Shown here piece after piece: positions 1 through 64,000 of a stretch of 64,000 bases of DNA. The DNA lies in the sequence record OR805292.1. One strand, 5' to 3'. Under the pieces are notes generated by a model. It was given only the letters and a program-made list of their open reading frames with translations. It was not told where the DNA came from and made no database searches. Each line of letters opens with the position of its first letter. Position 1 is the first letter of the stretch. The position numbers and the translations under genes are program-made.

Positions 1-33
1 ATAGATATAACAGAAGTAATTAAATGGAAACAA

Positions 34-1361
34 ATGATACTGCATTGCTTAAATAAAGGATTTTGGTGTACTTTAGATTTTGATATATGCAATTCTTCTG
101 TAATTTTAGAAATGGATTTATCTAAGTATGATAAATTTATTCCTATTATAAGTGCAAAAATACCAAATATATCCGAATACAATAAAAACACTATAATAAA
201 GATAGATGATATAGGTTTTGATGAAACTAACGAAGGAGTATGGTGTCATAAGTTAAACGATTTAAAAGATAATACCGTACATACTAGCTGGGACAAATAT
301 ACAGGAGATATTTCAATTGACGAATAAAATTAATTATAGCAAAGTATATGAACCAAAAGGCGCACTATATAGAATTCGTCGCATTTCTGACGGTGCATTT
401 AGCACAGGGTCTTCTAGTCCGGTGTTTGTAACTTCTGGTCCAGGAAAAGTATTCAATACTTTAGGTAAACTTAGATCTCATCTTACTACTATTCGTAATA
501 ACCCGGTTTTACAAGACATATACAACGAATGTGAAATTGTTCAATATGTAGAAGCTGACCAGCCAACATACACTCTAGCTGAACACACAGAATTACTTAT
601 ACTTAAAAAGTTAACACAATAACGCGCTTTACTGCGCGTTAATTTGCGCGTATGCTGCAAAAACATGTAACACTAGAGCTTATATACGCTTATGCTTAAA
701 AAGCTGTATAACGCAATTTATGCGTTCCTTAACGAACTTGCTTATATAAAATATATAAGATTCTATGTCTTCTTTAAATGTGTTAATAAGCATCATCTAT
801 CGGAAATACTTCTGTTAAGTAATTTAGCAGGTACAACTATAGGAGCATATAGATTTGAACGTCTCTTAAGCATGGATTATTGCACTATATCGATTGACAT
901 GCCACTCGACGACGATTATTTTATTGCCTGTAATACAAAAGGAATTATTTCTGTAGCAAAATGTAATCTCATATCAATGAATTTTTATGATTTTAGTACA
1001 CAATTGTCAAGCTATTACTTTTTTAAATACGACAATACACCGAATGGTTCGTTTTTTGTGTATCCATCCAAAAATTATTTAGTACATCCAGAAGTAATAT
1101 CTTATATAAAGAAATATAATAATGAGAGTTTATATAAAAGAACAACGTATTTGCCGGGGTAATGCCGAAATATATGATATTGTTATCAGACAGGAAGGTT
1201 ATTTAGAATTTCTAGAAGAAACAGAAACAGAATACACAGGATTTCTAAATGTTGTTAAAATATACAAATGCTCTGATGGGTATCAAAAACGAATTCATAC
1301 AACAAAACAGAAGTTTTCTTTTCCGAAAGATTCTGACGAAATACTTATAATAGAATTATAG
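34..1361 (+). other. Run of four hypothetical ORFs (34-327, 317-622, 692-1162, 1122-1361)
   Basis: Co-oriented, abutting or overlapping ORFs in the track; no recognisable motifs. Confidence 0.6.
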
Positions 1362-1371
1362 GAATTTCTGC

Positions 1372-1938
1372 ATGACTACAACTGAGGCAACTCTACTTAG
1401 TCTCGCTATCGCTGCAAGTTGTATGGTAGCAGACAAAATGTATTCTAAAGAATTTGAATACATTACTAACCTTAAACTAAAAGAAGAAAAACTAAAAGAA
1501 GAATTTGCTATAAATGATGAAGATAAAATAAAATCATATATAGCGTTGTGTAAAAGAAGAAAGAATTGCAGGGCAGTAGCAGAAGCAATATATTATGAAG
1601 CGCGTAGTGAATCTAGGATCGGAATGCAAGGTGTAGCATTTACGATATTAAATAGAGCCATGAATCCTACTAGATGGCCCAACACCCCGTACAGTGTGGT
1701 TTACTATAAATGCCAATTTAGTTATACTTGCGACGGCAGTAGAAAACAAGGTTTTAAAGAAAAAGATAAATGGGATTTAGCTAATATAGTAGCATATAGG
1801 GCTATAAATAGACTATCTAGCGATCCCACCAACGGCGCAGATCATTATTATGCACCGCACAGAGTAAGCAAACCGTATTGGGCAAAGAAAATGAGAAAAA
1901 CTGCCAAATTAGGTAATCATGTGTTTTATAAATCGTAA
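1372..1938 (+). CDS. SleB/Hydrolase_2-family cell wall hydrolase
   Basis: AEAIYYEARSE (catalytic Glu), VAFTILNR, CQFSY, DPTNGADHYYA and LGNHVFY motifs. Confidence 0.92.
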   Translation: MTTTEATLLSLAIAASCMVADKMYSKEFEYITNLKLKEEKLKEEFAINDEDKIKSYIALCKRRKNCRAVAEAIYYEARSESRIGMQGVAFTILNRAMNPTRWPNTPYSVVYYKCQFSYTCDGSRKQGFKEKDKWDLANIVAYRAINRLSSDPTNGADHYYAPHRVSKPYWAKKMRKTAKLGNHVFYKS

Positions 1939-2536
1939 TGAGGATTATACTATGGTATGTAAAACAATAACAAAAGAAATGTTTGAAATGCAATATAATA
2001 TAAGAAACTATTCTACCGTTGCTCATATATATATTAGCACAAGAGCAAATATAATAGAAATATATTATAAAACCCCGTTTAACCAGGGAATAGTATTGCA
2101 AAATTATTACGTTAACGAAGAATGCGACCAATATATACAGTCTTGTAGATTATATAGGGAATATGAAAAAAATAGAATATAAAATAAATCTTTTAATCGA
2201 AGAAATAAAAGAGTTTAAAAGAACAAAAAAAGAACTTAATGAAGACCTAATGCAACATTATACAAAGTTCTATTCAGAACAAGTTAAAGATGTTTATTTT
2301 AGATCTTTAAATTTTAGACGAAATTCTGTAAAACAACTTATTAAACAATTGCATACCGTATGTAAACAAGCTAAAATAAAATTACTTTATATTAAAGCTA
2401 AGTCTTCAACTAAACAGCAGAGGCAAAAATGTAATAAAGTAAACGTAACTAGACGAACATAATATTTTGCGCTATACTGTATATCAAGCTAAGAAGCTTA
2501 ACAAACAACATTAATACAACCGAGAGGTAATTTGCA

Positions 2537-2896
2537 ATGGCAAAAAGCTACGAAGAAGCATGGGCACTGGCAGAATTTCCCGAGCACTCGAAGGTCGTCG
2601 ATGGTCAAGTCGGCGGCGTGACCGAATACGTTCTCCAGGAAATCGACTCCTACTGCATCGTCGACAAGGACGGCAACAAGGTGTGGCTGAACATTCAGGG
2701 CAACATGCACCGCTTGCTCGGTCCGGCCACCCACATCAACGGGAAAAAGAAAAACGCATGGGCAGTGGACGGTGACATCATCCGCACCTGGGATGAATAC
2801 GAAAAAGCCGTCGGCGACCGGGTGCCGAAAGAGCACATTATGATGCTCAAGCTTCAACACGGCGACGATCAGTTCGAGTTCGACACCGACGACTAA
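2537..2896 (+). CDS. Hypothetical protein with GC-rich codon usage and one HRxxGPA motif
   Basis: GAGAGGT SD, abrupt switch to C/G-ending codons, MHRLLGPA motif, own downstream terminator. Confidence 0.85.
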   Translation: MAKSYEEAWALAEFPEHSKVVDGQVGGVTEYVLQEIDSYCIVDKDGNKVWLNIQGNMHRLLGPATHINGKKKNAWAVDGDIIRTWDEYEKAVGDRVPKEHIMMLKLQHGDDQFEFDTDD

Positions 2897-2919
2897 ACCG
2901 GCGGCGAGTGCGCTCGGTT

Positions 2920-2958
2920 TATATAAAATAAGGGACATAAAGTCCCTTATTTTATATA
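2920..2958 (+). terminator. Intrinsic terminator hairpin
   Basis: TATATAAAATAAGGGAC-ataaa-GTCCCTTATTTTATATA. Confidence 0.85.
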
Positions 2959-3082
2959 AGAAATAAACAATAAATGACATTTTTAGTTGAATGTTGCCTG
3001 CAATCATGTATTTTTGAATATAATAATTAATGTAAAATATTAGTCGTTTCTGTAATTATATTTTCATAATAGGATATATAGT

Positions 3083-6000
3083 GTGTTCAAAAATGAATGT
3101 TTATTAGTAGGTGTGACTGAAGTTATTGCTAATATATTTTTATTTTCTAAATGTGTTTCTGAATGCAAACCAGCTGGCACATATGTAAGTAATCAATCTA
3201 TAATCTTACGATGGTACTCAACTGGTATAGTAAGTGAAGTTATATATAATATCAAAATAGTGCCTTCTGTAAATAATAAATTATTTTTAAATACGATAAC
3301 ATGGTCTGATGGTCATTATGCCTATCAAGACATTAAAAAACAGACCAAAGTATCAGATATATTACATACTAACAAATATGAAACTTCGTTTGCTATCCAT
3401 TTTAAAAACATATCGTTTGATATGTTTATTCCTTTTATAGTAAAAGAAGTAAGAGAATGTCAATTTACAACACACAATCTACAGTATATAACGACGACTC
3501 CCACAGGATCACGAAATAATATCAATTATAAAATAATATCGCATGTAAATGATACAGATTTATGTAATGTACATTTTAGTTCCAGGAGTTTCCTGTACTT
3601 TTCATTGACCGTGTATAATTATAATACTATATATAAACACACATTCAAAATATCAAAACAGTTTAGTATATGGGATATTGATGAAATATGTTAAATTTAA
3701 AAGAAATAGGAAAGTCTGAATACGGGAATATATTTGGAGTTAGCTATCTTATATATAACTGCAGACTTTCTAGTTTCGATGTAGTTCGAAATTCATGCAT
3801 AATATGTTTTGAGAGCAATTTTTATAATTGTATAATTCATTCGTGCGAATTAGATTTATTTTATTATAAATATGGATCTTTAAATGACGATCCAGAAAAT
3901 AATATCTATCCTACTGAAATTAAATTATTAAATTCAAACAAATTAAAGAAGAATAGAATTTTTTATTCTTATATATCTATAATATCCAAAGCAAATGAGT
4001 TATACAAATATATTCCCTATATACTATCTAGGATTGCATCCAATTCTATCGTACTTCATAATTACAAAAACTTGAATATAGGTGATTACGGCGGTTTTAT
4101 ACGTGTGTGGACATACTGGACTAATTCACACATACTCGGAGGACCTAATGTAAGTGTAAATAATTCGGCTATAACTGTTATATTTCCTAAGATCAATAAA
4201 ACAGAATACAGCATGCCTGTAATAGAATCCTATAATTTGGTATTAGAAATAGATAAAAACTCTAATATAATTTTTCCGGTATTAATAAATGAATGAAACC
4301 ATACAATCTCTCCGAAGAGAAATAGAATTATTAAAAGATCAAGGTCTAAAATTAAGACATATAAAAAATCCTTGTAAAAAATGTATGGGCTACGGAATTA
4401 TTTGTTATGGATCTACTGCTATGTGGAACAGAAGTGCAGTCGGAGGGAATGCAATAACACCCGGCCGGTGCGATGCTTGCTGGGGTTCTGGTGATGAAGA
4501 TAACCCGTGGGAAAATTTATTAGAATTAACAATTCAAAAAAGAACAATAGATACAATTTACAACTCTCTTAAATTGGACGGTTGGATAGAAGTAAAGTCC
4601 GATACTGTGTTTTTTAAAGGAAGTAACAGAGTTGTTACTAAATCTGGAAATATTTTGTATGGATATAGGAGTTATTATAATGACAAACAATTAATCTGCT
4701 ACATCGAAGAACCTAATACTTCAATTAATTTAAAAATAACTAGTTGTGTTTTTATACAAAAGTGTTAAAATGTAATATATTTAAAAACTTTTGAGATTAC
4801 CAATGTATAATTTCGAAAAGTTTATAACCGAGTATCTGTATAATAAAAAAGAGACAGAGCATTACGGGTATTTCTCTATATATAATTCTATTATTTTAAA
4901 GTGTATTTCCGGATGTTCAGCTGAGCACTACGAATTTATTTCTAATTCTTTTATATCATATAAATGTAAAAAGAAATTAATAATAGAATTTTCTGTTAAA
5001 TCGAAAGATAACATATACCATTCCATTAAACTTGCAGCAAAATATCACTCTAAAACAAAAGAAAAGTTAGACACTATTACTAATGTGGATAATTTGTTTT
5101 TGTTTGAAACAAAAATAGGAATTATAGGTAATAATTTGTCTGTATATGTAGATTTAGGCGAAGTGGAATATATTGTATGATATACAGTTCGCATGCAAAC
5201 ACATTTAGGTCTGTTGCAAATTCTCTTATTTTAGAAATTTATAAAATAAACATCTCTTTAGAAAAAATGATAGACGATGGACACGGTGACATATTAGATA
5301 GACAAGTAGTTTGCAGGAAAGGAACTTGGTTTTCTAAAAATTATTATATAATTTCTTCTTCTGCAAAAGAATTAGTTTCTCTTTCACCTGCATTTGTAGA
5401 AATATCAAACATTACTGTATCTGCATATACTTCTGGCGCATTAAAAAATAACCCTTTATCTAAAATGAAGGGATTCGACAAATATATGCATAATGTAGGT
5501 GATGCGCTAACTGCAATTAATTCGTCTAAGCTTGCAAACAAACTATTTAAATCTATAGAAGAACAAAATATAATTGTTGCTAAAGGCAGGGAAGAATATG
5601 CTTTATCGCAAAGTTTAATAAAAGAAAATTGTCATACAAACAAAGGAATACAATATAAACAATTAGAAGAAATAATTAATACCTATATACGTCAATTGCC
5701 AGAACACTTACAACACGAAGCAAGAAACAGAATAAGAAAATCCGATAAGAAACTTAAATCTTTAATTAGTTACGCACAAGAACACAACATAACTTTTATA
5801 TAGGGGAAATATAATGAAAAATATAATTAAACATATTTTAGATTTTTATAACGGATTTTCCTATATAGTTCTATCAAATGTTATATTTCTTTTCAGTTGT
5901 ATAGTAACTACAGTATTTCTGTGTTATGTGTCTAAATTAAATAATGTACAAAATTTGGTATCCGACTCGGTTTATACAACTATAGTAGTTTTGTATTGTA

Positions 6001-6143
6001 TTATAGGTCTTCTATGTGGATTAAAAAGTTGTAAAATAATAGAATTGATAAAACCAGAGAAAAATATTGCAACTACTGTAGGTGTTATAACCGGCATCGC
6101 TGTAGTGTTAGTTGCTATGTTGGGATGGATATATGCGGCGTAA
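3083..6143 (+). other. Run of hypothetical ORFs (3083-3694, 3688-4296, 4791-5180, 5177-5803, 5814-6143 membrane protein)
   Basis: Chained ORFs with overlapping stop/start codons; 5814-6143 has three hydrophobic segments. Confidence 0.65.
4289..4768 (+). CDS. Hypothetical protein with DnaJ-type CxxCxGxG zinc-finger motifs
   Basis: CKKCMGYG and CDACWGSG. Confidence 0.65.
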   Translation: MNETIQSLRREIELLKDQGLKLRHIKNPCKKCMGYGIICYGSTAMWNRSAVGGNAITPGRCDACWGSGDEDNPWENLLELTIQKRTIDTIYNSLKLDGWIEVKSDTVFFKGSNRVVTKSGNILYGYRSYYNDKQLICYIEEPNTSINLKITSCVFIQKC

Positions 6144-7560
6144 TATAAATCTTTCACCTTCTCATAGATTGATATCAAAAGTAGCAGTTAAGATTAAAAT
6201 TCCCCATATGATGAGCGGGAAATTAAATGGAGCATTTGATCACTATTTTAGTAAGAATATAATAGCAGAGGATGCTGCTATCTGTAGTTGGGCAGGAGAT
6301 AGCAAATATGTAGGAAGATCGTCGATATATTCCGACGATATACCCTGTCAATTAATACGCAACACTGCAGGAAACGTTTCAGGTTGCACATCTTACACTA
6401 ACAAAGTTATTATGAATTATAGAGAGGATGCCGGAATGACTCAAGTTAACAGAACCTACACACGTAATAGCAACGATATTGAGTTTTCTCTGGAAGAAGA
6501 ATTCTCTAATGTCTTTAATGAATCGCCTATAAGAAAAACGTGGGTAGCATTTATAGATTGTAACACAAAGGCAGTAGAAGAAGCATTTAAAACTTGCCTA
6601 AGTAAAGAATCGTTTGATATAATCTCCAAAAAATATACAAATATAACATCTTATTCGTCATCTGATGCAGAGCGAGATGCAGACGTTGCATCTGAAGAAA
6701 TTTGGGTAATAGGAAACGAAAAAGCAGCTATTTCTAGAATTACAGATATTTACGATAGTGTACGGTTTATGGTAATTTCTGCAAATGATAGTTGTAATGT
6801 AGCTAGGTTTGTAGAAGAATTTGGAAAAGTATATGCAAATGCATATCCTAAAGTAAAAGAAGAAAAACCGGAAATTAATATTATTGTGGCCGATTCCCAC
6901 GGTTATGATTTAGAGTCGTTTGACATGACTCCTCTGCAAAACATAGATGCCTTTATTGAAGAAAATTATAACGATGATTTTAAAGACACATCTGAATATA
7001 TAGTAGAAAAAATTATTAGTTCTAGTAAAGGTATAACACTTCTTCATGGCGAACGAGGAACTGGTAAAACTAATTTCATCCGATACATTGCAAATAAAGC
7101 TAAAAAGAAGAAACTCATATATGTTCCTTCTGATATGGCTCCAGAGTTAGCCAGACCTCAGTTTGTCTCGTTTGTTATGAACCACAAAGATAGTGTGTTT
7201 ATAGTAGAAGACGCAGAAAATATTCTCCGTCCTCGGGAAGGCGGCGGCAGTTCGGCAGTGTCTAACCTTCTTAACATGAGTGACGGTATCCTAGGTGATG
7301 CTGTTCGGTGTCAGTTTATTTGTACGTTTAACTGTAAAATTTCAGAAATTGACAGTGCATTGACTCGTAAAGGTCGGTTAAATGCAGAGTATGAATTTAA
7401 CAAATTAACAAAAGAAAAATCCCAAAATCTTTTAGACAAAAAATACGGAACAGGAACATATGTAGCAAAAGGCGAAATGACGCTAGCAGACATTTACAAT
7501 ATGGATAATCCTGACTTTAAAGTCCAACTTAAGAAACAAAAAATTGGTTTCGGGAACTAA
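6112..7560 (+). CDS. AAA+ ATPase
   Basis: Walker A GERGTGKT, Walker B FIVEDAE, LLNMSDG and arginine-finger region ALTRKGRL; start codon uncertain. Confidence 0.92.
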   Translation: MLCWDGYMRRNINLSPSHRLISKVAVKIKIPHMMSGKLNGAFDHYFSKNIIAEDAAICSWAGDSKYVGRSSIYSDDIPCQLIRNTAGNVSGCTSYTNKVIMNYREDAGMTQVNRTYTRNSNDIEFSLEEEFSNVFNESPIRKTWVAFIDCNTKAVEEAFKTCLSKESFDIISKKYTNITSYSSSDAERDADVASEEIWVIGNEKAAISRITDIYDSVRFMVISANDSCNVARFVEEFGKVYANAYPKVKEEKPEINIIVADSHGYDLESFDMTPLQNIDAFIEENYNDDFKDTSEYIVEKIISSSKGITLLHGERGTGKTNFIRYIANKAKKKKLIYVPSDMAPELARPQFVSFVMNHKDSVFIVEDAENILRPREGGGSSAVSNLLNMSDGILGDAVRCQFICTFNCKISEIDSALTRKGRLNAEYEFNKLTKEKSQNLLDKKYGTGTYVAKGEMTLADIYNMDNPDFKVQLKKQKIGFGN

Positions 7561-7565
7561 ACAAT

Positions 7566-7829
7566 ATGCGTAGATATTTCATTGCATATTTTTCACTGGT
7601 ATTCATATTAGCTATATCCGGAATTATATATGCGTTGACATATGGATTTATGTTTGCCGGAAAAGAAAACTCTCCAGGGTATTCTAATAGTAGGGATAAT
7701 CTTATTAAAAATATGAATGAATTATTGGAACAACAAAAAGCACTAAATTTGGAAATAAAGGAATTAAATAAAGAAATTAATTCTACTAAAACTGAAATAT
7801 CAACAAAATTACAAAATGTAGACACCTAA
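7566..7829 (+). CDS. Small membrane-anchored coiled-coil protein
   Basis: N-terminal hydrophobic helix followed by a heptad-like Leu/Glu/Lys tail. Confidence 0.6.
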   Translation: MRRYFIAYFSLVFILAISGIIYALTYGFMFAGKENSPGYSNSRDNLIKNMNELLEQQKALNLEIKELNKEINSTKTEISTKLQNVDT

Positions 7830-7846
7830 CAGTAGTTTCTATATAA

Positions 7847-7875
7847 TAAAACAGGAGCATTAGGCTCCTGTTTTA
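7847..7875. terminator. Bidirectional terminator between convergent genes
   Basis: TAAAACAGGAGC-loop-GCTCCTGTTTTA between stops at 7829 (+) and 7860 (-). Confidence 0.85.
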
Positions 7876-8612
7876 TTTTTTGAAATTTTAGTCATTATAG
7901 TATTATATAAATCATAAGCACGTTTGATTATACGTTTATATGCTCTGGGGTTTTCATTTTTAAGAAACATAATATAATTTATGTGTGCATTTTCTATAAA
8001 TGCATTTATAAATTCTTCTTTTGTTAAGACAGTTCCTTTTTTGTATAAAAAACTAAATTGATCTACAGTTTGTTCTAAAGCTTGACTTATTCTTGCATTT
8101 ATTTCGTATGATTGTCTATAATATGTATCTGAAGATGCCGGATCGTATCTTTTTATTTTTTCATTCTTAAACGGTTGTCCTTTATTTTTATCTAGTGCAT
8201 GCCTTAACTCATGTACTATAGTTGAAACTACACTCTTGTTATTACTAAAAGAATTACCATAATAATGGGTATAAACATATATCGTATTAGATACTAAGTT
8301 GTATTCTCCTTTCTTTGCACTGTGTTGTCCGGAAATGTCAAACACTACCTGAATATCTTTAAATTCATTGTATAAATCATCGAATATATCATCAGGAATT
8401 ATATTTTTTAAAACAACACTATAGGTATTTAACATTATTTCTATAGTAGGCCAATCGTAGTTTTTCAACAACAATTGATCTTCTATTTCTTCTCTGTGTT
8501 GTTTCAAATTGTTGAAATATGATACGGCGTTTGCTACACACATTTTCGCAATATTTTGAATAATCAGTTCTTCGTCTGAAGTTTCGATTAAATTAATTTC
8601 GTTTAGTCGCAC
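7860..8612 (-). CDS. HExxH zinc-peptidase-like protein, probable virion internal protein; paralogue of 8593-9282
   Basis: VHELRHALD...YEINARI; N-terminus MRLNEINLIE. Confidence 0.75.
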   Translation of the reverse strand: MRLNEINLIETSDEELIIQNIAKMCVANAVSYFNNLKQHREEIEDQLLLKNYDWPTIEIMLNTYSVVLKNIIPDDIFDDLYNEFKDIQVVFDISGQHSAKKGEYNLVSNTIYVYTHYYGNSFSNNKSVVSTIVHELRHALDKNKGQPFKNEKIKRYDPASSDTYYRQSYEINARISQALEQTVDQFSFLYKKGTVLTKEEFINAFIENAHINYIMFLKNENPRAYKRIIKRAYDLYNTIMTKISKNKTGA

Positions 8613-9282
8613 GATTTTCTGCCCTTTTCTTTAATGTAACATACAATTCGTAACATCTAGATACTATTCGTTTCCATACTTTTGGATTTTCTTTCTTTAA
8701 GTATGTAAGCTGATGACCTTTTGCGAATTTTTCTATATTATCTAGAAACCATTCTTTGGATGGTATTTCTTTTGAAGATCCCCAATACTGCAAAAATATA
8801 ACCTTAAGATCATTTAATAATTCGGCTATTCTTGCATTTATTTCGTATTTTTGATTTAAATATTCTTTATGTTTATCTGAATTGTTTGTATGTTTATATA
8901 ATAATGGATTACCCTTAGAACTATCTAATGCATGTTGTAATTCATGAACTAAGGTATTTGTGTATGTTATATCATTTTTATATGAATCCGGACCTATATC
9001 AAAAAGTGCTATGAGATTTTTGCCATCAGTTCTTTGAATAAAAGCACCGTTGTATTGTTCTGGATGCTCACTTGCATACGGACGTATTATTAAATCGGAA
9101 ATATTATTTAAAATAGGATACTTATCGAAATATTCTTGTTTTATTAAATCTTTTAGTTTGTATGAATTGTATATTTTATTTTCTGCATTCTTTTCTATAA
9201 CAAACCATATTATTTTTGCAATAGTAGATAATATTATACTTTCGCTTGCCTTTTCTGTTAGATTAAATTCTAAAATTTTCAT
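8593..9282 (-). CDS. HExxH zinc-peptidase-like protein, probable virion internal protein
   Basis: VHELQHALD...YEINARI; N-terminus MKILEFNLTE. Confidence 0.75.
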   Translation of the reverse strand: MKILEFNLTEKASESIILSTIAKIIWFVIEKNAENKIYNSYKLKDLIKQEYFDKYPILNNISDLIIRPYASEHPEQYNGAFIQRTDGKNLIALFDIGPDSYKNDITYTNTLVHELQHALDSSKGNPLLYKHTNNSDKHKEYLNQKYEINARIAELLNDLKVIFLQYWGSSKEIPSKEWFLDNIEKFAKGHQLTYLKKENPKVWKRIVSRCYELYVTLKKRAENRATKRN

Positions 9283-9288
9283 TATATC

Positions 9289-9483
9289 CTATCCGTTATG
9301 TTTCCAATACTGGATAGATTTTTCTTGTTTAGAAACCCAGTCTTTAGAAGGTTTTCCTTTACCCTCGTAATACCTAAGGGGCTTCCCTGTCTTTTTAGAA
9401 ACAAGTGCCCATTTTCCATTTATATGTTTTAGTTCTTCGTCTAATTCCGACGATTCTAGTATGCATATTTCGGAAAGTTTCAT
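9289..9483 (-). CDS. Small basic protein, probable head internal protein
   Basis: N-terminus MKLSEICILE, Lys-rich body, first gene of the minus-strand trio. Confidence 0.7.
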   Translation of the reverse strand: MKLSEICILESSELDEELKHINGKWALVSKKTGKPLRYYEGKGKPSKDWVSKQEKSIQYWKHNG

Positions 9484-9514
9484 AATCTTTAATCCTGTAT
9501 TATATGTATATGCT

Positions 9515-9540
9515 TATTTATCGCATTATATAACTAAATA
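9515..9540. promoter_or_regulatory. Divergent T4-late-like TAAATA promoter elements
   Basis: GATAAATA on - (9515-9522) upstream of 9483 and CTAAATA on + (9534-9540) upstream of 9569. Confidence 0.5.
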
Positions 9541-9568
9541 GTGTTATCTTGTAAAGGAGGAGTTTTCC

Positions 9569-10549
9569 ATGGGAAGACCTATTAAAAGCGATTGGTTTGG
9601 TGAAAGCGAAACGGGCCAACCTAAGTTAAGCATATATGCTAAGTTACCCGGTATGACTAATGCTGCCGAGGGTTTTATAGTAGCACAAAAAGGTACTCGT
9701 AAATATAAAGTAAACGTTAACGACACTATAGGCGATGTCTTTCTAGTTAATTCTAAATTAGCTGATTTAAACGAAGGCGAAGGGGTTATATTCGTAGGCG
9801 AAGTAGATAGTGACATAACTGTTTCTAAAATACAACAATACGGATTAGTAGCAGTTAATTCCACTGGCGAAATTCAATTCGGTGGACAAACACAATGGGT
9901 AGTAGACGAAGAAACAGGATTACAACCCGATACTAGTTCTGTCCCGCAACCAAGTAATCAAACGTTGCTTGCAAATGCCAGTACTGCATTTAAGAAAGAA
10001 AATGGAACATTATGGACTGGTTCGGGAATACCGGCATCAGGAATGTTAGTATCTAAAAATAATATAATCGAACTTGCATTGTCTGCACACTTGCGCGGTT
10101 CTGTTATTAACAGAAAAATAAACGACGACGGATCGTATGATATATCTCTAACTTCTTCAACACAAGATTGGGCGTTTGACTATTGTGTAGGTATTGTATC
10201 GCCGGCAGTAACAGATATAACTACAGAGTACGACGTTGTTCTTACTGCATATTGCAATTCAGAAGGTAAAGAACAAAACCCGGCTGTATTTACTTTAGCA
10301 AAAGAAGATACATATGTATGGAAAAATACAGTTCTAGATGGAGATATTACTGACAGTGCATCCGATCCTGATAATCGGTGTGTTCAAAATACTCTTAGAT
10401 ACACGTTCTTTAAAGATAATGTTGTGCCTCCCGTAGGTGAAGAAGATCCTATAGTAGGTACATTTATTATCAAATTAGAAGCAACCCATAAAACTAACTT
10501 TAATACTGTTAGTGCAAAAATGATAGTTCGTGTAACAAAAGATTTTTAA
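9569..10549 (+). CDS. Probable virion structural protein
   Basis: AAGGAGG SD, late-type TAAATA element, beta-rich acidic composition, own terminator; no catalytic motif. Confidence 0.6.
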   Translation: MGRPIKSDWFGESETGQPKLSIYAKLPGMTNAAEGFIVAQKGTRKYKVNVNDTIGDVFLVNSKLADLNEGEGVIFVGEVDSDITVSKIQQYGLVAVNSTGEIQFGGQTQWVVDEETGLQPDTSSVPQPSNQTLLANASTAFKKENGTLWTGSGIPASGMLVSKNNIIELALSAHLRGSVINRKINDDGSYDISLTSSTQDWAFDYCVGIVSPAVTDITTEYDVVLTAYCNSEGKEQNPAVFTLAKEDTYVWKNTVLDGDITDSASDPDNRCVQNTLRYTFFKDNVVPPVGEEDPIVGTFIIKLEATHKTNFNTVSAKMIVRVTKDF

Positions 10550-10562
10550 TAAAATCTAAACA

Positions 10563-10592
10563 AAGAAAAGCGCTTTTATATGCGCTTTTCTT
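10563..10592 (+). terminator. Intrinsic terminator
   Basis: AAGAAAAGCGC-loop-GCGCTTTTCTT. Confidence 0.8.
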
Positions 10593-10621
10593 TTGACACA
10601 GTTACTGTTTAATTGTATTAT
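10593..10621 (+). promoter_or_regulatory. sigma70-type promoter
   Basis: TTGACA-17-TATTAT. Confidence 0.8.
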
Positions 10622-10652
10622 GCAACAACAAACCGCACAGTAGGATACTATC

Positions 10653-10895
10653 ATGCAAGAAATTATAGTGTACAGAAATCCGGTAGAAGCAGCGCTTTGG
10701 TCGAGCATGCAAGACGGAAATATTGTACTTTTTCTTGTGACATTTATGATTATGGCAGTATCATTAGTGGCAATGTTAGTAGCTCTGTATAACACAGTTG
10801 TTGTTAATAAACGGGTCCGCAATAAATGGATTTATGTTCCCATTGTGTTAGGAATTTTAATTTCTATGATAACATGCTACAATCTATTTTTGTAG
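10653..10895 (+). CDS. Small two-helix membrane protein
   Basis: Two hydrophobic segments; bracketed by a promoter and a terminator. Confidence 0.75.
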   Translation: MQEIIVYRNPVEAALWSSMQDGNIVLFLVTFMIMAVSLVAMLVALYNTVVVNKRVRNKWIYVPIVLGILISMITCYNLFL

Positions 10896-10908
10896 AACGA
10901 AAATCAAT

Positions 10909-10931
10909 AAAAAGGGCTTAAAGCCCTTTTT
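10909..10931 (+). terminator. Intrinsic terminator
   Basis: AAAAAGGGCT-taa-AGCCCTTTTT. Confidence 0.8.
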
Positions 10932-11011
10932 ATTTGTCTACGCATACCTTTAGCACAAAAATATTGTTTTATGCTATAATGTCCTTACTATAATGTATTG
11001 AGAATATATCT

Positions 11012-12097
11012 ATGAATATTAATATATGGTATACTAACGTAGAACTACAAACAAAAACAAAGAAACAAGTACAGATTTGGCCTAAAAAAATTACTAGTCC
11101 CGAACCTTCCTACAGTTTTACCAATTGTGTAAGAAATGTACAAAACGTATTTGACGAAATACATATTTTAAAGGATATATCTACTAGACACGGAAGTGCG
11201 AAAGTAATGCAAGCAGCAATATATATAAAAGAGATAGATATGTATGGCAGATTTGATCTGAGGGCAGAATCTCTTGTAGAACTTTTACATACAAAAAACA
11301 TTTCTGTTTCGGAAGGTGTAATTAAAGGTAAGTTTTCATTTGATTTTAGTTCTAGTAGTTATAGAATTATTCCGGCAGATAATGTAATTTCTGCCAGTGC
11401 AAAGAAAACTGCAAAAGAACTAATTCCATTTAGGGCATATAAAGATAAAGTAGGAAATTCCGTTATATACCTGGGGAAGGCATCAACTGAATGTGGCAAA
11501 CAATTATTTTTGACAATCGACTTGCCTAATCATCAAGAAGAAAAAGGTCTAGCAAAAATGGCAGTAGATCTTGTAGGCGGAAGATATGCATGGTATATAA
11601 ATTCTGATCATAATGTGTATAAGAACGAATTTGAAAAATTAAAATCATATGACGAAGACATGTACAATGTTATACTAAAATTAAAACAATTAGATGTAGG
11701 TGATCTATCGAGTATATATGAAAAGTATTTCTTAAAGGCGTATTATTATTGCACAAAAGAAGGACATCGTGTATTTGACCGCAGATTTGATGTAGCAACC
11801 GGGCGGACGCTGGGCACCGGAAGTTATCTATACGGACTGCAATATACAGTAGGTGTTCCTTCGTTGTATCAAGAGATTGACGATATTAGTGAAATGTTTG
11901 TCAGTAACGGAATTCCTGGAACATATGTAGCTATTCCCAAGAAATGGCTATCTTACAAATATATCAGTGCTAGCAACGCATTACCCTTATACGTAGACTT
12001 TAAAAATAAAATCGTCCGTAACACAACTGTAACTGATGAAATTAACCCGTATGAATATGATGATAGTTTTATAAATGAAGTATTAAATCATATATAA
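11012..12097 (+). CDS. Hypothetical protein (361 aa)
   Basis: Long ORF preceded by an extended -10 (TGCTATAAT at 10972-10980). Confidence 0.8.
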   Translation: MNINIWYTNVELQTKTKKQVQIWPKKITSPEPSYSFTNCVRNVQNVFDEIHILKDISTRHGSAKVMQAAIYIKEIDMYGRFDLRAESLVELLHTKNISVSEGVIKGKFSFDFSSSSYRIIPADNVISASAKKTAKELIPFRAYKDKVGNSVIYLGKASTECGKQLFLTIDLPNHQEEKGLAKMAVDLVGGRYAWYINSDHNVYKNEFEKLKSYDEDMYNVILKLKQLDVGDLSSIYEKYFLKAYYYCTKEGHRVFDRRFDVATGRTLGTGSYLYGLQYTVGVPSLYQEIDDISEMFVSNGIPGTYVAIPKKWLSYKYISASNALPLYVDFKNKIVRNTTVTDEINPYEYDDSFINEVLNHI

Positions 12098-13189
12098 TTT
12101 ACTAGACTATATATGGTATTCTTTTGTATGATATACAACGACAGTTGGGAATTTAAATGCTTTTTACAGTTGCTGCAAAGCATGCAAAATAACGCATACG
12201 TAAACAGCACAAAACACGCGCATAATGCGTTGTTTGTGTGCTTTGTGTATACTGCACTACTATGCAAACTAGCATGCAAAATAACGCATTTTTGCAGCTA
12301 TAACGCTAGGGGTACGTATTCTTACAAATATAATAATTCGCTAGAATAATGTATATTTTTAAATTCTAAATTTAACCTATCTTATAATATACATTACGGA
12401 AATGTTACAATTAAAAATTTATTATCTCAGACTTTATGCACATTCAATCTTATAATACTATATTAAATACAAGTAAAAATATATTTATTGATTTGCAAGT
12501 AACATTTAACAAACGGAGTATATTTTAATGGTCTCTGTTAATATACCGTTAATTGTATCTAATAAAATATATAAAATGGAATTTGAATATAGCAAGGATG
12601 ATGTGTTATATTTGTGTATGTATAGTGACAATAATACATATCTACATAATATAATAGTCAATACAGAATTCTCTATGCTTTTTGTTCAATGTATGGGTAA
12701 AACTATACCACTAGAATCAATATTATATATCCAGTCAAATATAAAAACAATAAGTGTGACTGATGACTATGGCTGTATAATCCTACAAAACGATACATTT
12801 TGTTTATGTACTGGATATTTTCAGGAAAAAGTTAAATTTTTTGCAGATTAAATATGAATGAACAAATTATATTATGTTTCCAAGCATGCGTTAATAAATT
12901 TGCCTACTTAGGAAACCCAAAAATAAGATTATTTGGAATCGGTAAAAGTGTCAAGATATCTGCACGGAATTATAACAATATGGATATAGGTTCGTTTAGC
13001 AGTAATTTGAAATTTTTATTATATATCGATAGTATCCAAGATATTGGAATATATGATGAAAATTTTATATTTTATATATCAATAAATTCAGACGAAATAT
13101 CATTTTTGGGTTCTACAGGTACAGCACAAGTAGATACTGAACTTGGAATTACTATATTCTTTACCCGCCCTAAAACATAATCTTAAATT

Positions 13190-13447
13190 ATGATATTCAT
13201 TGCACAGCGACTGTTACATAAAATAACATATAATAAAAATGCAATACTGTTCGGTTGTTTTAACAGTGGATATTTTTTAATTAATAGAAGAAGTGGTATT
13301 GGATTCTTATTTACAGATATATGTATGAAACGAATAAAATGCATTTATTTCATATTATATATTTCGCGTAATACCAATACTATAGGCAAAGATGCAATCT
13401 ATATTAAAGATTTAGAACTATTAAGAGCAATGCACATACTTCGATGA
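13190..13447 (+). CDS. LQ two-repeat family member
   Basis: IFIAQRLLHKI ... ILYISRNTNTI. Confidence 0.55.
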   Translation: MIFIAQRLLHKITYNKNAILFGCFNSGYFLINRRSGIGFLFTDICMKRIKCIYFILYISRNTNTIGKDAIYIKDLELLRAMHILR

Positions 13448-13752
13448 ATATAAATTTAATACTGATACTTCAACGATGTACGTCTGTAATAGGAGGATTC
13501 CAACGCGGCGGCGCAACACTTATTCATATTTATAGTGATTTTAATTTATCTGCTATAATGACGTTATACAAAAGAAGATGCAAATGCATTGTATTTACTG
13601 ACATTTTGTTTAACGACATTAAAGACGGTTCTATAGATATCATTATCTATATAAGTAAGAATGCAAACCTAATACACGATAAATTTGCCTACATAGACAC
13701 ATCTGTTACAGATGAATCTTCTGTTCCTTTACACGATATGACAGGAATATGA
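13444..13752 (+). CDS. LQ two-repeat family member
   Basis: LILILQRCTSVI ... IIYISKNANLI. Confidence 0.6.
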   Translation: MNINLILILQRCTSVIGGFQRGGATLIHIYSDFNLSAIMTLYKRRCKCIVFTDILFNDIKDGSIDIIIYISKNANLIHDKFAYIDTSVTDESSVPLHDMTGI

Positions 13753-14234
13753 ATAATCCTATATATAATTTTATACTTGCAAGACGAATATGCAAACGGT
13801 ATAGAATAAAATTCAATCCATTTGTAAAATTAGATACAGGAAGTTTACAAATAGATAACGCAGATAAAATAACAGTTAGCGTAAATGTATTTAATAGTAA
13901 TTTTATACCTATATTTTGGCACGAAATAGGGCATTATATTCATCATACATTAGTTAATTATAAAATTTATTTAGATTACTATACTCCTATTTGTCCTACA
14001 CACGGGTATCTTTTATATAATAAGACACAAGATTTTTATAAATGTCTTTATTCTGAAATGTTTGCTAGTAGATTTGCACTAAAGGTGTGCGGAGCAAAAC
14101 ATAAGAAATACCTCATAAAATGTTTTCACACATACACTTCTGCTGCATTTAAAACCAACATCGCCAGCCAATCTAAATTTACAAGATTTGTAGATTTTGT
14201 AGAAAAACTTTCTAGAAAATTAGATAGATATTAA
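13749..14234 (+). CDS. HExxH metallopeptidase-like protein (ImmA/IrrE-like)
   Basis: FWHEIGHYIH followed by a downstream E (SEMFASRFA). Confidence 0.55.
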   Translation: MNNPIYNFILARRICKRYRIKFNPFVKLDTGSLQIDNADKITVSVNVFNSNFIPIFWHEIGHYIHHTLVNYKIYLDYYTPICPTHGYLLYNKTQDFYKCLYSEMFASRFALKVCGAKHKKYLIKCFHTYTSAAFKTNIASQSKFTRFVDFVEKLSRKLDRY

Positions 14235-14570
14235 TATATGAACACTTATGATTATATAAGACAGAATAACGACAAAATAGTTACATTTGAAACTATATTA
14301 CATATAAGCAGTAGAAGTAGAGTAATAAGACTGCATTACAATTTTAGTTATATTTTACAACGAATGTCTCTAATTCTACCAGATAAACGTGGGAACCTGG
14401 TAATTAAATACTTTTATTACCGAAGTGTATGAAATATATTTCGTGTATATTATATAACTTTCTGTTCACTACTTATATAAAAGTACATTCCAAAAATATT
14501 GTAAATATAGTATAGTTTTCATATAAAAGTATGCGTATAATTTGCACATATAACGCAATAACGCAGCAAC

Positions 14571-14704
14571 AAACAAAACGTAATAAAAAATGTTGCAATA
14601 GCTTAAAAGTTTTAGTATAATAAGCACATAACAACGCAATACAGTTTACAAACAAAACGTAATAAAAAATGTTGCAATAGCTTAAAAGTTTTAGTATAAT
14701 AAGC
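14571..14704 (+). promoter_or_regulatory. Tandem duplicated sigma70 promoters driving the tRNA cluster
   Basis: Two identical ~55-bp units, period 79, each with TTGCAA-17-TATAAT (14593-14621 and 14672-14700). Confidence 0.9.
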
Positions 14705-14735
14705 GTATAATGCAGCATAGATAACAAGTTAAAAC

Positions 14736-14812
14736 CCCTCGGTAGCTCAGTTGGTTAGAGCGCGCGACTCATAATCGCTAGGTCACTGGTTCGAATCCAG
14801 TTCGAGGGACCA
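14736..14812 (+). tRNA. tRNA-CAT, Ile2 (lysidine) type, copy 1
   Basis: Full cloverleaf, GCGA-CTCATAA-TCGC arm typical of Ile2, acceptor CCCTCGG/TCGAGGG, encoded CCA. Confidence 0.88.
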
Positions 14813-14834
14813 ATTTTAAGATGTTGTGCTTTTA

Positions 14835-14919
14835 GCCCGAGTGGTGAAATTGGTAGACACAGGAGACTTAAAATCTCCCGCTTCGCAGCGTACCGGTTCG
14901 AGTCCGGTCTCGGGTACCA
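14835..14919 (+). tRNA. tRNA-Leu(TAA), copy 1
   Basis: GGAGA-CTTAAAA-TCTCC arm, long variable arm, CCA. Confidence 0.96.
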
Positions 14920-14969
14920 AACAAAAGATATAAATACTTAACAAGATAGGAAACTATTCTAAAATTAAA

Positions 14970-15045
14970 TGGCTAGTAGCTCAGTTGGTAGAGCAAATGA
15001 CTGTTAATCATTGGGTCGTAGGTTCGAGTCCTACCTAGCCAGCCA
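14970..15045 (+). tRNA. tRNA-Asn(GTT)
   Basis: AATGA-CTGTTAA-TCATT arm, CCA. Confidence 0.96.
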
Positions 15046-15071
15046 ATTACACTTTGTTGTATATTCAATAT

Positions 15072-15147
<76 letters not shown>

Positions 15148-15216
15148 ATTTTAAATAACAGTTGTATCTAAAGAGATACAATAGTCTAAATAAAATATTC
15201 ATATAATGTTTCAAAC

Positions 15217-15293
15217 GGGACTTTAGCTCAGTTGGTTAGAGCGCGCGACTCATAATCGCTAGGTCACTGGTTCGAATCCAGTAAGTCCCACCA
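15217..15293 (+). tRNA. tRNA-CAT, Ile2 (lysidine) type, copy 2
   Basis: 59-nt core identical to copy 1; acceptor GGGACTT/AAGTCCC, CCA. Confidence 0.88.
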
Positions 15294-15343
15294 ATTTTTA
15301 TATACAAATCAAACTATACTTAAACTATATAATGAATGAATAT

Positions 15344-15428
15344 GCCCGGTTGGTGAAATCGGTAGACACAGGAGACTTAAAATCTCCCGACGAAAGTCGT
15401 GCCAGTTCGAGTCTGGCACCGGGCACCA
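15344..15428 (+). tRNA. tRNA-Leu(TAA), copy 2
   Basis: Same anticodon arm as copy 1; acceptor, variable and T arms diverged with pairing retained; CCA. Confidence 0.96.
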
Positions 15429-16307
15429 AACTCCTACAAAAGGAACATATTATAGTATGTTCCTTTTTTATTATGATATTTTTATTATGAATGAAATAAT
15501 GCATATATCTGCCAACACATACGTAATAGAATATCGCGTATTAAACAAGTTAGTAGTCACTATAAAAAATAATAGATCTTTTACATTATGGGTACATTTT
15601 GATATCGGTACATTTTCTATGGCATGGAAATACAATGCAATATAGAATTAAAAAATGAAATACATTATTAATTTACAATACTCAACAGAAGTAATATATA
15701 TGCCGTGTTTCAACATAATATCGTTATGCGATAATAGATCTGTTACTATCCTTTCTATTACTATGATATTTAAGATAAGATACTATTTGCATCCGATGTT
15801 CCGTTATATTCTATAATACATAATATTTTTATTGTAACAAATACCAGAAGTGCTTAGATAATATATAGCAATTCTGTTTATTATCGATATTGCGGTATAC
15901 TTAGTATTTCTTATTAACCGTATTACATAGAATAAAGAATGGAAAAAATTTTAACTATTTCACATAAAACATTAATATGTGAATTGTCGTTATTAAAATT
16001 GTCGAAATCCATAGTTTGTGTTTATTCTGGCGAAATAGTATGGTATGCTCGGCTAGATAAGAATTGTTATGTTGTACGGATAAGATGATGATAATAATGA
16101 ACTGTATTTTTTCCTATTCGTACTATTTAGAACGCATCGTATGTCATGCAAAAATCTACAAAGGGTTTGTAGTCAGTAAAAATACTTTTTGTGAGAAATC
16201 CGTAATAGCTTTATACTTAATAAATAGTGGTAGTTATTTTCATAAATGTTATGTCGATCATTACTTAATTGTATAGATATATATATATATATATTTTAAT
16301 AAAATAG

Positions 16308-16336
16308 TTGACCGAACAAACAAAACAGTATATAAT
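16308..16336 (+). promoter_or_regulatory. sigma70-type promoter for tRNA-Arg
   Basis: TTGACC-17-TATAAT. Confidence 0.8.
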
Positions 16337-16387
16337 GTTACGCATATAAAGCATTATTACAAAGCTATTATTAGTTGTACAAGATAT

Positions 16388-16464
16388 GCGCTCGTAGCTC
16401 AGCTGGATAGAGCATCCGCCTTCTAAGCGGATGGTCGGGGGTTCGAATCCCTCCGGGCGCGCCA
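16388..16464 (+). tRNA. tRNA-Arg(TCT)
   Basis: TCCGC-CTTCTAA-GCGGA arm, CCA. Confidence 0.96.
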
Positions 16465-17003
16465 ATTTTAAAGAGTGTTGTGTTATGCAAACAATAAGAT
16501 TTGACATAAGACTTCTTCGTTATAGTATGAAACAAGGTTTCTGTTGTATAGGTAAAGATATATTTGAAGTGTGCAGAAAAACTCGGATCAGTCCAGGTCA
16601 GCTAAACTTACGAAAAAATTATATAGGACGAGTATTAATCGGAATTGATTCGAACTATAATCTGCACAATACCTGTTTAGTAGGCTGGACTCGGTATAAA
16701 AATATTATAGTATAAAAATTTATATTAATAATATGAATAGATGCAAAGAACATCTACAATACAGAACAATCAAAAAGCATACATCGACTTGTAGGAAATG
16801 CAAAGAGTTATCGTTACAAATAAAATTATTTTGGCTTCAACAACAAGCATTCAGTATTAGAACTGATACTAGCGGAATATACATATTCGATATTAAATAT
16901 AATTCTATTTACTTATACTCTGTAGCTTGGTATAATACAGAATTATACGGTAAAGGGAAAATAATTTTAGAATAAACATGTATATATAAGAGTACCTCAA
17001 ATA

Positions 17004-17336
17004 ATGAATAATTATTCTAATGATACAGATGTTCTAAAATGGATAAAGCGTAACAATAGAAAAAATGCACGTCTAATTTCATATATAGACGGAATATATA
17101 ATATTGTTTATTTCGATGCCGGAAAAGCAAGAGTTGGCATAGTAAAAGACAATATGCACTGTAGATACGGAATACATAGTCGTGGATCTATGTATTCGAA
17201 AGATATAATGAGCCTGTGGCAATCTAGTACAGGTTCGTGTTCGCCTGATGATGTAAAGATTATGCAAGATTATCTAGACGATAAATGCATACTTCCGGAA
17301 TTTGATTTTTCTCAGATTAAAAATTTAAAATGGTAA
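17004..17336 (+). CDS. Hypothetical protein within the tRNA cluster
   Basis: 110-aa ORF with protein-like composition directly upstream of a tRNA trio. Confidence 0.7.
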   Translation: MNNYSNDTDVLKWIKRNNRKNARLISYIDGIYNIVYFDAGKARVGIVKDNMHCRYGIHSRGSMYSKDIMSLWQSSTGSCSPDDVKIMQDYLDDKCILPEFDFSQIKNLKW

Positions 17337-17359
17337 ATAATATAACAATATAGTTTTAT

Positions 17360-17436
17360 CGCAGGGTATGCAAGAGGTCTAAGCAGAAAGGCTCATAACC
17401 TTTTTATCGTGGGTTCGAATCCCACCCCTGCAACCA
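17360..17436 (+). tRNA. tRNA-Met(CAT), initiator-like
   Basis: C1:A72 mismatch, CGCAGGG/CCCTGCA acceptor, AAAGG-CTCATAA-CCTTT arm, CCA. Confidence 0.82.
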
Positions 17437-17445
17437 GTTTTATAT

Positions 17446-17522
17446 CTAGGCATAGCTCAAGTAGGTAGAGCACTTGCTTTGGGAGCAAGAGGTTGGGGAT
17501 TCGAGGTCTCCTGCCTAGACCA
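17446..17522 (+). tRNA. tRNA-Pro(TGG)
   Basis: CTTGC-TTTGGGA-GCAAG arm, CCA. Confidence 0.93.
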
Positions 17523-17531
17523 ATTTACTAT

Positions 17532-17604
17532 GCAGTCCTAGCTCAATTGGTAGAGCACTGTCCTTCCAAGTCAGATGTTACGGGTTCGAGTCCCGTGGGC
17601 TGCT
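17532..17604 (+). tRNA. tRNA-Gly(TCC), no encoded CCA
   Basis: CTTCCAA loop, T:T mismatch in anticodon stem, ends T-CAA rather than T-CCA. Confidence 0.85.
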
Positions 17605-18349
17605 CAATATTCTAATATAATTGATTGGTATATCTAATCGATGATTCATGTAGTGGATAAATATGGAAGTATAGTTATACCATCTAATATAACGGTGCTG
17701 GAAATACAGGCATACACAACAGAGTTATTGTATGTAAGAAAATCTCATTGTTTATGTTTATACATTCCTAATATAGGAAATTATGCTTTATGGTTTTTAG
17801 ACAGATAGGATAAAAATATAAATTGTTCTGTTTAAGGAACCAACATTAAATGGCAGGTTGCATATTTAGGCTCGATTTGTCTATTTTTCGTGAAAATGTA
17901 TATAGTATTTCTAGGTTGTCTTATACAAAATCTATATGTGTTTCAATAAAAACTAAACCGACAAGCAATAGAAGACAATTAGAAATATATGTTGTAGATA
18001 AAACAACTGATTTTTTAATTGCATGCAAATATTTTTAGCTTATCTATTATTTTATAAATTGACTTACCTTTAAATAACCATTATATATCTGTTATAATAA
18101 CTATTCTAAATAGAAATAAAACCATAAATACACATAATAACGGTGTGGATTTATGGAAAACATATTTAGGATATCTATTAATGCTAACGAAGGTATTATA
18201 CGAATATCCCCTACTTACTTTTTTAATGGTGTTTTTTATTCAAAGCATTTGAATATTTTTATAATAGATCCCGACGGATATTTAATAAGAAAAATATATA
18301 CTTGTAGTACATTCTTATGATGATTTCTTTTAAATATACAAAATAGCAT

Positions 18350-18378
18350 TTGACACAAGTATAATTATTTCGTATAAT
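18350..18378 (+). promoter_or_regulatory. Consensus sigma70 promoter
   Basis: TTGACA-17-TATAAT upstream of ORF 18410-18769 and two tRNA-Ser genes. Confidence 0.9.
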
Positions 18379-18409
18379 AAGTGTATAAAATAACAAAAGA
18401 GAATTTTAA

Positions 18410-18769
18410 ATGATTTCCAAAATTCAAATTGTATACGGAATATATCTTCCTACTGCCGATGCAAAAATTATATACGAAGACTTGGAATACGAATCTAATA
18501 AAATAAATAAAAATATTAGATTATTTGCAAATGATGCATATTTAGAAGATAAGATTTTAGAAAATAAGGAATTCGAAGATAATCCCTATGTTCCGCACTT
18601 TTATGGTATCTTTTGTAAAGAATTCGATAATGACCAAAGTGCATACTTATATAATGTTCCTAAATCTTTTATAGATGAATATAATAATGTAGCTCCAGCT
18701 ATTTTAGCTAGACTTGGTTATTTAGATAGAGTTGCAGGAAAACAACATTGTAGAATAATTTACGAATAG
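18410..18769 (+). CDS. Hypothetical protein
   Basis: ORF directly behind the consensus promoter. Confidence 0.75.
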   Translation: MISKIQIVYGIYLPTADAKIIYEDLEYESNKINKNIRLFANDAYLEDKILENKEFEDNPYVPHFYGIFCKEFDNDQSAYLYNVPKSFIDEYNNVAPAILARLGYLDRVAGKQHCRIIYE

Positions 18770-18783
18770 AATTAACTAGTTTT

Positions 18784-18873
18784 GGAGAGGTGATAGAGTC
18801 TGGTTTATTATACTAGTCTTGAAAACTAGCGGATCGAAAGGTCCCGTGGGTTCGAATCCCACCCTCTCCGCCA
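18784..18873 (+). tRNA. tRNA-Ser(TGA)
   Basis: CTAGT-CTTGAAA-ACTAG arm, long variable arm, CCA. Confidence 0.96.
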
Positions 18874-18878
18874 AATAT

Positions 18879-18968
18879 AGATACTTGACCGAGTGGCTTA
18901 AGGTGCTTCCCTGCTAAGGAAGTGAGTTTGAAAAAGCTCCGTAGGTTCGAATCCTACAGTATCTGCCA
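18879..18968 (+). tRNA. tRNA-Ser(GCT)
   Basis: CTTCC-CTGCTAA-GGAAG arm, long variable arm, CCA. Confidence 0.96.
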
Positions 18969-18972
18969 ACAC

Positions 18973-18999
18973 AAAAGCGGAACAATTGTTCCGCTTTTT
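18973..18999 (+). terminator. Terminator after the tRNA-Ser pair
   Basis: AAAAGCGGAAC-aatt-GTTCCGCTTTT. Confidence 0.88.
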
Positions 19000-20522
19000 A
19001 TTAACCTAATAAATGTTATTTTATAATGTTACTCATTATAAAACATATCTTATAATACTAGTTTTGAAATTTCTAAAATAATTTGTAATAATATTAGTTT
19101 AGGTATTATATAGAAAAAGATTACTAGACAAAGTATTATTGCAGATGTCAAATGCAATCAACTATTATTATCTAATTTAGCAAAATCAGAAAATACTCAT
19201 TTAAATCAGTATAGTATTACATTCTGGTATTTTCCATTAAAACAATAAATTTACAATTTTATTAATACACAGAGTATAGTATATTAAATATAAATCACAC
19301 GAGGTCACAGTTATGAACAAACATTTCGATATAATTGCCGAACTCGAATATCCTACTTATACTGTACAAGTAAGGAAATATCGCGACGATGGTAGATATG
19401 AGGTTGGCCAACAACCTAACGAGGGCGAGTATGTTGCACGCCACGAAAATTGCACTGCCGATGACGCCATCCGCGTACTATCTCACTACTGCACAGCAGC
19501 CCTTTATAAAATAAAGAAACAATACTAATTAAATGAGAATATTTGTTATGTGTACAGATGCCGGTCCTTCGCCGGCATTTTGGCAAGAACCAAACTGTGG
19601 AATAACCTATGACACTAAAGATGCGTATGGCGATTTCAGTGTTAATGACATATTCAAAGTATTAGTAAAAAAAGTAAACATAGTGTTATGTGCGAATGTA
19701 TCCAACTACGAGATATTAAGCTATTCTAGGTTCTTAAAATCATGCACATAACTAAACTATGTAAACTATGTTCCATGTATCAATATCTCGAAATCATCAT
19801 GGAAAATCTGCAGGACAAAACATCATCGATTATAATTAGATTCGAAGTACCGACAGAGTATGGTAATATTTCATCTTTCATATTTCATTTTAAAGTACAT
19901 AAGGAAACAACTAAAATAACTAATAATCTAAGTGATTATTCTAATAGAATAAATCATTTACATAACAGTTATATCAGATGGATTAATAACCCAAGAATGA
20001 AACTTTATAAATGATAAACATATTTAAAATACAGATGCACTTAGCACATATGATATATTATCATTTATCTATATATACTATAGATTCATCATCATCACCT
20101 ATAGTTTTTATTAATTTAAATAATCCTAAACCCATATGGAACAGTCATTATGAAATTAAAGAGTATAATGAATGAACTTTGAGTATGTATTTAAATTAAT
20201 CAATCTACTAAAAGTTTCTAGTTCGATAGAACGTATTTCGTTATCTAAATTTTATAACGACTACGGCGTATATATAGAATACAAAAATAATAAAAAACTG
20301 CATCGCTTGTTAGACCATAATATTACTAGCCCAATCAACATCATAGAAGAAGAATTAGAACGCATAATTAGAATTTCTGCATCTAATGTGAAAATATCAC
20401 CAGTGTACAATCGTGCTACCCAGGCAGAAATATTAAATATGTGGATAAATTATACATTAATTTGGCGAAGAACATTTTATTCCAGTGCATATACAATGCA
20501 ACCGTATTTGAAGGTAAAGTAA

Positions 20523-20702
20523 ATGACAATAGACGAATTTCTAGAACAATTAGATTGTGCATGTACTGACGGCAATTGTATATTTCGCCCATCGAATCGG
20601 AAAGGAATGGTAACTAACGGCGGTTGTAAGTGTCTGTCAGACAGAAATAAACACACTAATGTACTGAGGTATATTAATTTCTTAAAATCTAAAATAAAAT
20701 GA
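20523..20702 (+). CDS. Small Cys-rich protein (59 aa), below the track cutoff
   Basis: Translated by hand: MTIDEFLEQLDCACTDGNCIFRPSNRKGMVTNGGCKCLSDR...; fills the gap between two chained ORFs. Confidence 0.7.
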   Translation: MTIDEFLEQLDCACTDGNCIFRPSNRKGMVTNGGCKCLSDRNKHTNVLRYINFLKSKIK

Positions 20703-20913
20703 TAGATTACATCTTTAAATTGAGTTCCTATTGTTTAATTTTTATAGATTCATCACGCCATTATGGTGTACACTACGATCTGGCAGAATATTTTTCAGAC
20801 GGTTCTATATGGTATAAATGGTCTTACGAGACTACTTCGCACAACGATACTCAGTATAATAAAGGAAAATACACAAAAAGTTTTATATACTTAATGGAAG
20901 GAAAATATTCAGC

Positions 20914-21432
20914 ATGAAAGGGTATGATTTAATTAAAGAATATTATGGTACCCGGGTTGCTAAACGTTCCGGGATTCCGTTAATGAACCATATAGATGAA
21001 GGTCTAAAAATTTTAGATACAATAAATTCTTCATACGAAGTAAAAGAAGCATTTTGTTTACATCCTTTGCTTCAAAATAACGAAGAATTTGAAAATAACT
21101 ATGATTTAGTAGTAAGCACCGGCGGTCTGGTAACAAAAAGTATTCTTCTTGCAATGGAATATAGACATAAAGCAAATACATATTTGTGTAAAAAAGAAAC
21201 AGATCATTGGACAGTTGAATATGCATCTAAAAAAATAGGTCATATTATTCATCCTGTAAAAGAAATGCTAATAGCAGATAAGGTTCAAAATTTCAAAGAT
21301 TTTAAAATATATCATAAAGACACCCACAAAAGATCTCATCAGTTATCTAAATATTTTAAAAATTGGCTAACAATCTTAGAAATATCTGACGTCGACGCTA
21401 AAGATTTAGAACAAGTGTGTTATAAAGATTAA
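20914..21432 (+). CDS. Hypothetical protein, possible HD-like metal-dependent hydrolase
   Basis: NHIDEG, CLHP and LIADKVQN resemble the spaced H/D ligands of HD folds; not canonical. Confidence 0.45.
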   Translation: MKGYDLIKEYYGTRVAKRSGIPLMNHIDEGLKILDTINSSYEVKEAFCLHPLLQNNEEFENNYDLVVSTGGLVTKSILLAMEYRHKANTYLCKKETDHWTVEYASKKIGHIIHPVKEMLIADKVQNFKDFKIYHKDTHKRSHQLSKYFKNWLTILEISDVDAKDLEQVCYKD

Positions 21433-21493
21433 CACACATTAGATTTATAAATGCAATGCCACTAAATATCTTTAATTATGTAGGAGATATATT

Positions 21494-22132
21494 ATGTGGC
21501 AACAGCGTTGGGCATTAGTTGGAGACTCTATCCAGGCATGGGTATTAGAAAATAGTAATAGTGGTATTATTCCGAGGGCAGATAAACTCACTGCATCTAT
21601 GATACCGTTTAAAGTAAACGCATCTATACAGAACGTGTCTGTCCCGGGCATGCGTTTAGCAAAAGGAACTGATCCTAGTGATCCGTTTGATATTTCTTCA
21701 TTAAGCAAATTACATGGATTTTTCGGTTTAAACGGGGTTGTGTGTACATTAGGTACAAACGATTACGGAAGTCCATACGTAACTACAGTCGATTATTTTC
21801 ATGCTTTAACTGATTTTTTGAATGCAGCAATATCGTTAACCATACCTGTTGTAATTGTTTCGCCTATATGGCGACAAGATAAGGATACATCTGTATTAAA
21901 ATACGACGGAACGACTAATGTACTTGCAGATTTTCAAAATACAGCACAATGGGTTACTTCACTTGTTTCTGCTAATAATAGTAATGTCTATTTTATAGAT
22001 GGGAAACAAGCACCTGTTCAAAATGCAACATATTTTGGCGATGGATTGCATTTAAATGCTGCCGGACATGCTAAATTTTGCACATGGTTAGTAAATGAAA
22101 TGAAATCCAAAAATCTTTGGCAACAATATTAA
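21494..22132 (+). CDS. SGNH/GDSL hydrolase (esterase/deacetylase)
   Basis: Block I VGDSI, block III LGTND, block V DGLHLNAAGH; AGGAG SD; ACTAAATA at 21461. Confidence 0.9.
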   Translation: MWQQRWALVGDSIQAWVLENSNSGIIPRADKLTASMIPFKVNASIQNVSVPGMRLAKGTDPSDPFDISSLSKLHGFFGLNGVVCTLGTNDYGSPYVTTVDYFHALTDFLNAAISLTIPVVIVSPIWRQDKDTSVLKYDGTTNVLADFQNTAQWVTSLVSANNSNVYFIDGKQAPVQNATYFGDGLHLNAAGHAKFCTWLVNEMKSKNLWQQY

Positions 22133-22168
22133 TAAAACATTGCCCGCTAATGCGGGCAATGTTTTATT
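22131..22168 (+). terminator. Intrinsic terminator
   Basis: AATAAAACATTGCCCGC-taat-GCGGGCAATGTTTTATT. Confidence 0.88.
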
Positions 22169-22238
22169 GTATTTTTATTTTTCTTATGCTATTATACAAA
22201 TAATAAATAATGGACGTTTAATAACAAGGAAATGTTTT

Positions 22239-22469
22239 ATGAGTTCAGAATTTGATATAGATGACAGCGGACTTGCTGAAACCCACGAACAAATTGTAGA
22301 AAAAGCTGTAAGTAAAATACGAAAAGAAATGGCAAGAAATTCTGGCTATACCGAATGTATAGATTGCGGAGAAGAAATAGGAGAAGAAAGAAAACGTATA
22401 CTACCAAGTGCAACAAAATGTGTGGAATGCCAGTCGTTGTTTGATCTGAGAAATAAGTTATACAAATGA
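22239..22469 (+). CDS. TraR/DksA C4 zinc-finger protein
   Basis: CIDCGEEIGEERKRILPSATKCVECQ, acidic N-terminus; start moved to the ATG after an AAGGA SD. Confidence 0.9.
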   Translation: MSSEFDIDDSGLAETHEQIVEKAVSKIRKEMARNSGYTECIDCGEEIGEERKRILPSATKCVECQSLFDLRNKLYK

Positions 22470-23290
22470 ATCTATCATTATTATGTAAATTATCTAGAGT
22501 AGTTAGAAATAGTACAATCGTTATTTCTACTAAATATTCTAATTTTTTTATTTCCATTTTTAATAAAATATATAGTTTAATAAGAATTGACATTGCTTCT
22601 AATTTATCTACATGTTGCTTACTACCAACTGTTATAAACCTATTATTGTTTTGTATAGAAGAAAGAAATGAAAATAAATCTAAAAAAGATAATAACACTA
22701 AACAAACTTAGTGGAACATTATAAGATTATATTTAGAAAACAAATATAACCTGAATGTCTCTAAATTACATTATAACGTATTAATAGATATAATATATTA
22801 AGAATCTAAGCAATAAATATTTGCATATAAGAAGGATTCTAATATGTCATATAATCCAAATTTCAATACCTCTATTATAGGATTATCGTATAATTCTATA
22901 AAATTACATATAGTAGAACATGTACAAAAAGACATAAAAGGTAATACAGTTTACATTATATCATTTGTAAATGATTTTGGATTTATTTTTGCTAAAGTAA
23001 AAACTAAATATGATCCTAAAACTGTCTTATAATGCACGCCAAATATGCATAGAACCAAGTACCATATATACATGTATATGGGTCCGGGGAGAAAAAGGGA
23101 TAGTTTTGTATAGACATATGATTTATGATACAAGATCGATGAGTATAGGTAATTATGATTATACAACTTATATTTCGCATGAAATAGGGGGCTTAGGCTG
23201 GACCAGTTATAAGAATTTAAAAAAATGCTAGATTTCGTTGTTATAAAACAGTATACTAAACACTCAACACATTAACTAGCAGAGGTAAAC

Positions 23291-23440
23291 GTGGATAATA
23301 TCAAATCGTGCAAATGCGCACATGATTTCCAGGATAGTGTGTACGGCAAAGGTAATCGTGTGCATAACGTGTTTACTAAGGGCTATCGTTGCACTGTTTG
23401 CGGTAAAGAAATTATTACTTCTTCCACTGGCAAGAAGTAA
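23291..23440 (+). CDS. Small zinc-ribbon protein (49 aa), below the track cutoff
   Basis: GAGGT SD, GTG start, CKCAH...CTVCG, followed by a terminator. Confidence 0.8.
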   Translation: MDNIKSCKCAHDFQDSVYGKGNRVHNVFTKGYRCTVCGKEIITSSTGKK

Positions 23441-23445
23441 AATAT

Positions 23446-23472
23446 AAAAAAGGGCACATTGTGCCCTTTTTT
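23446..23472 (+). terminator. Intrinsic terminator
   Basis: AAAAAGGGCAC-att-GTGCCCTTTTTT. Confidence 0.85.
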
Positions 23473-23562
23473 AATAGTAAGAAACAAAGTAAGTCATGCA
23501 TTCAACTATCTATAATATACACTGTGCATTCTAATACACAGTGTATTGTTGCGAGTAATTAA

Positions 23563-23784
23563 ATGTCAACAACGCCTAGGGGAAAGAAAACTAAAATAAC
23601 ATGCAATAATATAGAATGTAATAATGTATTCGAAGTAAGAATTGCCGATGTTAAAAGAGGTTGGGGACTATATTGTTCTAAGTCTTGTAAACAAACTGCA
23701 CAAGAGCAGCAACGGCAAATGATAAAAAAATTATCCGGAGAACATTTGTTACCGAAGAATAAACGAAGAAAAAAGTATTGGTAA
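23563..23784 (+). CDS. Small basic zinc-binding protein
   Basis: CNNIEC ... YCSKSC. Confidence 0.65.
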   Translation: MSTTPRGKKTKITCNNIECNNVFEVRIADVKRGWGLYCSKSCKQTAQEQQRQMIKKLSGEHLLPKNKRRKKYW

Positions 23785-24553
23785 GAGGTATAGTATGAGT
23801 TTAATACTAAACTATTCAAATTGTGCAAATACTACAACCATAACTTTTTATATTTTCGGATTAAACATTAAAAAGGCATGGGTATACGTTACAAAGTCAG
23901 ATAAGTATGGTAGGTATTTGTACGTATCTCAAGACGGATGTATGGGTGTCTTTCCTGAATGGCAAATATAATTAAAATGAAACCGGTATTGTACTATGTA
24001 GGTGATAATCCCAAAGGGGCATTTTTGTGCGAAATTTATGGCAAGGAATACCCATTTATCAATAAGGAAACTAGATTTATTAAAGTTAATTCTATTTTTT
24101 ATATATCTTTTATATCTGCCAAGTATACATATATAAAATTTCTAGTTAGATATAGATTTGTTACATGGAGGTTATACGACACTGACATTTATATTTCTTT
24201 TAGTAGAGCTATGACATCCGTTGAGCGGGAAATTAATAAAATAAGAGGAGTTTAAAAAATGCGTTATTTTGCACGTTTGCATTATGCTATACGCAAGTTT
24301 GCAATAACGTGCAAACGCATGTATAACGCTAATACAGCTAACAATACAGTGCATAAAAACATGTACAGCATACTAGCGTTACAACGCATATCGTTGAACC
24401 ATAAATGTATATACATCTGGAGCAATATAGTATTCTTGACAGTCACTATTGATACCTTAATTACATATCACATATATAGAAAAAGTTTGAGAACTGGTTT
24501 AGAGTCGTGTAATTTTTCTTATGTGCATGAATTAGTTTAGAAGGATATTAGGT

Positions 24554-25165
24554 TTGATTAAGTTAGTAAAACCCATTGCATATTATGGACAAAAATTTGG
24601 TATCGCTGTTTCGGGCGGTATTGATTCTATGGTTGCATTGTCCTTCTTAAAGAAATATCCACAAAATAACTTCGATGTCTTTCATGTAAACCACGGATCG
24701 GAGTATGATATTAAAGCAGAGCAATTTGTGAGAGATTATTGTAGCGACAATAAAATAAATTGCCATGTATATTGCATTAACACAAAAAAACCAAAAGGTT
24801 GCAGTTGGGAAGAACATTGGCGAAACGAACGATATAAATTTCTGCACTCTCATGAATTAGAAATCATGACTGCACATACACTAGACGACAACGTAGAGAC
24901 GTGGTTGTTTTATAGTATGCACGGTTCGCCTCGTATCATTCCGTATCGGAAAAAAAATGTCATTCGACCGTTTATGCTTACTACAAAAAACGAATTTAAA
25001 AAATATGCGAAAAGTAATGGTGTACAATGGTTAGAAGATCCTAGTAACCGAGACACTAATTTTAATAGAAATCAAATTCGACATAATATAATTCCTCAAG
25101 CACTTAAAGTAAATCCGGGATTGTTTAAAGTGATTGCAAAAAAAGTAAGAGAAGAGAATGAATAA
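24554..25165 (+). CDS. tilS: tRNA(Ile)-lysidine synthetase, catalytic domain only
   Basis: PP-loop SGGIDS, HVNHG, ERY, TAHTLDDNVET, IRPF, WLEDPSN and RNQIRH. Confidence 0.95.
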   Translation: MIKLVKPIAYYGQKFGIAVSGGIDSMVALSFLKKYPQNNFDVFHVNHGSEYDIKAEQFVRDYCSDNKINCHVYCINTKKPKGCSWEEHWRNERYKFLHSHELEIMTAHTLDDNVETWLFYSMHGSPRIIPYRKKNVIRPFMLTTKNEFKKYAKSNGVQWLEDPSNRDTNFNRNQIRHNIIPQALKVNPGLFKVIAKKVREENE

Positions 25166-25833
25166 ACGTTTACTTCTAACAACGTTTGTTATTTCTATTC
25201 AAGCAAGGAATTATCATATAATACCATATGTCGGTATTAAAAATAAACTTGTGTTTATTTTATCTAGTAGCAAATGAATACTATAATAACGCTAAGTGCT
25301 TTGCAGGAAACAATACAAAGAGACGAATGGTCAGACCGCTATCATTTTGTTATTAAAGATAGGTATGGTAGTGATATATTGTATTGTATAGAATACGAAA
25401 ATTCATTACAGTCGTGGTTTATAGACTATACATATAACAATAGTTTGATATACTTAGATATATTTAAAATTCAGCTATTAACACAAAAAATATCATCTTA
25501 TACTAGTAACAGAACAGTAGTATTATTATCGGACAGTATCTCGAATATAATTTTATATTACGAAATAGCAAATGATAGTATTAGTAGTAAAAATTATTCA
25601 TCTGAAATAGTATTAGCATAAATGAATGTATTTTAGTATAAGACTATAACACATCATTTGCATTTAAATTCCAAACTAAAACTGTAACTTCTTTATGTAT
25701 ATTCTTATTATTGCAATTCTAGTAAAATCTGTACAACTATTACTGATTTAGATGTACAGGACAAAGAACAGCAAAATGCTTGACTATCCATTCGTGTTAG
25801 GTTAATTTAACAAAATTACATAAGGTATTTCAA

Positions 25834-26166
25834 GTGTTTATCATTAAATTACAAAGCAATTGTGACAAAATAGAAATAGATAACTCAAAATACAATTACG
25901 GGTTTTTTATTGTTAACTCAGAAAACATGAAAGTATTCCATTATAGTAACAAAGAATCGTCTTTGTATTCTATGTTTGCAAAAAATCTACATATCAATGT
26001 ATTTTTGGTGTCTACCTTGTGTTGTATTATATGTTTCGACTATCCTACTTTATACTTAGAAATGGAATCAAACCGTGCAGTAGCATTAGGTATAAATCCA
26101 TGTTTCTTAAATATAGATGTACAAGGTTCTCGGTTCCATAATTGGGATCCGGTGTGTTTTGTATAA
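25834..26166 (+). CDS. LQ family-like protein
   Basis: FIIKLQSNCDKI N-terminus. Confidence 0.5.
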   Translation: MFIIKLQSNCDKIEIDNSKYNYGFFIVNSENMKVFHYSNKESSLYSMFAKNLHINVFLVSTLCCIICFDYPTLYLEMESNRAVALGINPCFLNIDVQGSRFHNWDPVCFV

Positions 26167-27312
26167 ACATGTGATATAATTTGTGTTTAGTTATTTCTTA
26201 AATAAGGTATTGAAATGAAGGAAAACAATATACTAGAAATGCAAGCAGGATGCTCAAACGTAACTGTTATAGGTAACTGTGTTATAAGTATAGAAGGATT
26301 ATATGACAAACCGACAAAAACATTAAACTTTTTTGTAAGATATAATTTAAACCATGATTCGGAATACTTATCATACATTTACACATTTAAAAATGATATA
26401 TGTGTACTGTCTTTATCTAGTAAATGTTTTATGATTAAAATGGCCTCAGAGATGTATTATAAAACTAGATCTGTATGTATTATTAATAATAAAGGAAACG
26501 GATTGTTATATAGTTACAAAAATCACACATGGGCTCGGACATGTATTCTAATATAGAAAAAATTTATTATATTTCTAAAAATACACGAAGTATAAAGGTA
26601 ATGGACCATACAATCACTATATGGTCGTTATATATTTCACCTAATATTACTATAATTTTATGGGCAACTAATTTAACTACAGGATTATGTACCTTAAAAT
26701 ATAAAAATGAATTCAAAATAGATTTATTTAAATTAGTCAATGCAGTGTATTATATAGAAAACAAATATAGAAACAGCACATATGTATTAAATGATGTATT
26801 GCACAATACTATATGCTCTGTGGGTATATTAAGACCCCGTATTGCAGATGAAGTATATTGCAGATATAGAATATCGTATGTCAGCTAACATTACATATAT
26901 TGTATCAATTACTGCTAGATGCACATCTATATCTGAAGATGCGTATAGTGATTTCGTTACATTTTGTATAGCAGATGTATTTGGTAATTATATAATTCAA
27001 TATATAACAGAACGCAACAATAGGTTTATAGCTGTATATGAATATACATTTTCTACAATATGATATGTCTGATTCAAGTATAGTATGCAATATAACAAGA
27101 TATTCGTATACAATAAGACTGAGTAATTATACATCGTTTCATTTTGTTATATCCGGAATGGGTAGGCCTATAACAAAAGTTGTATCCAAGATACTGTGTA
27201 ATCCTATTCATATAATAGATGTGTGTAATGTTTCGCATCATGCAAAAGATACGATTTTTTCGTACAATGACACTCAATTACACAGTTCTTTGCATTTGTT
27301 TACTATATCATT

Positions 27313-27852
27313 TTGGAAGTTAAAAGCATATACTATGATAAACGTATCCTACATAATATGATATTTCAAAAACCATTTATAGAATTGAATAGTATCCCAG
27401 ATTACACTCATCCGGGCGGATTTGCATACCAACGAAAAAATCATATACACGAAGGCGTAGACCTTTATTGTAAAAATAAAGAACCTGTGTTTACAATGTT
27501 AACGGGTAAAGTAGTTAATATAATAAAAGATTTTACAGGTCCGGGTTGTGGAACACCTTGGTGGAATAAAACAAGTGCAATAGTAATAGAAGACGTATTT
27601 GGTGTATGGGTATACGGCGAAATATTAGTAGGAAATTGGATTAACATAGGAGATACTGTACCAGCTGGAACATGTATCGGCAGAGTAGAACAAGTGTTAA
27701 AAAAGAACAAAGGACGTCCTATGTCTATGCTTCACGTAGAACGATATACAAAAGGAACTACAAATTCTATTGGATTATGGCAATTAAACACCAGTAGACC
27801 CGAAAATTTATTAGATCCAACACCTTTGTTACGGCGTATCATAAATGAATAA
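27313..27852 (+). CDS. M23-family metallopeptidase
   Basis: HEGVD (HxxxD), VYGEI, IGDTVPAGTCIGRV, MLHVE; the HxH motif appears as LH. Confidence 0.8.
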   Translation: MEVKSIYYDKRILHNMIFQKPFIELNSIPDYTHPGGFAYQRKNHIHEGVDLYCKNKEPVFTMLTGKVVNIIKDFTGPGCGTPWWNKTSAIVIEDVFGVWVYGEILVGNWINIGDTVPAGTCIGRVEQVLKKNKGRPMSMLHVERYTKGTTNSIGLWQLNTSRPENLLDPTPLLRRIINE

Positions 27853-28623
27853 TATATTATATATTCAGAATTTTATAAGAAGTAGAAAATTAGTAGCAGA
27901 ATACGGATGTATAGTTACCATTAATGATATTACAGGAGCTAGAGAATTTACAGCATATCATCTCAATAACTGGCATAATTGTTCATTTATATCATATAAT
28001 AATTGCAGTATAGATATTATTGCATTATGTAACTATACACACACGATAGTATGTGGATCAGATAATGCAGGTTTTATAATAAAAAATAATAACAGAAATA
28101 TTCTACTGTCAGTAGTTTCTAACAAGACGTCATATTCGTCTTGTTATTCATCTTCTGTAATTATAAATATTTCTGTTTTATTATAAAATGAATTTAATAT
28201 TTTGTATAGCTAGCATTGATAATATGCAAATAGGTATAGGCCGGTCAATCGGAGATATAAACAATATAATATATATTCGAATTAGCCCCTATAATGATAT
28301 AATCAAATATATAACAGAAGTAAAATATGGTAAAACAGTATCACTTATGTTAAATCTCGATATATCAGTATTTAAAGAATTATTTATTTTTATTTTGTCA
28401 TGTAAATGTAAACACATCACTGAACTAAGAATATACAATAAAGTAGTATTTTATTTTTATTCTGATACCAGAAGATCTTTAACAGATTTGTTATATTACA
28501 TAGGTCGGTGACAGTACATTTACAGAAAAATATAATATCTTATGTATTATTCATTATAAAAACTCTGTTGTGTTATTAAGTGTTGTATGTTAGTGTGCAA
28601 GTTAATTAAATGCGGAACACCAA

Positions 28624-28917
28624 ATGGATATTATTCTTTTTATATCAAATAATACATACTATATAATATCAACGAGTAATAGCACATTCTTATTATACAG
28701 ATTTGATCAAAAATGTATCTATGTTGTAACAAAAAATCTTAATTCACACCCGGTAGTGATAGACGACGGAAGTAATGGCTGGGGGACAATATATGAGATT
28801 CCAGCACTAGTTCAGTTTTACACAGATATTTTTAAATTTTCTGTGCATCACGAATTAATTCAAATATATGTGCTTACAAAAGTAGGTCAATTTTTCTCTA
28901 AGATTGTTACTTACTAA
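28624..28917 (+). CDS. LQ family-like protein
   Basis: MDIILFISNNTYYI ... LVQFYTDIF. Confidence 0.55.
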   Translation: MDIILFISNNTYYIISTSNSTFLLYRFDQKCIYVVTKNLNSHPVVIDDGSNGWGTIYEIPALVQFYTDIFKFSVHHELIQIYVLTKVGQFFSKIVTY

Positions 28918-29459
28918 TTAATTGTACAATACATAGGCAATTTAATGGACAATATATTTTATATTTCGTACGAGATAGCTGTCCAGTGTTCTAATATAAC
29001 TACATTTTATTTAATTAATAAACACAATAGAGTATTTTATGCAATACGTTCAGCCACGGGATACCCAATCGACATTTTCGATTTTGATTGGAAACAAAAA
29101 ATCTTATTAACGTCTAAATATTGTAATAAGCTTTTATTTATTATTAGTAGAGAAAAGATACAGGTAACTACTACTAAGTTAAAGATATTTTATTGTCTTA
29201 GTAACGTATCTACTAAATCGGATCAAGTTACACTATGAATATCATACCATTAATTTTAATTAGTGTATACTAGTTATTGTGACACTATTAAATATGTCAA
29301 TTAGATAAAATAAATTATTAATGAAAAATCTATTTCCTACAGGATGCATATTTAATATATTGGTATTATCTTATCACACAGATACAATATATACTGTATG
29401 TTACTCAGATTGTCGTGTTATTGCACTAAACAGTTATTATACATACTATATACCTTTAA

Positions 29460-29726
29460 ATGACTAAATTAATACTTACAATTTCTATTAATACCAAACA
29501 GATAGCATTATTAAACGATGTTGTGCGTTTTCAAAATTATAATAAAGTGGTATACTTTATAAATTTTTTATCTAAAACTAAGTCATTAATTGTTGTAGAC
29601 GAATTAATAACAGATATTTTTATTATCATTTATATAAGTAAAAATTGTTCCGAAATTTATGTCACCCCCAGATATGCTTTTATACGCAATTGCAATGGCG
29701 TTATCATGACTAGTTGTGTTAATTAG
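29460..29726 (+). CDS. LQ two-repeat family member
   Basis: LILTISINTKQI ... IIYISKNCSEI. Confidence 0.6.
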   Translation: MTKLILTISINTKQIALLNDVVRFQNYNKVVYFINFLSKTKSLIVVDELITDIFIIIYISKNCSEIYVTPRYAFIRNCNGVIMTSCVN

Positions 29727-29740
29727 GATAACTATACTTA

Positions 29741-30034
29741 ATGAAATATGATTTTATATTACATATAAGTAATAACACAAATTGTATTATATTCGACACA
29801 AGTATTACCTTTGTTGGCAATAAAGGTATATTCTTTTATAAAATAATACCAATACACTTGCATGGTATGTGTAATTTTCCTTATATAGATAACAGTTGGT
29901 CAAACTATATTTCATTACCTATAATTATACAATATTATACAAATAAACTGGTATATTTACCGTCTATTATACTTTTTCGTCAAAATAAATCTAATATATC
30001 AGCAGATACTGTATTTCGTACAAATATGTTATGA
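29741..30034 (+). CDS. LQ two-repeat family member
   Basis: DFILHISNNTNCI ... IIIQYYTNKL. Confidence 0.6.
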   Translation: MKYDFILHISNNTNCIIFDTSITFVGNKGIFFYKIIPIHLHGMCNFPYIDNSWSNYISLPIIIQYYTNKLVYLPSIILFRQNKSNISADTVFRTNML

Positions 30035-30312
30035 ACGATGAATTAATACTATTGTTAAGTAAAGAGACTTATATAACTTCATTTTCTCATAACTGTGTAG
30101 ACTTGTTCAGCGCTGCTGGAATCATATTTTATAGCATATCTATACCATACATGGGTTCCCGTGCTGCTAGCAGAATACATCATTTATATTTGTGTGTGTT
30201 TACACTATCTCCTTTTATAATACAATCATTTTGCCGTGTAATATTCGATAATAAGTATACAATTTGCATATCATATAACGGTACACTTATATGGAAAGGT
30301 CTTTACCAATAA
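30031..30312 (+). CDS. LQ two-repeat family member
   Basis: LILLLSKETYI ... FIIQSFCRVI. Confidence 0.55.
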   Translation: MNDELILLLSKETYITSFSHNCVDLFSAAGIIFYSISIPYMGSRAASRIHHLYLCVFTLSPFIIQSFCRVIFDNKYTICISYNGTLIWKGLYQ

Positions 30313-30381
30313 CTTTTTCAGTTGCTATAACATACACAATGTGCAATAATAAAAAACAATGTGCAATTGTGAATAAAATAC

Positions 30382-30687
30382 ATGAATATTATCATTAACA
30401 TTCAAGCATCAACATCCGAAATCTTCTTTGACACAGACTGTATCTCGTTAATGACTAGCTTAAGCGGTTATGTTCTTTCGATAAACCGAAGAACAGGAAA
30501 AGGCGCAGTTGTACTTCATAACATAAAGTTAGATCCCATCTATCGTATCCTACTATTACAGCACACAACTGCATCACTTGTTGTATGGGGTGCTATAGAC
30601 ATTAAAGTATCATTTAAAGATATAGACGATGAATACATTTTCCTTGCTATAGGAAGAAGATATTATCACGGCGAATGGTTAAAATAA
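30382..30687 (+). CDS. LQ two-repeat family member
   Basis: IIINIQASTSEI ... ILLLQHTTASL. Confidence 0.6.
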   Translation: MNIIINIQASTSEIFFDTDCISLMTSLSGYVLSINRRTGKGAVVLHNIKLDPIYRILLLQHTTASLVVWGAIDIKVSFKDIDDEYIFLAIGRRYYHGEWLK

Positions 30688-31299
30688 TTCTGACTATGCA
30701 TAAAATTTATTATGACGAAATTTTAGAAATATCTAATAAAGCTAGATTAATTGTAATTTACTCTGGCATATGTTCTATATACACAAAACCTTCTGTTTAT
30801 TATAATGTAAATTATAATTTTTATAGTAATCCATTTAGTTGTTGGGATAGGGCAGTATTTATAGCATCTAAACAATGCGGACGCATAATATTCACTAATA
30901 ACCGGGTGCGTATATTAACTGATAAAAAAATAATGTGGTATTATCATTATCTATAGGTATAGATCGAAAAATGGTATATAAAATACCGAATGACAAGTGT
31001 ATGTTGTTAATATTTCTGAGTAGTATCACTGATACTATATCCATAGAAATCAGTTTTAGAAAAAGAATTAGAAAATGTTTGTACACACTAAAAATATACA
31101 AAGGTGATAACATTTGCATATTTATAAATGGCGTACTATTATTTAAAAAAGTTATATGTAACGATATGATAATTCCTATTTTGATACAATCAGTTACACG
31201 TTCAATATCAATGCATAACGACTTCTTAGAAGTATTTTCTAACAAATATTATTTGACGTTATTTAGAAAACTGACATAGTCTTAAATGGGCAAAAATGC

Positions 31300-31551
31300 A
31301 TGATTGTTATACTTCTTTCACACTTTACACATGAACTAAATGCAGAGTTTAATGAATTAGAACTTACTGTGTATGGTAATAGATTAGCGCAAATATATCC
31401 AACAGCATTTATAGATACTAACATTCTATGGCATTATATGAGTGAATCTGATTTCTTACTATTTTATATTTCTAATAATGCAAAAACGATAAAATTAAAC
31501 CATTCACACCGAATATTATTATATAACTCTCCCATACCTCACTATATTTAA
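31300..31551 (+). CDS. LQ two-repeat family member
   Basis: VILLSHFTHEL ... LFYISNNAKTI. Confidence 0.55.
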   Translation: MIVILLSHFTHELNAEFNELELTVYGNRLAQIYPTAFIDTNILWHYMSESDFLLFYISNNAKTIKLNHSHRILLYNSPIPHYI

Positions 31552-31936
31552 AAAGACAAGTATGTGAACTATCATTTAAATAGTTGTTGTACAGAAACTA
31601 CATTATTAAACTCTTTTAATGAGCAGGTTAATGTCCATCTAAACCCTATGTGCAACCTACCATTTATTATATCAAGTAATTCCCACAAACTAATCTACGG
31701 ACAGTATTTTAACAATACAAGAGGTCCAGGCATATACATTGCTAATATAAATGGATTTGTGTTTCTATGCTCAGTTGCTACTATTTCTAATTTTCGAATG
31801 TGTTTTAGTATGCTTAACGAAATAGATCCTTTGTATATACAATACAAATGCGATTCGATAAAAACAATAATCACACTTACGTATTATGGACTAAATGTCA
31901 ATTCATTACTTAATACAATGTTATGTAAAGAATATT

Positions 31937-32221
31937 ATGAATTTAATACTTGAATTAGTAAGAAACACAAGTAAAATCATACCGCATGATGGTCTAAATG
32001 CTGTTAGATTTATTCTTGTAAATGCCCATTATATAAAAATAGCATCTTTTTGTTTATCATTTTCTACATGGACCTGCCAGACATTTTTAAGAATAAACCA
32101 GTTTCAAATGTCAGAATCCACGTTAGTTATTATATCTAATAAAATAAAGAAGATTAAAAGAATGGAAAAATCATACGCTTTAGTTTTTGACGAATCATAT
32201 ATCCGGTTGAAAATCGAATGA
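31937..32221 (+). CDS. LQ two-repeat family member
   Basis: MNLILELVRNTSKI ... LVIISNKIKKI; start moved to the internal ATG. Confidence 0.55.
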   Translation: MNLILELVRNTSKIIPHDGLNAVRFILVNAHYIKIASFCLSFSTWTCQTFLRINQFQMSESTLVIISNKIKKIKRMEKSYALVFDESYIRLKIE

Positions 32222-32472
32222 TAATACATATCTCACATTTAACAGATAAAATAAATGCATATTCTAAATATATAATCGTCACTAATAAAACTAACGAAAT
32301 TATACTTTGCCATTACATATATAACCAAACTAAAATTTACATTAACAAAATATTACCAAGTATCGATGTAATCTGTTACATTCAACATAACACAAAAACT
32401 ATTAGTTATCCCATTGTAAATAGCCATTTTCTATCGTATCCATACCTTTGCAATAATGCCTTGGTTATATAA
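32218..32472 (+). CDS. LQ two-repeat family member
   Basis: IIHISHLTDKI ... ICYIQHNTKTI. Confidence 0.65.
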   Translation: MIIHISHLTDKINAYSKYIIVTNKTNEIILCHYIYNQTKIYINKILPSIDVICYIQHNTKTISYPIVNSHFLSYPYLCNNALVI

Positions 32473-32474
32473 TT

Positions 32475-32756
32475 ATGGATTTTATTTTCCTACTACAACA
32501 TAACACTTTTATTATATTATATCGTAATAGTATTATAGAATTATACACAGAAGACGAAAGTCCAGTAGTAGACATAGAAATATCAAATTCTATGTTCATA
32601 TATTATAGTATTTTTAATGACAAAACTACAATACTCTATCTACAACAAAATACACACACTATATATCAAGAATCATCAAATTCTTATTATATGATAAGAA
32701 TGAGAAATATGTACCATAGAGACGTTTATTATATTATAACACATGGACTATATTAA
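32475..32756 (+). CDS. LQ two-repeat family member
   Basis: MDFIFLLQHNTFII ... ILYLQQNTHTI. Confidence 0.7.
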   Translation: MDFIFLLQHNTFIILYRNSIIELYTEDESPVVDIEISNSMFIYYSIFNDKTTILYLQQNTHTIYQESSNSYYMIRMRNMYHRDVYYIITHGLY

Positions 32757-33027
32757 CCTTATCTCCGCAGAAGTAACTCAAATTAAAAAATCCACCCACG
32801 CTGGTTGGACCCGTCACGGCTTAACACTATATAACATACACAACCAACCTATAATAGAAATAAAGATCCAAAAAATAATATCCCGTGTATATGTGCGTGC
32901 AAACTACGATAAGTTGTGTAATGAAATCTGTATTCTTCATATACAAAGTCAAACAACTTTAATATCTACCACACGGAACTCACTAGTAATATTTACTTCC
33001 CACTATATAGTTCACTCTATCATATGA
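32743..33027 (+). CDS. LQ two-repeat family member
   Basis: MDYINLISAEVTQI ... ILHIQSQTTLI. Confidence 0.7.
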   Translation: MDYINLISAEVTQIKKSTHAGWTRHGLTLYNIHNQPIIEIKIQKIISRVYVRANYDKLCNEICILHIQSQTTLISTTRNSLVIFTSHYIVHSII

Positions 33028-33320
33028 ACCTAATATATACACTACAACATAAAACTAGATATATATCCCAATTTGATACTAATTTTGATACTACTTATCG
33101 TTTAATTAACTCAGATAGAAAATGCTTTTATCTTATAACACGCAAGAACAAAAAGACCATAGTAGACATAGACTATAATGTCTTTAATGATATTTTCGGT
33201 ATATTACATTTACAGTCTAAAACACATATACTACAACGTTCATACTACCTAATAAAAATATATGATGTATGTACGGATTTAATATTTTTTATATACATCC
33301 ATAACCATAACCATAAATGA
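33024..33320 (+). CDS. LQ two-repeat family member
   Basis: MNLIYTLQHKTRYI ... FGILHLQSKTHIL. Confidence 0.7.
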   Translation: MNLIYTLQHKTRYISQFDTNFDTTYRLINSDRKCFYLITRKNKKTIVDIDYNVFNDIFGILHLQSKTHILQRSYYLIKIYDVCTDLIFFIYIHNHNHK

Positions 33321-33598
33321 AATTTATTATAACATTACAATCATACACAACTAGAATACAGTTTCTAACTAATGATTTTATATTGTATTCTGATAGAAAT
33401 AAATTATTAGAATTAGGTATATACAATAACAAATTCAACTGTTACATACATATCAATAATTTTAATAATAACAATATAATCATGTGTTATCTTCAGCATA
33501 TAATTTATACAATACACATTCATCCCTTTGTTTTATCTATGTGTAATAGTAATTGGTTATCAGTTAATACAAAATGTTATTCAAGAAGACTTTATTAA
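33317..33598 (+). CDS. LQ two-repeat family member
   Basis: MKFIITLQSYTTRI ... MCYLQHIIYTI. Confidence 0.7.
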   Translation: MKFIITLQSYTTRIQFLTNDFILYSDRNKLLELGIYNNKFNCYIHINNFNNNNIIMCYLQHIIYTIHIHPFVLSMCNSNWLSVNTKCYSRRLY

Positions 33599-33639
33599 AG
33601 TAATGAAGATGAATGATAGAAATCACTACACTATAACTA

Positions 33640-34106
33640 ATGAATAATAATACTGATAGATAGTGATACTGATAATACTGATAGACAGAAACTATAGTAT
33701 ACAAATAATGAGTGATAATACCAATAGATATCGATACTGATAGATAGTGATAGTGTACAAATAATGAGTGAATTATATAGTACATATTTCGGTGAATAGT
33801 AATAATACCATTAGATAGTGATATTGATAGATAGAAACTATAGTGTACAAATAATAAGTGAATTATATAGTACATTCTTCGGTGAATACTGATATAATAC
33901 CAATAGATAGCTATAGTGTAACAAATAATGAATAATGTTGAATGATAATACTGATAGATAGCTATAGTGTACAAATAATGAGTGATACTGAGTGATACTA
34001 ATAAGATAGTGATAGTGTACAAATAATGAGTGATACTGAGTGATACTAATAAGATAGTGATAGTGTACAAATAATGAGTGAATTATATAGTACATATTTC
34101 GGTGAA
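33640..34106. repeat. Irregular tandem, iteron-like repeat array
   Basis: About 7 copies of TAGTGTACAAATAATGAGTGA; three extend into ATTATATAGTACAT(A/T)(T/C)TTCGGTGAA; GATAG-rich linkers. Confidence 0.92.
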
Positions 34107-34491
34107 CCCTAACATCACCGAAGAAAGAAGGACCAAAATTTTGGAAATCTTGCTCTATAGGTCCCATTCATTTTCTTCCCAGTTACATTTATATTCTTTC
34201 CATTTCTAACCATTTTTATAGATTTTTTTTGGAAAAATCCGGTTTCTGCTATATAGGGACCTTCTTATAAAATATAAGTTCTCTTTCAATAAAAAATATT
34301 TTTTTTGAAAATTTCCAATTCTTGCTATATAGGCCGGTTTCATTATATATTCCCGTTTGCATAACATATACGGAATATAGTATGCTATACGTATATAAAC
34401 CGTGACTCTAGTCAACTCACTTACTGTACGCTTGTTAGCTATTAGATATAATTCCATTTCGTAGTATAACGTATATACAGGAAAACTATTT

Positions 34492-34761
34492 ATGGATCTG
34501 ATACTATTTCTTCAACATAATACTGTAGAGATGGACTATAGTGAATGGTACGTTCGTCTTAACAACAAGAATGAAAAGCATATAGCTATGATTACAGGTA
34601 ACGGTCTTAGACTGTATTATAGAAATATCAATTGCTTACTTGGTATTCTTCATTTACAATACTGTAATTATAAATTTTTCATGCATACGGACAATTATAT
34701 TTCTTTTACTTTTGCTAATAATAATAGGTTTGTACATGAAATACATGTTGATTTGAAATAA
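34492..34761 (+). CDS. LQ two-repeat family member
   Basis: MDLILFLQHNTVEM ... LGILHLQYCNYKF. Confidence 0.7.
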   Translation: MDLILFLQHNTVEMDYSEWYVRLNNKNEKHIAMITGNGLRLYYRNINCLLGILHLQYCNYKFFMHTDNYISFTFANNNRFVHEIHVDLK

Positions 34762-34764
34762 TAT

Positions 34765-35070
34765 ATGGATTTCATACTATTACTTCAATCTCATTGCAAT
34801 GAGATTGTATATACCAATCAAATCATTGATATGCTTAATGCGCATAATAGGCAGTTCGTATATGGAATTACGTTGCCTATGGGAAGAAAACATGTGTCAT
34901 ATAATGTATATTGTTTGTATAATAATTTATGTGATGAGATAGGATTATTGCATATGCAATCTGTTCTATCATTAATAGAAGTTAAACATTTAAAATCATT
35001 TTCTGGTAAAACAGATACCATTGTTAATATGGTGTTTGTTAACGGTTATCTTCAACATGCTATATACTAA
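34765..35070 (+). CDS. LQ two-repeat family member
   Basis: MDFILLLQSHCNEI ... IGLLHMQSVLSLI. Confidence 0.7.
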   Translation: MDFILLLQSHCNEIVYTNQIIDMLNAHNRQFVYGITLPMGRKHVSYNVYCLYNNLCDEIGLLHMQSVLSLIEVKHLKSFSGKTDTIVNMVFVNGYLQHAIY

Positions 35071-35086
35071 TAGTTGTGTCTAATAT

Positions 35087-35371
35087 ATGGACTTAATATT
35101 ATTATTTCAGTCTCGTTGTTGTAAGATTTGGTATTCAGATTATATTATAGATATGATCGACTATAGTGATTATACTATAGTATCGTTATTACGCCCGCCG
35201 AATGGGCGTATGTATGCCTATTGTTCGTGTAATAATATAAACAACGAAATTAGTATAATGCATTTGCAGAATAGCATACATTCATTACAAATAAGTTATA
35301 GTACCCGTTCTATAATGTGTCGTATGACTAATGTGTATGAAGATCTAATTCAATATATTTGTATACTTTAG
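35087..35371 (+). CDS. LQ two-repeat family member
   Basis: MDLILLFQSRCCKI ... ISIMHLQNSIHSL. Confidence 0.7.
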   Translation: MDLILLFQSRCCKIWYSDYIIDMIDYSDYTIVSLLRPPNGRMYAYCSCNNINNEISIMHLQNSIHSLQISYSTRSIMCRMTNVYEDLIQYICIL

Positions 35372-35373
35372 TA

Positions 35374-35649
35374 ATGTATTTTATCTTGTTTATACAGAAA
35401 TTGTGTTGTTCGATTAGAAGGGCTTCGCACGGATTTGATATTTTTAATACAAATGAAGTAGCATATTCATTAATAGATCATAATGGTTTCAGTATGAAAC
35501 ATTTCGTTTCATACTCTGTTATAAATGATGTAATAGGAATTATACATCTACAAGTGCATACAAATAAGTTTTATTTTCTTCATGAAAAACATCAAATGGA
35601 TATGATTTGTTTTCTAGATAGTAAAGGCGGTCATTTTTTTAGTTTATAG
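35374..35649 (+). CDS. LQ two-repeat family member
   Basis: MYFILFIQKLCCSI ... IGIIHLQVHTNKF. Confidence 0.7.
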   Translation: MYFILFIQKLCCSIRRASHGFDIFNTNEVAYSLIDHNGFSMKHFVSYSVINDVIGIIHLQVHTNKFYFLHEKHQMDMICFLDSKGGHFFSL

Positions 35650-35661
35650 AGGACGGAATTT

Positions 35662-35925
35662 GTGCTATTAATATTAATGCTTCAATGTAATACCGAATGG
35701 ATTCTTTATACTGATTGTGAAATTCGACTTGTTCTGCCAGATTATAATACGTTATATCGTTTTCTAATTCAGAAACAGAAAATTAATGGGTATCTAAATT
35801 GCCATGCTAGTAATGACATTGTAGGTATGTTTTATTTACAGTACAATTGCGATACTATATCATTTGCTAGATTTGATGAATTTATGATACTAAACCACAA
35901 TGGCATAATAATTTTTGGCTGGTGA
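35662..35925 (+). CDS. LQ two-repeat family member
   Basis: MLLILMLQCNTEWI ... VGMFYLQYNCDTI. Confidence 0.7.
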   Translation: MLLILMLQCNTEWILYTDCEIRLVLPDYNTLYRFLIQKQKINGYLNCHASNDIVGMFYLQYNCDTISFARFDEFMILNHNGIIIFGW

Positions 35926-36224
35926 CTAGCATGGATATTATATTAATCCTTAGCAGTGAAGTTATAAGAATACAAGGTTGTTTTTATGATATAGAAACTT
36001 TACAAATAAGGTTCTTCAATAAATACGACTCAATATATTTTTGTAATAAAATGGGAGGATTTGTTAACTATAAAACATTTCCTAATGAACTACTAAGTAT
36101 AATTCATTTGCAGCAGAACACACACAGGTTTGTAACACACGGTAAATGTATATTTTTTGATAGTGTGGATTTTATTTCTATTCACTGGGAGACTTTGTTT
36201 GACACAGAAGAATACGTATATTGA
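35922..36224 (+). CDS. LQ two-repeat family member
   Basis: MDIILILSSEVIRI ... LSIIHLQQNTHRF. Confidence 0.7.
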   Translation: MTSMDIILILSSEVIRIQGCFYDIETLQIRFFNKYDSIYFCNKMGGFVNYKTFPNELLSIIHLQQNTHRFVTHGKCIFFDSVDFISIHWETLFDTEEYVY

Positions 36225-36465
36225 TATGAATTATATATTACTAATTAGTAACCAGTCTAAATATATTTCGCTGAAGGCGCTTGGATTAACTGTAAAAACA
36301 CGTGATTCAAGGTTAACTCATTATATTATATTTTAAATATGAACGAAGAATATGATATATTGTATTTGTCTATCAATACTATGCAAATAACATTTCATTT
36401 TTCAGTATATTGTTTTTATGATAAAACTCGTAGTATTATATATTGTCAATAAGACAGAAATATAA

Positions 36466-36780
36466 ATGGATTTAATATTAACACTTCAACATAAAACTGT
36501 GCTAATATCGAAGTTTGGTGCATTATTTGTATTTCAAAATATAAACAGTGATACTATATTTTGTTTGGATATAGGTAGACATGTATATTATTTTGAAATA
36601 ATATTCAGGTTATATAATAATAAGAATGGCATGGTGTATTTGCAACATGCCATTAATTCTATTAAGTTTACCTTTAGTTTACAATATCATACAATTCGTG
36701 GATATTCTAGTATACCATCTATATATATGTATGATAAAAAATATGCTATTGTACACGTACCATATGTTAGGAATACTTAA
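36466..36780 (+). CDS. LQ two-repeat family member
   Basis: MDLILTLQHKTVLI ... GMVYLQHAINSI. Confidence 0.7.
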   Translation: MDLILTLQHKTVLISKFGALFVFQNINSDTIFCLDIGRHVYYFEIIFRLYNNKNGMVYLQHAINSIKFTFSLQYHTIRGYSSIPSIYMYDKKYAIVHVPYVRNT

Positions 36781-37076
36781 TGGATCTTATATTATACATT
36801 CAGTACAGTGCTCATAGAATAGAAACTGTTTATAAATCATATCTATTATATAATAAACATTCGCTTTATTACAGACTGTCTGTATATAAGAGATTATTGA
36901 TACCATCAGGTAGTAAATCATATGCAAGGGCTTCGGCTGAATATTCTGCTATTGCTGACAGAATAGGAATGATACACCTACAATCGAAAACACACGTAAT
37001 ATTATTTGTTATAGACAGTATGTGCATTCACGACAAATCGTATCAAACACTCCATTATATTATATCAAGGTCATAA
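36780..37076 (+). CDS. LQ two-repeat family member
   Basis: MDLILYIQYSAHRI ... IGMIHLQSKTHVI. Confidence 0.7.
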   Translation: MDLILYIQYSAHRIETVYKSYLLYNKHSLYYRLSVYKRLLIPSGSKSYARASAEYSAIADRIGMIHLQSKTHVILFVIDSMCIHDKSYQTLHYIISRS

Positions 37077-37231
37077 TGTCCATAAGTTTTATATTGAAAA
37101 TTCAACGATATACTTCTATTATAGAAATAGTTTCATATAGTAATATAAGATTTTGTAGTTTTCGTCAGTATCCTTTTTATAATGTAACAAATGTAATATA
37201 TGAAATAATTCCACCATGCAGCAAATGTTGA
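37076..37231 (+). CDS. LQ family member, short or truncated
   Basis: MSISFILKIQRYTSII; only the first repeat precedes the stop. Confidence 0.5.
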   Translation: MSISFILKIQRYTSIIEIVSYSNIRFCSFRQYPFYNVTNVIYEIIPPCSKC

Positions 37232-40200
37232 TACGACTACAATCAAATCTACACATTATCTGTTTTGATTCTATTTATAATAGTATAGTGTTTTGTGATA
37301 AAGACGGCGACGAAATACATTGCTGCTTATGGTAGCGTGTTTGCATTTAACGCAAAAACATGTTATACAGTATTGTTTGTTGAGTATTTTGACATTGTTG
37401 TTTCTAAAAATCTTTTATATAAAGGATTAATATGCATAATATATTTAAATTATCATATTGTACAAATATGTTTAAATTTAAAATATTATGGGATCAAAAA
37501 GTATACCTATGCTCGTTTATGTCATTGCGGTATACTACCCTATATATTTCTGCAGGTCGTATCAGATAAATGGTAACAAATATATTAGAATTAATGTATG
37601 TATGTCACCATACATATAATATAACAACTAACGGCTACTATAACATTATCTTCTTAAACAAAGATAATAATATTATATTTGTTTTGTATTAAAACAAATG
37701 GGAATATTTCTCTTATCACGCAATACTTGCTACATTTGTGTTATACATGTCAGACGTATTGTATACAAGATTAAAATGTATGACAGACATGGCAATTATG
37801 TGCTTACAATTAATGTTATCTAAGAACATATCAAATTATATAGAATTTTGTTGTATGTAATACTGTTTAATAATGGCATTAGATATTGATAAAATAACAT
37901 ACATTTCATTTAACTCATGCTATATATCAGTTAATTGTTTTAGTGTTATTATATATTATGAGTACGGTAGATTAATTTTATATGATGATACCCCCGGGCT
38001 TATATAAGAACGTATTCTACATACAGTATAATGTGCGTCATATCAGCATATATTATTTTGATGCATGCGAATGTAATATATTACAGGTAGAATGCAATAA
38101 TTTTCTTACTCTAACATATAAATTAAATGAAAAAACCAATAAGTAATATAGTTGAATTATCACTTAATACGCACCGGTTTAATACCAATTATGTAACTAG
38201 TGCTCATTGTTTAGTATTTTATAATGCGTCGTCATATCCTATACATTATGTTCGTTTACACACAAACAAGCGTTAACACTTATGTCGCCGGTATCAATTC
38301 ATAATATAGTTTGTATTCAACACTATCTTAATAGATGGTATACTAGAATATCCCCAACAGGTATTAATGTGTATTCAGATTCATATGTTAGAATTAGAAT
38401 AAATGTTCATAAATAAAAATATTATAAATCACGATATACATTATGATATGTTGCAGGTATCCTCATGCGCACATAGAATAGATTCATCGCTATGTAGCAC
38501 GTATCTATTAGCATGCATTTATAATAGTAATGAAAAAATTATTATAATTAGTGTTGCATATCTAAGATGAATGGTATAAAAGATATAATAGAATTTTCAT
38601 CGAATACATACGAAATATGTGCCAATACAGCAAGACTTAGAGATATAGTATACTACTCGATACTCATGAAGACAAAAGACGGTCTTGCATTTTATATGGT
38701 AGACTCATTTGCATATATAACATGACCAGTATCATTGAATGTTCTTACAATACTTCTAATATTGTGTTTCGTTTTTGTAAAAACAGTGACATTTTAGTTG
38801 TGAACTTTCTAAACAAAAATGATGACATACATTTCATTGTAATAATTAGATACAAATATACATATCGTTAATTACTAATACATAGGAGAGTAATAAATGA
38901 ATAGAGCAGCAAAGAAAAATGTTTCTATATTTGTTATTCAGAATCATACTTTTAGAGTTCATGTTGTACGATATGATCCTGCGAGAATTTCAATATATCT
39001 CTCACTTGTACATAATTGTGTTGCATCTTAAGAACTATATCTGTATAATGCAGGTTACATTTGCATGTATAGGGTTATCTTTCATATAATACATGCTTAT
39101 TAACTATACGACATGTATTGAATTACTTTATAGTATTGTATGATTCGTAAAAATATAGTTCTAATATCACATAACACGTCAAAAATAATATTAGAAAGAA
39201 GAACAAGTAAAGTATTACGTGTTTCTATGTTTAAATCAATTGGAAAATACTACTACCATTATTATACGGCGTGTGGAAATATATAATGCAAGATCATCAT
39301 TTCACTACACTGTTGTATATGTCTAATCGTGCAGATAGAATAAAGATTTTTCGACAGCCTTCCTGTCTTATTGTATATATTAAGTCAGGTATGTTATATA
39401 TTAATAAACAATTCTTAAAATGTTAGAATATATAGATACTCTCAAATATAATTACATTTTAACTGTATGCAGCGGTGTAGAGTCCATATCATTTGAATCA
39501 TTTACTAGATCAGTGATATCAGTTTCCATAATATATAATAATATTACTATCTTTCCGTGTCAAACTACACGAACTATACTGTATGGTGTATGATCTTATT
39601 TTTATTTCTTGTAATGCTTCTTTAATTAGTTTTTCTATTTTTAATAAAACATTTGAAGTTTATATTTATGGAAAAATGTTAGTGGTAATTTATTGTACAG
39701 GACTACATATATGTTAGATATATTGTTACGGTTCCAACGCAGAGTGGATACAATTAAGGTGGAGTTAATATGGCGTCACTTGCATTTTTATGAAAAAGCC
39801 GGCGAGGAGTTAGAGTTATTTCATATTATATTTCTGCCGCCCGATCACCGAAGTATTAATTAATAAAATTCTATAACAAAAACAAGTTGTATTTTTCGGC
39901 ATAAAAATTTATGAATAAAGATACAAACAAAGAATCACCTATTATTAAAGAATTATATTTTGTAAAATAAAATACTTTTAGAATCTAAAACTAAAATGAT
40001 CGATTGGGTATTTAAATTGTCTGCTAGTTGCTACAAAATAGACAGACAACATAGTGATTCAATAGAAATATATAATTCATATTGTCTTTTAGGAACTATA
40101 CAATATTATTGTGCTCAGTTGAAAATAAATTTATATAAATTTTAATAGTGTGGGAAGAATTCTTTTGAATAGGAATACTATATGAATGATCTATTACAAT

Positions 40201-41189
40201 ACCAACTCACACTATGTTCCATATCTTTACAGAAAGCTCGTTTTAAGTCAGGCAATGTGTATTACATTCTAATTGAACGTAACGACAGCGGTAGGTATTC
40301 CCGAGATATAAAAATACTTAAATGATATGCGTATATTTGTAATATCACAAAATTGTATGACTATTAGACTTTTTTATCATACATATTTCATTAAAGATGT
40401 AAATTATGATTCAATTTGTATATTATATAAAACGAATAGCAGAATTGTAATACATCCGAGTTTTACAGTAGATGAATATATTCGATCTGTCTTATAATTC
40501 TTCATTTATTTTGATGAAATCGAATAGATTATACATTAGTAATTATAATTATTCTGTAGGGGCTACATATGTATTACCTGCAATAACAAAATATATACAT
40601 CAAACATTCTATGTAAAAGCTGCAATATATAGATTTTTAGATACAGGCATACTAGTATGAAATTCAATATATTTAAATTGCAAAGAGGATGTCATATTAT
40701 AGATTGTTATTTTTATGATATTCTTAGATTTTCAAAACCTACATATTTTCGAGATGCTGATAGAATAACTATATTTTCATTAATAGGTACTAATAGTATC
40801 AGAATTTATGAGGATATGTATAAAGGATATGCACAAACCATATGATTGAAATATTAATATTTTCGAGTGCCAGTGATTATATTAGTATAAGACATGATAT
40901 GGCACGGCTATATAATCTTAATGGTATTAGTGAATTAATATTTGTATCAAAACCATACAAATATATTATATTAACTAATTTAAAAAATCATATAGGTATA
41001 TTCTGTATTTCAAATATAATAAGTGAAAGGGTGATGGGAGATATTACTAGTAATGAATGTTGGGCTTATCCTTGGCCTCCAGAGACTGGCATAGATGTAT
41101 ATATTGATTTCCTGTATAAAAATGATGAGCTTTCTACTAAACACACAATATAACCATAGACAAATAAGTGCATTATGCTAATATATACA

Positions 41190-41590
41190 TGCTTACTAAA
41201 CAGTTACTTGTTAAGTAAGTTAAAAAGTCTGTAACAGTGATGTTACAGGATACACAGGCAAATACGGTTGGAAGATGCTGTGTAAAGAACAAATGTCCGG
41301 CTCATTCCTAGGCATTATAGCCTACACATTATATTTGAATGGGCATAAAAACTTCCAAAGAACCTTCGAAATTTTCTCATAGGATAGTGTATTAGAAGGA
41401 ATGCACTATCAGGAAGCTGTAGGTGATGGTTGCTATCCCAGACAGTCCTTTCTAAAATACTTTAATATGACATAAAGTTCTATGCAACCGTATACATGCT
41501 GTAAGATATTAGATTACACCATGTATTAAACGTAAAAGCAAAACCTTCGGTTAGTAATCTCGCAGTGAAGGGGGTAGGTGAGTGCTACCC
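41190..41590 (+). ncRNA. Candidate structured RNA or long structured 5' leader
   Basis: ORF-free; CTGTAACA-gtga-TGTTACAG (GNRA loop), AACC-ttcg-GTT, GATAGTGTATT/AATGCACTATC, long-range TACGGTTG/CAACCGTA. Confidence 0.55.
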
Positions 41591-41633
41591 AAACTCAACA
41601 AACAACTAATGGTCTAGAAAAGGTATAGTATAC

Positions 41634-42041
41634 ATGCAACATACTCACATTCGTTTCTACAACGAAGAAACTCAACAGATCGATAACCGCCGTGGCGCTA
41701 CTGTAGCCTGGGAAACCAACGGCAACAAGATCCGTATTTCCGTAGCAGCATGTTCGGAAATGGATAACTTCAACCGCAAGACCGGACGTGAACATGCTGC
41801 TAGCCGACTCGAAAGTGGCGACTACATCGAGTTTAACGGCACCGAACTTCTTAATGCACAGATGTCTTCTGTAAGTCATGTGCAGTCTGAAGGTCTCGTT
41901 CGTGCTATGTGCTTCTTGCTAGCACAAGGCAAAGGCGATCTATATTACCCGGCAAGCGAAGGTCAGCTTCGCAGCGAAGCCGAGTGCAATAGCTACAACG
42001 CCCTCGAGTACCTGAAACACCAGATGGGCATTCATCAGTAA
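41634..42041 (+). CDS. Phage hypothetical protein with GC-rich codons
   Basis: ISVAACSEMDNFNRKTGREHAASRL resembles the common phage A-x-CS-x-x-D-x-F-x-R/K-x-x-GR motif; function unknown. Confidence 0.8.
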   Translation: MQHTHIRFYNEETQQIDNRRGATVAWETNGNKIRISVAACSEMDNFNRKTGREHAASRLESGDYIEFNGTELLNAQMSSVSHVQSEGLVRAMCFLLAQGKGDLYYPASEGQLRSEAECNSYNALEYLKHQMGIHQ

Positions 42042-42054
42042 GTATTCGGCCATT

Positions 42055-42097
42055 CGGAATTGCGATTTAGAATTCCAAAACCTAAATCGCAATTCCG
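42055..42097. repeat. Perfect 16-bp inverted repeat
   Basis: CGGAATTGCGATTTAG-N11-CTAAATCGCAATTCCG. Confidence 0.9.
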
Positions 42098-42282
42098 GTT
42101 TCCAAATTCAATTTTAGGCACAAACTCGGATCCGCATTTGCATTTTGCATTTACATTTTGTGTTCTGAGTGTATATGCAAAATGCAATCGCGCATGTTGT
42201 CGATGCATTGGCTAATCTTTTATTTTTGATAGTTTAGAAAAGATTAAGAACAGAAACTATCTGTAAATTAATAAAAATAACA

Positions 42283-42596
42283 TTTACATTACATACACAT
42301 ATGCATATACTATATACAAGTTATGCGCTGTTGCATACGTAAATACCTCCTATGTTGTTTAGATATGTCGATTCTGGTATAACCAGATAGACCTAAGGAT
42401 GATGCTAGTGATTCCTTAGTATTGTATATTCTAGCTGAGTATAAAGAGTAAGGGGCTTTATACAAATAACAATTCCTTAGGCAAGATATACCGCTCCGTT
42501 GTGCTGACGAGCATAATTTGCCCAGATACAGAGCACGTGACTGGTCTGAGGAGCATTTATATCAGAAAGGCAGACTTATGTTTGCCTTTCTTTTTG
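42283..42596 (+). ncRNA. Candidate ~280-nt sRNA including its promoter and terminator
   Basis: TTTACA-17-TATACT (42283-42311), internal hairpins, AGAAAGGCAGAC-ttat-GTTTGCCTTTCT plus T-run; no ORF inside. Confidence 0.55.
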
Positions 42597-42606
42597 AGCA
42601 GATATT

Positions 42607-42705
42607 CTCTTATTCACTTTCTTATTCACTTCTATTTCGTTTATCATTTCCTTATTCATCTCTATTTCATTTATCATTTCCTTATTCATCTCTATTTCAT
42701 TTATT
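42607..42705 (+). repeat. Pyrimidine-rich tandem repeat
   Basis: About 2.5 copies of a 30-mer TCTATTTC(A/G)TTTATCATTTCCTTATTCATC plus CTTATTCACT x2. Confidence 0.88.
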
Positions 42706-42708
42706 ATT

Positions 42709-42826
42709 GCAAATAAGACTAATTCTTATTTGCGTTTGTAATTTCATTTATTATTGCAAATAAGACTAATTCTTATTTGCGTTTGCAACGAAAAAGAATA
42801 TGCAAATAATAACTAATCTTATTTGC
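42709..42826. promoter_or_regulatory. Cluster of three 25-bp GCAAAT-N13-ATTTGC palindromes (Fur-box-like)
   Basis: 42709-42733 and 42756-42780 identical (GCAAATAAGACTAATTCTTATTTGC); 42802-42826 is a variant. Confidence 0.8.
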
Positions 42827-42998
42827 ATTTGCACTGCCTAGTATATGGATTGGTAGCATACTTGGAAATGGATAGTAAATAAGTAGTTGATTTGTTTATA
42901 AATTTTAATTCTACATCGTACTGATTGACCTTGCTATATATAGCTCGCGCGCGTATACAAGATGGTAAAAAATAATTTAAAAATATTTTAAAAAATGC

Positions 42999-43122
42999 TT
43001 GACTTTCCATTACTACGACCTTAAAGTGCGAACTGTAGACGCAGTGTGTAGAGCGCTACATAGTAAGCAACGCAGAAAGTAAACAAAAAATGCTTGACGC
43101 AACGCAAACTAGGCTCTACACT
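42999..43122 (+). promoter_or_regulatory. Tandem sigma70 promoters with A-tract UP elements
   Basis: AAAAAATGC-TTGACT-17-TAAAGT and AAAAAATGC-TTGACG-17-TACACT. Confidence 0.8.
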
Positions 43123-43205
43123 GTATACAAGCTTAAGGGGTAAGTGCCCCGAAAGTGTAGTAAGTAAACAACATAATCCTTCCATCAGCTACAGAGGTAT
43201 ACAAC

Positions 43206-43910
43206 ATGTCCGTACATATCACTCGTCAACGTACCGACAAACAGCACGTCCTGGCACTGGCAATCAACGGCGTGGTCATCGGCCAGACTATGGCTACCTA
43301 CACCACCCCGAGCAAGCGCACCTGGTCAGCGACCGCCGAAGTCGAACTGGCAGACGGCACCGTCGTACAGTTCGAGCAGAAAGAAGTGTTCAGCGCGATC
43401 CGCATCACCCGCGAGATCGAGCAGGCGCTCGACGGCAAGGAACTGGCGGCCAAGTACACCCCGGAACCGAAAGTTCCCGGGCAGAAGGGTCCGAAACCGC
43501 TCACCGACGAAAGCCGACTCAGCAACGCGATCGCGATCGTCAAGGCGGCCATCACCCACACCGGCTTCGACGAAGCTACCCTGGTGTTCGACGGGGTCGA
43601 CAAGGCCAACTTCGAGCAGAACAGCACTTCCGTCGGCAACAAGCTGCGTCGCCTGGGCTTCGTCTTCGAACTCGGCGCCGGCAAGGCGAACAGCGGCAAG
43701 GGCTTCCTGATCAACCGCAAAGCGCAGGCCGAGGCAGAAGCTGCCGAACGCAAGGCCAAGCGCGACGCCGAGAAGAAGGAGCGCGAAGAAAAAGCGGCGG
43801 CTGCCAAGCGCGAAGCTGACGAACGCAAGGCCAAGCGCGACGCCGAACGCGCCGAAAAGGTCGCTGAAAAGAACGCAGCGATCGCCGGGGCGGCGCAGGA
43901 AAGCAAGTAA
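43206..43910 (+). CDS. GC-codon protein with charged Ala/Lys/Glu-rich tail, possible DNA-binding protein; paralogue of 61898-62380
   Basis: GAGGT SD; shared N-domain (NGVVIGQ...VFSAIRI); duplicated ERKAKRDAE. Confidence 0.85.
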   Translation: MSVHITRQRTDKQHVLALAINGVVIGQTMATYTTPSKRTWSATAEVELADGTVVQFEQKEVFSAIRITREIEQALDGKELAAKYTPEPKVPGQKGPKPLTDESRLSNAIAIVKAAITHTGFDEATLVFDGVDKANFEQNSTSVGNKLRRLGFVFELGAGKANSGKGFLINRKAQAEAEAAERKAKRDAEKKEREEKAAAAKREADERKAKRDAERAEKVAEKNAAIAGAAQESK

Positions 43911-43925
43911 TTGCCCAACTGCGCC

Positions 43926-43952
43926 GAAAGGGGAGCAAATTGCTCCCCTTTC
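43926..43952 (+). terminator. GAAAGGGG-type terminator
   Basis: GAAAGGGGAGCAA-a-TTGCTCCCCTTTC. Confidence 0.88.
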
Positions 43953-46869
43953 TTCATGACCATATAATCTATATACTACTGTGTCTTTAACTATATTTTC
44001 TATATCAGCTAGTTTGTATTCAATAACTTGGTATTCTATGCCAGCGACACAATGCTGTTATATAGACATAATAACACGCGACGCTGATATTTTTATAACC
44101 TATCCATTTTATAATAACATACTTGTATCTAAAATTATTTCTAATACAATACCTGTAGGAAGTTATGAACACTATATTAGAGATATGTCGTGGAATAAGA
44201 AATGATTATATAACAGTCAATAATTTTACATATGACTACTATCTAGAGGTAAACACACCTGCGTTTTCTTTAATGATAATTATTCCGACAGTTCCTATAT
44301 TAGACAATACTTGCATTACTTTTATAAAAAAGTATTAATATGAATATATTCTTTATATCAAACGGTCTATCTAATATAATATATCACAAAGATAATTTGA
44401 TACAACATAATATACATATGATAGATATTGAGATTAATAATTCTACTGTTATTTGGCTTACATATTCTTTCAATATTACTAAAGTATCATTTAAATATAT
44501 TATCTAATTCATTTTCTTATTGTACGAATTGCAATTGCAAATTACTCTTATTTGTAATTGCATATAAACAATCAGTTGCTATTAAAAGTATTTGCTGTTA
44601 ATATATTATATAACAGTGCAATTGATATTTTAAAATACAGTGTGCAATGCATCTTACATGTATTAAAATTTGTGTGTTACTTGGTTTGCATTAATGATTA
44701 ATATACCTCTCTTACAGTACAAAACTAATACTATAGACAATTTGTTCGGGGGATCGTTCTCGAAAAGTATACAAGTGAGAGATAACAGTCTAATTATACT
44801 TGTTAGTTTTTATATAGAAGGTTCTAAATATAGAAAATTTGTATACAACAAAGAATACCTCGAAGGGATTTCAGCATATGCAAACAACAATCGTTAATGC
44901 CCTAAAATCTATTAATGTAAAGTATTCGGATATATTTTACACAAATGGTAATTTGTGTAATACTGTTACAATACGAAATATTCGCAAAAACGGTAAATTA
45001 GATTCGGCAGAACAAATTAATGTTGAATCAGTTGTGAGCAATTATTTGATTCAAAAAGATTTAAATTTGCCCTTTTCTATTCAATGGGCAAATAATGCTT
45101 GCTGTGAAGAGTATACTACACTTATTCTCTTCTTCAGAAAATAGTGTATGATTAGATTAAAAAGATATGTTCAATTGCATAGCATATACAGATTGTCTTA
45201 CTATGCGCACGGCATACATTTTAGCAAAACAAAGAAGATAATGCTTTACGTAGGAAACGCAGGTCCCGTACCCGTAACATGACAGTATATAGCGTTAAAA
45301 TGTGCATTTTTTGCACGATTTTGCGGGGTATGCGTTACAAGCAATACACACATACTGCTTTTAAAATGCATGCTTACATGCGCTTTGTAGGGGGTTTAAA
45401 ACATGCTTAAATTAGTTACCACTGTGCTATACAACGTCTGTGTAGCTTCGTTGATAATGATTGTGTTTGTATGTGGTATAAATTTAGTAATGTATATAGA
45501 TAACAATACTGACAATAATCCAGTTGTTATCTTTATTTCCCTTCTATCGGTTATTTGGGGCGTTGCGCGGATAAGCTATATGTTTGTTACTATCCAATTT
45601 CAGTCCAAGAAATAAAAGTATTGGTAACATATGATAGATAAAAACGGAAATACAGAAGACTTTGATTTTGATAAGGCATGCACTATAACTGATCTGTCTG
45701 TTCCTCTTCAGCAAAAAATACAATCATATAAATTAAATAAAATATTGGTTATGGTTGCAATCCTTAAATATTCGAATATAAAACAAGAAATTGGATGTTT
45801 CGCTATCATATGGGATCATATAATAAAAATAACAGTTGAAGTAAAATGCAATCCGTATGCAGAAACACACATACTCATGCATGCGCATGTATTTTCTAAT
45901 TCCGATTCATGTACTCATAGTGTATTGCTGAATTACAGAAACAAATATTTACCCACTAATTATTATAATTAATATGGAAGATATTCTTAAAATTGCTAAA
46001 CTAATCGGGTACGTAAACATACATGCAAATAAACATTTTCAGTATGTTTTTAACAAAGATATGGAACATGTATGTGTTAGTGCCAAGACTAGGACAAGTA
46101 TGAACGGAATAAAATACCTTTATGTAGTAATGAATATATATTATATATATTGCCATCAAGAAAGTGTTGCCGTTATATTAAACGAAGTAAACACTGATGA
46201 AATGCCTGTATTAGATAATCTTTATGCTAAACTTAATGATTTAGTTACACATAAATCTGTTATAAAATTTAAATATACAGAAATAACACAAGAACAAATA
46301 GATTTGTTGAATAATAGTGAAAGATATATAGTATATTTTGACTCTAATTTAGAATACGGAATAGCTTCGTTTTATTAATTTTGAGGAATATATGAAAAAA
46401 CAAACAGGTTTTACAGATTGGCCATTGATTAGTTTAGGTACAATTATTATCTTGTGTGTATGGGTATTAATTCTACAATATACAGAAATAAATGTACTAG
46501 AAGAAAAATGTAACAAAGTAGGTGGTATTTTTAATAACACCGTTTGCATACGGTCAGATGCAGTTATTAATTTAGATAAGGTAAAATAAAATGCCAAAAC
46601 TTTACGTTAACAAAAAACATGATACCATTTATCTTCAGTTAGATCATTTCTCATCTAATACTGTATCTCCAATTAATTACAACGAAGATGTAGAATATGT
46701 AATTGATAGGATCCGTAGTCTGCACAAATCCGGCTTCGGATTTAGTCATATGAATACTCTACAAGAATATCTTACGGCAAGAACAGAACAGGATAAGAAG
46801 TTTAAGCTTAAAGTAGAAGACTTCGAAGTAGTATCATTTAAGATTTAAAATTATACATAATCAAAGTAT

Positions 46870-46898
46870 TTGACATTTGATGTGTATACTAGTATAAT
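46870..46898 (+). promoter_or_regulatory. Perfect sigma70 promoter with no downstream ORF
   Basis: TTGACA-17-TATAAT. Confidence 0.92.
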
Positions 46899-46904
46899 TT
46901 GCTC

Positions 46905-47520
46905 ATGCTGTCGTAACAGCTACTTTGTTCCATTCACAAGCAGCTCTGTTCCATTATTGGATATTGGTAGTAGAAACTATCCCCATCGTGCCCACAGTAT
47001 TGTTCTGTTAGAGACAGGTTAAAGCATACAAAAGTGGGTTATTTAAATTATGATTTTGGGTGCTGAAGTATAGTCGTTAGACAAGGATATGTCTAATGTT
47101 GCAAAGGACTATGCGAAACGTATTATATATCTTATCCGATATTAGATATGTAATAAAAGGATGAAGCTCTGGTAGAAACAGAGTGTAATTCTTGCTTGTA
47201 TTTCACACGGATATACAAAAGAATATACACACCAACTTCAGCATTGATGTGAATTTTCTAGCATAGGTATATAACATCGATGTTCCGGGATTCATTGGAA
47301 ACAATGAGAGAATGATGTAATCTGAGGAAAAAGGTCCCCGCCTCGTCCATATTACGAAATGGTTTTGAGTACTTATGCCCTCGTCCTATATTGGCATATG
47401 GGTTTTATATTCTCCCGTAATTACGGGAGAATATAATTTCCTGAACCTACTTGGAAATGGACGCTTCTGCTGTGCTTCGCACAGCATCTAAGGGCCTTCA
47501 CCCTTACCGCTAAGAGCAAG
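46905..47520 (+). ncRNA. Candidate ~620-nt structured RNA
   Basis: Nested long-range helices (TGCTGAAGT/ACTTCAGCA, ATAGTC/GACTAT, GTCCAT/ATGGAC) and many hairpins; no ORF of 60 aa or more. Confidence 0.65.
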
Positions 47521-47763
47521 AGCAAAAGCAATATAATTACAAATAAGAATTAATTATTGTTTAGTTTTATCGTAATGAATATGAAGATAAAAACTAAACA
47601 ATAATTCACATGTAGCGTTAGCTACTGTGAATATCTACTATAGTATTAACCATATATGTATACAAGGGCATAATATGACTGTTACTTGTTGACAATTTGA
47701 TATATGTGTTACACTTCGTATATTAAATATACATTACAATGTTTTGATTATTAGGAACATACT

Positions 47764-48900
47764 ATGTCATTATCTCTGACTGCTGCTATTAATCGATATA
47801 CTAGTCTAATAGAAGAAAATTTCAAAATAAATTATCTGAAGAATTTTGAGTCAGGATATATCTCATATAAATTACTAAGAAATAAAACATTCCTACATAC
47901 TGAAATATCACATAGTCTTGATTATATAAAGGTAATTATTTCTTATACATATGTAGAAAATGATGTCAAACTAGATGAAAAAACACCTGTTGTACATTCG
48001 TATATTTCTATTACTGATTGCTCTAAATTTAGAGTAGGAGATATAAGAATGTTTTACGATTCAGTTCCTCGTGGAAATGTTTTTAATATTAAAGAGAATA
48101 CTCAAGTTAGTTGGGCAACAGCTAATATTGGAATTCACGAGAATCCGTTTAATCTTAATTATATTTCGAACAATAAGTATATTCGATTAGAAACAGGAGA
48201 TATATTTGTCTGTATTAATGATAGTATGGTAAATGAACTACAAGAACATATGCATGTTCATTCTATATGTACTGACAAAACAAAGAAGTTTTATGTAAGA
48301 GAAATTGATTTGAATATGCTACATTACAAAAAACACATTATGGAATAAAGAATGAACTACAAAGCATTAGAAGTATTTTATTTCTTTCTAGAACATTACA
48401 AGGTAAATCCAGTTGCCGACTTGGAATTTAAATTCGAACCCTCAGGTAGTGATGATCAATCTAAGCGCAAGTCATCACTGTCGTTTGTTAAACGTATTGG
48501 TGTTCTTACCCTTCCATTCAACGAATTATACGAAGTTCAGAATCGATTCATGTCAGATCTTCGAGAAATGAATGTAGTATATAAGATAGGATTTAATTAT
48601 AATGCATTCAACGTATTAGCACCTTTGTATGCAAGATATGAAAAGAATGTAAAAGAATTTCGTCGACTTTTAAAGAAATACTCAAGTTTCAACGAAGTAA
48701 CAGAATATTACAAAAAAGCTAACAACATGTTACCGGACAATGTATACGAAACAATGAAGGAAGATTTTTCATTGTTTAACGACGTTACTACAAAGAGGTT
48801 ATCTGAAATAAAACTTTGTTATCCTAATTGGCAAGTATGGGATTCTGAACATCCCAACTGGGAAACAATAAATCAACGTTATAAGAATGCAAAGAAATAA
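47764..48900 (+). other. Two hypothetical ORFs (47764-48348, 48352-48900)
   Basis: AGGA SD, chained ORFs, terminator at 48911. Confidence 0.75.
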
Positions 48901-48910
48901 TGCATATTTA

Positions 48911-48976
48911 GAAAGGGAATTATAATTCCCTTTCTTTTTGGATCTATATTAGCAAATGCTAATTAATCTTATTTGC
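48911..48976 (+). promoter_or_regulatory. Terminator plus 25-bp palindrome junction
   Basis: GAAAGGGAATT-ata-ATTCCCTTTC then GCAAATGCTAATTAATCTTATTTGC (48952-48976). Confidence 0.8.
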
Positions 48977-49612
48977 ACAAATTTAATCCTATTGTGTTTT
49001 CTATTTTGAAGTGCTACATTACATGTAGTTGCATAAAACTATACACAGGAGAAATGATATGTGGGATATCAAAGACGGGGATGATATCGAAGTCGAAGCA
49101 GTTATGGATGAACGAAGCTATGAGTGGACCGGCAAGTTACGTATCATCCAATATCGGACCCTTCAATCAGCTCAGTGGCGTGTTATTATCAATATAGTAG
49201 AATTTTGGAGTCATTCTACTGAAAGTATACTGAACGAACTTGGTATAGAAGCTAAACACATCACTAAAGGATATGCCACACTTAGCATGGTTCGTTTCCC
49301 GGAGGTTGATTACCTATTTAGTGTAACACCCGATAATGCAGATTATGTAACTGTTAACCACAGTGCAGTAGACATTACTGACAGTTGGTTTGTTGCAAAA
49401 AACATAAAAGCAGTTATGTATCATATGGGATCTGAAATCCAGATCACTCCGTGGTTTGTGCGTAAAGATAGTGGCGAGTCAAATTTCAATTGTATTGATC
49501 GATTAGTAGCTCTAGTGAAAGAGAATACTGATGTCGACACGTATCAGTACATCAAGATAGGTTGTCCTGAGGACAAGTCATTTTACTTTGCGTGGATAGA
49601 CAAATAATTCGT

Positions 49613-49649
49613 TTGCTATACGTACTAATACGTTGTATACTGTTAGTAC
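49613..49649 (+). promoter_or_regulatory. sigma70 promoter of the GC island, overlapped by an inverted repeat
   Basis: TTGCTA-17-TATACT with CGTACTAA-N-TTAGTACG spanning the spacer and -10. Confidence 0.7.
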
Positions 49650-51734
49650 GCATAGTAGAAGTAACACATAACGTTTTGATTTAATGGAGTTCTAACATGA
49701 AAAAAGAATTTGAATCGTGGATTCGGACTCGTTCTCCGGCGCCGCTTGCATATAATGCAGCCGACGACTTGTACCTCAACCCGCATGTTCAGGCACGCTA
49801 CGAAGCCTGGAAAGCCAGTCGTATGGCACTAAGGGTAGTGTTGCCGAAATCTCACATGGCGTCGGAATACGCGCCCAAAACAAAAGTTTTCAATACAACC
49901 GATATGGAACTGGCCCTCCAAGAAGCCGGCATCGAAGTGTCGCTATGAAGACGTTTTTGAAGATGCTCGCATATTGCGTGCTTGGGACATCAATTGGCAT
50001 TGCCATAAGCCAATGGTTCGTCTTCGTCCTAGAGATGAGGCTTGGCACCGCGCTCTGGTACATCGTTGGCCTTGGTCCTGTGCTGCTTGTGTTTTGCATT
50101 TTGGGCAGCTTCCTTCACTGGCTGATTCATAAGCACTTAGAGAAAAAGTAATGACCGGAATTGAGGTAGTGAAATGAGCAGACTAACAGCCGAGCAAGCC
50201 CGTGACATAGCGCGAGCGAAAGACGATGTCGATGCCATCCTTAACGACATCGCCAAAGCAGCAGCAGAAGGAAAGTACGTGTACACTACCCGCGCCTATG
50301 GGTTCGGCATCGGCACCTCGCGGCGCAGCGAAGCGATCCTCAAAGTGTTGCGTAGCCTCGGCTACGACTGTGCGGTGCATGCTGAGGGACGCCAGTCTGT
50401 TGACCTGTGGCTTGAAGTGAAATGGGGAGACAAGCCATGACTAACAACCCCGGAGATTCAAAAATGATCGTAGAAAACACCAAGCAAGCCGCCGAAGACT
50501 TCAAAACTTCCATGGCTAAGATTTTTCCGAATTACATCGCCGCCGCGTCGGTTTCCGATAACCTTGGTCCGTCGATGACAATTTCGTTTGCGAATGTCGG
50601 TTGCGCTTCCGAAGCCCCGAACAGCATTCTGATGAATGCGAGCGGTTACATGCGCTTTATGATGCATTTGTGTGACAATCGCGGGAATGTATTGCCGGAA
50701 GGTTCGCCGGTCGAAATTGAGCTGCTAACGTGGTCTATCCCCTATCGTTCGGAAGTGATCAAGTTCCGCAAGATCAAGGGCAAGACACCAGCCGAAGCTA
50801 TGCAAAAGCTAGTCAAGTGGTTTGAAAAAAACGCCGAAGCTATCCGGGGTCTGTAATGGTCTCCACGTAGGACACGCAGAATGAACATTGTGTTGGACAA
50901 ATTGCTGTTTGGCGGTTTCATCGACCAGCACCGCAATGAACTTGCCCAGCAACAACTGAATCGGTTGTTTGCCAAGTACGGTGAGCCGAAGATTGGTATC
51001 ACACGGGCATGCTTTCTATCTAAGCATTACGTCCTGAAGTTCCCGATTAATGACAGGGGTGAGCGGTGCAACGATTGGGAAGGTAGCTGTTCTGGCAGCT
51101 ACTTGGCACGCGGACGCTGGCTAGAAATCGGAGGCTTCATTTGCGTCATGCAAGAGCGTTTGGTTGAAGTGGATTGGAAGAACAACACCTGTGCAAACTT
51201 TCCTGATTGGGTAGGCAGCATAGATTGTGGTCAAGTCGGCTACGATAAACATGGCGTTCTGAAAGCGTATGACTTTGGGTGAAGCATGACCATCAATTTG
51301 TTTGTTGTCAACACAAAGAACGAACCTATCCCAACCGACCACAGGTCGATACTCCGCTATCTTGGCCTTAGCCTGCACACGCAAGGCTGTCGCGTATCTG
51401 CCAAATTCAGCAGCGGTAAGTTGAAGCTGAACAACTACAACATCGAATTTTTTCACATGGCGGACGAGAACGATGAACTTCGCCGCCTTTGCTCCTGCGC
51501 TAAGCAATATAACCTCAGCATGACACTGCAAGCGAAGGAGGAGATCACATGATCTGTGTAATCGCTCTAGTCCTTGCCTTCTCTGGTCATCCCGGGCTGG
51601 CCATTTACGCCTGCCTAATCGCTTACATTTTGGGTGACTAACATGCGCATCGTCAGCACTCCACTTCGCAAAAGCGCCCGTAATTGTGAACACGCCCTTG
51701 CAAAGGCTATTACCGAAATGGCGGAGATGATTCC

Positions 51735-52049
51735 ATGACCGACACCAACAAAATAAAAAAGCTAGCAAAACTGGCTACGCCGGGTCCGTGGTATGCGACC
51801 TGGGAGGAAGGCGATGACATTGCATGGTCGAATCTGTTTCCTGTAATCCAAGCGGACAATGGCGAAGTCGTGATCGGTAACGAAGGCTTTTACAGCGATT
51901 TGGAGCAGGACAAGGCTAACGCCACTTTCTGTGCTGCCGCCAACCCCCGAGCCGTCCTCGACTTGCTAGACGAGATCGACAAACTCAAGGCAGAGAACGA
52001 GTCGCTGCGCGAGTCTGTCGATCGACTTGCCGAGATGCTGCGATCTTAA
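51735..52049 (+). CDS. Ead/Ea22-like protein
   Basis: KLAKLATPGPW ... NATFCAAANPRAVLDLLDEI. Confidence 0.75.
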   Translation: MTDTNKIKKLAKLATPGPWYATWEEGDDIAWSNLFPVIQADNGEVVIGNEGFYSDLEQDKANATFCAAANPRAVLDLLDEIDKLKAENESLRESVDRLAEMLRS

Positions 52050-52073
52050 CGAAATCCTCAAAGGAGCTACCAA

Positions 52074-52301
52074 ATGATCGACATCAACAAAATGAAGAAG
52101 CTAGCGGAACAGGCTCTCGATTGTAAATTTGATAGCTATGTGGCGTTAATAGCATCAGCAAAACCACAAGAAATTCTCAGTCTTATAGCTGAGCTGGAAC
52201 AGCTAAAGGCAGAGAATGCCAGAATGCGAGCAGCACTACAGGCTGTTGAATCGGAGCTCACCCATATGACATCTACGAACAACCCGACTGGGAAACAATA
52301 A
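52074..52301 (+). CDS. Ead/Ea22-like short paralogue
   Basis: MIDINKMKKLAEQA ... ASAKPQEILSLIAELEQLKAEN. Confidence 0.6.
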   Translation: MIDINKMKKLAEQALDCKFDSYVALIASAKPQEILSLIAELEQLKAENARMRAALQAVESELTHMTSTNNPTGKQ

Positions 52302-52826
52302 ATCAGCTTTATAAGAATGCAAAGAAATAATTGAAGTAAAGCGAGAGAATTATCATTATGATCCTACCAGAAGGAGCAGCATAAATGAGCCTCAAATATA
52401 ACGGATATGTCTTTAACATCGGTATCCATGGTCAAAACGAAGCTATTAGTGAATACGCCTATCCCACTGATGATCCCGAAAGTGATAAAAAGAAAGCTTT
52501 TTTGGCTGCAATGACAAAATTCGTCGAATCAGATGATTTCGAGAAATTTACTAATCAAATGTATAACAATTTCTCGATTAATGTTCAAGCACTAGTTTCT
52601 ACGTCTACAGAGTAAATTTTCAGTATTGATGCCGATATAGACTATTTCAGTTTCTTGTATCAGCATCAATATTGCAGAAAATAAAGAATAATTAATTCCA
52701 GTTCTTTGTTCCTGCATTAAATGATAATAAAGAAGGCATGACTACTTTGTCTTTGATGCTAAGTAGTAATTATCTTATGATAACTACAAGCATATCGACT
52801 AGCTATTATAATAAAGGCAAAAATAA

Positions 52827-53003
52827 ATGAACATTTTAAAACATATATATTGGGCTGTGCGTTATGGTGATTGGAATATAGGATGGGATCCGACTTGGGG
52901 TAGCAAACCCAATGAACCTTTTATTTGGTGTAAGCCGATATATTATGACGGACATCATTGCTACCTACGTGTCGGCTACTTCTGGATAGGAGTAACATAC
53001 TAA
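52827..53003 (+). CDS. Small Trp-rich protein (58 aa), below the track cutoff
   Basis: Translated by hand: MNILKHIYWAVRYGDWNIGWDPTWGSKPNEPFIW... Confidence 0.65.
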   Translation: MNILKHIYWAVRYGDWNIGWDPTWGSKPNEPFIWCKPIYYDGHHCYLRVGYFWIGVTY

Positions 53004-53054
53004 CATTTACAATATATCTATAAAAGAATATATTAGTAACACAGTTGTTAAATT

Positions 53055-53079
53055 GCAAACACTAATTAATCTTATTTGC
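53055..53079. promoter_or_regulatory. 25-bp palindrome (Fur-box-like)
   Basis: GCAAACACTAATTAATCTTATTTGC. Confidence 0.75.
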
Positions 53080-53244
53080 ATTTGCTATCTTGTATAATAG
53101 AAACGACTTCTAAACATGGATATGGGACAGAAAACTTAGATAAGATCTCTGTTACAAATTTTTGAGTTACAATGCATAGTAGTTTTGCTATTATGTGTTT
53201 ATAGAAATGTAATAACAGAACTAAAACATAAAGGATTGTCCGTC

Positions 53245-54896
53245 ATGAAAAGTTACGCAAAGTTTTATGTAGGGACAAACATTTATGATGCCGAAGTACC
53301 GGATTTAGACATAAACATGCCAGATGCAGAACTTTTCGAAGTAGCATTGCATCAAATGGCAGTACAGTGGTCTAGCACTGCCGGGCATCCGCATCACAAG
53401 GATGCAATGCGTAAAGACGGAAAAGTAGCCCGGAGTAAAGAACGGGTGTATATTCGCGGCAACGGCTGGTCAATTTCGTTGCATAGTCCCGAATTTGTAG
53501 AAAAACATTCGGCATACCTTGCCGCAGCAGAATGGAAACTACTAACAGATTTGCTTGTATTTGACACCTGCTGGAACGCTAGTTAGTAATTCTCTCTACA
53601 CAGGAGAACGGTAATGAATGATATCAGTGTAAGAAATATGCGTTATATTGTACGTGGTTTTGTTACTCATGCAATTGCCCAGGGTTATTCAGTTTCCGTT
53701 TATGAAGGGGGCGATTGGGCGATCGAGAAGAGTACTTCTGTAAAAGATATTATGAATTCTATCATGTCCACCGACAGCGATACATTCTGTATCTATAATG
53801 CAGAGAAGGTGAAGGTAGGTCATGTGTATTGCATTTATTGCAATAGTGATTACGAAGTTATTGCAGATTATACCGATTCACCTCTTATGCAATCGATTCT
53901 CGTTGAAGCTCTACGCAGAGCAAATCGAATAGAAGAACTGAGCTGAGAAAAAGAAGCAGGAATTATTCCTGCTTCTTTTGTATGTTACAAGTTAAACAAG
54001 ATTATTTTGCATTTGCTATGTAATAATATTTTCTATTGAATTAAATATTATATGTGTTACTATATGCACAGTGCTGTTAAACAAAGCGATAAATTAATAG
54101 CTATGGCAAATAAATTACATATCATCTGTGCAAAATGTGGTAGCACTCTTATAAACATAAAAATACCAAAAGTATGTGCAGATGATCCATTAAATGTAGT
54201 ATATTTTTCGTGCGAAAACTGTAAGGAACTTACAGGCATATACGAATGGGCAGAAACAAATAATCGCAAAGTAGTTGACGATAGGTAAGAAGTAAATGGA
54301 AGCATATACAGATTGCCCTATCCTACTGATCGGTGATGCTCCGCACGAAGAAGCACCTATAAGAAAAATAATTATAAAAGGTTATGATTTTAAATATATC
54401 TGGGCAGTATACTATTATATGGATTTAATTCCTATACGGGTTCAGATAAAACGCTGTTATGTGTACGAAACTCCAGGTAGAGTAGGTCATGTAAAATCTA
54501 TTAGAGAAGAAGTATTAAGAAAACGCAAAAAGAAACAACGTGACATATGTGAATACGATACATATCAAGATGAAGACGATTTTTGGAAAGGAATGTATTA
54601 AAATGCATAATACTCGTATTGTTGTTCGACTCAATGTTATCACTCCTATTTCAACTGCCAATGGCGTTGTAGTTGATTCAGTAGTCCGCGGGCATCGAGC
54701 AGGCATTAAGCAAGGCAAACAAATGTATCATGTTTATTCTATTCAAACAGGCGAGTATCTCGGTTTGAAATCAGAAGACGACGTAAGCGAAATTAAACCG
54801 TCTTCGTATGAAGAATTTCTTACTCCGAGAACAATTACTTCAACCGAAGTAGAACAAATTAAATCTTCTTTCGAATGGTACGAAGCTAACGTTTGA
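53245..54896 (+). other. Hypothetical cassette ORFs (53245-53586, 53614-53946, 54052-54288 Zn ribbon, 54296-54601, about 54603-54896)
   Basis: SD-preceded ORFs; terminators at about 53947-53978 and 54900-54925. Confidence 0.7.
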
Positions 54897-55131
54897 TATA
54901 AAGGGGGAATAATTCCCCCTTTATTTTTCTTTTATAAACATAAATAATTCGCATTTGCACCGAAGATGCTTTATAACGCATAAATTTACATAGCTAATAC
55001 ATACATATTGCTAACGTTAAAAAGCGCGTTATATAGCTTATAATTGCATATTGTGCAATGCATTTGTTGGTGTTATATTAAACATGCGCAACAATCAACT
55101 ATACAAAAACATTTATTATGGAGATACAACA

Positions 55132-55422
55132 ATGAAAAATACACTGTGTCTCGTTGCATTTTTGGGTCTCACAGTAATAGCTCACACTTATGCAGCAGAT
55201 TCTGCAAATAAAGACGTGAGTACCCTCACTATGGAACAGGATCTAGAAACATATCTAAACGAAGAGTTTGGATTAACAGGGAAAGTTAATTGCAATAATG
55301 CTGTTAACGGAATGTTCGAATGTGTCATGCACGACGGACAAAAGAAATACATGTTTGCATGCAATGCAGAAGACAGTGTATGCATAGTAGTATCTGTCCC
55401 AATTAAAGGAATTCGGTTATGA
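55132..55422 (+). CDS. Exported Cys-containing protein
   Basis: GGAG SD; signal-peptide-like MKNTLCLVAFLGLTVIAHTYA; four Cys in the mature part. Confidence 0.65.
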   Translation: MKNTLCLVAFLGLTVIAHTYAADSANKDVSTLTMEQDLETYLNEEFGLTGKVNCNNAVNGMFECVMHDGQKKYMFACNAEDSVCIVVSVPIKGIRL

Positions 55423-55829
55423 AAAAAGCTCTTTCATGTGTAATAGGTATTATTGTTCTGTTACTAGGCGTATTTATGGTAGATAATCCTGCAATAGGAT
55501 TAATGCTAGGAGGGTTAGTAGGCAGTTATATTTTCAGCATAGGCGGAGTAATTCTATGTGTTATATCGTTTATGATATTTGCACTTGCCTTTGTTGAGAT
55601 GAAATGAATGATTTATTTAAGTATTTGGACATTTGTATCTATAATAGTATCGATATATCATAATATTTTAACTATAAAAATGCATAAACAGGTACTGTTG
55701 TATAAAGATTATACTTTTTATAAGGAAAGATTAGATTTTGTCTGTAATAGTTATATATTTTTCAATGTAATATTCTTCATTTTCATTGCATGCGTTACAA
55801 AATAGATCACAAAAAGTTTTAAAATTCAG

Positions 55830-56349
55830 TTTACAGCATGCATAGTTTTACGTATTATAAACACACAAAGCAATACAGCATAACGCATTGTAAGCAACAC
55901 TAAACGGGAGACACCGTCCCGCAAGCAGCCCGCCCGCGATGTTCGCGGGCTGCGGCAAACAGGTGTACAAGGTCTAGTAACGTGGAAGGCGCAGCATACC
56001 TTTCCCTAAATCGGAAATTGGTCAATGACGTACCTGCCCCTGGACACTGCTAGACCTTGCTGCTACAAGCGGGACAGCTACAAAGGTACACTGTATGTAT
56101 CTATGCTTTACCCCGCTTTGTAGCAGGTCTTAAAAACGGTCTACTGGCATATGCTTTAGTGCTAGTAGGAATCATTAACCTACAACTATTATATGCTTCC
56201 TGGAGGTGAAGAGTATGCCGCCGCAGCATTAAATATACATTATGATGATGATAATTATGAATGCCGAAACACCGCTTCGATTCGTTTAAAAGACAGATGT
56301 CTGAATCGAATGTTTTTGGGCAAAAAGGTCCCTTAGATGGGATTTTTTT
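55830..56349 (+). ncRNA. Candidate ~485-nt structured RNA including its promoter and terminator
   Basis: TTTACA-17-TATTAT (55830-55858); helices GTCCCGC/GCGGGAC, GCAGCCCGC/GCGGGCTGC, CAAGGTCTAG/CTAGACCTTG, GCTACAAAG/CTTTGTAGC; hairpin plus T7 at 56328-56349. Confidence 0.65.
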
Positions 56350-56363
56350 GCGGCTGCTAACTA

Positions 56364-56436
56364 GCAAACGCGAATTAATCTTATTTGCAATTTAAGAAAA
56401 ATACCAGTTGACTGTAGCTTGCTAACATAGTACATT
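56364..56436 (+). promoter_or_regulatory. 25-bp palindrome followed by a sigma70 promoter
   Basis: GCAAACGCGAATTAATCTTATTTGC (56364-56388), then TTGACT-17-TACATT (56408-56436). Confidence 0.8.
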
Positions 56437-56465
56437 TAACTCATAAATCCGCAGGAGTAGCAGTT

Positions 56466-58924
56466 ATGTCGCTGAAAAAGAAACTTTTAAATTCTGTGCA
56501 GATTAAATATTTCGGCAACATTTATACTTACATTTATGATGCCGTTTATGACGTTATTTATTTTGATAACCAGCAAATGTCTTATGCCGAATTTGAAGAG
56601 GCAGTAGACTGTAAGCTAGGAGAAGTTCTGTGAATGAATATGTTGATACACACAGAGCTAAAAGAATATTAATAATTTCTTCTATATGTTTTTTTGTAAC
56701 TGGCATTCTGATAGGATACAGCCTGGCGTCTAACTCTGAGTCTGCTTCGTTATATATGCAGTATAAAGAACTTGTAAAGTCTTGCGAAGCAGAATTGCCA
56801 AGAAATGAAAATTGCCAAGTAATCGTATATGCTATACCAACACCTGAAGTAGAAGAAGAGAAACTAGAAATACAAACAATTCTCAGAGGGGTCGAAATAA
56901 AATGAGCGTATACTGTAATTGCATAGCATGCGGTGGAGATGATCCGTATGCTGTATGTGAAAATGTGTTAATGGATATCCAAAAGCACAAATATAATACT
57001 GGTCCCAGCTGGGGGCTGGTAGTTGCGGCAGTATTGTGTTTGGTAGGAATGGGATTAGCAGGTAACGCAGCACTATCTGATAAAAAAGAAACACCATGCG
57101 AAACTACACAACAAAAATAAGAGGTGTATAATGACTGACAAAACAACAGACATGTTGGTAGATGAATTTCTGTGCGAGCGTGCATCTTTTTCTCCGTTTA
57201 GCGAAGGTGTTCATGCAGCTAAACTAGGGCAGAAATATACAGACTGCCCGTATACCAAAAATGAGCCGTATGAACGTAACGAATGGATTCGAGGACATCA
57301 AATGTGGCATGATTATTCTGTTCAACAATACAAATAATATTCAGAGGATATTATGAAGAAACTATCTATGTGCGATTTTGCCAAATGGAAGGCAAACTAT
57401 TACAGCACCAATAAATCCGGTCAGCCACTCCGTCTAGGACAAGCATTTATTAACGAATTTTCCGAACAGGGTGATATGCCTCAGCCAAATCTATATTATG
57501 AAGAAGACAATGCAACTGCTGAGCTTATCATTCTAGAAAAATACATTATATACTAAGGAAGTAGTAATGTATCTTGCACACCTATTCGCTTTGGTCCCGT
57601 CTATGTTTGCAGTATTAATTAATGCTGTCTTTATCAAATACGGTTTGGGACCTGCTGCTATAATAGTATTTATGGCATTAGTTGTAACTGTAACAGGAAT
57701 TGGGTCTGTAATAGATATGATGCGTGCATTGTCTGAAGTAGACAATATTATTGATAGATAGTATTTATGTATGCATAAGAGAACTTATGAAACTCAATGA
57801 AGTTACTACAATTTCTGATCTAGACAATATTCCTGTCACTGACAAATTTATAGTTGTCGGCGAAGATATGGTAGGTCTTGCTTTTATCGATAACGATGGA
57901 AAGCTAAATGATGGATTCTTTTTTGAGTGTACTTATACTCAGAATAAGGAACAAATATTTAAAGCTGTTCAACATTTAAAAAAACAAGTAGATGAATTAA
58001 ATAATTGTAATAAAGAGAAAGTTATAGCACATGTCATGCGAGCTCCCGAGTTTGCATATGTTTGGGTATATTTTGAACAAAAACAATAGTTCTATATTTT
58101 TGATATATGCAAACGCAAATAATTAGAATTTGCAGAATCTGTTACAAACTTTCTGTTTATATCAAATACAATCATGCTATAATAGTTTATAATAAAAATG
58201 TAAGCATACTATCATTGACAGAACTGCTGTTCCAATTAGTAAAGGGTTTCATTGAGCAGCATGACATCCGTGCCTACAGCAAGCACCAAAAGAACAAAAA
58301 TGAAGTTCATTCTTTGTCTAAAGATTAAGTTTGCTGAGAAATTTGATAAGAAACTTCAACTGCTTGATTATATCAATAGTGCATTTATCATGCATTGAAC
58401 AGAAACGAAGTACTCTTTTATCTACGAGGAAAAGCAAATGAAATACAAAATCATTCTTCAAAACCGTAGCAATGGTGTTGTCGCTGAATTTTCGGTAGAT
58501 AACGAAATCAATCCCGAGATCATGGATACTTCTATTATCGTTCATGAAGGGACGTCGTATATGTATACCGGCTCGGGTGGTTCTTACTACGATACCATTT
58601 ATTTTAGTGAAATATATAAGACCATTAACACGACAGACTTGTCGTTGCTATAACAGAAAACGCTTTACAATAGCTCTAAATGTGCTATTATGTAGTTGTA
58701 CATAAAACAACGCAGGAGATTATATCATGCGTAGCACACTCGGAGTAGAACATGCATCGAGAGAAATTCTTTCTGCATGGGTTGATGTAATGCAGCAACT
58801 CAACTGTGAGCATTTCTATAGCGAACTGAAAGACAATGCAGTTCGCTTAGATTTACAGGAATATATGTATACTGAACGTCTTGTTCAGTATTATACAGAT
58901 CTTCCAGTCACTAATGCTGTTTGA
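56466..58924 (+). other. Operon of small hypothetical ORFs, several membrane-associated; includes untracked 56466-56633
   Basis: AGGAG/GAGGT SDs, chained ORFs, terminator at 58956. Confidence 0.7.
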
Positions 58925-58955
58925 CAGCCACGCTGGGCGTGAACTACATTTATTA

Positions 58956-59020
58956 GGAAAGGGGTTTTAAGCCCCTTTCCTTTTGAATGTTAAGTGTAAG
59001 TGCAAATTAATCTTATTTGC
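58956..59020 (+). promoter_or_regulatory. Terminator plus 25-bp palindrome junction
   Basis: GGAAAGGGG-ttttaag-CCCCTTTCC then GTAAGTGCAAATTAATCTTATTTGC. Confidence 0.8.
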
Positions 59021-59103
59021 TTGTTACAATTTAGTTCTTGAATTCACACATAATAGTATGTATAGTTTTAATATATAAGATACCAACATGCGAGGTTGTA
59101 AAA

Positions 59104-60525
59104 ATGAAACTTCATAATATGAATGGTAATATTTTTATTCGGTTTGAAGTAGATACTTCGTCGGATAATTTTGTAGAAAAAGTTTACGAAGAAATTATGC
59201 AGCTTCCTGCAAAATTGTATTTCGAAAAGATAGAACGTAGAACTTGGTTCTGTAGCTTTTACACAGGCTACGACGAATTGGTGGAATTCGTCAATGAAAT
59301 AAAAGACAGAGTTAGTTCAGAAGGTGTTTTCTTTGACAGGCCATTGCAGCTAACTCTTATCAATTCGGGCGGGGTAGAAGTAAATATTTCCGATATAGAA
59401 CCGGATCTTCACTATCTCTTTGATAACGATATTACAACTACAAAACTTATCTCTATGGAAGGATCCTGCAATATGGTAGATTTGCTCATGTGCGAATGGG
59501 TACCTATTAGCATTCGAACTTCTATTGCTAAGGCATTTACTGACAAATTTTTATAATAAAATACCTGTTGACGCATATAGCAATATGCGCAATAATATGC
59601 ACGAAAGCAAGAACAGATCCAAATAACCTTTTTATAAGAGATTATATTATGTCTAAGTATCTTTCTTTTAGCGTAAACGTAGACATGGACAACACTGGTT
59701 TGTTGAAATGGTTGCGTCCTACCACCGGTCGGCTGGATGGTTTTGAAGAGAGTGTTAAAAACTTCGTTTCTTCTTTCCGCTCAGTCGAGTCGAGCCCTAC
59801 GGTGTTTCAAGTTTACGATGATGATAACCAGCCGTTGCAAGTAAGCAACATGAGCTGCTTCTTCCGGTACTTTCCGGTGTATGGTATGTGCCTTGCACCG
59901 GGTTCGATGGTCAGGGAACAATATCGTCGGGAGATCCTCGACTATACTACTGACGAGTTCTGTTCATTCAGTAACTACTTCAGTGACGGCAAGGCCATCC
60001 GCGGCGGGGCAGTATTGTGGTGGGATGTAGAGAAAGACTTGGTATGGTCTGTTAGTCCCGAATTGATTCGCCTCGTATATGCCCGCTTGCAAAGCGATCT
60101 GGACATCGGGTGGTATCATCTCGGGCAAGAAGTTATGGCTGTAGTTCCTCTTCGTTCGTATCCCAACGATGTTGCCAGATGGAAATATGTACAAGGTAAT
60201 ATCTGCGGCATCGACGATCAAGTGAGCATTCGCAGCAACGTCGACGGTCGAGTCACCCGGCTTAATTGGGAATACATCGTGACCCAAGGGGGATAATATG
60301 GGCGGTCTTGCTAATATAGTTGCATGCATAGCTTCTATTGTTGCAATTGTTACTGGAAATATCTGGTATTTTATCGCACTGTTGCTATGCACAGCATTTA
60401 TGTCGCCCGAACGAAAAGGATCATTAATTGATGTATTTTCGGTCATTGTCGGGATTGGTGCTATATTTAACGGAGACATTGCATGGGGCATAGTGTTCAT
60501 AGCATTAGTGATAATAGTTAAATAG
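59104..60525 (+). other. Hypothetical ORFs (59104-59556, 59649-60296, 60298-60525 membrane protein)
   Basis: Starts moved to SD-preceded ATGs; terminator at about 60526-60555. Confidence 0.7.
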
Positions 60526-61310
60526 AAAGGAAGGGGGTTAAACCCCTTCCTTTTATTGTAGGTGTTAAATGTCATCAATTTTTTATCTTAGCAAATGGAC
60601 AGAATACATAGTAATTTTAAACAATAAGAGAATAAGGTTAAGTACAGCGAAATATTCTATAGGATATGTATCACTAGAAACACCTCGTCGCACATTTTAC
60701 TGGACACTTTTTAAATGAAATACAATAATCATATCTAAGTAGATACCTACCTTTATATCAAAAACCATTTTATGAAATATATTTCCTAAATCATATTACA
60801 AAAGTTATATTTGAATTTTGGATTCTTATCTCAACCTTGCATTGCAATATAAAATGCGAATATGAGTGTGCTATATGTATTTGCATATGCATGTACATAC
60901 GTATAAACGTATTAAGAAATACAATTTATTTTATCCTATACAATTATCTTTAATACCTATATGTTGTTTGATAATAAAAGTATAATAAGTAAAAGATATT
61001 ATCCATTATATAATGGTTTTAATATATTTCGCTGTAGTGTTGGATTTATATATTTTTCATATGATAAAATGTCATTTATTCACGACATATTCATGCAAAC
61101 CGTTTCGTTGTTCCTTACGACGTTATTATTGTTTTTACTTATAACTCCGTTATATTATATAGGATTGAAAAATCCAGTCAATATAACTACATTTGTTTCG
61201 TGTTTAATAATAACCATTCTTATAACAAGTTATTATTTTATGTCAGTTTTGACTTATATATTCTGTATTACTGTTCAGTCAAAAATTTATAAAAGAAAGA
61301 AATAATTTAG

Positions 61311-61418
61311 TTTCAATATCTTTTTCTTTTTCAATATCTTTTTCTTTTTCAATATCTTTTTCTTTTTCAATATCTTTTTCTTTTTCAATATCTTTTTCTT
61401 TTTCAATATCTTTTTCTT
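61311..61418 (+). repeat. Six perfect copies of an 18-bp pyrimidine-rich unit
   Basis: (TTTCAATATCTTTTTCTT)6. Confidence 0.95.
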
Positions 61419-61438
61419 TATCTTTTATCATTGCAAAT

Positions 61439-61549
61439 ACAAATAATAATTATTCTTATTTGCATTTAGTGATGTAAATAATTCTTATTTGTAATTGCGA
61501 TTAATTCTTATTTGCTACAATAGATAGAATAAGAATAATTCACATTTGC
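61439..61549. promoter_or_regulatory. Cluster of three to four Fur-box-like palindromes
   Basis: ACAAATAATAATTATTCTTATTTGC (61439-61463), GTAATTGCGATTAATTCTTATTTGC (61491-61515), TAGAATAAGAATAATTCACATTTGC (61525-61549). Confidence 0.75.
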
Positions 61550-61897
61550 AATGCCGCTAAAAGCGCTGTAAGCGCTGTATGCTGTGTAGTAGTGCTAAGC
61601 AATGCATTAGTACAGCTACGCGCACAAACGCTGTTATAAGCGCTTGTAGCGCGTTTTAGGGCCCATGCGCATGCGTATACCTGTAGCTTTACATAGTAAA
61701 ATGCAGAAAAGACGTCGTCTATTAACGTGCCTGTCTTAATAGAAATATACAATTGTACAATACCAGCGAAATCCTACACACTACAGACATGCAAACAAGC
61801 AACGCGCTTGCAAGCATAAAAGTTTTTAAAAAGTAGTAGACACAGTGTAGCATCCCTAGTAAGCTACACACATAAACAACACAACGGAGTACAAGCT

Positions 61898-62380
61898 ATG
61901 TCTAATGTAAGCATCCCTGCTGTAACGGTAGAGAACATCGGCACCCTGCGCATCGTGCGCACCGCTAACAAAGAGGTCGGAAGTGTGCTCGACCTAAAAG
62001 TTAACGGGGTAGTAGTAGGGCAAGCTTTCCCGCTCTACAGCACAAAAACCCAGCGTAGCTGGAACGCGAGCATGCACGCTACCGTTAACGGCGTAGAGGT
62101 GCAGTTTGCACAGGAAGGCGTGTTCAGTGCAATCCGCATTGCACGGGCGTTCGAGGATGCAGTAAAGCATGCCGTTAGCAACGGCGAACAAGGGCAACCC
62201 CTCCCCGCGCCGGCGGCGGCAGAAGCGCAAGCAGAAGCGCAAGCAGAAGCGCAAGCAGAAGCCCCGGTAGCGCAGACCGAGGATGCGCCGGAGACCCCGG
62301 CAGCCGAAGCTAAGCCCGCCCGCAAAGGCGGCAGCAAAGGCGGCAGCAAAGGCGGCAGCAAAGGCGGCAGCAAAAAGTAA
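61898..62380 (+). CDS. GC-codon protein with (AEAQ)n and (KGGS)4 tail; paralogue of 43206-43910
   Basis: GGAG SD; NGVVVGQ...VFSAIRI shared domain. Confidence 0.85.
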   Translation: MSNVSIPAVTVENIGTLRIVRTANKEVGSVLDLKVNGVVVGQAFPLYSTKTQRSWNASMHATVNGVEVQFAQEGVFSAIRIARAFEDAVKHAVSNGEQGQPLPAPAAAEAQAEAQAEAQAEAPVAQTEDAPETPAAEAKPARKGGSKGGSKGGSKGGSKK

Positions 62381-62395
62381 GCGCTGCTAACACAG

Positions 62396-63385
62396 GAAAG
62401 GGGCAACTGCCCCTTTCCTTTTATGTCCTAGTTGTAAACGCAAATTAATCTTATTTGCATTTGCACAAGTCAATCTCCGGTTGCATTACTGCGGTAAGAT
62501 GTTAGTATATATGTAGCTATACGGAGTAATTGCTATGAAGCGCAAGTACCTAAAGGCACAGTTCGAGCATGTCAGTGCCGGGCGAGTTGCAAAAGAACTC
62601 GACGAGAAGTTCAATTTCGTTGTAGGCGATAATGTACACTACTGGGCCATCTTCGAAACTAATGTCAAACCCGAAGTTCTACAAAAGGCAATTCATGACA
62701 TGAACGGTGGTGCTTACTGCCATGCATATTCTATTCCGTATGAGGATGTAGAGGAGTATCTCTAATGCTCTACTATCGCGATGTTTATGCAGGTGTTTGC
62801 TGTTAAACTTGTATAGCCGGCACCAGGTCGCATATAACACGCCTAGCCCCATGCAAACTGCGGACATGATCCATTCACGCCTGCAGCGTATGTTCGAAGA
62901 ATTCGGTTGCAAGCCCGATGGTTGCTCTGCTAGCATGTACGAGGATAAGACGCACATTACACTAGCCTGGAGCAAGTAAATGGATATGTCGATTGTGAAC
63001 AAGCGCTTCGAGAAAGAACTAGCGCTGTTTAATGTCGAAGTTCTCAGTAAGCGCACAGTGAATCATATAACGAAACCGAACATCGAAGTTTCGTTCAAAC
63101 TAAAGGGTCATACTACTGAAGAAGAGATGACCACTGTTACTCAGCTCGCACGTCCCATTATGGAGTATGTAAGCGGACGTAGGGTGGTCTGGGCACATAC
63201 CGGTCTTTGGCGCTCAATGAAAGACGACCTCGAAGTAGCAGTGCTGACAATGAAGTTATCCAAACAATAAGAGAAAGGGGCAACTGCCCCTTTCCTTTTA
63301 TGTCCTAGTTGTAAACGCAAATTAATCTTATTTGCATTTGCACAAGTCAATCTCCTGTTGCATTACTGCGATAAGATGTTAGTAT
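62396..63385 (+). repeat. 113-bp direct repeat (62396-62508 and 63273-63385): terminator, palindrome, promoter
   Basis: 111/113 identical by manual alignment; period 877 bp. Confidence 0.95.
62535..63270 (+). other. Gene cassette between the 113-bp repeats (62535-62765, about 62765-62979, 62980-63270)
   Basis: GGAG SD and chained short ORFs. Confidence 0.7.
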
Positions 63386-63425
63386 GTGCTTGGCAGTAAC
63401 ACATAACTAGCAGGAGCAACAGACA

Positions 63426-63674
63426 ATGGCTAAAGTATTGCACGTTAACAGCATCGGCAACGTCGCCGAAGTGTTTACATCTGTAGACCTCGACAGCGCC
63501 TTGTTGCACGCAATCAAGCGCTGTGCAATGATGGGCAAGGTTAAGGTTGTCGGTCCCAACGCTCCCGTGTTTGCTAGCCACTACTACGCACTGAGAGCGT
63601 ACGACGTGCAGTGGCGCCTCGTTCCACCGGGCTGCGACGTTACTTTGTACGTCATCGCCGAGGACAACAACTAA
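63426..63674 (+). CDS. Hypothetical protein
   Basis: AGGAG SD behind the repeat-borne promoter. Confidence 0.75.
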   Translation: MAKVLHVNSIGNVAEVFTSVDLDSALLHAIKRCAMMGKVKVVGPNAPVFASHYYALRAYDVQWRLVPPGCDVTLYVIAEDNN

Positions 63675-63685
63675 GGAGAGACACC

Positions 63686-63988
63686 ATGAATCTCGTTCAT
63701 CTGTGGATCAACGGGCGTGTTGTGACTGCCCGCAAGGTTGTCAGTAAGCATACTGTCCGCAATCCGAACAGTCCGATCGATATCGAGACTATCGACGTTG
63801 TTCGACTGCGTCTGCCCCGCGGTGTGCGTGCTAGCAGTTGGGCACTCCGTAAGGCAGTGTACCAGCTCATGGAGCAAAGCTGTAGCTGCTCGAGAGACTG
63901 TTGTGGACACTGGTTCGGCGGCGCACGCAAGATCTACATTAAAGGCAGAGACGTCAGTGTAGTTGCCGGGTACCAGCGCAATTACTAA
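63686..63988 (+). CDS. Hypothetical protein with CSCSRDCCGH metal-binding motif
   Basis: AAGGAG SD; start moved to MNLVHLW; GAAAGGGG terminator begins at the window end. Confidence 0.75.
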   Translation: MNLVHLWINGRVVTARKVVSKHTVRNPNSPIDIETIDVVRLRLPRGVRASSWALRKAVYQLMEQSCSCSRDCCGHWFGGARKIYIKGRDVSVVAGYQRNY

Positions 63989-64000
63989 AGGAAAGGGGGC

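Follow-up and report, generated by a model that had tools for sequence, protein, structure and literature searches.

At the right end of the window, as we call the whole 64,000-nt stretch of DNA analysed here, a gene encoding a 160-aa protein (61898..62380, plus strand, as are the features that follow) is succeeded by two short groups of genes, each preceded by one copy of a 113-nt direct repeat. The 160-aa protein is a homologue of PA5oct gp86, with an N-terminal domain of beta-sheet and helix and a low-complexity tail containing AEAQ and GGSK. The two copies of the repeat, which we call junctions, were located by a repeat finder at 62396..62508 (left) and 63273..63385 (right); they are identical at 111 of 113 positions (98%) and lie 877 nt apart, start to start, in agreement with the initial annotation, which had described an 877-bp cassette bracketed by this repeat. 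Each copy reaches from the foot of a hairpin to the last base of a -10 hexamer. The terminator, palindrome and promoter of the earlier description can be read in both copies as a hairpin of the intrinsic-terminator type, a 27-nt motif (motif M) and a predicted promoter of sigma-70 type, in this order. In the left copy, the terminator-like hairpin and its T run occupy 62394..62423. The stem of 11 bp, with 7 G-C pairs and the loop AACT (62394..62419, about -20 kcal/mol), lies 13 nt downstream of the stop codon of the 160-aa gene and is directly followed by the T run. Motif M (TGTAAACGCAAATTAATCTTATTTGCA) is found at 62433..62459. It is a palindrome, as initially described, but an imperfect one, in which 7-nt inverted ends (TGCAAAT/ATTTGCA) enclose an asymmetric, conserved centre. 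The predicted early promoter (62481..62508) consists of TTGCAT (62481..62486), a 16-nt spacer and TAGTAT (62503..62508).

The body of the exchangeable unit (62509..63272) contains its own 5' UTR and three ORFs, all of them ORFans, encoding 76 aa (62535-62765), 60 aa (62797-62979, a remnant of a 93-aa gene) and 96 aa (62980-63270). The right junction copy precedes the next unit (63386..63989), which has a 5' UTR and ORFs of 82 aa (63426-63674) and 100 aa (63686-63988). The window then closes on the first bases of another terminator hairpin (63990..64000), as had been noted initially; the record completes its sequence as GGAAAGGGGGCAGTTGCCCCTTTCC plus a T run, and this junction, again with terminator, M and promoter, runs to about record position 188094. 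What sets the two copies of the repeat apart is the transcribed part, that is, the 5' UTR and the genes, and polymorphism within the copies is at about the level of the backbone. Pfam and PHROGs gave no match for five of the six ORFs, and tblastn against phages with the cassette proteins returned Wroclawvirus genomes only. The ORFs of the wider region are likewise mostly without a family match.

The window matches record OR805292.1 of Pseudomonas phage Cassandra at 100% and corresponds to its positions 124001-188000, window position 1 being record position 124001 and window 58000-64000 being record 182000-188000. Cassandra is a PA5oct-like jumbo phage of the genus Wroclawvirus (Arenbergviridae) with a record of 288 kb, and has ten public relatives at 95-98% identity. 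In PA5oct, the counterpart of the stretch is located within a 39-kb direct terminal repeat, which carries about 105 small genes, nearly all on the plus strand and strongly transcribed 5 min post infection (PMC7318152). Rifampicin, an inhibitor of the host RNA polymerase, abolishes phage production, from which the use of the host RNA polymerase was inferred (PMC7318152). Since the homologous region of PA5oct is early and transcribed by the host polymerase, the junctions sit in the early, host-takeover region of the genome. Activity of the promoters and terminators at the junctions is suggested by their sequence together with this published expression at the level of the region. An RNA-seq contig from a PA5oct-like run crosses the single junction at flat depth, which could reflect read-through or carry-over of DNA.

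Recurrence of the junctions and of motif M

The order of terminator, M and promoter recurs in diverged form on the plus strand of the window. The junction at 58956..59066 has a GGAAAGGGG hairpin, M and the predicted promoter TTGAAT-17-TATAGT; the junction at 56328..56436 has a hairpin, M and TTGACT-17-TACATT; and the junction at 48910..49020 has a GAAAGGG hairpin, M and TTGTGT-17-TACATT. At 54898..55009, a AAAGGGGG hairpin is followed by a weak M and a weak promoter, and a weaker instance of the order at 53947..54060 has a different hairpin stem and a degenerate M. Past the window end, the same order is found at 63990, 65273, 65697 and 70609. The diverged copies that the initial annotation had listed at 48911, 54900 and 58956 are thus recovered, with the one at 56328 in addition and the one at 53947 in weaker form; the GAAAGGG(G) stems it had described as common to the terminators are present at other terminators but not at 53947. 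In about 11 composite junctions, 6-19 nt separate the end of the terminator from M, and 12-20 nt separate the end of M from the -35 box. The junction hairpins have energies of -13 to -20 kcal/mol and are followed by T runs, and the promoters at the other junctions match the consensus at 7-10 of 12 positions, at a fixed distance from M.

These elements are strongly overrepresented. The window contains 9 instances of the M core TCTTATTTGCA (0.12 expected), three of AAAGGGG-N3-8-CCCCTTT (0 expected), and 37 terminator-like sites against 12.8 +/- 3.6 in shuffles. A position-weight scan of 80 kb of the 288-kb genome yielded 23 copies of M with the consensus TGCAAATGC.AATTA(T/A)TCTTATTTGCA, most of them oriented along the direction of transcription; all lie between 42.7 and 70.7 kb, and the scan found none in window positions 1-42.7 kb. 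Some of the copies form clusters. Four copies in both orientations and with no terminator (61430..61553) lie upstream of the 160-aa gene, three copies in a 47-nt tandem (42694..42833), likewise with no terminator, lie upstream of a paralogue of this gene (43206-43910), and together with a single M at 68993 these clusters each precede one of three paralogous genes. Scanning IMG/VR for the M core returned just single chance matches, and a metagenome scan with a 22-nt junction string returned one contig, which was unrelated.

M is centred about 69 nt ahead of the predicted transcription start, at a fixed distance from the -35 box, and its simplest reading is that of a putative site at which a dimeric regulator of the early promoters would bind. 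'Operator', the word of the initial annotation for this element, is to be taken as a label. On informal reading M did not fit a promoter in its own right, and in an informal comparison with consensus sequences it did not fit a site for IHF, Fis, Vfr or PsrA or a T4 MotA box. In the papers on PA5oct, MIJ3 and Paride we found no description of these junctions or of M. M may also be the target of a dedicated phage protein, such as the 160-aa paralogues, which would control the early promoters and stimulate breakage or exchange at the junctions, a combination that we regard as quite improbable. The AlphaFold2 model of the 160-aa family (pLDDT about 80-87 over residues 17-93) has an N-terminal domain of five strands and a helix. 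A fold search with the model matched no known fold (Foldseek E > 0.7, VIA Z <= 4.3), and for this family the solved structures gave no sequence match and the Atlas no lead of at least 0.9. As the model matches no known fold, the link of the family to M stays a lead, and its candidacy for binding M is speculation. If true, it would make the region a real system of cassette exchange that employs a recombination factor of a new kind.

Presence and absence of units among close relatives

We compared the homologous 30-40 kb of Paride, PA5oct, PAC2, Ettore, Deifobo, Callisto and MIJ3, and the relevant record ends of phages 30-2 and 30-3, mapping structural differences by unique k-mer anchors and ungapped extension. 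The 877-bp unit is present in 6 of 10 genomes. It is complete in PAC2, Ettore and Callisto, and carries an identical 298-nt internal deletion in Deifobo and 30-2. The four genomes that lack it (PA5oct, Paride, MIJ3 and 30-3) have one junction copy each, and their unit of the 82-aa and 100-aa genes directly follows the 160-aa gene. In these genomes, the overlap between the alignments from the left and from the right is exactly 113 nt long, as is characteristic of an indel with the repeat at its boundaries. At a near-diagnostic site, the single junction copy of PA5oct displays the allele of the left copy, and those of Paride, MIJ3 and 30-3 display the allele of the right copy.

Two further differences, located just past the window end, have their breakpoints in junctions. 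Callisto is missing 739 nt (64020-64760). This deletion has its left breakpoint behind the terminator tail and its right breakpoint in an M core, and the hybrid junction at this place has a spacer of the 113-nt type. A 461-nt unit (65279-65740), flanked in Cassandra by direct repeats of about 75 nt that comprise terminator and M, is replaced in six genomes by 74 unrelated nucleotides, the breakpoints being located in the hairpin stem and the M core. All four combinations of presence and absence of the 877-bp and 461-bp units are found, which implies recombination between the two units or recurrent events. The position of the breakpoints within the junctions varies between the terminator stem, the M core and a point 10 nt after M, and in two of the junction events the shared blocks measure just 9-14 nt.

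The 27 kb that bear M contain 18 indels or replacements of at least 50 nt. M-bearing junctions account for 6 of their 36 breakpoints against 2.6 expected, and two to three of the 18 events have both ends in junctions against 0.09 expected (p ~0.004), the third such event hinging on an M-like core at 64760 that was read by eye. About 14 of the 18 break outside the junctions, mostly at the boundaries set by ribosome-binding sites and start codons and otherwise inside genes, with microhomology of 0-12 nt, so that the main route of change does not run through the junctions. A GC-rich block at 49.7-52.8 kb, parts of which are 84-92% identical to temperate Pseudomonas phages, displays swaps of alleles at start codons and ribosome-binding sites, where the sequence in common measures 5-12 nt. 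The junctions are thus a preferred but not the sole route of breakage, and form one class of breakpoints among several. Alignment of relatives, which the initial annotation had proposed as a check, finds that cassette content differs and that breakpoints fall in the junction repeats, rather than identical content and order throughout.

Lateral spread and unit order

The interior of the unit in Cassandra is 100%, 99.5% and 99.7% identical to that in PAC2, Ettore and Callisto, respectively. The left flanking gene is 92.8-96.8% identical in the same three genomes, and the right flanking gene 94.7%, 95.3% and 70.7%. In the comparison with PAC2, the unit interior has no differences over 764 nt, against 52 in the 798 nt of the two flanking genes (Fisher p = 3e-16). 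The mismatch-free tract shared with PAC2 extends from 62474 to 63282, so that both of its ends are within the junction repeats, the left end 14 nt after M and the right end before M. In metagenomes from sludge, biofilm and gut, the unit forms contigs of its own, 854-907 nt long and with their ends inside the repeats; over about 900 nt these differ at 0-7 positions, whereas the adjoining backbone differs by about 2%. The far lower divergence of the unit interior than of its flanks indicates recent lateral spread, and this uniformity amid diverged flanks is what would result if the unit had recently been transferred through crossovers in the junctions. Scanned against IMG/VR, the 96-aa cassette protein gave zero matches.

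A homologue 73% identical to the 96-aa cassette protein is encoded on metagenome contigs of a more distant relative, which have three-part junctions as in Cassandra and a changed order of units. With proteins denoted by their length in amino acids and junctions by J, the order in Cassandra is [160] J [76-60-96] J [82-100]. One contig (L025) reads [157] J [82-100] J [76-84-93-96], and another (L024) reads [159] J [82-100] J [148] J [84-93-96] J [154]. The unit proteins of the two contigs are 73-88% identical to those of Cassandra, and each unit is accompanied by its own specific 5' UTR. The longest exact run common to the junction copies of L025 measures about 15 nt. This, and the agreement between two assemblies made from different samples, makes a misjoin at a repeat unlikely. 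Compared with L025, the 84-aa gene and one half of the 93-aa gene have been lost from the unit in Cassandra. Wroclawviruses without the cassette also have the order [160] J [82-100], and this agreement with the distant relative suggests that the arrangement in Cassandra arose through insertion. Movement of units to another junction is visible only in comparison with these distant metagenomic relatives; among the ten close genomes, the 877-bp unit was not found at any other junction.

Discussion

We consider it likely that the junctions are regulatory modules whose homologous recombination shuffles units of early genes. An intrinsic terminator would end one short transcription unit, and M with a promoter of sigma-70 type would open the next. 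Because the junctions have 40-113 nt of similar sequence in common, general homologous recombination could delete, insert or reposition whole units, whether the exchange takes place inside a single genome or between relatives during co-infection. After a move, a unit would stay functional, since its landing site would always be between a promoter and a terminator. On the left, a unit would begin at the base that follows the -10 box, and on the right it would be bounded by the terminator; with the left limit placed just after the -10 box, the 5' UTR would travel with the genes. The 877-bp unit would be a recent insertion that spread among Wroclawvirus genomes by crossovers in both junction copies, and selection would retain the products with a promoter before and a terminator behind each unit. 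Junctions had been proposed in the initial annotation as landing pads for recombination, and this proposal is supported by the breakpoints in junctions, the 113-nt overlap, the identity tract and the permuted order of units. Families of integrases, recombinases and homing endonucleases were not detected among the 70 plus-strand ORFs of the region, and this, together with the variable position of the breakpoints, makes general homologous recombination the best reading. It would presumably supply the enzymology, possibly by way of circular intermediates, and M may have a role of its own. Apparent joints that go back on themselves, and loose ends, were considered as traces of circles and turned out to reflect paralogous junctions elsewhere mapping on M or on the terminator.

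The repeats might be purely regulatory, kept alike by selection or descent, in which case the 877-bp polymorphism would be a single accidental deletion with no wider role in plasticity. The constant spacing of M, -35 and -10 does argue for functional constraint, most structural differences lie outside the junctions, and the 877-bp unit occupies one place in all close relatives. A single deletion is nevertheless at odds with junction breakpoints in three separate units, with the occurrence of two adjacent units in all four combinations, and with the differing alleles of the single junction copy, left-type in PA5oct and right-type in Paride, MIJ3 and 30-3. Nor does it agree with a unit far less diverged than its flanks, whose identity tract ends in the repeats, or with the permuted unit order in L024 and L025, and we regard this explanation as unlikely. 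An artefact, by which misassembly at the repeat would have duplicated the junction and the unit, seems extremely improbable: contigs of short-read assembly graphs do break at the repeat, and the record of phage 30-2 ends inside a junction copy, but six isolates, sequenced independently and originating from Switzerland, Spain, Thailand and Japan, have the same arrangement, as do three metagenomes, and the L025 junction copies, on which two assemblies from different samples agree, have no exact run above about 15 nt in common.

It is also conceivable that M is the site of a dedicated recombinase or nuclease of the phage or the host, akin to attC, and that cassettes move as circles. M is an imperfect palindrome present at every junction and better conserved than its surroundings, the right breakpoint coincides with the start of the M core in two events, and the clusters of M adjoin a family of paralogous genes. 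Against such a site-specific process stand the 70 ORFs with no recombinase, integrase or homing-endonuclease domain among them and the breakpoints, which take no fixed position in M (terminator stem, M core, 10 nt after M), as well as the PAC2 identity tract, whose left end lies 14 nt after M and whose right end precedes M. The protein encoded beside the M clusters has, in its predicted model, no recognisable fold, and the fixed distance of M from the -35 box is that of a transcription-factor site. Taken together, we judge site-specific recombination at M to be very improbable, and return to homologous recombination between junctions as the preferred reading.

Three familiar kinds of gene mobility resemble parts of what is seen in Cassandra. 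Integrons have an intI tyrosine recombinase, an attI site, attC sites cut at a fixed position, and promoterless cassettes under a common Pc promoter. The small exchangeable gene units and the imperfect palindromes at their junctions are reminiscent of integrons, whereas each unit here has its own predicted promoter and terminator, the breakpoints vary in position, and an intI integrase (among the 70 ORFs), attI and a common Pc promoter are all absent. The initial comparison to an integron without an integrase holds as far as the lack of an integrase-type domain in the region goes, but does not extend to attI, a shared promoter or a fixed cut site; the region of Cassandra is not an integron, and homology accounts best for the exchange of units. 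Temperate phages, the lambdoid ones among them, undergo mosaic exchange at gene boundaries. The alleles at 49.7-52.8 kb, swapped at ribosome-binding sites and start codons over a few common bases, resemble this mosaicism, which differs in bypassing the terminator-M-promoter junctions, and both kinds of exchange coexist in the region. In T4-like phages, homing endonucleases of the seg and mob genes drive the mobility of genes. Small optional genes present or absent between close relatives are a common feature, but no endonuclease domain is found in or near the units, and the polymorphism here is bounded by long direct repeats.

The closest counterpart is provided by the PeSLs (promoter-early stem-loops) of T4-like phages, described by Arbiol et al. 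in 2010 and Comeau et al. in 2014, which are repeated motifs of a stem-loop and an early promoter located in hyperplastic regions, where they are associated with indels, replacements and displacement of ORFs (PMC2839356; PMC4122927). For PeSLs, the formation of mini-circles and reporter activity have been demonstrated (PMC2839356; PMC4122927). Like PeSLs, the Cassandra junctions are composites, at the sequence level, of a terminator stem-loop and a sigma-70-like early promoter; they occur in many copies concentrated in a plastic region rich in small ORFans, and breakpoints of indels, replacements and displacements between close relatives fall in the motifs. Moved units would remain expressed, as judged here from their sequence, and no dedicated recombinase is involved. 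Even the consensus of the stem equals the A3-4 G3, loop, C3 T3-4 of the nt-1/KVP40 pair (PMC4122927). Unlike PeSLs, the junctions belong to a Wroclawvirus (Arenbergviridae), distant from the T4-likes, and lie inside a region that corresponds to the 39-kb terminal repeat of PA5oct. The conserved 27-nt M is located between terminator and promoter where PeSLs have just an AT-rich tract, and M is also present in promoter-less clusters. As the phage is not T4-like, we file the junctions as a PeSL-type system and not as PeSLs in the strict sense. The concept itself is not new, having been known since 2010; new here are the other phage family and the three-part junction with M. In the literature searched, we found no use of the PeSL concept outside T4-like phages.

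The junctions extend modular shuffling of the PeSL type beyond the T4-like phages to a family of jumbo phages. The population-level evidence is unusually clean, comprising an indel bounded by homology, a tract of identity with its ends in the repeats, and a permuted order of units. Short-read assemblies break at the repeat, which can be flagged accordingly. Motif M, an element not previously described, is sharply conserved in the early promoters of this phage group and offers a handle on the control of early transcription. PA5oct-like jumbo phages kill dormant Pseudomonas and are under development for therapy (PMC10761892). Shuffling at the junctions predicts which early accessory genes would differ between otherwise near-identical therapeutic isolates, and the junctions may mark natural insertion points at which a self-expressed gene could be added or removed.

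Breakpoints outside the three-part junctions

Exchange of coding sequence is not confined to the junctions of terminator hairpin, motif M and sigma-70-type promoter. The operon at 49715-52821 of the window is hypervariable, with alleles inserted, deleted or swapped, and its exchange boundaries coincide with a ribosome-binding site or a start codon and carry microhomologies of 5-12 nt. These boundaries represent a second class of breakpoints, which is independent of the junctions. In the unit that follows the 877-bp cassette, the gene encoding 82 amino acids (63430-63685) is represented by a different allele in the related phage Callisto and in one gut-metagenome contig; the replacing alleles are either 70% identical or unrelated, and the breakpoints fall exactly at the gene's own start codon and at the start codon of the next gene. 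Past the window end, in the stretch of the Cassandra record designated L001, a second type of repeated promoter and 5' UTR (AAAGGTTGACG, 17 nt, CATAATA, then ACAACACAGC...GCCC.GGAGG) is found at the head of GC-rich units (28120-29290). This type is also seen at indel breakpoints, one of them being that of a 323-nt insertion whose 7-nt overlap reads GCCCCGG.

Repeats, record ends and gene content

Motif M, the 27-nt imperfect palindrome, also occurs without terminators, in clusters or singly, at 42694-42833 and 61430-61553 of the window and at 24990-25080 of L001. Directly downstream of these sites lie three paralogous genes (window 43206-43910 and 61898-62380; L001 25189-25644), whose products combine an N-terminal domain of a beta-sheet plus a helix with a charged, low-complexity tail; searches for fold and family matches to these paralogues found none. 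In the linear record of phage 30-2 (LC727697.1), both ends fall within the motif M that belongs to the right junction copy; a break of the assembly graph at the repeat would produce such ends. Six copies of a perfect 18-nt tandem repeat (61311-61419) separate the last AT-rich unit from the M cluster, and their number varies across relatives and metagenome contigs. Another variable tandem array, of GTCTATAGGTTC... units, is located at 30370-30522 of L001 (about 198370-198520 of the record), the position of the right end of the annotated PA5oct terminal repeat (39080).

In the deposited Cassandra, Ettore and Deifobo annotations, minus-strand ORFs are placed at 61500-63500; it is the plus-strand ORFs of this region that are annotated in PA5oct, PAC2 and Callisto and that show protein-level conservation in distant relatives. 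A group of 12 plus-strand tRNA genes is clustered at 14736-18965. An early plus-strand ORF of 68 amino acids (57131-57337) weakly matches the Pfam family RMF, ribosome modulation factor (24.4 bits, E = 3e-5, under the cut-off of 27.9), a similarity that deserves attention given the killing of dormant cells by this phage group.

Islands of 50-56% G+C are observed at 43000-44000, 49000-52400 and 61900-64000, against a genome-wide G+C content of about 30%. Temperate Pseudomonas phages match parts of the islands at 78-92% identity, and one island ORF is Ead/Ea22-like. Taken together, the composition, these identities and the Ead/Ea22-like ORF suggest that genes were taken up here from other Pseudomonas phages.
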